Below are positions 1-64,000 of a stretch of DNA of 64,000 bases, in pieces. Each line of letters opens with the position of its first letter. Position 1 is the stretch's first letter. The position numbers and the translations under genes were made by a program. The notes under the pieces are model-generated. The model searched no databases, had not been told where the DNA came from, and saw only the letters and a list, made by a program, of their open reading frames with translations. Source of the DNA: Entomortierella parvispora E1425 (lineage: Eukaryota; Fungi; Mortierellomycota); the NCBI GenBank assembly GCA_020891255.1, contig BQFW01000002.1, positions 1,116,001-1,180,000 of the forward strand, in the 5' to 3' direction.

Positions 1-2829
1 GGACTGAGGTCGAGTGAATGGTGTAGAGGCCATCCGTCGCAATGTACCCCCAAGACTATGGGCAGTGCTTCCAGAATGCACGATCCTGAACTCTGGCAAG
101 TCCGGTAGCTCGTCCATTGTCAGTCGCCCACTCGCCTATGGAAGAGTTGCCCCAAAAACAAGGGTAAACCGGAGCTATTAGTGCGCCATTTCGCGTTTGA
201 GGACAGTGTCTGTGCGTGCTCTCAATCTCCTCTTCAATGAGACAATTGAGATTAGATATTCCCGCCAAAACTTTGAAAAAAAGAGCGGGAAAAAAGGCAG
301 AAAACAATGGCAGAGCCAACGGGAACTTACAACGAGCCCGGCCCAGTCCAGATACATCTTAATGGTCAACTCTAAGTGCTGACCCGAAGCAATTTCGACG
401 CAACCCCATGGATGCTCCTTGCACCGAGTCCCATATTTGACTTGGAGCATCTGGGCATACTCGGCCACCTCTGAGAACTGGACAGTGTTCTTGCCAGGCG
501 CTGCTAAACTTCTAGTCGCAGGACCAGAGTTGGACGACGAAGCCCTAGTAGAGAGCGGTAGAGGAGCTATTTCGGAAGCACTCCTAGGCGAGATTGCCAA
601 TGCACTACCACTGCTGCTTGTGTGTCGATGATGATGAAGGCGCGACTGTTGTTGCAATTGATCACCATCAGAAGGCCGGAAATGGTGTGTAGGGCGGTGG
701 CCAAGATAAGACCTGTGATCGACATGGGATGGATGGCTACTGGCAGATGAATTCGAGGAGGTCGATTCTGGCGGCGAGTCGCGGACTCGAGGGATACTGT
801 CCCGCCTACGGATCGCAAATCCAGCCGAGCTTTCATCCTGCATCAGATCTGGAGAAGGAGACCGTAAATCCCGCGAGCGAGAAGGAGTGTGGTAATGAGG
901 GGGGAGAGCAGACGTGGATCCTGCTTCTCCCGCCCGACCGTGATGGACAGGCTTTTGGTACAAAACGGAACCTGTACCATGGTTATTGCTACCATATGGT
1001 CCGGGTACGTGCTTGACCTAAGAATTGGAGACGTGGTTCATGACACACGTTAGGGCTATCTTATGTTGTTTTGCGACAACAGGCCATTCTACTTACCGCC
1101 GACGCTCTGGCTTGATTGAGCAAAGTTCCTGTGGAGGCTCGACGTTTAAGAGGCTGGTATCTGTTCGGATCCTCGTCCATATCATCAAACTCATCGACGC
1201 CGTGAGGCTGACGCTCCTCCAGATCCTCATCATCCTCTCTAAGATCGTCCTCCTGCAGGTCGTCTTCTTCAGCTTCTTCGCCTTCTACACTTGTAGAAGT
1301 CGGGATACGGCCTATTGCAACATTGAGTGAGTAGCTGATCCAAGTCCAAGCAAGAGCAATACAAGCATAAACTGCAAATAGACAAGAAAATACTTACGTT
1401 TCTTGAATACCGACTCATCGCGCTTTCTCTTTGAGAGAGCGCTCGGCGTCAAACCGTTGAACGAATCCAAATGTGAGCCATGTGAATCGATGACAGAACT
1501 GGATCCATGAGAGAGCGAAGAGTGTCCACGAAAGGAGAGTTCCTGACCGCTGGGTGTCCGCGCGTGATGGGATGGCATTAAGACAGGTGTTGGAGTGCTG
1601 TACGCTTTTTGCGGCACCATCTGATGCTGATGCTGATGTAAACGTTGTTGTGATTGGGCTTGGGAAGCAGAGTGATGGGCGTAGATCTGCTGTTGCTGTT
1701 GTTGTTGTTTGCTGGACTGGGTTCGTTGAGGCTGTTGGTAGGGTGGCCTCTGCTGCGTTGGGGGTTGTTGTTGCTGGTGAGAGTACGACTGCTGCTGAAG
1801 ACTTGGATGCGGTCTCTGAGAGATGGACAAGTTGGCGATTTGGGTGGTGTCGATCGACGAGGACGAGTAGTGATGGCCAGCCCTACCTCCTCCTCCAAGG
1901 CTAGAATACGCACCTCCACTGGGCTGTCGTTGCCGATTTGCCTGGGAGCCATAGGCGTGTCCATGTCCGTCGTCATCTCCATTCTCAGTCATCATTACGG
2001 GATGCAGCGTCAATTCTCTGAGCAGGCCAACCACTTGCTCGTCGTAACGAACATCGTCCCAAGGAAAGCCCAGGTTTTCTTGGTGCTTCTTGAGCCCGTT
2101 CACATACCAGTGCAGGTTGCTTGACTTGATTCTCTTGGACTGATGGTGGAGATACTTGAGGATGGCTTCCTTCGAGATCGGGTACAGGGTTCCATCCGGG
2201 TTCAAGAGATTAAGCTCTTCTGCGATTTTTGAATAAGTTCTCCAAGCAGTGGCGTACGGATCCTTCTTCTTTGGCATCACGACTGCCCCTACCCCTGCTC
2301 CTCCTACGACACCGCCTGTGGATCCGGCCTCAAAAACCATGCCACCCATCCTGTTTGAACTTGCGACCATGGCAATATTGCCTGCGGATGCGCTGTGATG
2401 AAGTCGAGGCTGAAGAGTGGGAGCAATCGGTGGTCGTTGCTGTTGACTTTGAGATTGCTGATAGATTTGTGATGAGGACTGAGAGTAAGCCATGCCATGC
2501 TGTGGCATCAACTGGTGCATACTAGGTTCCTGATAATGGAAAGACTGCGACTGCCTTGACGAGTGATTTGTTGGAGGAAGGCTGCCCGCCGCCATGAGAC
2601 CGGTCGAGTCAGGTGGTGGTGCAGATGATTGCTGCTGTTGATCCTGTTGCTGCTGGTGCTGGTGCTGATGCTGTTGTTGTTGGTGGTGTTGCTGAAGTTG
2701 TTGCTGTTGAGCAGCCGAGACCCTGAATTGTACGTTGCGATGACTGGATTGACCTTGACCCGACTGACTGCCGGATTGGGCGGATCCAGCAGTTGTAATG
2801 TCCTGCATCCCGGAGTTTGAGTTGCTCAT
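1..2829 (-). CDS. Q-rich hypothetical protein with tyrosine-recombinase N-terminal (SAM-like/core-binding)-like domain and C-terminal C-x2-H-x3-C-x7-H motif; runs off the window at position 1
   Basis: Track ORFs 1312..2871 and 178..963 join in frame through GT-AG introns: exons 2829-1398, 1311-1097, 1017-331, 135-<1 (phases 1,0,0 checked). Segment DPYATAWRTY...YPISKEAILKYL...KSSNLHWYVNGLKKHQENLGFPWDD resembles integrase SAM-like domains by eye. Confidence 0.75.
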
Positions 2830-4390
2830 CTTGAGGTGGTCTTGTTGGTTGCACTCCGGTTGTCCTTTCAAGAATACAAACAGATATCTTATGTTCCTCG
2901 GCTATCGCTCCGTCGGATATTGCTGTGGTGGTCGATCAAGTAGGTAACTTGAAGTAACAGCAAGAAAAGAAAAGAGAGAAAAAAAAGAGAAGAAAAGAAA
3001 CATACCATTATATAAATACTCGAACGGTTCATATCAAGTTGGTTTCAGTGTGAACGCACGCACACTCACTCCAGGGCGACTAAAGAGTAAGCACCATGGT
3101 AAAAGTAGACGGAAGAGCAAGTCAACGAGGGAGGAAAGGAAGGAGGTAAGGAGATAGGGAAAGAGGGCATGTCAGAGTCTTTCGGTGATGATTCTCCCCC
3201 AGGGTGCTGTTGTGCATGGTCCTCATGCACACCAGATTGCCCAGGGTGTTGATTTTGTTTTCAAAAAGGTGGTTTTTATATTCAAAGGAGAACAGCGGTG
3301 TGTGCATGCATCCGGAGAGGAGGAAGAAAAAAAATACTAGTGGTGTAGGTTCTCAGTCACTGAGGTGTCGAGGGGGGAGGACAGGATGCAGTCTTGATAG
3401 TGAGATTTTTTTTCTGGGAACTGAAAGTAGACCTTTGTTGTGCATTGATAGGCGTCGCGCTGGAAAAAATGTAGAGAGAGTGGTCGCAACAAAGAGGGAA
3501 AGGAAGGGGTGCAGCGACGGGGGTGAAAACACAACAGAGAAAGAGAGAGAGAGAGAGGGCAGGGAACAAACACAATTGAGTAACCTGTCCGATGAGCGTA
3601 ATGGGAGAAAAAAAGAGGGGTAAGGAAAAAAAAATGAACGATATTCGTCTCGTCGCCCGCACAGGAGTGAGCAAGAAGCAGGAGAGGGGGAAGGGAGTAC
3701 AGTCGATATCTCATTGCCACACTCAATTACAACCAATTCCAGCATTAAAAGTATCAATTAGATAAAGTGCGGCGCAACAGTTCTCGCCCCCCAAGCGTAC
3801 AGAAAAGACCAATGATATGAAGATAGAATGAAACAGGTACCGCGGGTGATAACAAAATGAACTAGGGATCAGCAGCATGGAAAATAGCGATTGGATGATT
3901 GGTGCGTGGTTGAGAATGGGAGACGTGCAGATGGAATGCAGAAAAGACAATCGGCTTCTACGTGCATGGGATGCATCAGACATCATTCCATTCGACTAAT
4001 GCAGCCAAACTAGTTCAAGCAGCTTCCTCAGTCCGGAACGCGACCTGGGCATGAGAGTGAAAAGCGCGTCCAGACGCGTCATAGGTTCAAGCTGAGCCCG
4101 CCACCGCGCAATATTCCTACCTCTTCGAGTCCTAGTTTTGGTAACTACGGAGCAGTTGGCAGTGAGCCGGAGGAAGCAAGTGAAAAGACGAAAGAAAGGA
4201 AGAGAGGGGCAAGATATTATGGAAGGAATCGATCAAGGTGGGCAAGATGAAGGAAGGGGAGAAGGAAGGGGGAGAAGGCCAGCGTAATATAACATCTCTG
4301 GCAAAGGGGAGAGAAAAAAATAAATAAATCCTTCTGCGTGGGGAGACACAGCCCCTATTTGATTCCCTATCGCCAGTTTTCTCCCTGTTT

Positions 4391-7300
4391 GTCCTACCAG
4401 CCGCCCCTCTCTGCGTCCAGGTTTACGAAAGTTTGTCCAGCGAAGGTCCGTGGGTTATAATAAAATGCCTTAATGTCAAGATTATAGGGTTGTTTTCTTG
4501 GAGCAGTCTCTTGCCGATGACGAATAACCAGGAGCGAGAGGATGATGTCCAGGTGCGGGCAACAACTGTGCCGAAGCTGATGTACAGCTAAACTTCCCGA
4601 AATGCATAAAGACGTGAGAATAAATTAGTTGAAAATACAAAGGTTTGTGCTTTTGTCTCGGATTTTTGTTGCACTTACCGATGCTGTAAAGAAGGTTGTG
4701 CTCATTCCACATGAGCCTCACTCGCGCGAGTGAACTTTGGCGAGCGCTTTGTCGAAAGGCGCTGGCCATGTCTGTGTTTGTAGTTGAGTACCCAGACATC
4801 TGGCGAGATTTTCGCCGGCGTTATGGTCTCTGTCGATGTCCCAACTGCAGTTTTCACAAAGGATGGATCTGCCTTTCTGAACTGCCCGGAAGCGACATCG
4901 GCTGCAGAACTGACTGGATCGAAACTCCGGGAGCTTCACCGCTGGGATGCCATTGGCATTCGCCTATAATGTATAAGAGAACCAGATGTTAGATATAACA
5001 CCCCTTACTCGCTTTGAAAATCGACTCCAGCAACACTTACTGTCCGCGCTAGTTCGTCCAAGGTTTTTTCCTTTCGGCCGCCAAAGTCCCCGTCACCTAT
5101 TCCAAGAACGGCTGGCGTCTCTCGATACTCCTGAACTTCAGTCGGTGGAATATTCGGGTGGGGAATATGCGCCATCTTGATAGCCGCTGCACAGACCAGG
5201 CTTCTGTCGCTTCGAATCGCCGTCCTCATATCATAAAGATCCTTCTTGAAACTGATTGATCCGTAAAAGGTCCTTAGCTTCTCAAATGCAGCGAGGCGAG
5301 GTCTGAGCCAGTCTAAGTGGTTACTATAGAGTGCGCTGGCAGCTGCCCTCCAATCGCAAACCGTTGTCCCGTTTTCCTGTGTGACCTTCACTTGTACGGG
5401 AGCGACATCTGCAATCAATGTGTTCTCCAGTTTGTCGATCCCATGGGTCTTTTTCTTTGTGTTTAGACATCCCATGTATCGCTTTTGAATGTCTTTAGCC
5501 ACGGTGTCGGTGATATCGAGGGTCTGTGAAAAGTCAGGGTACTTGGTGTGTACTGCGACCACGCTTGCAGGTTTCGCCCGGCCTGGATCTACCCCGATCC
5601 CGATAAAATGCGGGCCACCCAAAGACTGAACACGCTGCGCTGTTGAAAAGAGGTCCTGGACATACGGTAGGGCTTTCGCATGTACTGCTGCAGTCTTTAC
5701 GCCTGCGAGGTTTCGCTGTGCCACCTGTCCCTGCCCTGGATTTCCATGTCCAACACTGGGACCCTCATTAGGATTTTCAGTCTCACTTCCAGGCAGGCTC
5801 TCCTCCAGCACAGGATCAGGAGACGTCCAAAGCTCTGAGTCGTATATATCCAAGGACGAAGGTAAAGCGGAGGATGCAGCAAAAGGTAGAGCGGAAGGCA
5901 GAGCAAGAAAACCTTCCTCTGGAGCTACGGCAGGGATATTGTGCTGATAACCACTGCCGGTAGGACTGGGGTTGCTCTTCGTATTCTTCTTTGGGCGTAA
6001 TGTGGTCAAATCAAAAGCCAACACATGGAGGTTATGACCGTCCGTCTTGATGACACCCGTCGGAACATAGTGTCTTCGAGGTGTGTTCTCGGCGCTACTG
6101 CTCGACCCCGAATGCAGACCATGTAGAGTCACGTCTCGCAGTTGTCGTTGTTGTGTGGCTGACATGTTGCTTAAAATGTCCTTCAGCCGTTGTAATTCAA
6201 CCTCCATCGACTTGAGGGCGTTCGAGATTGATCCACTAGTCGTATGTATGTTCGCGATAGTGGGGGGAGGGTTACCAGGAAGCTGTGACCATTGCCCCTG
6301 AAACACCGAGATGCGTTGGAGTAAGTCTTGAGAATCTGCCAGCCCTGGGTCCTGTTTTTTAGCCAAACTGGAGCATTCCTTCAGGAGAGCGCAGAGTGTT
6401 TTGTCGATTGATGTGTATTCATCCAGGTGCTCCAGCTCTGTTTGAATTCTCAGGCGCAAATCAGGGATGAACAAAGCGCGCTCACTGTTCATGGCCGGGT
6501 TCATGAGAGCAGTGCCACGTCTGTACGAGGTATTTTTCGACATGAAAAAGTTGAAAAATAGCTCCCCTCTGTGGGCGATTGCTCGCTGTTCGGCGGCCAC
6601 GACCGTTCCAGTGAAGATTGCACCTAGTGCACTCTTTGTAGTTGGTGTAGGTTTGAGGTGTCGGCATGCATCAACGAACTCCCTTTCGGTTAGGTCCAGG
6701 TCCCGGTCTTTGAAGGCGATTACGGGGAATAGCGCTACTTGACTGTCGGGTCGCAGTAACGCGTTCAGGAGCAAGTGAACGGATACGGGATCGTGCAGCT
6801 TTGACCGACCAGTGCCTTCAATCGAATCCAGAAAAAGTCGTCCTTGCTCGGACTTTGAGAATTGTATCTGCTGGACAAGAACCTAGCGAACAGGACAGAG
6901 ACAAGAGTGAGCGACGAGCAAAGAGATAAAGACCATAAAACATCGCACTATGAATGTCAAGCACTTACTCGCTGCTTAAGTTCGCCGACGTTTCTCAGAA
7001 CAAGGCTGCAGATTAAGTCGTGCGCGCTGCGTGCGCAAGATTCCAAGAACTTGGCGCCGACCGCCTTCTCTGGTCTCTTTGTAAAGGGGTCGAATGGGAG
7101 CCCGGCGGCCTGCTGGTTGCTATGCTTCTTTTTGAACTCCAGTACCACCGTAAACGCAAGCCGCTGTGTGCCTTCGCACTTGAGCTGAGTGAGGGTAGCG
7201 TCTGTAAGATCGTTCCATCTCCAAAGGGCTCGTACAACATGATATACGAAGATTTGACTTGTGTAGACTGGACCAAGTGCATCTTTTCTTTTCTTGACGT

Positions 7301-10300
7301 CGTCTTCGTTAAGTGTGGGGTGAGACTTGAAAATAGACAGCGCATAGTCTTGCAATACCGCGATCGCCGACCAAATTGCGTCAGAGTTTGCTTTGACCAG
7401 GTCCATCATCATTGTCCGCATGGATCGGTACGTATCCTGTACTTCCAATAGTGTCGATCCCTTCATCTGGCTTTCAAGCCCTTTGTAAAGTGTGGAGCAC
7501 AGAGTACCCGGCTGGAGTGCCACCTGGGAAAACGTTGTTTCCAGAGTAGCTTTAATGTGCGTGGTATCGTGCTCCCTCCTTGTCGCAGTGACTGAGCCAG
7601 CCGAAGACGTCAAGTCGCCCATCTGTTTGTTTACAGCATGTCGCGCCTTTCTGCTTGAACGGTTGTAAATGGGCTTGGAGGTAGCCGCCTTTTTTTCGTT
7701 CGTCTTTTTCTTCTTCTTTTGGCTTGCCTCCTGCGAAAGGGAACGCTTCTGACTGGTCGAGGCAGTAGGAATCGAAGATGAACCTGCTGGGTTGTCACCT
7801 TCCAAGTTCTGGTTGACTAGATCCGTCGCAAGTGGTGCAGATCCAGTTTGGTTGTCAGAGTTGCTGGTGTGGGTTGCGTTCGGAGCGACGGGATGGACTT
7901 TTGGAGGGCCTATGGACTGATCGTATAGCCCCACGGGTCCCTCATTCCTAGACCAGCCAGGGGGAAGACTCTCCGACCAAGCTGTGCGATCATGATGCCG
8001 AATCTTTGAAAGATAGTCTGGCCGCTTTCTATCCCTCATGAATCGCAGAAAGCTATTCATAAAGTACAGTAGTGTTTAGAAAGGGATCTTCGGCATGGTA
8101 TGCTTTCTCTCTGCATAGCAATATGATACCATACCCTTGCTTAGCCTCTGTCTGACTTGAGCTTCCTCCTTCCGGGACCACAGGCAATGATGAGGCGCTT
8201 GACCTGATGAAGGACGGATTGATGACATTCGTTCAGAAAAGAAAAGAAAAGAAAAGAAAAAAAAAGAAAAAAAAAAAAGAGTGACAATTTGAGATATCTT
8301 ACCTTGCGGTTGGTTTGGTCCGCTTGTTCCTGTTTGAGAAATCATAGGGGAGACAACAAAGTCAGTACTGCTGTCCTTGAGTGCCTTCCAATAGGACAAA
8401 TGCTTGACACTTACCCATGTCGAAGCTTGGAGACTTCATTCACGATATGCAGCATCAAGTGGTCAACGAGCTTTGCTGCATTATCCTCTAAGATGATGCC
8501 GGTGTCTGTATCCTCCTTATTACGGATGAAAATATCCACGCTGTTCTCAAAGACAGCCTGATCGATCGAATTCTGAGAGCAGAACTTCTTGAGGTAGTCG
8601 AGTGCCTTTGGCTTGTCCGGCATTTCGTCCATGTCGCGGATGGTCTCCACAATCTTGGTAAGGCTTAGGCCGGGGACCTTTCGATCGTAATCATTCTCTG
8701 CCAGAACTGCCACAGCTTGCCACTGTTCATAAGACAGCTCAAGACTCCCGAGAATGGCCCCGATATCATATTTGTAATACCGGCCGCCTTGAGGACTCTT
8801 GCGCAATACGTATGAAGCTCCGTGGAAAACATTGTCGCTATCAGCCGACGCGACCACCGTGTCCTCCTGCTCTTCTTCAGCATGCCTACTGATGCAAACA
8901 TCGGCCTCCCCTGGGCAGACGTGCACCTTCCATCCCTTTGAGCCGAGTTGATTGCCAAGTGTGTCCCAGTCCTTATGAGTCATCGCCTTTGTATTTATCC
9001 ACGCCTTGAGCAGTGGGCCGCGAATCCTCTTCACTAACCGAAGTAGTTGGTTCTTTGTTGGCTTGGCCTTTCCGGCTGCAGTTTTCAGGGACATTTGCGA
9101 TTGCAGATGGGCAAGATGGGACAAAACGGATGATGCCTTGTGGACAAACGCTGCAATCGCTCCGATTCGAGAACGATCTCTTTTCTGGCGGGCGTATGTC
9201 TTTTGGATGGATCTGGCGCCGTCAAAGTGGAGTATTCCTTGGTCTTTAGAAAACTTTTTCGACAGTGTTTTGTCGATCGCCGCCGAGATGTCGATCTCAA
9301 ATAATGCCGAGGGGACTGGAGGGAGCGTAGACTCGGAGCCGATCAGTGATAAAAACTCCGTGTTGCTCTTGATGGCATCAGTCTCAAGAGGAGGGACTTT
9401 GGTCAAAAAAAGAGAAATCTCAACGGGAAGCATGTAGGGCGCCTCGAGGTTGGCCGAGGAGTTCATGTGATTTTTCATTTCCGCAAAGATCTTGTTGCAG
9501 TGGATGCTTCTCGCAAGCGCAAACAAGATAGCAGGAATGTCGATGTGGACTCTCGGGAAAACATCTTTGGGCACAACTTCGGGATACTCCAGGCCTTCGA
9601 TGTTGGCCAAATACGGCCAGGTGCTGGCCACGCCCATCTATCACACCAAAGACGATTACACAGCTTTAGTTAGATGGATATGTACTACGCTGTCTACAGT
9701 TCACTCTCCTGATGGATCTAAGAGTCCGACTCAAAGAGGACAGCGGAAGTTTGCGCTCTTTTCGCAGTGCATATGCCAAAAGCCTTGTCGCGAAAAGATA
9801 CACTGTTTTTGTCCATAGAGCGTGATCCTTACAGTCGGTGACGGCAAGCTCTGAGTGTCCAAGGGCGGTGATAGATGATGATGAGTGCAGAAAAGTAGTT
9901 GTTTGTAATATTCAGTGAATAAAGCAGGGATGGTGAGAAAGGAAAGGTGCGGGGATGGTGAGAAAGGCAGGGAGCAAGAAAGGACGAGTGGATGATCGAT
10001 AGCTGATGGTTCAGGCCATCAGATTTCCCAAAAAAACCTAGGATAATTTTTATTACTGATGCCCCTCGCAGTTGCACCCTACAAACACAATAACACTAAT
10101 ATATTATACATAATGAACTCCATAAAACGAAATTATTCATTTCGAGAAGTTCGTCTGTAGAATTGGTGGCGATAGGCCTCATAGATCTATCAATAATTGC
10201 ATTTTGCCACCAATTCAAAGTACCAATCTTCCCCCCCCCCTGCTTTCAACCCATCCTTGCCGTGTGCTGGGCAGTGTGCTGGGCAGTTCAACAACTGACA

Positions 10301-10332
10301 AGAAGGGCCAGGGGGGGCAACTGAAGGTTGGT
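4391..10332 (-). mobile_element. Probable older transposon carrying FEN-Fanzor copy 1; ends only tentatively placed
   Basis: Cargo gene is homologous to that of the bounded element at 12543-18457. Degenerate TIR-like motifs GTCCTACCAGCCGCCCC (4391-4407) and GGGGGGCAACTGAAGG (~10312-10327) resemble that element's CCTTATGCCGCCC ends. No convincing TSD found. Confidence 0.35.
4718..9637 (-). CDS. FEN1/XPG-like 5'-nuclease fused to Fanzor (TnpB-like RuvC + Zn finger), copy 1, 1496 aa
   Basis: Six exons 9637-8415, 8329-8303, 8203-8135, 8052-6969, 6882-5041, 4963-4718 total 4491 nt in one open frame, all GT-AG. FEN motifs: MGV, HID, FDG-x5-K-x6-R, GEAD, ADSD, NDY. Fanzor motifs: IKTDG, GIGVDPG (RuvC-I D), GIGDGDF, LPEFRSSQ (RuvC-II E), CSRC..CENC, DRDHNAGEN (RuvC-III D). 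Confidence 0.9.
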
Positions 10333-10481
10333 CGCTGCATTCTTCGCCAGCAATCCTCAAGCGAAAAAAAGTTTGAGATTAAACAATGTCTTTATGGCAA
10401 AAAGCACTCATTCCTTTCCCTTTCCTCATCGTAATTTATCACCTTCTTCTGATATTCTCCTCTTCACATTTTGGGTAGCCT

Positions 10482-12179
10482 CTACTGGGAGCCAAGGCTA
10501 GGGAAGAGGTTGGTGTCGTCAACGTTGACGGAGGAGGCACCGCGGGCACCACCGCGACGGGGAGCAGACGAAGGGGCTCCACCACGGGCTCCACCGCGAG
10601 CTCCACCACGCGCACCACGCTCGCCACCACGTCCGCCACGGAAGGCGCCGCGGGGAGCAGGCTCACGGGCAGGCTCGGTGTAACGAACCTCAATGTCCTT
10701 GATCAAAACCTTGGACTCCTTCTTGCCCTTCTTGGTCTTGGCAACAGAGTCAGCACGCATCTTGATGAAATCGCCAGTCTCCTCGACCTCGAGGACCTTG
10801 GCATCCTTCCACTGAGAGTCGTCAGCGCCAGCGTTGGCGGCACGAGCAGCGGGGAGGGCGAGCTTGAGGGCCTTGGCAGCCTTCTCCTGGAGATAGTCAT
10901 CAAGGGTCTTGACAACAACCTCGGGCTCAGTGGGTTCGGGAGTAGCAACAGCAGCCTCCTCGTTCCTACAGAATTCCAAATGTCAAACGAACCTGTTGTC
11001 AGCAAGGGTGCGTTATCTTTTGCGATGTTTTCCATCTTCCTGGTGCGTCAAAGTCCATCCTGGCACAGGTCTCACTAGTACACCAAAACTCTAGCACACT
11101 TACAAGGCATCCTTCTCACCCTCGAGAGGGGCAGTGGTGGCATCACCCATAACCTTGTGCTCCTTCTTGTCACTGTTCTCAATGCCAGTGCCGGAGTGAC
11201 GGTCAAAGCCACCGTGGCGACCGCCACGAGCTCCACGGGGAGCACGGGTGCCGCGGGGGGCGCGAGGGGTGGACTCGCCATCGCGAGGAGCACGGTCGAA
11301 ACGGGGTCCACGAGGAGCTATAGAGAGTGAACAAGAGACTGTTATTGAACAATTCCATTCCCACGCTACGAATAGAACATCATCTCTCTTTGAATCCTGA
11401 TCTCCTGCTAATATCCCGATCGCGCTGACAGCCTCTCTTGGGCGTTTCTATCCAAGTACGGAGCTCAATTGGCCCAGTTGTGGGGAAAAGAGCAGGGGTT
11501 CAGACGTGTTCCATCACATGAATTCCGGCTGCAGGTGGTCCCATAGGAGCAAGTCGTTTTGAGAAGAAGAGTCTCCAAGCTAACCACACCTCAAACTGTC
11601 GAATAGCGGTCAAATCATCTTCACAATGATGCCCAGGCAGGGGTGTCGTATGAAGGCGAAGAGGTGGATGACGGCGCCGATATGGATGGTGGGTAGAGCG
11701 ATGCATGGGCCAGGTACAAAGGAAATTGGGTATTTCGGCCTTTTGAGTTGACTGACACGCGAGTTCCACTGCACACCGTCCTTGCCACCCCCTCTCGTGT
11801 GAGCGACGGCAGGAGTGAGTCGGCTGAGTCAGGGAAGGAGAGACTGGACTGGACCCAAAAGAAGGGCCAGACACTGAGAATAATAGAGGTCCAGTTCCTT
11901 TCGCGGTCGACTGTCTTTTGAGTTCTTCCTGTGCTCAACGTGGGAGGAGGAATCGCAATGTGGGTTCAAAGAAGGTCTTTTACCATCGCTGTAGTTGCTC
12001 TCCCTGGGCTTGTTGGGGCGGGCACTGTCCTTGCGGGGTCCCTTGTTGTCGGCAGCCTTGGAGGCGGCGGGGATAGAAGCAGGCTTGGCCACAGGCTTAG
12101 TCTGCTTGACGGCGGGGATCTGGATCTCCTGATCCTGCGCGTCGTCGTTGAGGAGGTCGAAGGGGTTTGCAGAGGCCAT
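10482..12179 (-). CDS. STM1: Stm1/SERBP1 (HABP4_PAI-RBP1 family) ribosome/RNA-binding protein
   Basis: Exons 12179-11984, 11317-11104, 10965-10482. N-terminal SANPFDLLNDD, FDRRS..G, KTLDDYL, RGG repeats, C-terminal DDTNLFPSLG are typical of the family. Confidence 0.85.
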
Positions 12180-12713
12180 TGAATGGAATGTGAAGTGAGT
12201 GCGGAGAAGGGTAAGGGAGAAAGGCAAAATGCAAGCACGGAATGGGACTGTTGTGAATGAATCTCATCGCCAATGTCTGCCAGCTTCGTTTTCTTGGGAC
12301 TGTTCTTTTTTCTTTCTGCTCGCTTCCAAGAAGAAAGACCTTCGACGCGTGAATGCATCCATCCATCCATCCATCCCCCCTCTCTTTTCCCTCACGGCCA
12401 CGCGTCGTTGCACCTAGGGCATCCCATGACAGGCAGATGCATGACTCCTTCCTTCATCCCTCAATTGCTCTCTCCTTCTCGAGTTGATGGATGGATGGAT
12501 GGTTGGCTGGCAGACAATATCACGTGATGGTTTATTTCTTCGGGCGTCCTTATGCCGCCCTGGGGACCAATGGGTTTTACCTTGGTCCAACTTTGGTAAC
12601 AAGGACAAAGTTGATGAGCTTCCACCTTGTTCGCTCGCCATCGGGTTTGGGGGGTTTGTTTTTCGTGTGTTGTGTGTGGTGTTTTGTGCCTAAAGTTCTC
12701 TCTTATTCAAACG

Positions 12714-13540
12714 ATGCAAACAAATAGACCTCGTGCTGCGTGCAACAGTCAATGATCCATATCGAGGTCACGTGCCTTACCTCGTCCACATATCCTGACC
12801 TTTGCCCTCAGGACTATTTGTTCCTGTGGGACATCAGAATAAAGATCCACATCTTTATCTCGCTACTTCATCTCCCCATCAAGGATCACGGTTTATATCG
12901 ACGATATTTCCCAGTCAAATCAGACTGACCGCGCAGCGCCTTCAGAGCCACACCAAATGGTCAACTACAACCACTACCACCATTGCCACCACCGCAACCT
13001 TTAGTATAAATACCCCGGACTTCATATCAATAAACATCATTCAATCTTCTTGTAATAAACTTGGGCTAAGTTTATCTGGGAGGGGCGGAGAGGAAGAGGT
13101 CAAGACAGGGAAACAGGGTCAGGGTGATCGTATTCTGGTAAGTAATTGATGATGTTTATTCGTTGTTGTACTGTATCTTTTATATTGAGCTACAAAGACT
13201 CTTCTAGAAGTCCTTAGTAATCCTAGGCGCCGGTTCCGTTGCTATGGAGAGATCTAGAACCGTCGCGTCCTATCCAGAGAGGGCTAGTGTCATGTGACCA
13301 AGGTCAGAGATGACCATCTCTGTGACATGCAATAGTAAAGGCCAAGGGAAGAGCACGAAGATTGAATGATGTTTATTGATATGAAGTCCGGGGTATTTAT
13401 ACTAAAGGTTGTGGTGGCAATGGTGGCAATGGTGGCAATGGTGGTAGTGGTTGTAGTTGACCCCTTGTGGCTTTGCTGTGAGTGAAGGCGCTGCACGGTC
13501 AGTCTGATTTGACTGTTGCACGAGGTCTATTTGTTTGCAT
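12714..13540. repeat. Internal inverted duplication (fold-back) inside the element
   Basis: 12912-~13048 is the near reverse complement of ~13360-13515; 12714-12752 matches the reverse complement of ~13509-13540. A further 13-bp inverted pair ATGCAATAGTAAA occurs at 13327-13339 / 13547-13559. Confidence 0.85.
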
Positions 13541-14157
13541 GACACTTTTACTATTGCATTTCCTGACTCGTCTCGATGTCGGCCTGGACCTGATCTGGGC
13601 TAGATCGAGGCCTGCCTTACTCCCTACTGTATAATCCTCTTTGATATCTTCCTTCTCCCCCAGTCTGCAATTCACAATTCCCAATAAACCATACCTTTCC
13701 TTGTCCCTCTTGTCCCTGCCTTGTATGACAGTGACAACCCCTCGCCTGCTTGATGTGGCTCCTTGTCACCTCCGCAGTGACTACTTCCTGTCTGGTCGTG
13801 CGCGGAGTGACAACTTGAGTTTTGGGCCGAGGGCTGCAGAACCGGATAGCAACTGAATATGGTTATCGAGAAGGTACGGAAGGGTAAAGAGTCGAAACTT
13901 GAGAGGCAATGGACAACGAGCCTACCATAAACGTCGATTTTTCAAAATACAGAGACGTCATTCCTTACGATGTCACGTGGGTGGGCATGGCGCGTCGCAG
14001 CATGTTCAAGAACTCGCAAGCAGACTTTCTTGACCCCGTCTTCCACCTCAGAGCTCTGTTGTCCTACTTGTTGGCCCCGCTCCAGCTTTTCGTGCATTCA
14101 CCACTGATTACTCATCCATACTTCCATTGCCGGTCCGGCATCTCATTGATCCTCATC

Positions 14158-17100
14158 ATGGGCCTTAAAGGCTGGTTCCCCTTTCTAAGAAAACGGGGGT
14201 ATACGCCCAGGGTTATACACACATCCGCAATGATACAGGACCTGGGTGTTCGCAAGGCACGAATAGATGTGCTCTCGTTCTTTTGCATAATCAGAAACGC
14301 GTACTCCCGCTGTAAGCCTGAGGATGCTCACAAAATCCTCGAACGGCATTTGGCGAGGTTTGGCTCCAAGTCAAATCTGGTATTGTACATCGACGGACAG
14401 CAGGCGTTGGAAAAGGAAGAAACAGCTAGGCGTCGCAAAGAGTCTCGGACGGTTGCAGCTGCCAAGTGCATGAAAAGCCTGCAGAATCTGGAGGACCTCA
14501 TCAACCAGAATTCGCGCCCAAGAAAACGTCATTTTTCTGACGCCAGATCGACTCTCGCTGCAACCTTTTACTGGAGTTTAGATGACCGAAGGTCATTTGT
14601 GAAATACATGGAGGACGCTGGTTGGTGTGTACAGATCTGCAAAACAGAAGCCGATGTTGCTATTGCCGTCGATTGTCAGCCGGATGACATCGTTATATCT
14701 CAGGACAGCGACTTTTTGGCTTACAACACAGTCTCAACTTTATGGCGTCCAGTCTCCAAACACGTGCTACTCGAGTATAAGCTTGCCAACGTTTGCCTTG
14801 CGCTCCAGCTGAGTCGGGCGCAGCTCACCGCACTCGCCATTGTGTCTTGCAACGACTACAACAGGAATCTTTACTCACTTGGTCCCTTAACAAACTACTC
14901 GCTTATCAAGGGCATTTGTTCTCCAGGTAAATCTCATGCGAAACAGGCATGATATTCATTGACAGCTGGATTAATTATTCCCCCATTTCTTACAAATTAT
15001 TTTAGATATCGAGTCCATCGTCACTGCATATCTGGGTCATGTTGTAGTCTCAAACAAAAACAAGGAGGGGCAGACGTTTAGGATCTCTATTCAAGTGTTT
15101 GTGAACAAGCAGCAAACACCTGTCCCCATCCAACCCGCTCCAGTTGTCTCCCACGACGATACCACAACCTCCAACCCTTCATTTGAAACCCTTCAAAGCA
15201 AATTCAGATCTATATGTTCGCGTTATGAGGAAATGAAGAAGATCCACCCCCTGGACAGGTATTAGGAAGCTTCCTTTTATTTTTACATAGAGTATCGCTA
15301 TCAACTACAATAGTCCAACTAATACACATTTCATCCTCTCGTACTAGCATCTGCAACCGCGAGATCGTACGTCTAAAGTCATCTCATACCAAGAACCGAT
15401 ACAGAACGGTGGAGTCGCCAGCCTTCATTCGGACCCCTCCTCGTGTCCAACCAGCTAACGAAGAGAATTGCGCGTCGCTCATACTTTCTCCCCAAGGCGG
15501 TTCTTCCTTGGAGGAACAAGAGAGTCATGCCCCGTTGCCAAGGACTCGAATTCCTAACAATCGTCCACGATACTCATTCAAGAGAATCGAGCACAAGAAG
15601 GTGAAAAAGCGTCCACCTCCTCCGAAGATGAAGCAATATACGTGGAAGCCACACAAAGAACAGGATCCAAAGCCTGACAAGGCACAGCCAGCACCGAAAC
15701 CAAAGGCACCGCTGAGAACACTGGAGAGCTTTGTGGAGCCTGCAAAGACGGAGAAGATTGGTGTCATCCGATCCATGCGGTATCAACATCCGACATCCTC
15801 ATTATCCATTGGGACTTTGGCGGCTAATGTCAAGCTCGCTCTTGAGGACGAAGACAGTCTCCAGTATGAAGTTGTCACAGTTATAGAAACCGCTGTAATG
15901 GAGGCAACGCGGGTCAAACGTCAGGCGCAGGTATTGATTGGGACTTTCATCGAGTATGTGGACCGCAATGGAGTTACGGAAGAGGATCGCAAACATCTGG
16001 ATCAGTTCAGTCCAAGAGTCGATATGAGCAACATAAAACATGACGCAGACAATCCTGTCGAGGTCGACGACGATGGCGATGAGGTTCAGGGCATCATTGA
16101 CGACGATGGGGCTGAGGAGGTTGAAGATGATGAGGGTGAGAGTGAATCAAGTAGCAAGGAGGGACAAAGTCCTGTTAAAAACAAGAAAGGGGGTCGCGCC
16201 GTCACAAAGTCTGGATTCGCTCTCGCTTTCTTGTGCTGTCTCTACACTGGTGCCCCGCGAACCAGGGCCGATGTCTGTTCGTTTGTCGATCGCTTGAAAC
16301 ATCTAGGGCTATATGAACCGCCGCCTTGTCCAAGAGCCAATAACACGATGCCATTCACTCCTGTCGATTTACTTGAGTCAGCAGCCGGTCAGTTGGAGCG
16401 CGAGCTGAAAATGATGTACAAGAACGGAACATGTGATGTGCACAAAACGGTATGTGCACAAGTGCGTAATACATGCACACCATGGCTTCCGTTGTTCAAA
16501 AACCATGATAACAGTCCCACTAATTCTTGATCCTTGACTAATTTTAGTTGGCGGCGCAACTGGGCAAAGGCCTTTTGGCAGTATCGATGGCGGACATTCA
16601 AATTCGAGGGGACGTGTCAGCCATTGAAAACTATCTTGCCCTCAATAGACATCTTACAAATCCCAGACGAATCATCCCAATAACCTCGTCAGACCAGCCA
16701 AACCTCGATTTTAGCGAGCGCGAATTGGCAGGATTCTTTTACAAGAGAGGAGGACTTTTGAAGAAGAACCTGCTGGATTTGGCTGGCAAGGATGGATTTT
16801 TCAGGACCTTGCCCGAGATCCAGATCTGGATTGGGACCAAGACCCCAGGCTTTTTCATCAACAACTATATCGCAGACATCAGCTCAAGCAGTAGCAAAAA
16901 GGCAAGGTCGAGCTCTCGTGCCAAAATCAAGTTGAAGTCCATAGCAACTCTTAGGGAGCACCTGGAACAGTTTGACCAACCTGGATTCGATCCAAAGTCG
17001 TACAATGAGGACGGCTATATCTCACGTGGTATAGTGCGGACAGATGGCTTTGGAATTCAACTGTTGGTGTTTAAGCTGAAGGAGCTGCAAGCTGTCCGAT

Positions 17101-18357
17101 ACCGGAGGCTCTCCCCGGACCTTCTGCCGGAAAGGATAACAAGTACGTTAGGGGGCACAGACTACTTCTTGACTGAAATTCGCAACGTCATTCGAACTTC
17201 AGATGATGTCGAGCGCCTATTTCCCGGCGCTAAAGCCAAAGACGTCAAGATATTGACATTGGACGCAGGGCAGGCGTTTGTTGTAGGCGCGTATGCCTAT
17301 TTGCCCGAGGACCCCCACGCCCATTACAACCTCGCAGTCAATCAAAAAGCCGCTTACCAACCAGCCTTCCGCCATAGACGATGGCAAGAGGAAGAAAAGG
17401 GGTCAAAAGTAGAAGGTCAAGCCCAATCAATCACTGATATGGAGTCGCGTCTTCCGCCTCTTCGTGGCCATTCAGCAAGTGTCGCCAACTACCACAAATA
17501 CCTGCAGACTAAAGAGGTTGGCCCACACCTTGTGGAGGGAGATGAGGGGACAGTGGAAGAGCGTCTGTTGAACTTCTATGGAGGAAGGAGGCACCGGTTT
17601 AAGAAGCACCAGTGGGATCTGAGGCGGGCACAGAAAATGGAGTTTCAGGCCATTGCAGCCAGACTACTTGGTATAGTCGGAGGGAGTCTAGGAGAGCATC
17701 GGAAACCAACAAACCACGTCCTCATTGCCGTGGGACTTGGACAATTCAAAAGCACCGGCAGATTGTCCTCGCTGCATTCTTCCTTCCTGGACTTTTTTAT
17801 ACCTCTGGTAAGTATACCGGTTTGAAATGTGAATCCCTGTTCGTGGTATTATAACTAATGTATTCTATCCTCCTGCTGATACTATCTAGGCGCGGTCATT
17901 AGGCTACATTGTCGTCGGGATCAACGAGTTTTACTCCTCAAAAAAGTGCCCCAACTGCGAAAAGTTTGTAGCTCAAGTGACCCTACGCCAGTTGTATTGC
18001 CCACACTGTCAACGGTTTTATCACAGGGACGTGATGGCGGCACAAAATATGATGAATGTTGCTCAGCGACATTTGGAGCACCAAAGCAGACCACGTTACT
18101 TGCAGCCAGTGGCGGCCGATGGTCGTTACCCCTGGGAGGATAAGACTGTGGGCTCCACTTCATCCGCAAGTGGAATCAGCGACTCTAGCAACAACGCAGC
18201 TATTGTAACTAATGACAGCCCGGCAATGGCAAGTGGCAGCACCAGTGGCAGTTCTGCAAGGACGAGCACCAGTATCAGCTCTCCTCCTTTATTTCGTAAG
18301 AGAAGAACCCACTCGGACGGTCCCCAAGACCTCAGCAAAAAGCCGAGGGAGTTTTAA
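14158..18357 (+). CDS. FEN1/XPG-like 5'-nuclease fused to Fanzor (TnpB-like RuvC + Zn finger), copy 2, 1283 aa
   Basis: Five exons 14158-14926, 15006-15258, 15348-16449, 16548-17807, 17890-18357 total 3852 nt in one open frame. FEN motifs: MGL, RID, IDG-x5-K-x6-R, TEAD, QDSD, NDY. Fanzor motifs: VRTDG, LTLDAG, AVGLGQF, INEFYSSKKCPNC..CPHC, HRDVMAAQN. Confidence 0.92.
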
Positions 18358-18477
18358 TGGTCTCAAACCAAAATTTCGTGTATATGGAAATACACACCAC
18401 CGTGGGGTCTTCTTGTCACGTGCTCACTCATTCGAGGGGGGCGGCATAAGGGGACCCTATTTCTTCGCGTCTTCACT
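18358..18477 (+). ncRNA. Candidate Fanzor omegaRNA (scaffold to 18457, guide from the flank starting 18458)
   Basis: Position between the stop codon and the element's right end is where TnpB/Fanzor omegaRNAs are established to lie. Hairpin GTGTAT-ATGGAA-ATACAC (18378-18395); GGGTC (18405-18409) can pair with terminal GACCC (18453-18457). No expression data. Confidence 0.5.
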
Positions 18478-20910
18478 CAGAGTCAAAGCCCAACCAGATC
18501 TTGGGCTTCTGACGCGTCTCCAGCACGCTCTCACAGACGCTGGCAATGTGGATCAGGCGTCTTTCGTCCCACCACTGACCCATGAACTGAATGCCAACTG
18601 GGAACCCAGTATCATATTGGTCGCCATTGATCTTGTGGTGATACTTCTCCTTGGTGTATCCGGCCACTGCAGTGATGCCAGGGATGCCTGAAAAGTTACA
18701 CATCATCATGTATTGCATCGCCTTCACGCTGTTCAAGTAGTTGGATTCTCCATGTGAAAGAGCGCCAGCGTTGATCCTAGGGGGAAGATTGCCTGTAGTT
18801 GGGGTTACAATCACATCTACAACGCCTCCCTTGCAGGGATAAGTCGATTGATGGTGTTTGTCCGTAGCCTTGTGACCAAACAAGGTCTCCAAAAAGCGAA
18901 TGCTTCTTGTGCGTTGCTGCTGGGCGAGGAAATAGTCCTGCGCGCCCAAACTTCCCATCATGGCTACCTCCAACCGGGTTTGATAATTCAGCTTACGGCG
19001 GTTGGACTGAAATAGTGTGGATCGGCGTGTCAGTGTCAGGTTATACCTTATGAGCTCGGTTACGAACAATGCCTTTTGGAATCAAGCTTACCCAGACTTT
19101 GGAGATCATCTCTGTTACGATCGTTATGTTGTGGGCTTTGGCGTTCTCATGCAACTCGGGAATCTCAATATCAACCAAGACTGCTCCGTGAGTTTTCACA
19201 AGGCCATCCAACATCTTGTAGCAAATCTGCGCGATCTCTGGATGCGTAACATCCTCAAACCATTGGCGGTAGATACCGATGCGCAGGCCTTGCAGAAGTC
19301 CAGTAGAAGTAGCCTTGATAGAAATAGGCGCAGGCAGGGCCACAAGTGGCTGGAATAACGAGTTGGAGTCCTAGATACAGCACAATATAAAACCAGCGTG
19401 AGAACAACCTCACTCTCAAATTAATACCACGCCTACACACCATGCCCTATGTATTTGGCGTTACATTTTCGTCCTTTCCAGACATGATCGCATAGACGAT
19501 GGCCAAATCTTCCATGTTGGCGCACATGGGACCACTGAGAGCAACTGTGGGTGCCAAAGGGTATTCACCACGGGATGACACGCGTCCTTGTGTAGGCTTC
19601 AGTCCGTAAATTCCACAGTAAGCGGATGGAGCCCGGACGGACCCACCTCCATCGCATCCGATAGCAATTGGACACAATCTGATCGCGAGATTCGAGAAAG
19701 GGACGGTAAAGATTAGAAAAAATACATCATATTACATCATCCATGATGAGGGTTCAAAAAAAAAAAAAATAGACGTACCCAGCAGCTACTGCTGCTGCTG
19801 AACCTCCTGAACTTCCTCCTGTGGAGTGATTCGGCTGATAAGGATTGCGAGGTGTGGTCGTACTTGGGTTAAAGTTGGTAAGACCGAGGCCTATGCACAT
19901 CAATAGGGACCTTTAAAAGTTAGGTCTGCAAGCAGTCTAAAGGGCATCGTAGTGGGCGTAACAAACACAACAGCAACGCCGAAAAGAGTAACAATAATTT
20001 GATTACCAATTTCATGCATGGTCGATTTTCCAAAGATGATGGCGCCCTTGGCCCGAAGAAGAGCCACCAAGTGAGCATCCGCCTTGGCTGGGTTTCCTTT
20101 GTTAATAAAGGTTGTACCCACTCCTGTCTCATATCCTTCGACATCGACCTCATCTATAAGCATCATGAAACCAGAGGCGTACATTTTGAGCATTATATAT
20201 GAAGCGACCAAAGCGTGGGAGCGGCTGACGACTCTTTCGGACTATTTACCTTTCACGATGATGGGCACACCATCCAAGATGCTAAGAGGAGCTCCTTCGC
20301 GGTAACGCATGGCAGACGCATTGGCTTGTTTTCGGATGGACTCCTCGTTCCAGTTCCAGACTGCGCCCAAAGGAGGAGAAGTCTGGTCCGCCTGTTTGAT
20401 GAACGCGATCAACTCCTCGGCAACCTACAGACGTACCGAGCGAATGTGGTCGTGGTTAGAATCCATATTACCAGACCGGCTGGGGATCATCTTTGTTGCC
20501 TCTAGGCTTTTTCGAACCTTGATGGGGTCAATCCCCGCATTCTTTTTGTACGACACGTAAAAGTCGCGACAGGAGCGGAAGCAATTGTTGGGAGTTGGTG
20601 ACGAGGACGCTCGAGAGTTGACTTGTTGGTCAGCTTCATGCTGCAGACGCCTCAAGTACTCGTCCGCACTGACAACGTTTTTTCCATCAGCAGCGGCGGC
20701 CAGGACCATTTCAGGAACCGGCGCCCAGATGGGCATGGTCGTAGGAGACTCTTCATACTCGATGTTTCGCAGGACAAAAAGGTCGGCGTCGTTGCAGAGG
20801 TGAGTGGTTAGTCCCGTGGTCTCGCCAATTCGCTCGAGGATGTTCGTGAGAACCGCCAGGAGTCTGCCTGAAACGATAGGGGTGGTGGGGTCTTTGAGAT
20901 TGTAGACCAT
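18473..20910 (-). CDS. Amidase-signature family enzyme (fatty acid amide hydrolase-like)
   Basis: Multi-exon; LDGVPIIVKD, GKSTMHEIG, GGSSGGSAAAVAAG, IGCDGGGSVRAPSAYCGIYGLKPT give the Lys/Ser/Ser triad motifs. Confidence 0.92.
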
Positions 20911-21692
20911 TGCGGGAGAGGTGCGAATGAATGAGGGTGAAGAGGATGAACAGATGGAGAATGGAGGCGTTTCGACCAGAAAAAAAGAAAAGTGGAGCAG
21001 GGCCGCCACCTGCAAGTCCGTCAGTCCAGCCAGTAGGAACGCCCAATTTGATCGGCTCGGGGACTGGAGCGGGCAGGGCAAGGATTTCATGCAGTGGGCT
21101 CGTCCCTGATTTGTTGCTGTATTCTGACTATTCTCTCCAAACACGCGCTGCTCTCTGGTGGCCGAGACCCTTGTCCTTGTCCTCTCCTTGGAAAACAAGG
21201 TTCTTCGTTTGTCCCCGGTGGCGACCAGAGCGCAACCCGCATTTGGCTCTTGCGAGATCGCCCAAATCGATGATGCTACTGTTCTTGTTCATGAAAGTTC
21301 CTGCAGTGCTGATGACAAGAGACCATGGGCTAGATCCCTGTGGGCAGCAACACCCGCACCCCTGTACCCCTGTGACGATGACCAGTTGGTGCGCTGCGCC
21401 CTGATCACCATTGTGTCACTGAGTGTGCCTCAACGTCCTTTTCGCATCACGGCCCTTGTTGTCCTGTTCTATCTTTGGCTTTCGACTCTTTTTTTTTTTT
21501 TTTTTTTTTTTTTCTTGGTTCGCTCTCCAAACTGTTCATGGTCCTCTCCCTTTCCTTCTGCTTTTACTCGTCCTCATCACTCCTGCACCTCTCCTTCTTC
21601 GATTTCCTCTTCCTCTCTCTCTTCTTTTGCCACCGCCATTCGTCCTCTTCTGTCCATCATCGGCTTCTACGCTAGCGCACTTGATCTTCAGA

Positions 21693-22793
21693 ATGGCTGC
21701 TGGGAGTCATTCAGACAAAGATAGACATAATAGAACTGGTCCTTTGCAATCAAACAGCAGATCGCCATCTCCAGCATCCAAGGATCAACAACATAAACAA
21801 CACCATCGTAGTCGTAGCCATCATCATAGCCCATACCATTCCTCACATCATCGTCGTCCTCATTACTCTTCCAGCAAGGTCTCATATTCAAGGATTAAAT
21901 CCCCCGCAACGACCCTCAATGGCAACCCCTCGACTGCAACCCCGGCACCGCTTGTGCCGCACCTCCCACATCTCCCTCCCGCACCTCTTGTCCCAGAACC
22001 GAGCTTCAGTTTCAATTCGCCATTATCTCCGTCTGCTTCTGTCTTGCCTCCGCCAACAACCACCAGCTTCACCTTCACCACTACCGTCACTACCACCACT
22101 ACCTTGATCGATATAACACCAAGTCCAGTATTTTTGTCGCTCCCCAGGTCTGGTAGCATTGCGACGACATTTGTACCTTCGATACTATCAAGCACGACAC
22201 TGATTACAGATAGCCCAGTGCCAGAATCCCCTACCAATTTGGCTAAAATTTCGGGCTCGTCCTCCTCCACAAACCTGGGTATAGTCCTAGGAATAGTCAT
22301 AGGAGGACTGGCCCTACTCGGTCTGTTGGCCGTCTTTTGGTTCAGATCCATGGGTCGGCAAAGAAACAAAAAGGAAATGATGTTGCAGCAAGACTACTCA
22401 ACAGCCAGGGGAGGCAGTGCGCGAGACGCCACTAGAAGAGACGGCGCGACAAGTACAGGAATAGCAAGGTTGACCACAGCATCCTCTCCACCAATGACTT
22501 CATACAGGCACGAGGCATTCATGACCCTAGTCAAGGAGGCGGCCATGGGATTTTACGCAGCTGGTTTGGATCAGCCGCCGACGACAACGGTGGCGAGTTC
22601 TTCGTCTGCAGAGAGTCCTGCTGGTGCCAACCGCCCAATGACGAATAGTAGCGAACGAGGGGGAAATGAGGAGGAAGAGAGTGTCCGCCGGCTGGAAGAA
22701 GGCAGCCTAGGGTCAAGCGACGAGAGCAGCGAAGGTGAACTCCAATACCTGGAGGTTGGATCGCCTCGACTTGCAGCTGGTCGCCCCACGTAG
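21693..22793 (+). CDS. Single-pass membrane protein, Ser/Thr/Pro-rich ectodomain (Mid2/SKG6-like topology)
   Basis: ORF with S/T/P-rich region, TM helix LGIVLGIVIGGLALLGLLAVFWF followed by basic residues; start taken at ATG 21693 after a pyrimidine-rich leader. Confidence 0.6.
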   Translation: MAAGSHSDKDRHNRTGPLQSNSRSPSPASKDQQHKQHHRSRSHHHSPYHSSHHRRPHYSSSKVSYSRIKSPATTLNGNPSTATPAPLVPHLPHLPPAPLVPEPSFSFNSPLSPSASVLPPPTTTSFTFTTTVTTTTTLIDITPSPVFLSLPRSGSIATTFVPSILSSTTLITDSPVPESPTNLAKISGSSSSTNLGIVLGIVIGGLALLGLLAVFWFRSMGRQRNKKEMMLQQDYSTARGGSARDATRRDGATSTGIARLTTASSPPMTSYRHEAFMTLVKEAAMGFYAAGLDQPPTTTVASSSSAESPAGANRPMTNSSERGGNEEEESVRRLEEGSLGSSDESSEGELQYLEVGSPRLAAGRPT

Positions 22794-23064
22794 GAGAGTA
22801 GGAAGACCTAATAAAACGGGCAGCCAATCACAGACCGACAATGCACAGACAGAGAGACCGCCTTCTTTCCCTTGATGCCCTTTGTTCTTTCCCTTTCTCT
22901 GTTGTCATCCATTATTGCATTATTCCATCTTCTTGCTCTCCGTCGCACCCCCTCTCTCCGTCGCATCATCAGACAATAAAGGACGGACTAGCCATCCCCT
23001 CGCCAACTCATCAACACCTTCCCACTACACACACCAACACAGCAGGAGCCCACCCAGAAACAAG

Positions 23065-23960
23065 ATGGGATCAGTTTGGCTTGCAATCATCTACATTGGA
23101 GGATGGATCCTCTCCATGAGAGTCTTTGGATACTTCTGGAAGAACAGAAAGCTCGGTGAGTTTAACCCTTCTCACAAGTAGCTGCATCTCATCAGCTGGA
23201 CGGCCTGCTTTCCTTTCGGGACATTTACTTTTTGGAGATGAACCAGGGATCGCTTTCAGGAACTAGCCACTCCTTGCGCGTTCAAGAGATCTCTCATCTA
23301 ATCGCATCGAGATTGTTGTTTTATTCCATCTTTAGCAAACAGCGATGCAGAGCCTTGGTTTGGCGAACACATTGCCTTGAAGCAATATGTTGCCCTTCTC
23401 CAACAGTCCGAGCCCGAAGCCAGCGAAACACAGTTGACAGCTGCTCTCTTGCGCCGTGCCATGGAGGATGTCGTTAGGGTCTTGTCGATGCGTGAGGATA
23501 AGCAGGTTCTGGCCAACTTGGTCAAGCAGGGCACTGTTGGCGATGACATCTGGGCCCAGTTCACCCTCTCAGAGAAGGAGCTCGAGGCAGAGATCTTGGC
23601 TGTCATTGAGGAAGCTAACACGTTCAAGGAGGGTTGGGGTCAAACTATTCTCCAAACTGCCAGCGAAATGGTAACAACGATGGGACAATCAATATTGGTT
23701 CGTTTTCAACTTCCTCACTAGAATGATGTTTAACCACGCATTCATGTCTGCTTGTTTTATCCTTGCATGTTCAATAGGTGATGCACGAAAAGACAAAGCA
23801 ATTGAAGAAGGACCTGGCACTCAGGAAAGAGGAGGAGACTCGCAAACAGGCTGCCAGAGATCAGCGCCAGGCAAAGGAGGTCAAGGAGGTGAAGGAGAAG
23901 AAGGTCGAAACTACCCCCAAGGCCACCGAGGAAAATGCAAAGGTTGAGGCTACTGCATAA
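23065..23960 (+). CDS. SEC66: Translocon subunit Sec66 (Sec71)
   Basis: Three exons; N-terminal TM, EPWFGEH, LTAALLRRAMEDV, QGTVGDDIW, EEANTFKEGWGQTI match the Sec66 pattern. Confidence 0.85.
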
Positions 23961-24279
23961 ACGATACTATTGTAGATAGGACATATAGGAGTGACTAGTA
24001 CATTGCCATTTTTTCCTCTGGAGAGTATCAATGATCTCAACTATCTGTGAATGTGTTTGAAGGTCACCCAGGTATCGAAGAACTCGTTGGGTGATGAACA
24101 AAAATATGTTCGCCCGTGCATGGTTCAGGGCTGAAGATCGACTTAAGGGTGCGATCGATGACCTTCCACGAAAGTTCACATCATCTCACAACCCTCGACA
24201 TCTATTCTCGGGACAACTTCAGCGACCGAAAGACAACACGACCAACCCGACAGACACATTCGAAGCAAGCCAGCACATC

Positions 24280-25374
24280 ATGACCGATTTTGTCAGCATC
24301 ACCATCGTCATTGTCATCATCTTCATGGTCTTCCGATGGCTGTCTGGTAAAGAAGGCATTCCCCAGCAACACAAAGGGTTTCAACAACCTGAGGATGTGC
24401 CATTAGCTAATGCCCTACCTTCTTGACTGCTGGCCGCTTTTGATGATATAGCTACAGGAGACAATTCGCAGACAAATCGCCAGGGCCAGAACAGGGGCAG
24501 GATTCCTTCTCGACCTCAGGCGCGATTGGTCAATCCAGAGATGGTACATGCTCTTTACAGTCAACATGCCAACTAGCACGGACCATGGTGTCTTTCAAAG
24601 GACTCTGTATTCAGGGTCCAAGAATGACAGTGAACAGGATATATAATCCACTGACAGAGATTACTCGTTCTTTTCAACCATTTTTTCCCCTTTTCTTTCT
24701 ACAAAACGTTGACTTCCTATAGGTGGAAACCGTACGGGCAATGTTCCCTCATATCCCAACCGCGGCCATCCATTACGATCTGCAGAAGACTGGCTCTGTA
24801 GAGCAGACCTGTGATAACATTTTGAGGGATGGCAGCTTGCCTATGGTAAGATGGCCAATTGATGACCGTGGGCACGCTTTGCGGACATTCATGGAAAAAA
24901 AAATGATGACTAATGGAATACTCTTGTATCTCGTCCAGCCTCCCGCCCCTCGCCCAGCTACACCACCCACACCATCGCCATCCAACTCTGGTGCAGGATC
25001 ATCTTCAGGAGCAAGCCATTCTGTAAACGGAAACCTTGTTCAAAGATTCAAGTTGCAGTCGGCAGTGGAGCAGAACATTGTTCCTGAGGAGCCCTCAAAA
25101 GTTTGGGGCGACAGTGCTGAGAAGCGTCAGGAGGTCTTTAAGAATCGAAAGGAATTCATGGTCCTTCAGGCCAGGAAGTAAGAAATGTGCCTACTTGTCT
25201 TTAGACTGCTCTGCCAGTTCTACCGACGGGAGATATGGCCGCGTGTCCCATTTTTTGAACCATTGCTAATCGCAGACTTTTTTTTTCTTCTTCATTTTTA
25301 GGCGATTCTTGGAAGAGGAGGCCCGCAAGGCAAAGGAGGCTGCTGAGAAGGCAGAGGTAGAGACGAGCGCTTGA
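24280..25374 (+). CDS. ER-anchored CUE-domain ubiquitin-binding protein (Cue1/Cue4-like)
   Basis: N-terminal TM anchor, CUE motif VETVRAMFPHIPTAAIHYDLQKTGSVEQTCDNIL, C-terminal W..SAEKRQ..FKNRKEFMVLQARKR (Ubc7-binding-region-like). Confidence 0.8.
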
Positions 25375-25622
25375 TCGGTCTAGAAACCGTTTTTGGATAA
25401 ACAGCGGGGGGTGAACAGAAATGGTCTTCTGTGCGTCTGACATCCCCTTCACACAAATAAAGAAGGCACAAAAATCAACGGAAAAAAAGGGGGGGAATGA
25501 ACAGCACGAGGGGCGCGACACGTCAGAAAAGACAATGCATTCTCTCTTTCTCTTTCTTCATTCCTCGTTTTCAGCCCTCCATTCTCCATCTCTTCCACTT
25601 TTTTTTTTTTCTCATTGCACGG

Positions 25623-26563
25623 ATGCTTAAAAATAGCAGCGCAGGGAATGCCCACTCAGTGTCCGACCTGTCAGAGGTACAAAGAGAAAGGAGCCCAATC
25701 CCAGAGCCATACGCTCTCTGGCGCTGTGCCTAGCGATTGTGCGTGGTGGTTTGTCTTTGTCTTTTTTTTGAAATATCCTAACAAGAATTGCATGGAACTC
25801 TCTAGGAACTCACTCAGGTGTTCTTCAAGGCCATTCAGGATCAGGATGCAAACACAGTCCGTCAACTTTTGATGGATCATAACAAGACGGCATTGACGCA
25901 GGCGCGCTGGAAGGCTCCAATGGATGTGGCCCATTACCCCTCAGGCGCAGAGGTGTACGCCTTCAGACTCTTGGGCGCCTACCTGGGGCCTTTGACTGGA
26001 CTTCAGTTTTCAATCTTGATTGGCCAGGATGGGATCGCAAAGGATATTCTGGACGCGACCTTTGTTCAAGGTAAAAGCACAAATCATTCATAAAACAGAG
26101 CTAGAAGCACCTCGAACAGAGACTCATCAACCATGGAAATCCTATATAGATATCGATGCTACTTATGGGGTAAGAAGATGAGTGAAGGGCGACTCGCAAC
26201 CAGGAGCAGGAATGAGAGGGATTGGAAAGTCCTGAGTCTGTGATGTCTGAACGCGTTTTGACTTTTTTTTTTTATTTTCTTTTCCAACTTTAACAGGGCG
26301 GGAATACCGCGTTGCAAATGGCGGTAGTGTTGGAAGCCTCCACCATCATCAAGGCACTTCTCGAACGTGGAGCAGACAAGAACCGTGAGAATGATCGAGG
26401 ATTCTCCGCACTGGTATATGACTTTGCAAATTGCCTTTAAAACTTGCCCTTCTGACTTTCCCTGACTGGATTCTAATGCCGTTTTTTTACAATTTATTTT
26501 CAGTCCATGGCTAGCAACCCTGCCTTGTTGGGCGAGTCAGTGGAGGAGGAGGGTGAGGAGTAA
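25623..26563 (+). CDS. Small ankyrin-repeat protein
   Basis: Spliced model includes GGNTALQMAVVLEASTIIKALLERGADKNRENDRGFSAL, a canonical ankyrin repeat; start codon tentative. Confidence 0.7.
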
Positions 26564-28073
26564 AAACATTGGATACCCAAAAACTATGGATCACAGGATC
26601 TCACTCTATGTTGAGCCCTTTCGTACCAATTCACCCCAGCACCTATAAAAAACGTCAGTCCCGCAGCTTCTTCTAAAAAGACCTTGTGACTACGGACTGC
26701 AGCACTTGCAGCACTTTTCGCGTTTCTTTATGAGGCGAAGAAGAAAGGAAGAAAAACCACAACAACATCCATGTCCTTCTGAACTCAAAGACAGCATCTA
26801 CATGCATGCATGTCAACCTCTTGTGTCCACTGTAAAAGAAAAAAAAAAGGTGTGGTGCTTCATTTCTTATTTCATGACATGGTGGTTCGTCCTGCGTTGA
26901 TTTTGACCATGGATTGTGTCCAACCAAAAAAAGGTTGTGTCTGACCTTGGCCCTGAACTTTCTGGGGGAGTCTTTTTTTTTTTTTTTTTTTTTTTTTCAT
27001 TTCGCAAAAGTGACAAACGAAAAAGAATCAACAGCAGCAGGTGATGGGTCGTTAAATGCACCCAACCCCTCTTTTTCTCTCGACCCAAACCTCGCCCACC
27101 TCTCCCGACTGGTCAGGATCGTAACACACCCTCGATTTCAGGGCAGAAGGGAATCTCTTTCCTACCTGGAGAGCCCTATCCGTGTTTTTGTTGTTACTAG
27201 CTGCCCATTTGTTTGGTGCTGATCAGTTAACCACATCCACACCGTGTGCCTTTCTTCTTCTCTCTGTTGGAGCGGTTACACGTTCATGTTACTGTTACTG
27301 TCGTGAAAGCGCAACAAAGGGTCACTGATAGTTCACAAAAGTCCAGGAAATTGTACGGCGAAGGTACATGAACAATTCTCAAGCTGCAGGTAGATCGACA
27401 ATCTAATAGGTCTCCGCCCCTCAATTGCTCGATCTTTCAGTCTAATTTGAGCCTTTTCCTTTGGCAGAAAGAGAAAGAAAAAAAAGATGTTACTTTTCGT
27501 TTTCCAAAAAAAAAACATCCGGTCCGCATCCAAGGGGAGTGAAGACGGAGACACAAGACCCATCTCGGACAAGGGAGCGAGCAATTGAGAAAGAGAGCGA
27601 GAGAGTGTGAGAGAGAAGGGGGCAGTCGGCGAAGGCCATGTTTGTGTGCCCAATCATTGAAACACAACATGCACTCAATAGGCAATGGCCGATTTTTCGA
27701 ACAGCCCTCTGGGGTCGACATAAATGCATGGACGAGACCAACGAATCCTCCCTGCTTCCCCACTTTTGGCTATTCTTGCAAATTGAAAAAGTCCTTTCCG
27801 TTCAACTTCCCGTCTTTTGTCAGCCAAGCCCTTCAAATCAGCTTTTCTTTCTTCTTTCCTTCGTTCCTACGATCGTCTTTTTTTTCCCATTTTGTCAGAT
27901 TACCACAGCTCAGGCACACTTGTGATACTTACATAAATAACACCCACCAGCGCGAGCAACAGAAGAGAGCCCCCCAGCGCCTTGACACCTACACGGACAC
28001 ACAATCTCTCTCTTCGCTCCCTCTCCCTCTATCTATTTCTCTGCATACTACTTTCTCTCCTCCTCTTTCCTCA

Positions 28074-29686
28074 ATGGCCAAGAAATCTCATTGCAACACG
28101 CTATGGGGCCAACTTCTACATGATTCTCGAGAGCTAGCCTACCAAGTGTGGACAAGGATCTTGAAAAAGTCGACAGGTAAAAAAAAACCCTTTCTTCTTT
28201 ACCGAACATGCTTTCCGAAACCTCCGCGGGACCACGAATGCGTTCATCGAATAGCAAGGGATTCTAACGGTGTCTTCCTTTCATACTTTTCGATATTGTT
28301 AAAACCGTAAAAAAAAAAGATGCAGCGCGTGGTCAGAAGGGGCAAAATCCAAACGATTACCGACGACACCCCTACTCAAACTCGCCATACCATCGGCCAT
28401 GTTGGTCCACTCCATCACCTCCACTACCTTCACCACTGCCAGCATCACAACAGCAACCATTTCAGTTCTCATCCGGGTCTGGAATTGACAGCACCTTTTA
28501 TCTCCCCCTTCGCGCGCCTTCACCTCAGACATCCATCATCTCTACGTCCAGCTCCTACACATCCATTGCAACGCTATCCCAGTACGAAAGTCTGTGGGAA
28601 GTTCAATTGGCGCTTCAAGAAATCCCAGATATGATGGACGAGAATCTCTTGACACCTCTAGAGGGCCCTCCTAGGTCCAGAGCCGACCCCTTGCAAAAGC
28701 TGGGCTCGTCTTGGTCAAAGGACGACGACGGCTTTTTGAGATCCATCCCTCCCAGAGATCAGCCCCCTGTCCTCCTTCTCGACACGGAGAGCCCGGCACA
28801 CGATGGACTCCCAGGCGACGAGAATGACCAAGGGGAAGAGAGGGAAGACGACGACGGGGACGAAGGGGAGGAGGAAGGACAGACGCGTGGGGAGGATCAA
28901 CACCTTCCACTGTGTTACTTGGAGAACGAACCATTCGGCGAACAGCCTCTCCTGGGTGCCAGAGAGCCCTCACAGATATTGTTCTATCCTTCCCTTTCCT
29001 TGGACTCTTTGCCGATCGAATCCGAGAATAGTCCCTGGAGTTTGGACGATAAGCATTCTTTTGATTTGGATCAATGTCTACAGATGCAAAGGAAGCGGCT
29101 GACCAAGGCTGAAACGCCTCAAGAGATAATCCTCACCCCTGGAGCAAGCAATAACGTTACTGCTGCAGCTGCAGCAAGTCTGGCCTATGGCGATGCTTAT
29201 GCAGGTGATTCTTTCCTGCCCTCGATCGCTTACGAAAGTTTGACTGTCGACAATGGCGTCCCCGAGGAGGAAAATGAGGAAGAGACGGAAGGAAGGGATG
29301 GGGACGAAGGGGTTTGGAAGTGGGATGAGCGGCGCCAGAAGGAAATGACGAAGCCTGCTACTGCTGCTGTTCCTAGGTCCGCTATGACGGTAGAGCAAGA
29401 GAAAGAGGAACAGCATGCCAAGTACGCAGACCGACATGATCGTAAAGATAGTGGATTCTTCATGCACGATGAGGAAGAAGGGGTCTTTGTTCAGGTCTGT
29501 TCGCGTCTAAAAACTCGTCGTCCGAGCCAGAGACGTGCATCCACAGTGACGACCACTGGCGGGGTCATGGATGACCACACGGAGTCTGATTCCTCGGACT
29601 GGTCCTCTGAGGAGGAAGAGGAGGAGGAGCACAGAAGAGGGTTCAGCACGATGCACACGATGCATACGATGCACATGTACATATAG
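28074..29686 (+). CDS. Acidic, disordered hypothetical protein
   Basis: Exon from ATG 28074 joins via a GT-AG intron (~28176-28325) in frame to the long frame MMDENLLTPLEGPP..., which reads on the + strand of the given sequence. No recognisable domain. Confidence 0.6.
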
Positions 29687-30204
29687 GCGCCATACCACGT
29701 AATAAAGCGACGCGCTGGTTCGCGTGTCTTTTGTAAATACAACCTGATCGTGAGGCCATGCAGAAGCAGAGAAGAAAGAATCCTATCGAATAAAGAATAA
29801 AATAGTATTCGGGGTCGAATAAATAATAAAAACTCTCATCTCATCCATTCGATGACATGTGACTTTTTCCTCTCCTCTCCACTCCTCCACCTCTCGGATG
29901 ATCGGATCGCCGTCCGTCTCTCCACTCCTCCAGTCTCCACTCCAGTCTCCCACCCAGCCACTCCCTTCCCCGCGCACGTCTTTCCTCCCCGTCGCTCTGC
30001 TCTGTCGTTCTTTCCATCCATTATTGTCACTTTGACATTCTCTTTTCTCTGTTCATCTCCTTCCTCTGTCCGTCCCTCATCTTTCTCTCCTCTCTCCTCT
30101 CTCCTCTCTCCTCTCCTCTCCTCTCTTCTCCCTCATCGGATCGTCTTTCAGGAAAACCAACCTCCTCTGCCTGCCTACCTTCCAGTCAGCCGAACCAACA
30201 AACA

Positions 30205-31928
30205 ATGGCAACCTCGTCCATCCTGACACCTCCCCTTTCCCCGAAACTGCACGCCGACCATACAATGTCCGCCGGGTCATCGCCCTCGGCTTCCGTCTCT
30301 GGAACCTCCACCCCCGCTTCCACCGCGGTCTCTTCGTCCCCAACCAATGATACCCATATGAACAGCAGCAGCAACAACAACCACCCATTGTCCCGGATCC
30401 TTGTCCTCTATCACAAGGCAACGTCTACTTTTTTGCTCCGTCAGTTGGCCGCTGCCTATTCAACTTCTCTGGAGGCCCTGGAGTTGCTGTCAAAGACCAA
30501 TCAGGACTATGGACTGGATTACTCTGACGACGTCTCCACTCGACGCTCCTTCTTTGTCTTGAAGCAAAAGCTCTGGGTCTTGAACGCGACCATCTTTGGA
30601 GCCATGTTGACGGATCAGGCTCTTGCGGCAAAGGACGGCAAGAGTTCTGGTGCAGGTGGAATCGGAAGCTTGATGCGAAAGGCCTGGTCCGGTGGTGCCG
30701 GCAAGGATAGCCCGGAGAAGCTGGTCCGAGATCTGTGGAAGCGCTTGGTGGATGATTATGGTGGCGTGGAAGGCGATGTCGACGGCCAAGTGATGGTACC
30801 CATGTAACGTGTTTGTGCATATTTTGTCATTTTTACAGATGCCCTGAGCTAAGAAGCTCGTTCTGTCATCATCCTATTCTTGTCTCTCTGCAGTCAGTGA
30901 CTGACCCATTCTTTTTTTATGTTTGTCAATAGTGCATTGCTTTGCATCAACCAAAAGCTGTATACCTTGGCTCGTCAAATCACGGAAGCCTATCTGGCGA
31001 CAATCCCTGAAGGAATGTTGATTCATTTGGAGACAGCCGCCGGAGCATTGACTCGTGCCGAGAGCGGGAACAAGGACCCATTGATGATCAACTATGAGCG
31101 TCTGGTCGAGTTGTATGTCGTCCATGTGTTGGCAAAATTGGGCGAATGGGTGCCCGCACGCGACTTTTTGGAGTACAACACTGTTCTCTCCGACGGCTCG
31201 AAAAAGGTAAAAAAAGACGAAGGCAGCCAGTCGTGTTCTGGCTTGATACATACTAGGCGACCTTTGATATTGACAATTGTTTTCCCACTCCATTCTATCG
31301 CCTATTTGCTTAGTCTTATGGAAAGATATTGGAGAGACTGCACCAAAAGTCACTGCGACCAAAAAAGACGGTTGTCAAGAAGGCTGCTGTGACAACAACC
31401 GCGCCTGTTTCTGCCCCTTCTTCCACTGCCTCGACTTTAGTTTCTTCTCCTACGTTACCTTCTACCCCCGTCGCCACCTCCGCAGGAACCACTCACTCTT
31501 TGGATTCGAAGAATGGCCAGGTGTCCAACAGTTCCAGTTTGTCACCATCAAAGATCGCGGCTTCCGCATCATCACAGCTCACATCTTCTTCAGTTGTTGG
31601 GGAACGTAAAGGCCGCACCAAAAAGCGCTCCGGTGGCGAGGGATCCTCGGGTTCGTCAGGTCAGGTAGCAAGCGCAAAAGCAGGCGCAGCCACAGTATCG
31701 GCGACAACGGCTCAGGGACGGTTATGGATCTTGCTTCAGCACTACGCGGAGCTGATCAGGAATGCAAGTGCGAACATGGGACCAAACCAGCTGATGGTGA
31801 TTGTAGGGTTGGTCGTACTCTTGGGGGCGTTGGCGCGAAACCGGGCCCGGGCGTCTGCAGTGTTGCGGACTGTCAAGGACAAATTGATGCAGACGGTCAA
31901 AATGGGAACTACGGTGACGAGTATCTAG
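30205..31928 (+). CDS. PEX26: Peroxin Pex26-like tail-anchored protein
   Basis: Three exons; YERLVELYVVHVL..LGEW..ARDFL, C-terminal TM followed by KDKLMQTVKMGTTVTSI, resembling fungal Pex26 C-termini. Confidence 0.7.
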
Positions 31929-34290
31929 GGAATGAAGCAAGGAAGGGCCCGTGTGGGCGTAGAGCATACCACGATAAGTCATAATAAATGAGGTGGTGGA
32001 TATCAGAGAGACATGCTTTTCTAGAACGCAAACACTACGCAGTTAAATCTCGGAACGGTAAAAAAGGTTTCCATATCAGACCCACTCTCTGGGCCCGAAG
32101 GGTCATGCTTGAGTACTCCATGGATTTCTTATCGATGATAGGCCGATTACAATGGGATTGGGCCTAAATGCAATTAGCACAGCACAAAAATCTGGTCCCT
32201 GTTGCAAGGACCATCCCTCCGTCCCCTTCCTGGCCACCTTTGTGGGGCCAGACACCTGAATCAAGCATCAACCACCCTCTTTCTCTGACACCTTTTTTTA
32301 ATTTGTCTCTTTTTGGCTTTGTTCTTTGTGATTTTTCATATGACAGAGAACGGGATGACCAAGAAAAAGAGCAGGGGTAAAAGAGAGGGCACGTTGTTTT
32401 TATTAAGAGAGAAAGAGGCTGGTGGTACGAACTGGCCGGTAAAGAAACGGTGCCACCGAGCCCCTTTCAGAGCCTCGACAGATGGCGCGATAATCTTTTT
32501 TTTTCTTTCGTGTCTGTGGGGAAGAGGGACAGCGATAGTGGCTTCCAACTATCAGATAAGACTCGACGTGACGGATGGACAATCTGTGGCCATATAAAGA
32601 CTCGTTTTCTCTCTCTCTCTCTCTCTGTCTCGTTATCCTCCCAATAGTATCGTTGTATGAGAGCTTACAGGGGAGGGAAGAATTGAGATTCTGCGATGGC
32701 AAGTGGCGATCGTCGATAAAGTGGATGGTTTTCATTTGCTCTCTTCGTTCTCGCTCGCGTGGCCTCATGCGAGATAAGGGACAGGGGAAAAAAATCAGTT
32801 TTTTTTTTTTTTTTTTTTTTTTTTGGATGGAGCTTTTTGAGACTTGTGCCTTTTGTGTGTTGTTGGCGCTGCTCATTTCTCGGCGCTGCGCGGGATTCTG
32901 TATTTCAAGGGGCCGGGTCCTACGCCAAGCAAGCTTTAGTAGTCATTCTCGGGGACCACACACAGTCCTTTTCTCACCTTGCGGCCAGTCAATGGTTCCT
33001 CCTTTTCAATTGGCAAATGGATAGCTTGCAGTCTAACCTCAAAGGACAAGACCTTTAAGTGAATGACGCGTTCCAAGGACCTTTGAGTCGAGAGTGCAGC
33101 GGCCTAGACACTTTTAACAAAAGGGTCAAGAAAACAAAGTAAAAAAAGGCGGGGCCAGTGGGAAGAGTAGGGAGCACAATATAGAAAACAAGAGCTTTGG
33201 TCAGGCGATCAGTTCGGCTTTGTTAAAGAAGAAAGGTGACGACGGATGACGAAGGTTTTCTATGGTCCTGGATCAGGGGAGAGAGAAGGCGGGGGGTCCG
33301 ATGACAGCGAAGACCGACAGAGAAGAGTAGGAAATGGAAATATTAAAAGAAAGACCCTTTTTTTTTATGGCGGTTGGTGGCAACCTTGATGCTTCTTCAC
33401 ATGCTGAAGGATCGATTTTTTTTTTTTTTTTTCATGTTTGTGGGCACAGAGCCAAAACAGAATGCAAACACAAAAAAAAGAAGGATGCATCTTCTCCGTT
33501 TTCGTGCTCGGGTGCAACAGGACAGACAGAGACAAGAGTCCGAGCCCGAGCCCGAGGGGGAAAAGAGAAGCGAGCCTTTGGATTTTGGGTTGGTTGGCTG
33601 GGTTGGATGCTTTGTTCGGAAATTTATTTTGTCTGCTCCTTTCTGGCCGATGGACGGACCCGGAGAGGGTGCAAGGAGAGGCAGAGGGTGATCGAGGGTT
33701 GATGTAGAAAGGCAAGAGAGAAGAAGAAGCCTAGGACCAAGACGGATCCGTTGGAGAAGAGAAGAGAGAGAGAGACAAAGAAGACCAGAAGCAATGACAA
33801 GAGAGAAGAGAGGAAAAGAAGGGGCGTACTTGTCCCTCAGTATTCTTATCCAATTCAATCAGCTATGACAATTATCTCAAAAGGTGGAGTCGTCTCTCTG
33901 TCGTTGCACTAAAGTGCGTTTCGCGCGCTCTTATCTCTCCTGCCTCCCTGTCCTTCGTTGTTCTTCACCTCTTTCTTTCCTTTGTCGCTCTGACTCTCGT
34001 TTCCTTTCCTTCTTTACATTGCCTAACTGTCGGCTCTTCCCTACTCTCTCCACTCCTCCCCTCCACTCCTCCCCTCTCTTCCTCCAGACTTCTGTCCATC
34101 CGCAGTACTATCTCTTGTTGGTCTGCCGTCGATCCTTGCTCCTCTGCAGCACCACAACACATATCCTTCCCTGCCCTCATTCCTTATCTTCTATCCGATC
34201 TTCTCTTTACTCTCTCCAGCTCTCCTCCCCAACTGCACCTTTGACCTTCTCCCTTCTCTTTTGTCTTCCTCTCCCACCCCCCGCCCGGAT

Positions 34291-36618
34291 ATGGCCACTG
34301 CCTCCCCCTCCCCTTCCTCCTTTACCACCACCGCATCCCACCTTCAATTGCTCCTCCAGCAACATCACGCCCTGCAGAAGCAAGAGCAGGAGGCACAAGA
34401 TAGGCTCCAGAACGAAAAGCTTCTCCGAGAACAGGAACAATTGCAAAAGCGACTAGATAATGGTCCTTCCTCCACAGCATCATCTTCTACGACCACTTCG
34501 TCCTCGACCCTGGCTGCAGACGCACAGTCCGTGGCCGCTTACATGAGCGCTTTCCTCAATGTCTCTACAGCCACCAGCAACAGAACCAACACCCTGAAGG
34601 CCTCTTTGGAGGCTATGACCATTGACCCCTCTCAAACCTCGCTCTCGTCCTTGACGACCCCCAACTCCGACAGACATCCCTCGGCAATGGGCACGATTGC
34701 TCCCTCCTCCACGATGCTTAAACCCACAGCGACCACGACCTCATCCTCCTCAAAATTGCCTCAAACTTCCTCTTCTTCTAAATCGCTCAAGGTTACCATG
34801 AAATCGCACAGCAAAAAAGTACCCGTGGCCACCTCGTCGCCCTTGCCCTCGACAGGCGCCAGCTCGGGGCCAGTGTCCGAGACACTGACGCTCCACCGGC
34901 AAGAGTGCTACAATTGTGGGGTGACAAAGACTCCGCTGTGGAGACGAACCGCCGATAGATTGCATTCGCTCTGCAACGCCTGTGGATTGTACTATAAGCA
35001 GTACAAGGCCAATCGGCCATTGGTCGCCCGACCGACCAGCAAGGACACCACGGTGTCGACGATCGCAGTGGATAATGGCCACAGCAGCACGGTATTGGAT
35101 CCGCCACATTTGATTAAGAGGCGAAAGGTGATGGAGGGCGACGGATCTGTTGGGTCGGTTTCGGTCAAGGTTGAACCCTCCGAAAAAAGCAGCACAGGCG
35201 CTGACCAACAGCAGCAACGGGATGAATCGTCATCTTGCTCACTACCCCTCAAGGCCCTCCTTCCACAGCCATCTGCCCTGCAGGATCAGAGGGGGGAGAC
35301 GGCGGTGGCACCCCGCGCCTGGAGCGAGAACGACGATGATCGTGATCACGAGAGCGGTAGTGATAGTGACAGCGACTACGAGACCGCATCCTCTCGGGGT
35401 CGACGTGGCGTGTCGGAAGAAAATTCCGATGGCGACTCTGATGAAGAAGAGGAGAGGGCAGAGCCAGAGTCGCGACAGAGCTCATCCGAGACTGACGAAC
35501 AAAGGCGAGAGGTCTCTGTGGACAGTCCTTCTCATCCGAGTGATTCTCATAGCAAGGGCAATACAGGCTCTGGAACAGCTGCAGGTGGCATCGAATGTGC
35601 CAACTGTGGGCAGACCGAGACGCCTCTTTGGCGCAAAGATGCCAAGGGTCAATCCATCTGCAACGCGTGTGGGTTGTACTCGCGTCTGCATCAGCGGGAC
35701 CGACCGGTGACGATGCGCAAATCCAAGATTGCAAGGCGCAAACGGGATTGGGGGGCGGCACAGGAGAAGCTGGCGGCGAGTCAAGAGTCAAGTGTTGCCA
35801 GTGCATCGGCGACAACAGCAGCAACAACTACTACACCGGGAGCTTCCACCGAGAGTAACAAGAACAAGAAGAAAAAGCATGTGCCTACGCCCTCCAAGGG
35901 ACAGGCGGAAAAGACTGTCACCCGCGGTGCTGATGCCGAGGAGGATGCTGAAAGTCTGGCAATTCCGATGCCAACCCCGATCGAGATGCGTTCCATGAAT
36001 ATCCCTGTCCACTCTGAGGCTGATACAGATGAACTTGAACTGTGTTTGATGCCAGAAGACGATGAAGACACCGGAGCAGTAAGTAAACAAGAAAAAAAAG
36101 AGACTACCTATGCTTTTTGCCACATTTGAACGCGCGCCTCGGATATGAAAAAAAAAAAAACGCCATGGCGCCTTCAAGCTTCTCACGCGTTCACTTTCTT
36201 CCTTTTCTCATAGCACATCCCCACGCCCATCTCAAACGCATCCATGTCGCCCAACATGTCCGATTCCTTGTCTACCATGGCCCTCAACAGCGGCCCGCTC
36301 TCTCCTTCTTTGACGGCCTCGCCGCCCACCCCAGCCCTGCCCTCGCCTTTCTTGAACCTGAACCTGAACCCGCTTCTGATGCAGCAATACCAACAGCATT
36401 TGCAGAATCAGATCGCTCAAGGTTTGTCAGCACCCACGTCCTCTGCCGCAACTGCTATCCCAGGGTCAGCGGCGATGGAGGGATTGCTCCACTCCAATCC
36501 ATGGTTGAACTCGATGTACAGTGGTGGCCATTACCCTGGGTTGGCATCTTTGAATAATGTTTCGACGATGCCACACGATCCAATGCTGCTGGCAAGACTT
36601 CAACAAATTCAACAACAA

Positions 36619-36666
<48 letters not shown>

Positions 36667-37284
36667 CAACAACAACAGCAACAACTACAACAGCAGCAGC
36701 AGCAGCGACACGTTAATCCAAGCTCACCAACCTCCCCGATGGATATGGGGCACCATGGCCCTGCTTTTGTTGGGCCATCCAGACTGAACCCTATTTTGAC
36801 TAGTCCCCAGGCCTTGCAAAACCTCCATCAGCAAAAGCAACAGCAAGAGCAGCAACAACAGCAACAACGGCAGCAATCGTGCCATCAGCAGTCCATGCCA
36901 GATGCCAACAAAAAAGGACCCCAAAGTGCTTTGATCCTCGATAGCACTCGCTTCACACAACTGATGAACAAGATGAGTAAACCTCAGCTTTCCATGTTCT
37001 TGACCATCTTGGAAGAGCGCTGCGGGGCTCTGCGCCATCGACTCTCGGGTGAAGACGATGAGGTCGAAAGGGTGGACACGAACGAGATGATGATGATGTT
37101 GAACCATCCTCATTTTGCATCCATGGACACTGGCCCTGGGGGTTACTACCACCCATCTTCCTCTTCGTCCTCTTCTTCTTCTTCCACCTCCGCTTCCTCG
37201 TCCATGGCCGAAGGAAACCCAACCCAGATCGAATCTGGACATTTGCGCACTCTGAGTGATCCGTCGACCGATTTCATGTTGTAG
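34291..37284 (+). CDS. GATA transcription factor with two zinc fingers and a poly-Q tract
   Basis: CYNC-x18-CNAC and CANC-x17-CNAC with TPLWR motifs; intron 36080-36213 joins the two long ORFs in frame. Confidence 0.92.
36604..36706 (+). repeat. CAG/CAA poly-glutamine repeat
   Basis: Long run of CAG/CAA codons within the GATA factor CDS. Confidence 0.95.
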
Positions 37285-37428
37285 TATTATGTCCAATCCC
37301 TTCCATACCATTGCTTTGTACAAATTTTCAATGTATAGTAAATAAATAAAATCCGAATCTGAACAATACTTGGCGAACAAACTGTTATTAGGCGAGTACA
37401 GCTATGGAGTTTAGGCCTGCTATGGAGT

Positions 37429-39791
37429 TTAGGCCACTTCAAAGATGGGCGATGAAAAGCCCTTTCCCTCAAAGAAGGGATAGAGTGATAGACGTTGGAA
37501 TGGGGTTGACTGCTTGTCATAGTAATATCCTTCTACACAACCATCCGACCGGCGCATCGAAACATAGTAAAATCCTGCAATCGTCAGTCCCGCAGTGTGT
37601 TCACTCACGTTGACAAAGTTTTTCTCTATGAAAGTCCATGGGCGGAGGACGTGTGTAAATAAAGGTGCAAGAGAAGGATGTGAGCAACTTGTCAAGAGAG
37701 AGCAAGAAACAAAGCAGTAGTAGCCCCAACGCGTCTGCTGCCTACCTTTCCATCGCATGAAAATGTATTTTTGATTGATGTGGCCAACAAACTTTCCAGT
37801 CTTCGCGCCTTTGATAATGACCTTTTCGTCCACTCCCTGAAAGACCTCCAAGCGCTTCCAGTGTTCCAAATCCGTCTTTGAGCGTGCTGCCCATTTCTTG
37901 GTCCAAAGAGTGTAGTTCTCAAAGTCCACAATCTAAAAGTTGCGAATATGGTGAATATTTCTGGAGATGAATGATTTTCAAAAATATAAACAAAACAGAA
38001 ATTCAAACTCTTTTTACCTCGCCTTCCCAGAATGTCACCACTTTAGATGCGGACATGGGAACGTCCAGCGCTTCCATCAGGCCACAGACAGTTCCTGACT
38101 CATGGTCCACCTCGCTAATTGTCTAAAGAGTGGATCAAATAACAGGTTAACACGTCGTGATAAAAGATGGAAACAATAAGTAGGAATGCGAATGGTTGAG
38201 ATCGTACCACTTTGACTTCCCACTCTTCCGTTTCGCTTAGCCGAGGCCCTACCAGGCTAGGGCACTGGATTTTCAAACTCTGTGAGCCAGTAAAAGTTTG
38301 GCCCGGCTGCAAAAAACAACAGGGACGACGAGGATGATTCCGCCTGGGTGGTCGACTTTCGTATGAGGGAGACATTAATGGATCTCCATGGTCTCTGCTT
38401 TGAAAAGAATTCCTTGGAACGAAAATTGAGGTCACAAAGGATGGTAAAGAGGTGATTGTGGTCGAGATGATGCGGCGTCGAGGATGGTGACGATGATTGT
38501 GCTGTTGTTGGGGCGGATGTTGTTCGGCTGTTATCATGAAAGTTTCTGACTGGTCGACTTTTGACTGAGGCAGTTGATTCTGAGCGCTGCTGGATCCTTC
38601 GCCTGTATCAAAGTCGTTAAAGGCAGGAGGAATCGGCTGTCCGTTCCTGTCCCATTCTTCTTCCTGTGGTTTGAAAGCGTTTGTTGGTGGATCAATAGTG
38701 GGTGAAGCCATTCTGGAAGAGCTCTCTGAAGTCACTGGCGATGAGGCTAAAGACGATAATGAGGACGAAGATAGATGCTGCTGATGCCTTATTGGAGGAC
38801 CCCAGTTGAATGGGAGATTACTCCTCGAGGAGCCTGTAAACGCATGGCGAGGTGATAGAGAGTGTGGGTGGGCCAATGCATGTCGACGTTCGGTTATACG
38901 ACTCGAGCTAGATGGAACTGGCGACGTTGGCGATCCTTGCAGTCGACCGCTGGCTCGAGCGCTAATCACAGAATACTGAGTGTCGCCTGCCACGCTGTCC
39001 AAGGCCGGGCGATTGTCCTCTGCGTGCCGCACCGGCCTTCGTGTGCTGGTGTCAGAAGAGCGGGCGTCCTGTCTAGGTGCTGACTCTGCGGCAAGAGGCA
39101 GTGCTGGCGACTCTCTACTGAATCGAACCGTCCTCTCCGATACTCCAGATCGGTAAGGATGGTGCTGGGAGTAGGGAGGCTGAAGATAGGCATGACTATG
39201 CCGATGGGGTCGATCATCTGTTGTGGTGGATGACTGCGAATCCATGGCGGTGTCGTGAAGGGTGCGGTCTGCAGACAAGGAGGTCCCGCCTCCTACGTCC
39301 TCAGTGGCATTATCTTCACTATTGGCACTCATTGTTGGCAAGCCTGTAAAGATGATTGGCGTTGAACTCGGACTTAGGACTAGAATATCCTCTACCCGCC
39401 CAAGATCGACATGGGTGTTTCGACCGCCTTGACTACGGCCTGTGGCTCCTTCTGATAGATCAGTATCAAAGCCATGTTCCTCCTCGTCATCATCATCATC
39501 GGCATCGCCCTCGACACCTTCGCTGTAGTCAGCAAGTTGCCAATGAGCAGCCATGTCCCAGCGTCCCGAAAGAGGAGTCTCATAGTCTGAGTAATTCTCG
39601 TGGCTGTTGTTGCTTGGGAGGTTGGTCAGATTCAAGCCTTGTTGCAGCTCCAGTTCTGAGAGGGTGGAAAAATCTGACGATGCGTCTGCGTCCGAGTCCC
39701 TTGGGTCGCTTGAGTGGACGTGGATATGAAGGACGGCTTGGGTCGAATGCCCACCCGGCTCTTCAGGAAGTCTGCGTCGTGGAGACGACAT
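37429..39791 (-). CDS. GID4/Vid24-domain N-degron receptor with a long disordered N-terminus
   Basis: FLQPGQTFTGSQ, EEWEVKV, DFENYTLWTKKW, DLEHWK, IFMRWK, GLTIAGFYYV, IEG-like CVEGYYYD..STPFQRL match the Vid24/GID4 domain; several introns. Confidence 0.88.
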
Positions 39792-40604
39792 CCTACAGGA
39801 GGTGCGCTAGCAAAAGAAGTAAAGAGTCTTTGTCCTCCTATCCTGCTCAGAGTGAATGCACACTGGAGGGCTTGGAAGGGGGCAAAACAGGGCAGGGCGA
39901 GGCAGGGCAGGACACTGCAGGACAGGTGTGGAGGAGTGGACAAGTCTTCCTTGTCTTTGTCAAGGCTGGCAGGATAGAAAGGAGAAAAGAACAAAGGGAA
40001 GGGGTCGGAGGATGAAAACTACGAGAGTGCAGGCAGGGGGTTGCGACCGAGTGGAATGGACGACGGACAGGGTGGCAGTCAAGAAGGGGACAAAAGGATG
40101 AAGAATGAGATAGAGACCAGATGCATTCACAGGACAGGATGGGATGGAGAGAAGGAAAGAAGGGGCGGAGAAGGCTGAGGAGGAAAGAAGCCAAGAATGG
40201 GCAGCATTGAATGCATGCAAGTGCACGCATGCACTTTTTTTTTTTTTTTTCTTTTTTCTTTCTTTCTTCTTTGGGTGTCCCCTTCTGCCACGTGACTTGA
40301 CCAACAGGAGTGCCAGACAGAGCAGAACAGACAGAACAGACAGAACAGACAGAACAGAACAGACCGCCCTTCCGGCATGCATGGCATGAACAAGAGCCAA
40401 AGAGACACGATCCAACGGCGGCAGGGGGGAAGGGGACGAGAACAAGAAAGAGAGAAAAAGAGAGAGAGAGAGAGAGAGAAACATGCAAGCAACCAGACAT
40501 GGACACAGACAGACAGGGTTCCTCTCGTATAATTGAATATAGGTATAAATTGGTTCCACAGCAATAAAGCAATAAATTGCCTGCCTGCCCTGGCGCAGGG
40601 GTTC

Positions 40605-40915
40605 ATTCATTCATTCATTCATTCATCACCATATTGTCTCTTTTCTCCTTTCCTCCTTCTCTTTCTCTCTTTCTCTCTCTCTCTCTCTTTCTCTTTTTCT
40701 TTCTTTCTTCAAGTTCCTCCTCTTTTCTTCTTCTTCTTCTTCTTCTTCTTCTTCTTCTTCTTCTTCTTCCTCCTCCTTCTCCTCTGTTGCCTCCGCCTCT
40801 CTTGGAGTGCTCTCTTTCTCTTTTTCTCTCCTCCTCTCTTTCTCTTTTTCTCTCCTCCTCTCTTTCTCTTTTTCTCTCCTCCTCTCCTTCTCTTTTTCTC
40901 TCCTCCTCTCTTTTT
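40605..40915 (+). repeat. Pyrimidine-rich simple-repeat block: (ATTC)n, (CT)n, (CTT)n and four ~24-bp tandem units
   Basis: Directly visible; unit approximately CTCTTTCTCTTTTTCTCTCCTCCT repeated about 4 times at ~40810-40910. Confidence 0.9.
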
Positions 40916-42215
40916 TAGCCGGCATTCATCTCCTTCATTCACCTCCATCACTCGACGATCTTTCTGCTCTCCATCTCTCACATTCTCTCATCTTCTTCAG
41001 TCTCTTGGCACTCCTTCCCCGCACAGAGCATTCTCAACAGCGAGGTCGGACCTTTCCTTCCGCCTCGTCCTCGGATCAGTCTCTCGCCCTTCCTTCTCGG
41101 TCTGTCCTTTTGGTAAGATCCCTCGGACCATACATCGCGTACCTGCAGCTTGCCCGTCCTTTTTTTTCATACATCGATCAGACCATGGTAAACTTTGGCT
41201 CTGTCTGCACCCTGTCTGTCTGTTGTTTCTTCAGAGCAGCCTGCCGAGAGCCAAGAGACGATGATCTCTTTCCGTCTTCCTATTCCCTTTTTGTCCATGT
41301 TCATTCTTGACCACAACACACCTGCCTTCATCTTCTACACCTTTTCTCCTCTCCCCCTTTGCGCGTTTCGGATCCAGACCGAATGACCGCATGCTCCGCT
41401 TCATACTCTGTCCCCTTTTGCTCTGCTGCGTGAGTTGTCCGTCGTTCCTCCCCTCCCCCCCCCCCCCCCCTCTCTCTCTCCCCCCCCCCCCCCTACTTTT
41501 CCTCCACGCGAAATTACTTTTCCTCGCCATCGCCAATATTGAAATGAAATTTCTGGTTTGGTCACAAACCCGATATCCAACTTCCCCTAGTCCTTTTGGG
41601 TCTGTTCGCCCTTCGGCGTCCATCGTAATTACAATTTGTAAATTGCTGCCCGCTTGCACCTGCTCCACTTGCTCCTCCTGTCTTCCCTCCTGCCCTGTTT
41701 GCCCTGCCCCTCGATGACGGTGTTGTCCACACCAGACTGCATCTGAATCAGGAATAGGGTTGAGAAGAAAACAATGGGCCGCTGCCTGCCACTAATCTCT
41801 CCACACCGGTCCATGGCAGTTGGGTGTTCTTGTGTCGAGCAAAAGCGATATTCTATTCTCGGCCGCTTAGCAACGGCAGAGAGGATGTCCCTCCTTTTTT
41901 TTGTCAACTGTTTGAGGATCAACAATCTGACACGCTGGGCTGGACAGTTGAAGTGTATCCTTGGTTGAGACACACTTCTTGCGAACAATCGCTTTCTGGT
42001 CTAGCCATACTGACATGCTCAAGAACTCGTGGACTTTTTTTGCTCGCTCCAATCCACCCTCTCTCTTCTTCAACCCCTCTCGTCTTTTCTTCTTGGCACC
42101 TTGTCCAATCCTTACCTAACTCAACAAAACAAAAAGTGCGCTGCAAGCTGACCAATAATTCTCCGTCATCCTAACAGACAGTAACTCTCCTGAGTTGGAT
42201 CGATTGGCCACCGAT

Positions 42216-44849
42216 ATGCCTTCCACCGTGACCTCCTCACCAGCGGAGCCTCTCTTGTCTTCATCCCCTTCTCAATTATCACAATCGCAGCCAATGTTAC
42301 CCTCTCCAGCGACCTCGGACTCCACTTCGACCTCGATCCTTGGTCCACTACCAACATTGGGCATGCGTCCGACTTCGCACTCGTTCTCGCTTCAACGGCC
42401 ACTCTTGGCTGAGGATGTGAAGAGGACCAGAAATTCAAAAAGACTCTCCCTTTTGGTGCCTCCCTCACCAGGAAAAATCGAGACTCTGGCCACCATTGCC
42501 GCCGCTGCCAACTCTCCCTCCTTTCCCCAGCCAGCTACGCCCTCCTTCACATCAGCAATGCCTTCTATTCCCAGCCGACGTCGTACAATGGCCATCTCGG
42601 CCCCGATATCGTTGCCTGCAGCCTCATCAGAGAATACCACAAGGAGACAGAGTCAGTTGTGGCTGGATCAAGCACTCCCCTCGCCACGGATACCCCTTTC
42701 TTCCAGCACTTCAGAGTTTCAACAGCAGCAACGACGTCGACCCATTTCTGCGTACTTTGCAGATTTTAGTGTGGAATGTGGAGCAGCTTCTCCCTACACT
42801 ACTCAGCCAGTTTCTGTTTTGCCTCACCTTTATTTGGGAGCTGAGCACAATGCCATGGACACAACTGTACTCGGACAGCTCGGGATCACAGGAGTGTTGA
42901 ATGTGGCGGTCGAGATCGCACAGGAATCAGCAGCAACAGGGTCGACACTGTCGGTCAAAGAGATTCCAAGCGACTCTAGGCGAAAAGATACCAGCGGCGA
43001 CAACCCTTGTCACTGGAAGCAAGGAATTCAGTACAAGAGCTTGGCCTGGTCGCATCACCAGCGGAATTTGCTTGAGGAATTCCCTGAGGCCTTTGAGTTT
43101 ATTGATCGGATCCGGACGGAAGGAGGAAAGGTTCTGGTTCATTGCCAGCTAGGCGTCTCGCGTTCAGCGTCATTAGTGATCGCCTATGTGATGCAGTCCC
43201 GGAACATGGGTTTGAATGAGGCGTACGATTTTGTCAAGGCGCGTTCGGCAGTCATCTCGCCCAACATGGGTCTGATGTACCAATTAGCAGAATTTGAAAA
43301 GGCTCAAAAGTCATCAGAGTCAGGAACAGTTTCAGGAGCAAGACGAGATGGGAAGAATGGAGACCAGGACGCAAACACGGACGAAGAAGCGTACCCTTAT
43401 CCAACTGATATGGACACCGATTCAAGCTATGACCAACAGCAAAGTTTGGCTAGAATGGCAGATACACACGCGGTAGACATGGTTCCGCCAACTCCTGTAG
43501 CCACGACGTTCTCTCTATCATCGACCACACTTCACCCTTTGGCTATGTCTTCAAACGGACCGACCCGTGTAGCGACGCGCCCTCGCTCTTCTCTTTCACG
43601 ATCCATTCTGGTACCAGTGCCTCAGGACATACTCAAGTCCTCCGCAAAGGACGAGTCGTTGTCTGTATCAACTACAGGACTCGCCTCAGAACTGACCCTG
43701 GACTCGCCAATGAATGAGTCGCCGACTACACTCTCTCCTCCAGCACCTCTCTTCTTTTCAGAGGGTGTCTCGAGCCTTTCACCGTCCAACTCGCCATCGT
43801 CGACTTGCTCGCTCTCTTCGTTCACCACGTCGAATTATTCCCGACCCTCTTCGACTTCTTCTATAGCATCCGTCATGACTGTTCCAACAGCCTGTGGAGG
43901 ATCAGGGCCAGGATCAGGAGGAGCATCTGCAGCAGGGGTACCAACCAAGAATGTGACCAAACTCATAGTGATCAGTCCCATGGTCGGCAAGCTGTATCCA
44001 ACGACCCAACCTCCAGAGCAAGGGATGGCGATAGCTGCAAACCAAGGAAGTGTAGTGACTCCACTACCTTTGACTGCAACAGAGGCACCATCGGCAATAG
44101 CAGCGCCACAGCCCTTGCGCTCTCACCGACCGTCCCTTCCTGAAATGGTGTCTCCTCAAGCTCAAGCAAAGAGAATGTCATTGCATCGAGCTCACACATC
44201 CACGGTGCCCACGACTCTGACATCAGGACCACATCAGCGCCCGCTCCCTCAGCATCCTCAACAACTGCAACAACTGCAACAAAATACCCATGCATTACCT
44301 TCGTTGTCAGCATCCCCACCAACCCTGCCACCCACGCGTTCACATACCCTGGCCACGGTTTTAACTCGACCTTGGTCAAGTTTTCATAACACTCATCTTT
44401 CACAGCAAGACTCCCTTCAGACTCAACCAGCCCTACAACACTATCCACTTCACGCGCGGCAGTCCTCCAGCAACTCGACGATGATGGCCTCTCACGTTAT
44501 GAACCATACCCAGGACAGTGCCGCTGGTGTAGGAGGGACGCTTTTAGTCCCTTCCGCCAGTAGTCCCACACGTCTTCCTCAGCCTTCTCCGTTTGGATCT
44601 AGTCGCATCAGAGCCGTTACTGTGGACGGGAGCGAAAGTTTTGGCGGGATGGGGGATACCGCCCTGCGAGGCAGTTACTCCGCGGAGCAAGATCCCTCAG
44701 AGTCCATTTTCTCGCCACGACCCTTCTCCCCGCCTCCACCCTCGCTTTTGGCCGCGGCAGCGACGACGACGGTCGATCAGGTGTCTGCGCTTACGAACCG
44801 GAACCGGTCCTTTGCAGGATTTTATCAATCGTTGAGGATGGAGGGATGA
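42216..44849 (+). CDS. Dual-specificity (MAPK-type) protein phosphatase
   Basis: PVSVLPHLYLGAE, GITGVLNVA, VLVHCQLGVSRSASLVIAY (HCx5R), ARSAVISPNMGLMYQL. Confidence 0.93.
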   Translation: MPSTVTSSPAEPLLSSSPSQLSQSQPMLPSPATSDSTSTSILGPLPTLGMRPTSHSFSLQRPLLAEDVKRTRNSKRLSLLVPPSPGKIETLATIAAAANSPSFPQPATPSFTSAMPSIPSRRRTMAISAPISLPAASSENTTRRQSQLWLDQALPSPRIPLSSSTSEFQQQQRRRPISAYFADFSVECGAASPYTTQPVSVLPHLYLGAEHNAMDTTVLGQLGITGVLNVAVEIAQESAATGSTLSVKEIPSDSRRKDTSGDNPCHWKQGIQYKSLAWSHHQRNLLEEFPEAFEFIDRIRTEGGKVLVHCQLGVSRSASLVIAYVMQSRNMGLNEAYDFVKARSAVISPNMGLMYQLAEFEKAQKSSESGTVSGARRDGKNGDQDANTDEEAYPYPTDMDTDSSYDQQQSLARMADTHAVDMVPPTPVATTFSLSSTTLHPLAMSSNGPTRVATRPRSSLSRSILVPVPQDILKSSAKDESLSVSTTGLASELTLDSPMNESPTTLSPPAPLFFSEGVSSLSPSNSPSSTCSLSSFTTSNYSRPSSTSSIASVMTVPTACGGSGPGSGGASAAGVPTKNVTKLIVISPMVGKLYPTTQPPEQGMAIAANQGSVVTPLPLTATEAPSAIAAPQPLRSHRPSLPEMVSPQAQAKRMSLHRAHTSTVPTTLTSGPHQRPLPQHPQQLQQLQQNTHALPSLSASPPTLPPTRSHTLATVLTRPWSSFHNTHLSQQDSLQTQPALQHYPLHARQSSSNSTMMASHVMNHTQDSAAGVGGTLLVPSASSPTRLPQPSPFGSSRIRAVTVDGSESFGGMGDTALRGSYSAEQDPSESIFSPRPFSPPPPSLLAAAATTTVDQVSALTNRNRSFAGFYQSLRMEG

Positions 44850-45342
44850 AATTGTGTGGTTTTTTTTTGGTGTGTTTTCCCCTCCCAATGTACATAGTTA
44901 TTTTTTTTAACGTCTTTTTTTTTTTTCCATGTTGCTTTCTTCAATGAAAATCTTGTATTGCATGCCCACTTTTGTTTTGGCGTCTTGTACTTTTTTTTGT
45001 TTTGTTTTGTTTGGAGGATGCTTATGTAAACGAGATCGGGATGTTTATGTTGTACAAGCTTGCCAGAAAGAGAGAAAAAAAAAAAAGAAGAATTGGGCCA
45101 CTAAATCGAAATGAGATTGGAGAGACGAAAGAAAAATGAAGCGGTATAATAATGTAGGAGAGCTGAGGAGCTTTTCTTTTAGAAAACAATAAAAAGAAAA
45201 AAACGACCGAAGGTGGACTATGTACAAAAGTGGTTGTGTGTTTTCGTTTCTGAGATGAAAAAAGCTAGCTATTGATTGTCTAATATTGAAGAGAAGAGAG
45301 GAAAGAGAAGGGCAGGAAGGAAGGAAAAGGAGAAATTGATGT

Positions 45343-48168
45343 CTAGGCTTGGCGGTGAGAAGGATGTCGAACTGAATGCATGCTCTGGTCCGCGTCTTCC
45401 TCTTCGTCGTCCTCTCCATATGGATCCTCTTCTTGACTTTCGCGATCCTGACTCATGGTTCCTCCCTGCGAGTAAAGTCCCGTACTACTCTGCATCGCCT
45501 CCTCTGTCGCCAAAGGAACATGGGAAGACTCTGCCAAGGTATCTTCCACTGTCAAAGAGGGTAGTGTCGTGGCGATCGTCGTAGAACCCGCAGCTGTGCT
45601 AGAGGCTGCAGTCGTAGTGGTCGGTGGGGCCATGACCGTTGCGGCAAAAGCATTCATCCCTGCCTCCGTCTCCTCAAACGGCACCAACGGCTCTAAAGTC
45701 GTCAACTCCTCGGGCATGGGCAACCCATTTTGGATCACCAACGACTCCAAAGCCCGGAATCGCCTCCACACTTCCCGGTTCTCGTCCTGAACTGCAGCCA
45801 TCTGGGTCCGCGTCCGGTCCAGTTCCTGGACCCGTTGCTCCATATCCTTGATATAGGCTTTTCTGCGGTTCCGGAACGTTCGCTGGGCAGCACGGTTCTG
45901 GGCCGCCCGTCGTGGATGGGTTATATTCCCGGTCAAAGTCAAAGAAGACGAAGATGCAGCAGCGGCAGGTCGGGAGGCGGTAGCAGTTGACTGAGAAGCA
46001 GAGGAAGGAGAAGCTTCCATGGACGCTGTCAAGGTGGCCTTGGCTCTCTTGCTCGCCCTCTTTGGAAGTGTCGAGGACGTTTCGGCAGCTGTCCGTTTCG
46101 TACCAGCAGAAGGTCGCGCGGCCGCTGCAGCGCCTGTCGCGACAAGACTCATTGTTGTCGTTGTCCTGGTCACGATCTTCTCGTCCCTGCCTTCAGGGCT
46201 TCCAGGGACCGATGCAGCCGCTGCAATGGAAACCGCAGAGGAGATCTTTGTCCGAGTGGATCTGGAGAGCTTGGCTAGATCTGACCTAGAGGCTGTGGCA
46301 GCGGTGGCAGCGGTGGAGGAAGAGGAGGCCCCGGAGGATTTCTTCCTGGACTTGACGGGGGAAGAAGGGACAGCGGACCCCGTGGAGCCCAGGGAGGAAG
46401 GCGCGACCGTGGTCACGCCTTGTGTCAAACCACCGCCACCCATTGAGTCTGTGGGATGAGCATGAGGATGAGCATGGCCTCCTGCAACTGCAGCGACCAG
46501 ATCCGTGGTCAAGGAAGGGAGAAGAGGAGCCGGCGGTGTTGGCGGCTGCTGGGCTTGCTGATGAAAGACCGAGCTTGTGTAGTCTGAACCAAATCCCAGC
46601 TTGGCCGACAATGGCTGCACTACCCCTGGACTGTGGATCCCGGAATCGTGTCGCTGCCGCTTGGGTGAAGCTGGGTGGTGGAGCGTCGAGGGTCCTGCCC
46701 CGGCTCCACTTGCACCAGCAATGACAGACGAGTAAGCCTGCTGGGCCGCTTGAGCAGCCTGAAAGGGGTATTGTCGATGATATTGCAATTGTTGCTGCTG
46801 CTGTTGCTGTTGTTGTTGTTGTTGTTGTTGTTGCTGTTGGGTCGATCTGTTGTGAGAACCAATCATGGTCGTGTCATCCTTCGGAACAGCAGAGGTCGAA
46901 GAAGAGGGAGGGGGAGGGTAAAGGTAGGAGAGCGAAGAAGATGGCGAGGCATGGACCATGAGAGCCGATGAAGAAGAGGTAGAGCTGGAAGAGCCCGAGG
47001 TGACAGGAATGGAGACAGACAGAGGCATGGACATTGATATAGCCGATGAGATGGCAGGACGACCTGGCGTTGTCGGTACAGAATCATACAGGAGATGTTG
47101 GTGTTGGTGTTGACTCTGCTGTTGTTGCTGATGTTGGTGGTACTGTTGATACTGTTCATGTTGCTGCTCAAAGGCTCGTTGTTGTTCATGTTGAAGTCGT
47201 AGCTCGTTCTGCTGTCGCTGGTGCATGAGCGACATGTCATTAAAAGGTAGCATCCGCTGTTGCTGTTGTTGCTGTTGTTGCTGTTGTTGATGATGGTGAT
47301 GCTGTTGCTGTTGCTGCTGAGGCGAAAGGCCATGAGGCGATCGTTGTGACTGTAGGACATGTTGCGTTGGTGTAGAGGGCGTCTGTTGTTGGGGGACTGA
47401 GGACGTATGGAGTTCAAAAGAAGGGTACATCAGGTAATCTACATGTGGGTTTTGGACATTGCCCTCGGCCTTGACCACTGGATAAGACGGTGAAGAAGGG
47501 GCACTGACGACCATCGGAGAGACCACCATGGGGAAGTGCATGCTGTGTTGCTGAGGCGATGGAGCCACCTGAGAGGGCGACGGGTGCGGTTGTGGGGAGT
47601 GATGAGAATACGTTGGGTAAGGGTGCTGAGCAGCGGACCTTGGCTGAGATTGAGAAGGGTATTGGAGAGACCGCTGGCGACGAGGCTGTTCGGGAGAGAG
47701 ACGGTGTGATGGAGGCTGTGGTTGGGCAGAGAGGGAAGGATGCGCGATGTGGTGGTACTGGTAGTGATGAGGTTGGGGCTGTGGAGGTGGTTGGGTTGGG
47801 TAGTGCGTCTGTGGGTGAGAGTGGGAGTGGGAGTGGTGTGAGTGGGGGTGCTGTTGTAGATGGGAGGGATGAGGAGAGTGCAAGAGAGAAGAAGAAGAAG
47901 AGGACGGTGCGAGCAGCTGATACTCTTGCTGGATGGGCGACGAGGGTGCTGACGCTATGAAGTGCTCCAGATGTGGGTGCTGCTGCTGTTGGGCCTGCTG
48001 TGGATGGTGATGATGTTGTTGGTCTTGGTGCTGTTGCTGTTGCTGCTGAATCATCTTGGCCATGCTCTCGTCCAGCTGCTGTTGCTGCTGTTGCTGCTGC
48101 TGCTGAGTCGGGTTCGTGACATCAAAGTACTCGTCGTTGTTCGGGAACACCATGACGCTCTGGAGCAT
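45343..48168 (-). CDS. bZIP transcription factor (AP-1/Yap-like basic region), Q/H-rich
   Basis: RRAAQNRAAQRTFRNRRKAYIKDMEQRVQEL followed by heptad leucine zipper; single long ORF. Confidence 0.9.
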   Translation of the reverse strand: MLQSVMVFPNNDEYFDVTNPTQQQQQQQQQQLDESMAKMIQQQQQQHQDQQHHHHPQQAQQQQHPHLEHFIASAPSSPIQQEYQLLAPSSSSSSLLHSPHPSHLQQHPHSHHSHSHSHPQTHYPTQPPPQPQPHHYQYHHIAHPSLSAQPQPPSHRLSPEQPRRQRSLQYPSQSQPRSAAQHPYPTYSHHSPQPHPSPSQVAPSPQQHSMHFPMVVSPMVVSAPSSPSYPVVKAEGNVQNPHVDYLMYPSFELHTSSVPQQQTPSTPTQHVLQSQRSPHGLSPQQQQQQHHHHQQQQQQQQQQQRMLPFNDMSLMHQRQQNELRLQHEQQRAFEQQHEQYQQYHQHQQQQQSQHQHQHLLYDSVPTTPGRPAISSAISMSMPLSVSIPVTSGSSSSTSSSSALMVHASPSSSLSYLYPPPPSSSTSAVPKDDTTMIGSHNRSTQQQQQQQQQQQQQQQQQLQYHRQYPFQAAQAAQQAYSSVIAGASGAGAGPSTLHHPASPKRQRHDSGIHSPGVVQPLSAKLGFGSDYTSSVFHQQAQQPPTPPAPLLPSLTTDLVAAVAGGHAHPHAHPTDSMGGGGLTQGVTTVAPSSLGSTGSAVPSSPVKSRKKSSGASSSSTAATAATASRSDLAKLSRSTRTKISSAVSIAAAASVPGSPEGRDEKIVTRTTTTMSLVATGAAAAARPSAGTKRTAAETSSTLPKRASKRAKATLTASMEASPSSASQSTATASRPAAAASSSSLTLTGNITHPRRAAQNRAAQRTFRNRRKAYIKDMEQRVQELDRTRTQMAAVQDENREVWRRFRALESLVIQNGLPMPEELTTLEPLVPFEETEAGMNAFAATVMAPPTTTTAASSTAAGSTTIATTLPSLTVEDTLAESSHVPLATEEAMQSSTGLYSQGGTMSQDRESQEEDPYGEDDEEEDADQSMHSVRHPSHRQA

Positions 48169-51100
48169 GCGACGGTTGTGAATAAGTGGTCAAAGAGACA
48201 GCACAGGGTCTTTTGCTCTTTCACTCTTTTCCGCTAAGGATGGAGTTGCGTGTCCGATCCGATCGGATGCCAAAGGGCTGAGAAAAAAAGGTCTCGACTG
48301 CAGAGTCGCTCTCTCTGTTCTGGCTTCGTGATAGAGTTGAACTTCCCTGGAGGAAACGAAGAACAGTCTGTGTTCCGGGTTGAAACGCGAAAGGGCGGAG
48401 TGCGAGCAGTGAATGGTCGAGGAAGAGCACAGAAGCAATCAATCGGGTCAAAATGATATGAGCGGGAAGAGAAGGGCGGAAAGGGGGGGATGGCAAGTGG
48501 ATTGGCGATCTAGGTAGCGAGAAGGGGAGGGAAGGAATATTGGAAGCCAATTATGAATTAGTTTACCAGTGTTAATGTGTGTATGCTTTGGAGAGGACCA
48601 ATGTTTGTCCATTTACAAGTCGCTTTCGGCTTTTGGAAGGGAAGGGAAAGAAGGGAAGAGGAGAGTGGAGGGAGATCCACATAAAATAAAAAAAAGAGAG
48701 CACAGCTCAGTTTGATGCGGCAGTCGAGATGAGCGTAAGCAACGAGGCTCGATCAGAGGGTTGGCCAGCCGAGAACGATGGCACTCAGGGGGGAAGAAAA
48801 AAAATCATGGCCAGGTGATTGCAGGGTCACCCATGGTTGCAGGGAGCGACCATGTGCAAAAGAGTCACCGAGAAGCTCTCCATCCCGAAGGCTGTTATCT
48901 GGTCGATTGGACAGCCTGGGAAGGCACACACACACCTGAGCTGCACCAATTACGCGGATTGACCGTTAGAAAGAACGAGGGAAAATGAACAAAAAGGACG
49001 AGATAGGTGGGATCAGAATTGTGAGCCTCAAAGCGAGACAGAGAGAGAGAAGAGGGAGTGAAAAAGAGAGAAGGAGGGAGAGGGTCGGTGTGGGTGGGGT
49101 GAGTTACCCACCCGACTATGGAAGCCAAGTCAGAGAGCAAATGAGGAAGGAGGAAAGAGAGATGGGGCTTGAGTAAGCGGTCCTCGGTTACATGCTTTCC
49201 AGAAAACATTGGGTCATCAGCACGGTCAGCTCAGGGTCCCCAGACACCAGGTAACCCACATCCAACCAGGTTCTCAGGCAGACGGACGTTTAGTCATCCG
49301 CCCACCCTCTGCCGCCCGTCCGCTCCAACGCCCGTCTGCACTGCACGCGGACAAAGATCGAAGTAGGGGCTCGCAGCAAACGTCGCGATACGATTGCCAA
49401 TTGTCTTTGATCAGGAGGGTAAAGGCAAAGAGAGAGAGAGCGCGAGGAGCACTGAGCAACAAGCGCGTTGTGTGCTCACCGATCATAGCGAGCCACAGTT
49501 TGAGCATGCACTCACGCTCCTTGCCTTGTCAGCGAGCTGCTTACTTACTTGTCGATCTTGGGTAGGGTTTCCGCGGCAAAAAAAATAATAATCGTAAATT
49601 AGGGTGACAGGGACAAGGTGTTACAGGGTGCAATTGACCTGCTTCCCAAATGTCGGTAATTGTTGTTTGTTGTTGGTGTTTGAGGTAAGGCTTGTTGGAC
49701 AAGGATCGGGGCGAGGGGATGTCAAACACAATGACAGAAGCGATGAGAGAATGCTGGAGGATAGAGAGAGATGCCAAAAAAGAGCGACAACAGAAACAGC
49801 AGGAGAAAAAGAGAAAGAGACAAAAAAGGGTTTGGCGGGTAGGTGTGCGCCCTGTGCATTTATATGTTTCTGGCAAGTGTGTCTACTCCTCCTGCCCTTT
49901 GTCCGCATCCCCTCCGCCAGGCTGCAACGAGAACAAGTCGTTTTAATATAATCACAGCGGTAATCTTTTTCCTTTGGAGCTGTATGTGCACTTTGTCAAC
50001 ACTGCCTTTGCACAGAATCAATTGAATTCCATTGAATGGAAGCACAGACTCGTGAAAACCCGCATCAAAAGGGTTCACTTCTCCGCCTCTGTGTCTTCTT
50101 TGTTTGTCCCTTTTTTTTTTTTTTTTTTTTTTTTACTGCTTCTCTCCCACCACACAACTTCAACATCTCAATCCGACCTATAAATAATAAGAGCCCTTTT
50201 GTCCACTCAATAGTCGATTGTATTCAATCCCTCAGCCGCCTTTCCGCAACCAGCTTTCTGTCTCCTCTCCGTAGAAAACCGTTAGACACTCCTCTCACTC
50301 TCACTTGTGTGTGTGTGAATGTGGAAACAAGATCGCGTCCTTGTCCTTCATTTTTATTTCTGGCCCCTCCTAGTTTTGTTGTAGGGTGCAAGGGTCTCTG
50401 ACTTCTGACCCTCCAGGACATTGTAAGAGGACGTCCGTTGTGAACCCTTTTCTATCCCTTTGTCTCTCTCTTTCTCTAATGGCTCCTTCTCACCCTGTCA
50501 GGAATGTCACTTCATCCACTCGTTGAACGGTTCATTTCCCAGCGGCGAACGAATAAAAGAGAGTCCGGGTATGAAATGAAGAAGCGACGCGCGCCTTACA
50601 TGTACATGCCAAGGGGCGGAGAGGGAACAGTGGGGGAAGGATGGGGGCAGTGTTCGACCTCAAAAAAAAATTGGCGTGTTGTTGACTCTGATCTCGCAAC
50701 ATCACCCTTTCTATCTGGGTTCTTTGACAAGAATGTTGGTTCTCTATCGCCTTCTGCATGCAAGCAACACGATTTACTGGTCACTACCCTGAATGTACTT
50801 TCCAAAGTACTTTGTTCGCCTACAGGCCGACGAACCACATGCAGCCGAGGGTTGTCCTTGCTGGAAATGAAAACAAATCAAGAGGCGACCAAGCAGCTGC
50901 GTGTGGCCAGTCGCAGGACGACCCTGACTGTCGGGTGCCCTGACTCTTGTCTCTGTTTCCCGAAGGGAGCCGTCCGGACAGAAGGGCGACCACAGAAGGT
51001 AGTCGTCATACTGGGCTGATACCTCCAAGGACCTTGATCTGTTATTTAATTTTTTTTCCATCAGACCACCAACGAGCATCATCTGCGTCACCTTCCAAAT

Positions 51101-52255
51101 GCTCATTCATGCTGTCTTGTGAAAAAAACCTTTGGACTGTTTGGTCTCGCCACTTTGCCTCTTTGCTTGTGCCAAGAGCGAGGTGTTATGTCGACTTTTT
51201 TCCTCTGCTGGTTCATTTCTTCACCTGCATTTTGTCATATTGTCATGCCAAAGATTTGCCTGTTGGGGATCACCTTTCGATCACAATATTACCTTCCCCC
51301 CATTCTATCAAGGACTAGAAAAAGGAAACAGTAACCCTTGACCCGACTGGACAATGTTCCTTCCCCTTCCTGCTCTTCCATTCCAATCTGCCTTCATTTC
51401 TACTCCAAAGAAAAAAAAATGTGAAAAGGGATCGGCAGTTGCAAAATGTCGTAGGTGTGGTTTGCTGCGAAACTGTTTTCCTTTTTTTTTTTTTTTTCCC
51501 TTTCTTGTTGCGCCCGACCCATCTCTCCTTTGTTTCTTCTATCAATTGCCGACTCCCGTGTATCATGGGTTGCTTTCTTCCATTGAGTGGGAATGGCGAC
51601 CTTGTGTTCACAAAGGCACGAAGTCGAGGAAAAGACAAAAAGGTGTTGCCCCTAGACCGTGTGCGTGCGAAGAAAACCTGCCCTCTGAATGTCTTCTTTC
51701 AAAAAGATGGATGAATACAACATGTCCCATTTTGTCTTGCAAACATTTTTCCTTCCTATCATTTTTTGATAGTTGGTTGTTCCATGGTGTGCCCAGACTC
51801 TCTCCATTCTGTCCAAGGACGACCTCCTTTGCTTTGTCCTTTTTTCTTTCTGCTTACTCGGCCACTTTCCGTCAGAGAAAAGAAGTGGTCAATATTATTT
51901 TCCCGCGCAGATCGGGCAATTACAACAGCTCTATCATCACAAACATAAGGAAAGATCTGCGAGGTTCTCCAACATTAATTTTGTAGGGTTGCATCGTCCT
52001 CTTTCTCGAGTCCAGATGTACGCGTCTCCTTTTCTGTTCTTATCCATGGGACTCAAAACGAGGTCTTCTCTCCCCGCCATAACCTTGTCCTGCCCAAGTC
52101 CGTTAGAGAACAGATAGGGGTCAGACGTGGGAGGGTAGGTAGTCAATTGTCCCAATGCATGTGCCACAGCAGAGCGGAAGAAAATGAGGAGTCAAGAGGA
52201 AGCATAGAAGAGGGGTTTGAATGCACAAGGAGAGGGGACAACCCTGCGAGAGAGA

Positions 52256-52260
52256 GACAC

Positions 52261-52311
<51 letters not shown>

Positions 52312-52315
52312 CACA
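52256..52315 (+). repeat. (AC)n microsatellite
   Basis: Directly visible dinucleotide run. Confidence 0.95.
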
Positions 52316-55300
52316 CAAGAGAGAGAGTGAGTGAGTGAGAGAGAGCGAGAGAATCTTTTCCTGTCCACCAGGCCAAGTGACCCCTCTCCTCTCGCCTCCT
52401 CTCCTTCTCTCCCACACACACGCCCTCTCTGCTTGGCCACATCTAGCTTCGATCCCTCTCTCTCTCTCTGTGCGTCGTCTTTTTTTTTTCGCGCCATTTC
52501 CTTTTCTAAGGTATTCTATCCTTCCCTTCTTGCCCTCCCTGCATACCCGCAAGATGATGGGGACCTGTTTGAGGTCTATTTTCTAACTCTTGGGACCTCT
52601 TCCGGAGACAGGGCCAGTCCTCGACTCTCACTCTCTTACACTGACTCGGCCCTTGTTTTGTACTCACCCTGCTTCTGGTCCCTTGCCTCTTGTCGCTTGC
52701 TCTCTTTTCTCGTTATATTTATTGTATTTTTTTAGTTTCGTTGAATTCTCATCATCCTTCAGTGACCAGACCACAAAGAAACAAGAGTTGTCCCGTTGGT
52801 GAATCTGGATCACACGAACAGCCGTTACTGTTTTTTGGGAGAAAAGAAGAAAAAAAAAGAAAAAGAAGAAAAAAAAACGCGCTTGCGCTTACAAATGCAT
52901 GAGAGACGGAGAGATGCTTGGAAGAGTTCTGTGAGTCTTGCTTGATGTTGTTGATGTTGACCGCTACTGTTACTTGCTTACTTGCTGTCAAAAGAAACCG
53001 AGGGGGGGGGGAGAGGAAGCCATGCAGGGGTGGTCTCAGGGTATGCAATGTTCATGTACGACCTGCTTGGAGGCCCTCTCGGAGAGAGATATGAGGTGGG
53101 AACATTACTTGACTAAACCTCCTCATTCTCTTTTTCTCGCCACAGAAGATTTTGATTTTTCTTTTTTTTTTTTAGATGAGATGCGAGTCGTCAAGAATGA
53201 AGGAAGGGTAGGAGATATGGGAGGAGGGGGAGAAGGGAAAAAAGAAGAGGGAGGAGAGGGATCATTTGGTAATCAAAGATCAAATCGAGGGGGGGCTGTC
53301 ATTCTCACATCTTTCCGTGCTTCATGGATGGAGTAGTGTTGGATTAGCCAAAAGTAAAGTTCAGGAACACAGTGAGTCTGACCCAAGGACGACCGTCTTC
53401 CAGAGAAAAAAAAAAGAGATCGACCATTGTTTGTCATCCTTGCGTCTAAGGAGACCTTAAACGTTGTCTCCAACGTCCTTCGTGTTGAATTCTGTCAGGA
53501 GTGAAGAAGTAGGGTGCAATCAGGTAAGCGAAATGGGGTTCACACGTGGTCATCAGAAGGATAAGCCTTGAGGGAAAGTTTTTTTGGGGGGAGGGTCCTT
53601 CATAGACTGCCAGGACGGTCGAGAGGTTACAATGGCGCGATCGATTGGGGGTGGAGGACCAGCTCTGCTTACGCTCTTGATGCTAAGTCTCCGTGTCTGT
53701 CGTGATTGATTGGGGTCAATATCATCACCTGTTATCAGGGAACACGGTGCGGGCAGTGCATTCTAGAGCTATTGTTTCAACCTCGACGAGGAAAAACTCT
53801 TTCAGATGTCGACCAATTCGGCCTTTGCTCCATTCCTCCAGAAACAGTAGCTGGTATGAAGAGCTTTACGCACGGGACAAGGGTCGACCTTTTGTCCCAA
53901 GAATGTCTACTCGGTGCCTGCATTTGACGTGAATAAGGGGTTCTTGGATCTGTGCAACAGTGCCCCCAATTGTAAGACAAAAATGTGCGGCCAGGAGGCG
54001 CTTCGGCCGCAAGCCCAAGAATTTTATTTTGTTTTGGACATATGGAGTTGGGAGTCTGTGCCACATTGCGTCTTTGTTTGTTGTTTTTCCTTTTTGAAGA
54101 GAGAAGATCGGGGCAACGTAACATGTGTACACTCTTGTCAAAAACAATGGAAAACAACCCCGATCGTTCTAACCCGATTGTCGAATATGGAGGTATGAAA
54201 AGGAGATGATTGCCTGCAGCGTTTCGTTTCAGGAGAGGAATTGACTTTTTCCACTTTTTGTGTAGCAAGGCGCGGGAGGACACAACGCAAGTTTTGTTGC
54301 TGTCAAACCATGTTTTCTTTGGGGAGGAGGAAAGGGGGGGAGCCTCCTCGGCCCGCGAATGAAGAAGCTTCTGTTCCCGAACCATTGCATCTCACTGCAG
54401 CAGCAAAGCTGGTCGAGATTGGTCCCCTGGATGAAATCGGGTTGAATACCAGCTGCAAGATGAAGCGAGATGAAGCAAGGTGAAGCACGGCGAACGCAGA
54501 GCCTCTCTCTCTCTTCTTTCTATGCTGTTCTCTCATGCTCACTAGCAGTCTCTGTCTCACGCTCCGTCCGCCCTCCTTCCGCGCCTCTCTTTTTCTTTCT
54601 TTCTACTCTCCATGCATATGTCTATCCATCTGTTCATCTTCAATGTTACTGCGTGTGTGTGCAGAGAGTGTTGGCTGATGCCTGATGGGATATGAACATG
54701 TGCTGCAGGTTCCCTCCTGGTTCGCGTTTGGTCACGTGTGGTTGCCAGTGAGGGATCAAACCGAGTGATCAATCGGGTCCCTGAGCTCTGCAGGTGTGTA
54801 TCCGACTCTTCCGGTGTGGGCGACGAGCGGGGTCCCGCCTGGGTACATGTGCTGTGGTCCTGACTCTGGGTGCTGTGGTCCTGACTCTGTGACTATGGTG
54901 CCTGCACGTCGTCTCCTTGCCCTTGCCAACGCCCCGCCCTTGCACTCCATGCCAAGAGAGAAGGCTCAAAAAATCAATCACGTGTGTCCAAGGGACAAAT
55001 TTCTCTAATTGCTTGCAAGGCCCAGCCATCATTTCTCTAATTGCTAGCAATCATCCGTCAACGACTGAAAGCGGGATGCTGCCCAACGAAGAGATGGTGA
55101 CAACAACAACAGCAACGGCAGCCGGCAGCAACAACAACAACAACAACAAGGGATGCATGTGCCTGCATCTCTCCTTCTTGCCGTGATCCGCTCCTCCCTC
55201 TCCTTCTTCATTCACTCGTCTCCACTCTCCCTGACTCTCCTCTCGTCCCTGCTCGTCCACCGTCCATCTCGGTGATTCTTTCTTTTTTTTTTTTTTTTTT

Positions 55301-55324
55301 TTTTTTTAAACATCCGAGTCGACC

Positions 55325-58317
55325 ATGCCAGATCCAATCATGTCTGCCCGCGGCTACCAGAGCGGATCCGAGGGTTCAGACCACCATCACGACGACGACC
55401 ACGACAAACACTTCTCCTCCTTTGGTAAAGCACCCACCCTGTGTCGCCTCTCTCCCTCGCTCTCTCTTTTTGCTTACTGCTCGCTTGCAGCTCTCCTGTG
55501 TGCCCCTGTGCGGTGCGCCTTTGTGTGCTCGCTCTGTTCGACCCTCCATTGCGCCTTTGCCAAAGTTGATGCTTGTTTCTGACATTGTCCTACTCCCCTC
55601 TTTCTTATTGTTCGCATGGTGCAATGGAACAGCAGAGTACATTGATCACTCAAAACACGATCCAGAAAAAGTCGTTGAGGTCAGCCCCAACGGTCGATAT
55701 GCAAAGGTATGGATGAGAGCAGTAGAAGATAAGAAAAAAAAATAGCCCACAAAACGACCTCTGCTGTCGCCGCAGCCCATTGCATGGAGATGGCGAGGCG
55801 GGTATTGAGACGCACCGAATTGCTGCATGGAAAGTTCCTACGCCTTGGCCATGGATTCTCTACCGGGATTGGGGGCGCATTGGAACTAAGGACAGAGTCT
55901 GGACAAACAATGGCTGCAGTTCTTGCTGTCATCAGCATAGAGCCTCGTGCTGGACAGGCTGGCAGTAACGAGTTGTTTGCTCGTGTCGTTCGCCGTCTTG
56001 CTGGCAGTCGCACGCACGCCGTCAGGTTGATTTGTCAGATGGGATATGACCGCAGGGGAGGGGAGAACTCTTTTGACGCTCTGCTGCCGCTACTGCTGTC
56101 TGTTGTTTATCCTGCCCTACTGGCGGGCCCGATGTTGCTTTTGTGCTCCTTTGCCTGATACCGAAATGGGCTTGTCAGCGAAATGAAATATGCGTCTGAA
56201 ATGAAGCTAACGCTCTTTACCTCGGTCTGAATAGCTCAACTCCGTTCTTGGAAAAGGCGCCTACAAGATCGTGTATAAGGGCATCGACCGCGAGGAGGGC
56301 TACGAGGTCGCCTGGAACTGCTTTCAGACCACAAAACAGGAGTACGCAGAGCTATCCCAGGAGGTCGAGATCCTAAAGAGAGTCCGCCACCCAAACATCA
56401 TCAACTTCCATGACTGCTGGTACAGCAACACCGAGTTCATTTTTATTACTGAGCTGATGACATCAGGCACCTTGAGAGAGTATGTTTTTTTTGGCCAATT
56501 TGTCAGCGGAATGTCCAGTGCTTTCTCACTATTTTCCCAAGAGCACCAGAGATCGCTTTTTTTTTGTACTCACTCGCTCTGTACCATGATAGATATATCC
56601 GCAAATTGCAATCACCAAATCTCAAGGTTGTCAAACGCTGGTGCAGACAAATTTTGAAAGGGCTGATCTACCTTCACTCGTACGACCCTCCAATTATTCA
56701 CCGCGACATCAAGTGCGACAACATCTTCATCAATGGTGCACACGGAGAAGTCAAAATTGGTGACATGGGTACTGCCAAGATGAAGATTGGCAAAAAATAC
56801 ACCGTCATCGGTAAGCATCCAGAATTGACTCGTTCATATCATACCGATTGTACACATTCGCGGTAAAAAAAAAACTGTTGTACTGATAGCTGTTACTCTA
56901 GGTACACCCGAGTTCATGGCACCGGAGATGTACGAGGAAAAAGGATATAGCGAAAAGGTTGACATCTATGCATTTGGAATGTGTTTGCTGGAGATGGTGA
57001 CCGGCGACTACCCATACAACGAGTGCAAGAATGCAGCGCAGATTTACAAAAAAGTCACCCAGGTACAGACTCACCACTCACCTGGCAGGCCGTATCTTGA
57101 GTGTGGTTGCGCTGTCGTTCCCCATACTCAATCTACTTCGGGACATGTTCTGCTCTCGAACTTTAGGGACTAAAACCAGAGTGTCTCAGCCGGATTATCG
57201 ACCCAGAAGTGTTGCATCTAATACAACGCTGTCTTGCTCCTGAGCACGAAAGGTAAATGGATATTCAGGGCCGGGAGGCATGTCTATAAGAACGCTGGGT
57301 GGAAATTAGATGCTAACCTTTCGAATTTCAATTCCGAATGGTTCTCTTCTTCTATAGATACTCTGCTCAGGAGGCTATTGAAGATCCGTTTTTAGGAGTA
57401 GAGCCCGAGGTGGTGGTTTTGACAACCAACGAAGCCAAGAATCATCTGACGTTACAGGTGGTGTTCAAGGGCATGGACATGCTGTCCGTCAAGTTTGAGT
57501 TTAATGCTGATACTGATACCGCTGAGGAGGTCGTCAACGAGATGGTAAAAAAAGCGTGTCTCCCTTGTCATTTTTGAATGTGCTGAAGCGACTCTTGAAT
57601 CTGACTGTGGATTCGAATGGGATTTAAAACCAATGTTATAGATCGAAGAGGCTGTTCTTCCTCAGAAATACCAAAGATACATTACTCATGACATCAACCG
57701 GATATTGCGCGAGATGGCGGGCACGGGCGACAAAAAGGATAATGCAGGACATGTTCCATCGTCACCCATGCCTCAAAATGGCCACGGTCTCCCTGGGGCT
57801 ATTTCTCAGCTGTCTCTTGACAATTCAGGGGGCACAGCCAGTCCCATCCCCCAGTTAGTCAGGGCCGCAAGTGATTTGAATCGCAAGAATTCTGGTTCAG
57901 AATGGACTACAGAAACCGAACTTCCCTTCAAAGGTAAAATGTTGGGACTCTTTGAAGTTTGTGAGGATACTTTTGAGAAAGAGCTGTTCAACTGACTTTT
58001 TTTTTCTTTTTTTTTTTTGTTGAACTCGTGTAGAATACAGCCTGGATGCGCCAATCGAGGATTTGGTCAACGATACGGCACTTGCGTATCACAGAGGCCC
58101 TGATAAGGCAGAAGAATGGTTGGCAAAACTCAAGAATCAGGATATTATGACGATTGGAGATTTGAGGGACCTTCAAGACTCTGACTGGGCGGGCTTTGAT
58201 CTCACTGTCTTTGCTTCCCGCGCTCTGAGGAATCGATTGTTTGGCAAGAGTATCAAACGCCCCAACCCCCTGACTCGGAACTCGTCTGGAGGTACCACAA
58301 CGGACGATGGACTCTAA
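55325..58317 (+). CDS. WNK (With-No-Lysine) family protein kinase with C-terminal CCT-like and SAM-like regions
   Basis: Multi-exon; [12 protein letters not shown] (Lys in subdomain I), EVAWN (no Lys in subdomain II), [63 protein letters not shown]. Confidence 0.92.
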
Positions 58318-58790
58318 CCCACTCAAGTCGCCATCTGCGTCGCTTTCCTCCACCCTTGATTCTTGGACAACCCAACCTATATTTTCACTATTAGCTAACC
58401 TATATCCCCGTTACCGCTCTTGAAGTAACGTCTCCAGTTTTATGATACTCGTTTTTTCTTTCTTTCTTACTCTCCCCTATTTTGCATACGTGTCATTTAT
58501 TACTACTATTACTTTACAAACACAGGCGATGATGACATGACATGACACACACGCACGAAAAAAAAGTCCCTCCCTGCTCATATCCCCCTTTCATACATCA
58601 TTTCTTAGACAGTCTACTCCACTCCACTCCACTCTACTCTACTCATGCATCCAAGGCCCATGTATATAAATTTATTTGAAAACTTGAAAAAGGGGCTCAC
58701 AGAGGAAGGGGATGGAAGGATGGACTCTTGTAACGTCTCTCTTCTCTCCAAACTTGAACATCGTCCTGCGGTGTTTTTTTTTTTTTTTTG

Positions 58791-61700
58791 TTACTCTTCT
58801 GTCCTAACAGGGGTTGGTCCGAGGGTCGGGGTGGGTGTTGAAGTCGGGGTGGGCGTCGTCGAACGAGGCGGATACAACGCAGGTGGTAAAGGCGGTCGAT
58901 CTGCAGAGGCGGTTTTCGTCATGGCACTGTGGGCTGAAGGATGGTGCTGATGTGGGTGATGTTGGTAGTGGTGATAGTGGCGGTTGGCAACGGACGCAGG
59001 GGACTCTGCGGACCTTGGATCTTCCATATCTTCCATTAGCTGTGTTCGCTGCTGTTGCTGTGAGGAATCTGTAAGATAAGGAGTCGACGATGTAGATGAA
59101 GAGACAGATTGTAGGCGTAGTTGTTTTTCTTGATGAAGGGTCGAAGACGATAAGGAAGTTGTCGAGAAGCTTGACTGAGAGTGACGATGACTGAGTGTGG
59201 GCAGAGACGAGAGCGACGACAGCGAGGTGAGAGAAGAGGATGTAGACATGTCTGTATCCTGATGGTACAGAGTGCTACTGCTACTGCAGGCGCTCATCTC
59301 CCCGCCTCTTCTGGACGCTAAGGCTGCATCCAGAGAGAGGCTGGTCGAGCGAGCTGTGGAAAGGCCACCACTGCTGCTGGCACTCGCTAGATTGCCTGCA
59401 CTGGCAGAAGATACGCGGGGGCGGTACGAAGATTGACTTTGTGGGGGATATTGTTGGTGGTGATGCAAAGTGGAACCTTGCCCATGAATATCCGAACGAG
59501 AACCCGAGGGCCCAGAGCTCATTGTTGGTCCGCCTACACTCTGAGGAGAGGCCAACAAGGCCGAGGGCGAGCTCCGTGGAGAGGGATGCACTGTCGCGGT
59601 TCGATCTTCTGACAATGAATGTTCTGTGCTTCTACGATAACGAAGGTGAGAAAATTTGGTTCCAGAAATTTGTCCGCCTCCTGATTCTTGTCCAGGACTG
59701 ATTCCTGGTGCCATGGACGCCGACAAGCTGCCTTGCGTGTTACTAGGCGCGAGTTGGTAGGGTGAGAGGGGTGAAAGGACAGGTAGAGAGCGATAGAGCG
59801 GCTGCCCGGGAGGCGGTCCACCTTGCGAGTGAAAGAACTGTCCAACTGCTCGACTTGTGGAGGATGTAGACGATGATGATATAGAAAGAGGCGATCCCGA
59901 GTCATCAGCCAATCCACCACCAGCTCCCACAAATGTGGGTAACGAGACCGGTCGCAACATAATCGTTTGTTGTTGGTTCTGCCTTCGTTTAGATGTAGCT
60001 GTGGACGAAGGCGAGGGCGTATTGGTTGAGCTCACTCCGCTACCACTGCCTCCGCCTCCTCTCCCAGAACCTAGACTTGAAGCGCAGGAAGATTGGCGAG
60101 GATGCGACGGTGACAAAGTGCTTGGGTACGACTGGAACTGGGGCGACAATGGACTTTGTAAAACGGAGGATGCGCTTTCAGACCGCATCAAAACTCTTTG
60201 CTTTGGAGGACGACCTGGTTGCGGCTGCTGAGGATGATACGGGTGTGAATGATGACGAACTGGAAGCTCTCCATGATGTTGGTGACGCTGAGATGGTGGT
60301 GGAGGTGCAATGCTCTTCGTATGCGGCCGCTGGTGATGCATCGTTGTGGGTTTTCCACGAACATACTCTTCCTCTTGCTGTTGTTGCTGTCGAAGTTGAA
60401 GTGCTTGCTGAATCTCCAGTTCCTCCTGCTCACGCTGCATCTGATGTAACTGTTGCTGCAATATCTGATGCTTTTTTAAATGAGGACCTGGTCCTTTCTT
60501 GGTCGATCTCTTGGGTGTCGTCTTGATAACCTGTCCAGCGCCTCGTCCCCGACCGCGTTCTGTGAGAATAGAACGACTTGCAGTAGATCCTAGAATGGAT
60601 GTGATGACTCTAGAAGACATCGTACTGCTAGACATTTGTCGCGCAAGCATATCCGCCATAGTTGTTTTCGCCATGCCCACATGCGGGAGTGGCATCTCGG
60701 GCTCATGATGTCTTCCATAAAATAGTTCTGACCTTGACCGCTGCTGTCCGATTCCTAAAGAAAACAGGAAATGAAAAATGAATATAAGTCAAAAAAAAAC
60801 AAAAAAAACAGAGTTGCAGACTCACAACGTACCAGTCAGATTGACAGGTGGGAAAGTTGGAGAGATCAAAGGAGGGGACATCAGAGATTCGCTTCCACCT
60901 GGAGATACTCCTCTGCTATCAAGAACATCCTCAGACACCATAAACTGCTGCTCTCTTTGAGCAGCCGTTGGTCGTCGACTCATGAAAGACAGGTCTAGTG
61001 ACCGGGAGTGGGCATGGCCATGATGGTGGGTTGGGTGAACACCGTGTTGTTGATAGCCTCCACGCCCCTGTGTCATGTGCACATCCCCTGGCTGGTGTCG
61101 CAGCTCCGATTCTGAATCTCGAGAACCAGCGTGAACCTCGTAATGGACGGGCGACCTCCCCCTGACCATGAACGCTGACTCATTGGCCAGGTTGCTCTGA
61201 ATAGAAAGTGCTGTCGAAGACCGAGGCCTCCCTCGGCATGGGCCTGTCCATGTTGAACGAAACTCGCTCTCATCCTGAAGACCACATTCAGCGGTATCAC
61301 CAGCCCTTGACTCAGGCCTCGAGATCCTTTTCCGCGCCCGTGCATTTTCGACATTTGGGCCAAAATCAAAAGACCGCTCTGTGCGTTCGGAGAAACTGGA
61401 TAAGGTCCTTTCATCGCCATCATACTGAGAATTATTGGCGCTGGCACCAGGCCCATCATTGGGTCCTTTTGCTGCTCCAGAGCTGCTTCTTTTACGCCCA
61501 CTGCTGATGCTGCTGATGTTGACATTTTGAGGTGTATAGCCTTCTGCAAAAGATCTCACAAGGCCCACCGGCATTTCTCTTTCGTATTCTTGAGGGCTTG
61601 ATGACCTCTGAACCATTGGAGCGTGGTGCTCTATTTCTGTCGGTGATTCTACAAGTCGATGAGACGACCGCTGCTGTCGATACTCAAAATCATGAGGGTA

Positions 61701-63770
61701 TTGCCTGTTCTCCATCGAGAGTGGGTAACTGTGCCTCTTGGCTGGTCCTCGTTGAGATGACGTTGCCGTAGACGAAGAAGTGACTGATAGTGGGGGGGAT
61801 GGATCACGATAATGAATAAAGCTACCTCTCGTGGACGTTTCCTGGCTATTGTCGACCAGTGTCCCTCTACTATCTCTATCTTTCGAGAGGATGTAATGTG
61901 GCGGATCATGCAATGGTGGCTGCGAGCGCATAATTGAGCTGCTCTGACTGCGTCCAGTGAGAAAGAGAGGTCCTGGTGAAAAGGGTCCAGACTGGAGACT
62001 AGAATGAGATTGCGAATGGCTGTGCCGGGCCACCGTGGAGGTCAAAGGTGGTCGTCCAGGCTTTCGACGGACAGGTACTTGCATTTGCTGCTCCTCTTGT
62101 GGCAAATGGCGATGGCGGATATTGTCTTGGGCGAGGGAGTATATATGGTGGAGCTCTGGCGGCCTTCCAACATAGGCATTTCGGTTGGTTAAGCTTGTGC
62201 TGGCAGCAAATGACGATTGTGGGCCCTCAAAAGGGACACCGGTCGCACCGGAACTATTAAAGTAAGGATGACTGGCCGGTAGGACCCCAAAGGACGAGAG
62301 GGTCGGAGTGCTTTGAGATGCCGCAGATGGATGCTTCGAGATTGGTCGACCCTTCTTTGGGATCTGTGTCTTTAGGACCAGGCCGCGATCTGATTGCAGG
62401 AGTTCGCTTTCAGGGACGGCTGGAATATCATCCATTGGGATTCTGACAGAGCCAGCCTCAGACAGGCCATGTTGAGAGACGGGGGCCCTCTTGGTGTATT
62501 TGCGTTTGGGCTTGACAAGGACTGATTCCATGGTGGGCGAATAAACGGACAAGGGTGACTTAGAGTCCTCGCCTGTTGCTTGGTGCTCCCTAAAGGACGG
62601 ACCAGGTTGCTCCCTAAAGGACGGACCAGGTTGCTGTATCCTTTGAGGTAGATGTTGAGCATGTATTCTCTGACTTTCCCCTGGGTGTTGGGCTGCATAG
62701 ACATAGGCTCTATCTCCCTCCTGGCGGTGGGTTGTCTGTTTGTATGAAGGCGAAGCTACTGGAGGAGCACCAGACAGGTCTTGATGGTGTTTGGGTAAAG
62801 TATTGTTATATCGATCCTGCATTTGTCCTCGGCGCTGAAGGAGATCTGGATGGTCTTGATCCGGAGCCAGGTTGTCTTCCACTGGGTCGTGTTTGTCCCA
62901 ATTATTGTCCGACTGTAGAGATACGAGTGACAGTCTGGCTCTGAGCAGATGAGAAAGCTAGAGTTGGGTAAGAAGAGACCCCACAATGTCAATAAATGGT
63001 TGACCTGACAATATGGCTTATCGCAAATGGGACGATAGCTAAAAACAACTTACAGATTGCATCCTGGGGCCAGATACCTGCGAGGCATTCTCCTCTACCT
63101 GTTCGTTCAACGCTCCTGGTTTTATTGGGGTTTCTGGCGAGAGTGCTGCAGTTGCGAATGGATCTTGAGGCGTGTCCAATGGACTTGATCGAACTACTGT
63201 GCGGTTCAGAGGCATGGTGCTCCTGAATGTGCTGGGAGAAAGCGGCTGTCTCTCTGCAGTACTCCTGTAGTCCACGTCCTCAAGGCTGCGTCGTCTTTGC
63301 TGCTTCTGCTGAGAAGACCGGTGCTGATTCAGGGTCTCTGAATCGAGACTGTCGTCTGTGGAGAGCCGGATCGGCCGATCCATCCTTTTCTCCCCTGACT
63401 CCTCGTCCCTGGAAGAAAAAGCCGACCGACCTCCTGCTGTCCGATCAAACGGTGCAGCTCCCTGGATGCCAACTCCTGATGAGAGCACAGCAAGAGCCAT
63501 CGCCGCAGTACCATGTGGATCGTCTGTCTGCCCTTCGCAAAGATGGTCATCCTGTACTGTCGACGAACGTGGAGTTATCGTAGAAGGCGTTTCCAAAGGA
63601 ACGTCGTTGGTGGTTTTCGTTAGAGCTTCTGGTAAGGAGCTTTCCGGAGAAAGTACTTTTATGTCGTGGTCTTGGCTCTCTGCATGTACGTCACTGTGGC
63701 AACGCTGTACTTTGCTGTCATCCTCTACACCTTCAGGCCTCTCGAGTTTGGAGAGGTCGAGATCAGCCAT
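58791..63770 (-). CDS. Large disordered hypothetical protein (~1,590 aa) with AT-hook-like motifs
   Basis: Three long ORFs join in frame via GT-AG introns (63053-62958 and 60832-~60755). Motifs KPKRKYTKR, PKKGRP, RRKPGRPP; no folded domain recognised. Confidence 0.7.
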
Positions 63771-64000
63771 TGGACCAAGTCCTTGGTCTCTTTAGTGTTT
63801 CTGTTACTACTCTTGATTTTGAAGCGTACTTCCTTTGGGGGTTCTTATTTTTGGTGAGAAAGAGAGAGAAGGGGAGAGGGAGAGAGAGAAAACGAGAGAG
63901 GGAGAGAGGAGAGAGAGTGTCTGTGCGGAGGTATGCTTCTTTGGGAGTGATCTCCTTCTCAGTATTTGCCCACTGTTGCTCGATGTTGCCGAGAAAGAAT

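Follow-up and report, generated by a model that had tools for sequence, protein, structure and literature searches.

The gene read on the minus strand at 9637-4718 of the window (the whole stretch of Entomortierella parvispora DNA analysed here, 64,000 nucleotides) raises the question of whether a FEN1/EXO1-type nuclease and a Fanzor are truly joined in one protein and, if so, what their union is kept for. The reading favoured here, with a probability of roughly 85%, is that this gene (copy 1) belongs to a mobile element and fuses a FEN1/EXO1-type nuclease to a Fanzor1-type nuclease, both being under purifying selection and diverging together. A second gene of the same design (copy 2) lies on the plus strand of the window.

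Independent reconstruction of the splice model for copy 1 predicted six minus-strand exons that total 4,491 nt and translate, with no internal stops, into 1,496 residues followed by a stop codon, thereby reproducing the phase-consistent six-exon product proposed in the initial annotation. Its five introns are all GT-AG and span 77-99 nt. Exon 1 (8415-9637) encodes the FEN1/EXO1-like 5' nuclease domain (residues 1-407), and is followed by two micro-exons, namely exon 2 (8303-8329, 27 nt), with a basic KRT(K/R) patch, and exon 3 (8135-8203, 69 nt), coding for a Ser-rich linker. Exon 4 (6969-8052), which is collinear with the relatives, contributes a disordered linker with a KKKKK patch (residue 552) and then the REC-like start of the Fanzor, where ALQPGTL occupies residues 618-624 and PGTL is located at 621. 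Exon 5 (5041-6882) comprises the Fanzor REC/WED region and RuvC-I (GVDPG, D1233) up to GDGDF, and exon 6 (4718-4963) holds the relocated RuvC-II glutamate (E1428), the zinc ribbon (C1435/C1438/C1451/C1454), the RuvC-III aspartate (D1461) and the stop codon. A basic, disordered linker connects the nuclease half to the Fanzor half. All 14 motifs quoted for the two copies were found, in collinear order, at 4808-7520 on the minus strand for copy 1 and at 15802-18048 on the plus strand for copy 2.

Residues 1-407 of copy 1 constitute, as judged from catalytic residues and modelled fold, a genuine though divergent 5' nuclease domain of the FEN1/EXO1/XPG type. A family profile matched EXO1 (2.9e-12), Rad2 (5.8e-11) and FEN1 (~1e-9), with GEN1 also among the matches. 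The AF2 model of the domain (pLDDT 92.6, pTM 0.90) displays a PIN-like N+I nuclease fold, and its best 50 Foldseek matches in the PDB are all FEN1, EXO1 or Rad2/XPG (probability 1.00, E down to 6e-9), one of them being an XPG-containing repair complex; the matches among the Swiss-Prot AlphaFold models are all FEN1 and span residues 1-406. The seven acidic residues of these enzymes are all present (D33, D139, E244, D246, D266, D268 and D316), together with the Lys and Arg of the helical arch (K146 and R153, within DGxxxxxKxxxxxxR). The +7/+14 spacing of D139, K146 and R153 equals that of D86, K93 and R100 in FEN1. Relative to FEN1, some 54 additional residues separate the first acidic residue from the second, and the arch is extended by some 33. 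Catalytic positions are kept in 42 to 52 of the 52 family members, the opposite of a family with mostly mutated acidic residues; K146 is retained in 51 and R153 in 50, and glutamine replaces E244 in 10. On the contrary, Pfam cut-offs are not reached by this domain of copy 1 (22.0 versus 24.9 bits for XPG_I and 17.4 versus 24.2 for XPG_I_2), and just 19/52 members match XPG_I even weakly. An XPG_I score below the cut-off, in a family whose profile nonetheless reaches EXO1 so clearly, indicates a divergent branch.

Outside the FEN domain, copy 1 has the residues of a complete Fanzor1-type effector, its fold being modelled on a homologue. The RuvC residues are D1233 (GVDPG), E1428 (PEFRSS) and D1461 (DRDHNAGEN); GDGDF occupies the canonical position of the RuvC-II glutamate, E1428 being the relocated one, a pattern that fits the relocation described for Fanzors (PMC10530073). 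Pfam recognises the Cas12f1-like_TNB domain (PF07282) at 35.5 bits, above the cut-off of 26.3, with its CxxC...CxxC ribbon, and profile matches of the Fanzor part in the PDB comprise ApmFz2 (a Fanzor2), TnpB and SpuFz1. The model of homologue P0105 (residues 340-1160, pLDDT 83), which is 20-28% identical to copy 1 and collinear with it, matched the Fanzor1 structures SpuFz1 (E 1.1e-11), PpFz1 (5.6e-9) and GtFz1 (1.5e-8), and, far behind, Cas12f (6e-5), TnpB (5e-4) and ApmFz2 (2e-3). As modelled on this homologue, the REC/WED/RuvC architecture resembles Fanzor1 more closely than it does Fanzor2 or TnpB.

The gene lies within a mobile element of 5,573 bp (4585-10157, minus strand), bounded by a TA target-site duplication whose 5' copy is found at 10158-10159, preceded by TC (10161-10160), and whose 3' copy is found at 4583-4584. 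Its ends are inverted repeats of 25 bp, the 5' one (10133-10157, CAGACGAACTTCTCGAAATGAATAA) being conserved in relatives and matching the reverse complement of the 3' one (4585-4609) at 20/25 positions. Where metagenomic relatives have other flanks, their homology to the window breaks off exactly at 4583/4585. In a contig of another strain, X3, position 4580 adjoins 10156 (4 letters being ambiguous), so that 5,575 bp are left out, and this junction is the exact empty site of the element, the TC being retained in the empty allele. Since TC and TA are also found ahead of the element in three relatives whose flanks are otherwise unrelated, 4/4 independent insertions follow 5'-TCTA, and from these sites and the empty allele TCTA is predicted as the TAM. 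The fusion gene takes up 4,920 of the 5,573 bp and is the only gene-sized reading frame. By ORF size, no DDE transposase gene is contained in the element (other ORFs reach at most 143 residues), which makes it non-autonomous. Copy 1 sits in an intact, recently mobile, non-autonomous element, whose new insertions require a transposase acting in trans. Its TA duplication and inverted repeats are those of TA-duplicating elements such as Tc1/mariner-like and Spu-1-like ones.

The last exon and the 133-nt tail that extends from it to the end of the element (4717-4585) together form a candidate omegaRNA scaffold (4585-4963, minus strand). Nucleotide identity to the relative is 88% in exon 6 and 76-81% in the tail, versus ~72% in the other exons and 44-62% in introns, and synonymous difference drops to 0.33 in exon 6 versus 0.62-0.64 elsewhere. 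The region shows a fold z-score of -2.8 and conserved hairpins around the stop codon, a modest structural signal, drawn from what are in effect two sequences and a single compensatory pair; Rfam returned no match for it. By analogy with TnpB and SpuFz1, the flank directly 3' of the element (4563-4582, minus strand, CATCAGCTTCGGCACAGTTG) is predicted to be the guide or target segment, and no differing letters are listed for it in the empty allele of strain X3.

Copy 2 likewise gives a clean splice product, of 1,283 residues from five exons, and contains the FEN residues D37, D79, K86, R93, E164, D166, D184, D186 and D233 and the RuvC residues D947, E1141 and D1175, so that full catalytic sets are located in both copies, as had been claimed. 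The two genes were rightly described as very divergent, their FEN domains sharing 27% identity over 209 residues (E 1e-13) and their Fanzor halves matching only at the level of short motifs. Collinear proteins are found at NCBI for Podila, Dissophora and Mortierella. Separate trees of the FEN and Fanzor parts exhibit an identical deep split and identical sister pairs. As this common split separates copy 1 from copy 2, the fusion must be older than their divergence.

Selection was evaluated against a metagenomic relative (L005) that is 70% identical to copy 1 in amino acids and has all six exons in an intact frame of 1,536 residues. Over the whole protein the dN/dS ratio is 0.15; by region it amounts to 0.13 (FEN domain), 0.16 (middle) and 0.10 (RuvC), these values being approximate as synonymous sites are close to saturation (pS ~0.6). 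Together with (i) retention of the catalytic residues, (ii) matching trees, and (iii) relatives carrying both modules in a single ORF, they support the proposal of a family under purifying selection. The further proposal that both activities have been kept holds as regards selection on both modules, the activities themselves being read from residues and folds. The simplest source of such selection is the need of a mobile element to remain functional if it is to spread.

Among known systems, SpuFz1 of Spizellomyces punctatus (PDB 8GKH), a Fanzor1, appears to share with copy 1 the REC/WED/RuvC/TNB fold (Foldseek E 1e-11, from the homologue's model), and also has the relocated RuvC-II glutamate, zinc ribbon, introns and a basic NLS-like patch, even though sequence identity is just ~11-12% in the structural alignment. 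In the Spu-1 element that encodes it, the inverted repeats are 30 nt long, two bases are conserved ahead of the left end, the TAM is CATA and an internal transposase is lacking (PMC10432273). The two elements are alike in their inverted repeats of ~25-30 nt, in two conserved bases plus TA (CATA for SpuFz1, TCTA for copy 1) and, by ORF size for copy 1, in lacking a transposase inside. Copy 1 differs by ~600 extra N-terminal residues, which comprise the FEN1/EXO1-type nuclease (1-407) and the disordered linker, and by a low-complexity insert of 120 residues before RuvC-I. With FEN1, EXO1, XPG(Rad2) and GEN1 it shares the PIN-like fold, seven acidic metal ligands, the arch Lys/Arg and an H2TH/H3TH-type region around NDY, with matches spanning the full domain at 12-16% identity; however, those FEN1/EXO1-type enzymes are stand-alone repair proteins, while in copy 1 the FEN domain is built into a transposon protein, at its N-terminus. 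As in the cut-and-copy system of ISDra2 TnpB and IS200-IS605, a RuvC nuclease is accompanied by a guide predicted to be the flank past the right end of the element, and the TAM lies in the left flank, with the empty site as the predicted target. Unlike that single-stranded DNA, HUH-type transposon, copy 1 is eukaryotic and has a TA duplication, inverted repeats and a second, fused nuclease. Engineered exonuclease-Cas fusions likewise combine a programmable nuclease and a DNA-end-processing nuclease in one polypeptide; copy 1 is, by comparison, natural, ancient and kept by selection, with its FEN/EXO1-type partner at the N-terminus.

The fusion might nevertheless be an artefact of the gene model, the locus encoding a FEN-like nuclease of 408 residues and a Fanzor that starts at the conserved Met of FLRFMRD. 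The ORF of exon 1 does end in TAA at the donor (8413-8411), in-frame ATGs at 8060 and within FMRD could serve as separate Fanzor starts, and prokaryote-style gene callers give a product of 417 residues in relatives; the sequencing runs compared with the locus yielded no transcript. The micro-exons also lack sequence constraint, as their conservation (44-49%) is not better than that of the surrounding introns (44-62%). Their only support comes from the conservation of splice sites and from a reading frame preserved in a relative: the AG/GT sites and 27-nt length of exon 2 recur in three relatives (L002, L003 and L005), and exon 3 has an in-frame counterpart of 87 nt with AG/GT sites in the relative. 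Nonetheless, the two-protein reading is very improbable in our view, considering that (i) in two metagenomic relatives (P0031 and P0014) a single uninterrupted ORF encodes the FEN domain together with the Fanzor body as far as RuvC-I, (ii) the GT donor and AG acceptors are at matching places in the 70% identical relative, where the ATG at 8060 is not conserved, (iii) the three linker introns are all phase 2, so that the frame stays intact with or without the micro-exons, and (iv) the two modules co-diverge. No more credible are the readings that the FEN module binds DNA or serves as a scaffold without catalytic activity, or that the host has domesticated the whole gene. The members with Gln in place of E244 would suit a silent domain, whereas all seven acidic residues, K146 and R153 are intact in copy 1 and near-invariant in the family; domestication conflicts with a gene that is bounded by inverted repeats and a TA duplication, is absent from the otherwise matching locus of strain X3, and has relatives in at least three different flanks.

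If the fusion is real, its FEN module may take part in resection. An omegaRNA made from the last exon and 3' tail would read into the flank, the Fanzor module would cut empty sites flanked by TCTA, and the tethered FEN/EXO1 module would trim or resect 5' strands at the break, biasing repair to homologous recombination so that the element is copied back, for retention or homing. This role in resection is put forward tentatively, with the odds somewhat against it. Slightly more doubtful is that the fusion acts as a self-contained 'cut-and-resect' homing device, in which a guide from its own flank would find the TCTA-flanked empty allele, the EXO1-like module would make 3' tails and the cell's repair would copy the element in. 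Just as doubtful is that the module works in the R-loop or on RNA instead, where it could clip the displaced non-target strand, act on 5' flaps during repair synthesis, or cut the omegaRNA from mRNA. Enzymes of the FEN family show structure specificity for flaps, with some of them working on RNA, according to a review of the PIN-like superfamily (PMC5499597), and the candidate omegaRNA overlaps the last exon and would need to be processed out of the mRNA; on the contrary, the best solved relative by profile is EXO1, a resection enzyme, by a small margin over Rad2 and FEN1.

The role of Fanzors for eukaryotic transposons was left as an open question in the description of SpuFz1 (PMC10432273). 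Here, a second, DNA-end-processing nuclease has been kept fused to a Fanzor1 lineage through very deep divergence, which points to events after the cut as the selected step. We found no paper in the literature on such a natural two-nuclease FEN-Fanzor design. The locus of copy 1 offers a test system: the gene is intact, the ends of the element are defined, TAM and guide are predicted, and a sister strain provides a natural empty allele. For genome engineering it represents a natural counterpart to hand-made exonuclease-nuclease fusions. Should the homing-device reading prove true, the fusion would constitute an RNA-guided drive of natural, eukaryotic origin and provide a template for editors favouring recombination over end joining.

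Two metagenomic homologues, P0031 (1,168 aa) and P0014 (1,173 aa), each consist of one unbroken ORF that opens with MGV, continues with DG-K-R and GEAD and reaches GIDPG and GDGxF; these single-ORF proteins are decisive for the reality of the FEN-Fanzor fusion. Long relatives in Podila, Dissophora and Mortierella, annotated merely as hypothetical proteins, align collinearly with one or the other copy over the FEN domain, the middle part and the RuvC region, and in two of them Pfam also recognizes a TNB domain.

The motifs quoted in the initial annotation were all found, collinear, in copy 1 (9637-4718, minus strand) and copy 2 (14158-18357, plus strand; spliced product of 1,283 aa). Reconstruction based on mapped ORFs and junction sequences yielded the six-exon model proposed for copy 1 unchanged, with minus-strand exons at 9637-8415, 8329-8303, 8203-8135, 8052-6969, 6882-5041 and 4963-4718 that splice to a CDS of 4,491 nt encoding 1,496 aa; its five introns have GT-AG borders and measure 77-99 nt. 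Each of the three linker introns is in phase 2 and the lengths of both micro-exons are divisible by three, so that the frame holds with or without the micro-exons. The splice model is a prediction from sequence comparison. A run search with the gene listed no RNA run and one with its neighbour mostly DNA runs, and two possible RNA runs (X12 and X16) gave no match on the element. Intron 2 contains a long T-rich/CTTTT microsatellite (8227-8286) that is missing in the relative, and read alignment breaks there.

Pfam models do not capture the FEN-domain family, the FEN module of copy 1 (residues 1-407) reaching only 22 bits with XPG_I, under the cut-off. Exhaustive HMMER searching with exon 1 as query retrieved 211 relatives, from which a 52-sequence alignment was drawn as family profile; it exhibits a near-invariant pattern formed by MG at the start, D33, D139-G-x5-K146-x6-R153, GE244-A-D246, D266-S-D268 and N-D316-Y. 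Against solved structures, single FEN-domain sequences yielded either no match or an E value of 0.19, and the family profile alone succeeded, matching human EXO1 (2.9e-12), yeast Rad2 (5.8e-11), archaeal FEN1 (1a76, 7.2e-11), human FEN1 (about 2e-9) and GEN1 (5.7e-7). AlphaFold modelled residues 1-407 with high confidence (pLDDT 92.6), and the structures most similar to this model across the entire domain are those of FEN1, EXO1 and XPG. The N-terminal module of copy 1 is a complete though divergent member of the FEN superfamily.

Regarding the C-terminal half, exon 6 of copy 1 encodes a Cas12f1-like TNB zinc ribbon that scores over the Pfam cut-off. Alignment of the C-terminal halves reveals a conserved RuvC-I, G(I/V/L)D(P/L/A)G, a GDGxF at the position of the RuvC-II Glu of TnpB, a (D/N/P)E(F/Y)xxSxxCxxC motif and a conserved RuvC-III, RDxxxAxxN. 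This pattern is the one with a relocated glutamate that has been described in Fanzors (PMC10530073). The C-terminal family profile matches mimivirus Fanzor2 (1.2e-10), TnpB, Cas12f and SpuFz1. For the homologous protein P0105, the part following the FEN domain was modelled with a pLDDT of 83, and this model matches SpuFz1 (1.1e-11) as well as PpFz1 and GtFz1 over ~800 columns, Fanzor1 proteins matching far better than Cas12f, TnpB or Fanzor2. Because of these matches, the module following the FEN domain is a whole Fanzor1-type effector, more than a RuvC remnant.

Metagenomic contigs L001-L009 carry a relative with DNA identity of ~72%; in L005 all five introns of copy 1 occur at the same positions with GT-AG borders, and the intact frame encodes 1,536 aa. 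Comparison of copy 1 with L005 gave dN/dS values of 0.15 for the whole protein, 0.13 for the FEN domain, 0.16 for the middle part and 0.10 for RuvC, values that are rough, with synonymous sites near saturation, and all far below 1. This agrees with the purifying selection on both modules that the initial annotation had proposed. The low-complexity insert, a 120-aa Pro/Ser-rich stretch that separates RuvC-I from the WED-like pair of strands (aa 1095-1215, window ~5640-6000) and missing in most relatives, evolves faster (dN/dS 0.38).

The two copies are indeed as divergent as previously noted, with FEN domains 27% identical (E 1e-13), Fanzor halves that match at motif size only, and an overall divergence far beyond saturation. 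Separate FEN and Fanzor trees of 19 full-length proteins display the same deep split (support of 90 and 100, respectively) and the same sister pairs, and in both trees that split separates copy 1 from copy 2. Fusion of the two modules therefore preceded the diversification of the family, and from then on they have evolved jointly.

Copy 1 lies within a mobile element (4585-10157). Homology between the window and its relatives stops at ...GTTTAGCTGTA (4583), beyond which the sequence differs in each of L002, L003 and L005; at the other end, TC-TA followed by the element is common to the window and three relatives, and the flanks preceding it are unrelated. The ends read CAG...AACTTCYCGAAATG and form 25-bp imperfect inverted repeats, 20 of the 25 positions matching; they were located by comparison with the relatives and direct alignment, an automated repeat search having missed these imperfect repeats. 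In a contig of run X3, from another strain under the same species label, position 4580 is joined to 10156, with 5,575 bp skipped and four ambiguous letters, and this junction is an empty site with a single TA. The two flanks are likewise close together in the more distant run X4. Other X3 contigs show 90-95% matches to the element ends only (4586-4657 and 9988-10161), none reaching the interior; they may represent divergent relatives or, as with the ghost loci of Spu-1, "ghost" copies that lack the ORF. The 5' leader of the relatives contains a ~330-bp inverted duplication (L002:395-751, L001:1709-2025, L003:236-580), of which no counterpart is detectable in the 5' leader in the window (10157-9871).

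Besides the fusion gene, the largest ORF in the element encodes 143 aa, which leaves no room for a transposase. The architecture of the element mirrors that of the Spu-1 elements of SpuFz1, in which the repeats are 30 nt long, CA precedes the left end, the TAM is CATA and a transposase is lacking (PMC10432273), with TCTA here in the place of CATA. By that logic, TCTA would be the TAM and the 3' flank of the element the guide; for the empty allele in X3, no differing letters are listed for TCTA or the 3'-flank stretch.

Copy 2 carries the 10-bp direct repeat TATTTCTTCG at each end (12531-12540 and 18459-18468) and has inverted ends GGCGTCCTTATGCCGCCC / GGGCGGCATAAGGGGACCC. Its transposon chassis differs from that of copy 1, and the fusion family is therefore carried by at least two kinds of element. 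The two elements lie head to head, 2.4 kb apart. Between them is a gene (10482-10979, minus strand) with an RGG-rich C-terminus and no Pfam match, whose 3' end is ~320 bp from the 5' end of the copy 1 element. Ordinary host genes encode a GATA zinc-finger protein, a dual-specificity phosphatase and a bZIP factor (34261-36129, 42195-44849 and 45343-48168).

Nucleotide conservation in exon 6 and the 3' tail of copy 1 is well above that of the rest of the element, with identities to the relative of 88% and 76-81%, respectively, versus about 72% in the other large exons (1, 4 and 5) and 44-62% in introns. Synonymous difference is 0.33 in exon 6 versus ~0.63 elsewhere. Folding of this region is modestly better than that of shuffled sequences (z = -2.8), and conserved hairpins surround the stop codon, but with only a single compensatory pair. 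These features are suggestive of a candidate guide RNA; Rfam returned no match in the window.

In the literature searched, no relevant paper connects Fanzor or TnpB with a FEN/XPG-type, flap-endonuclease, PIN-like or Asteroid domain or with Mortierella. The main Fanzor papers make no mention of such a fusion, the supplement of PMC10530073 on extra Fanzor domains lying outside this comparison; that survey describes Fanzors as proteins that "often contain various domains".

Most likely, the fusion protein would act through cutting, 5'-strand processing and copying back: (i) the omegaRNA-guided Fanzor would cleave the empty site, (ii) the tethered FEN/EXO1 module would process the 5' strands, and (iii) the element would be copied back through recombination. 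In this model we infer the RNA, both nuclease activities and the repair outcome; the analysis itself shows the fold and the catalytic residues, as well as the selection, the target logic and the mobility.
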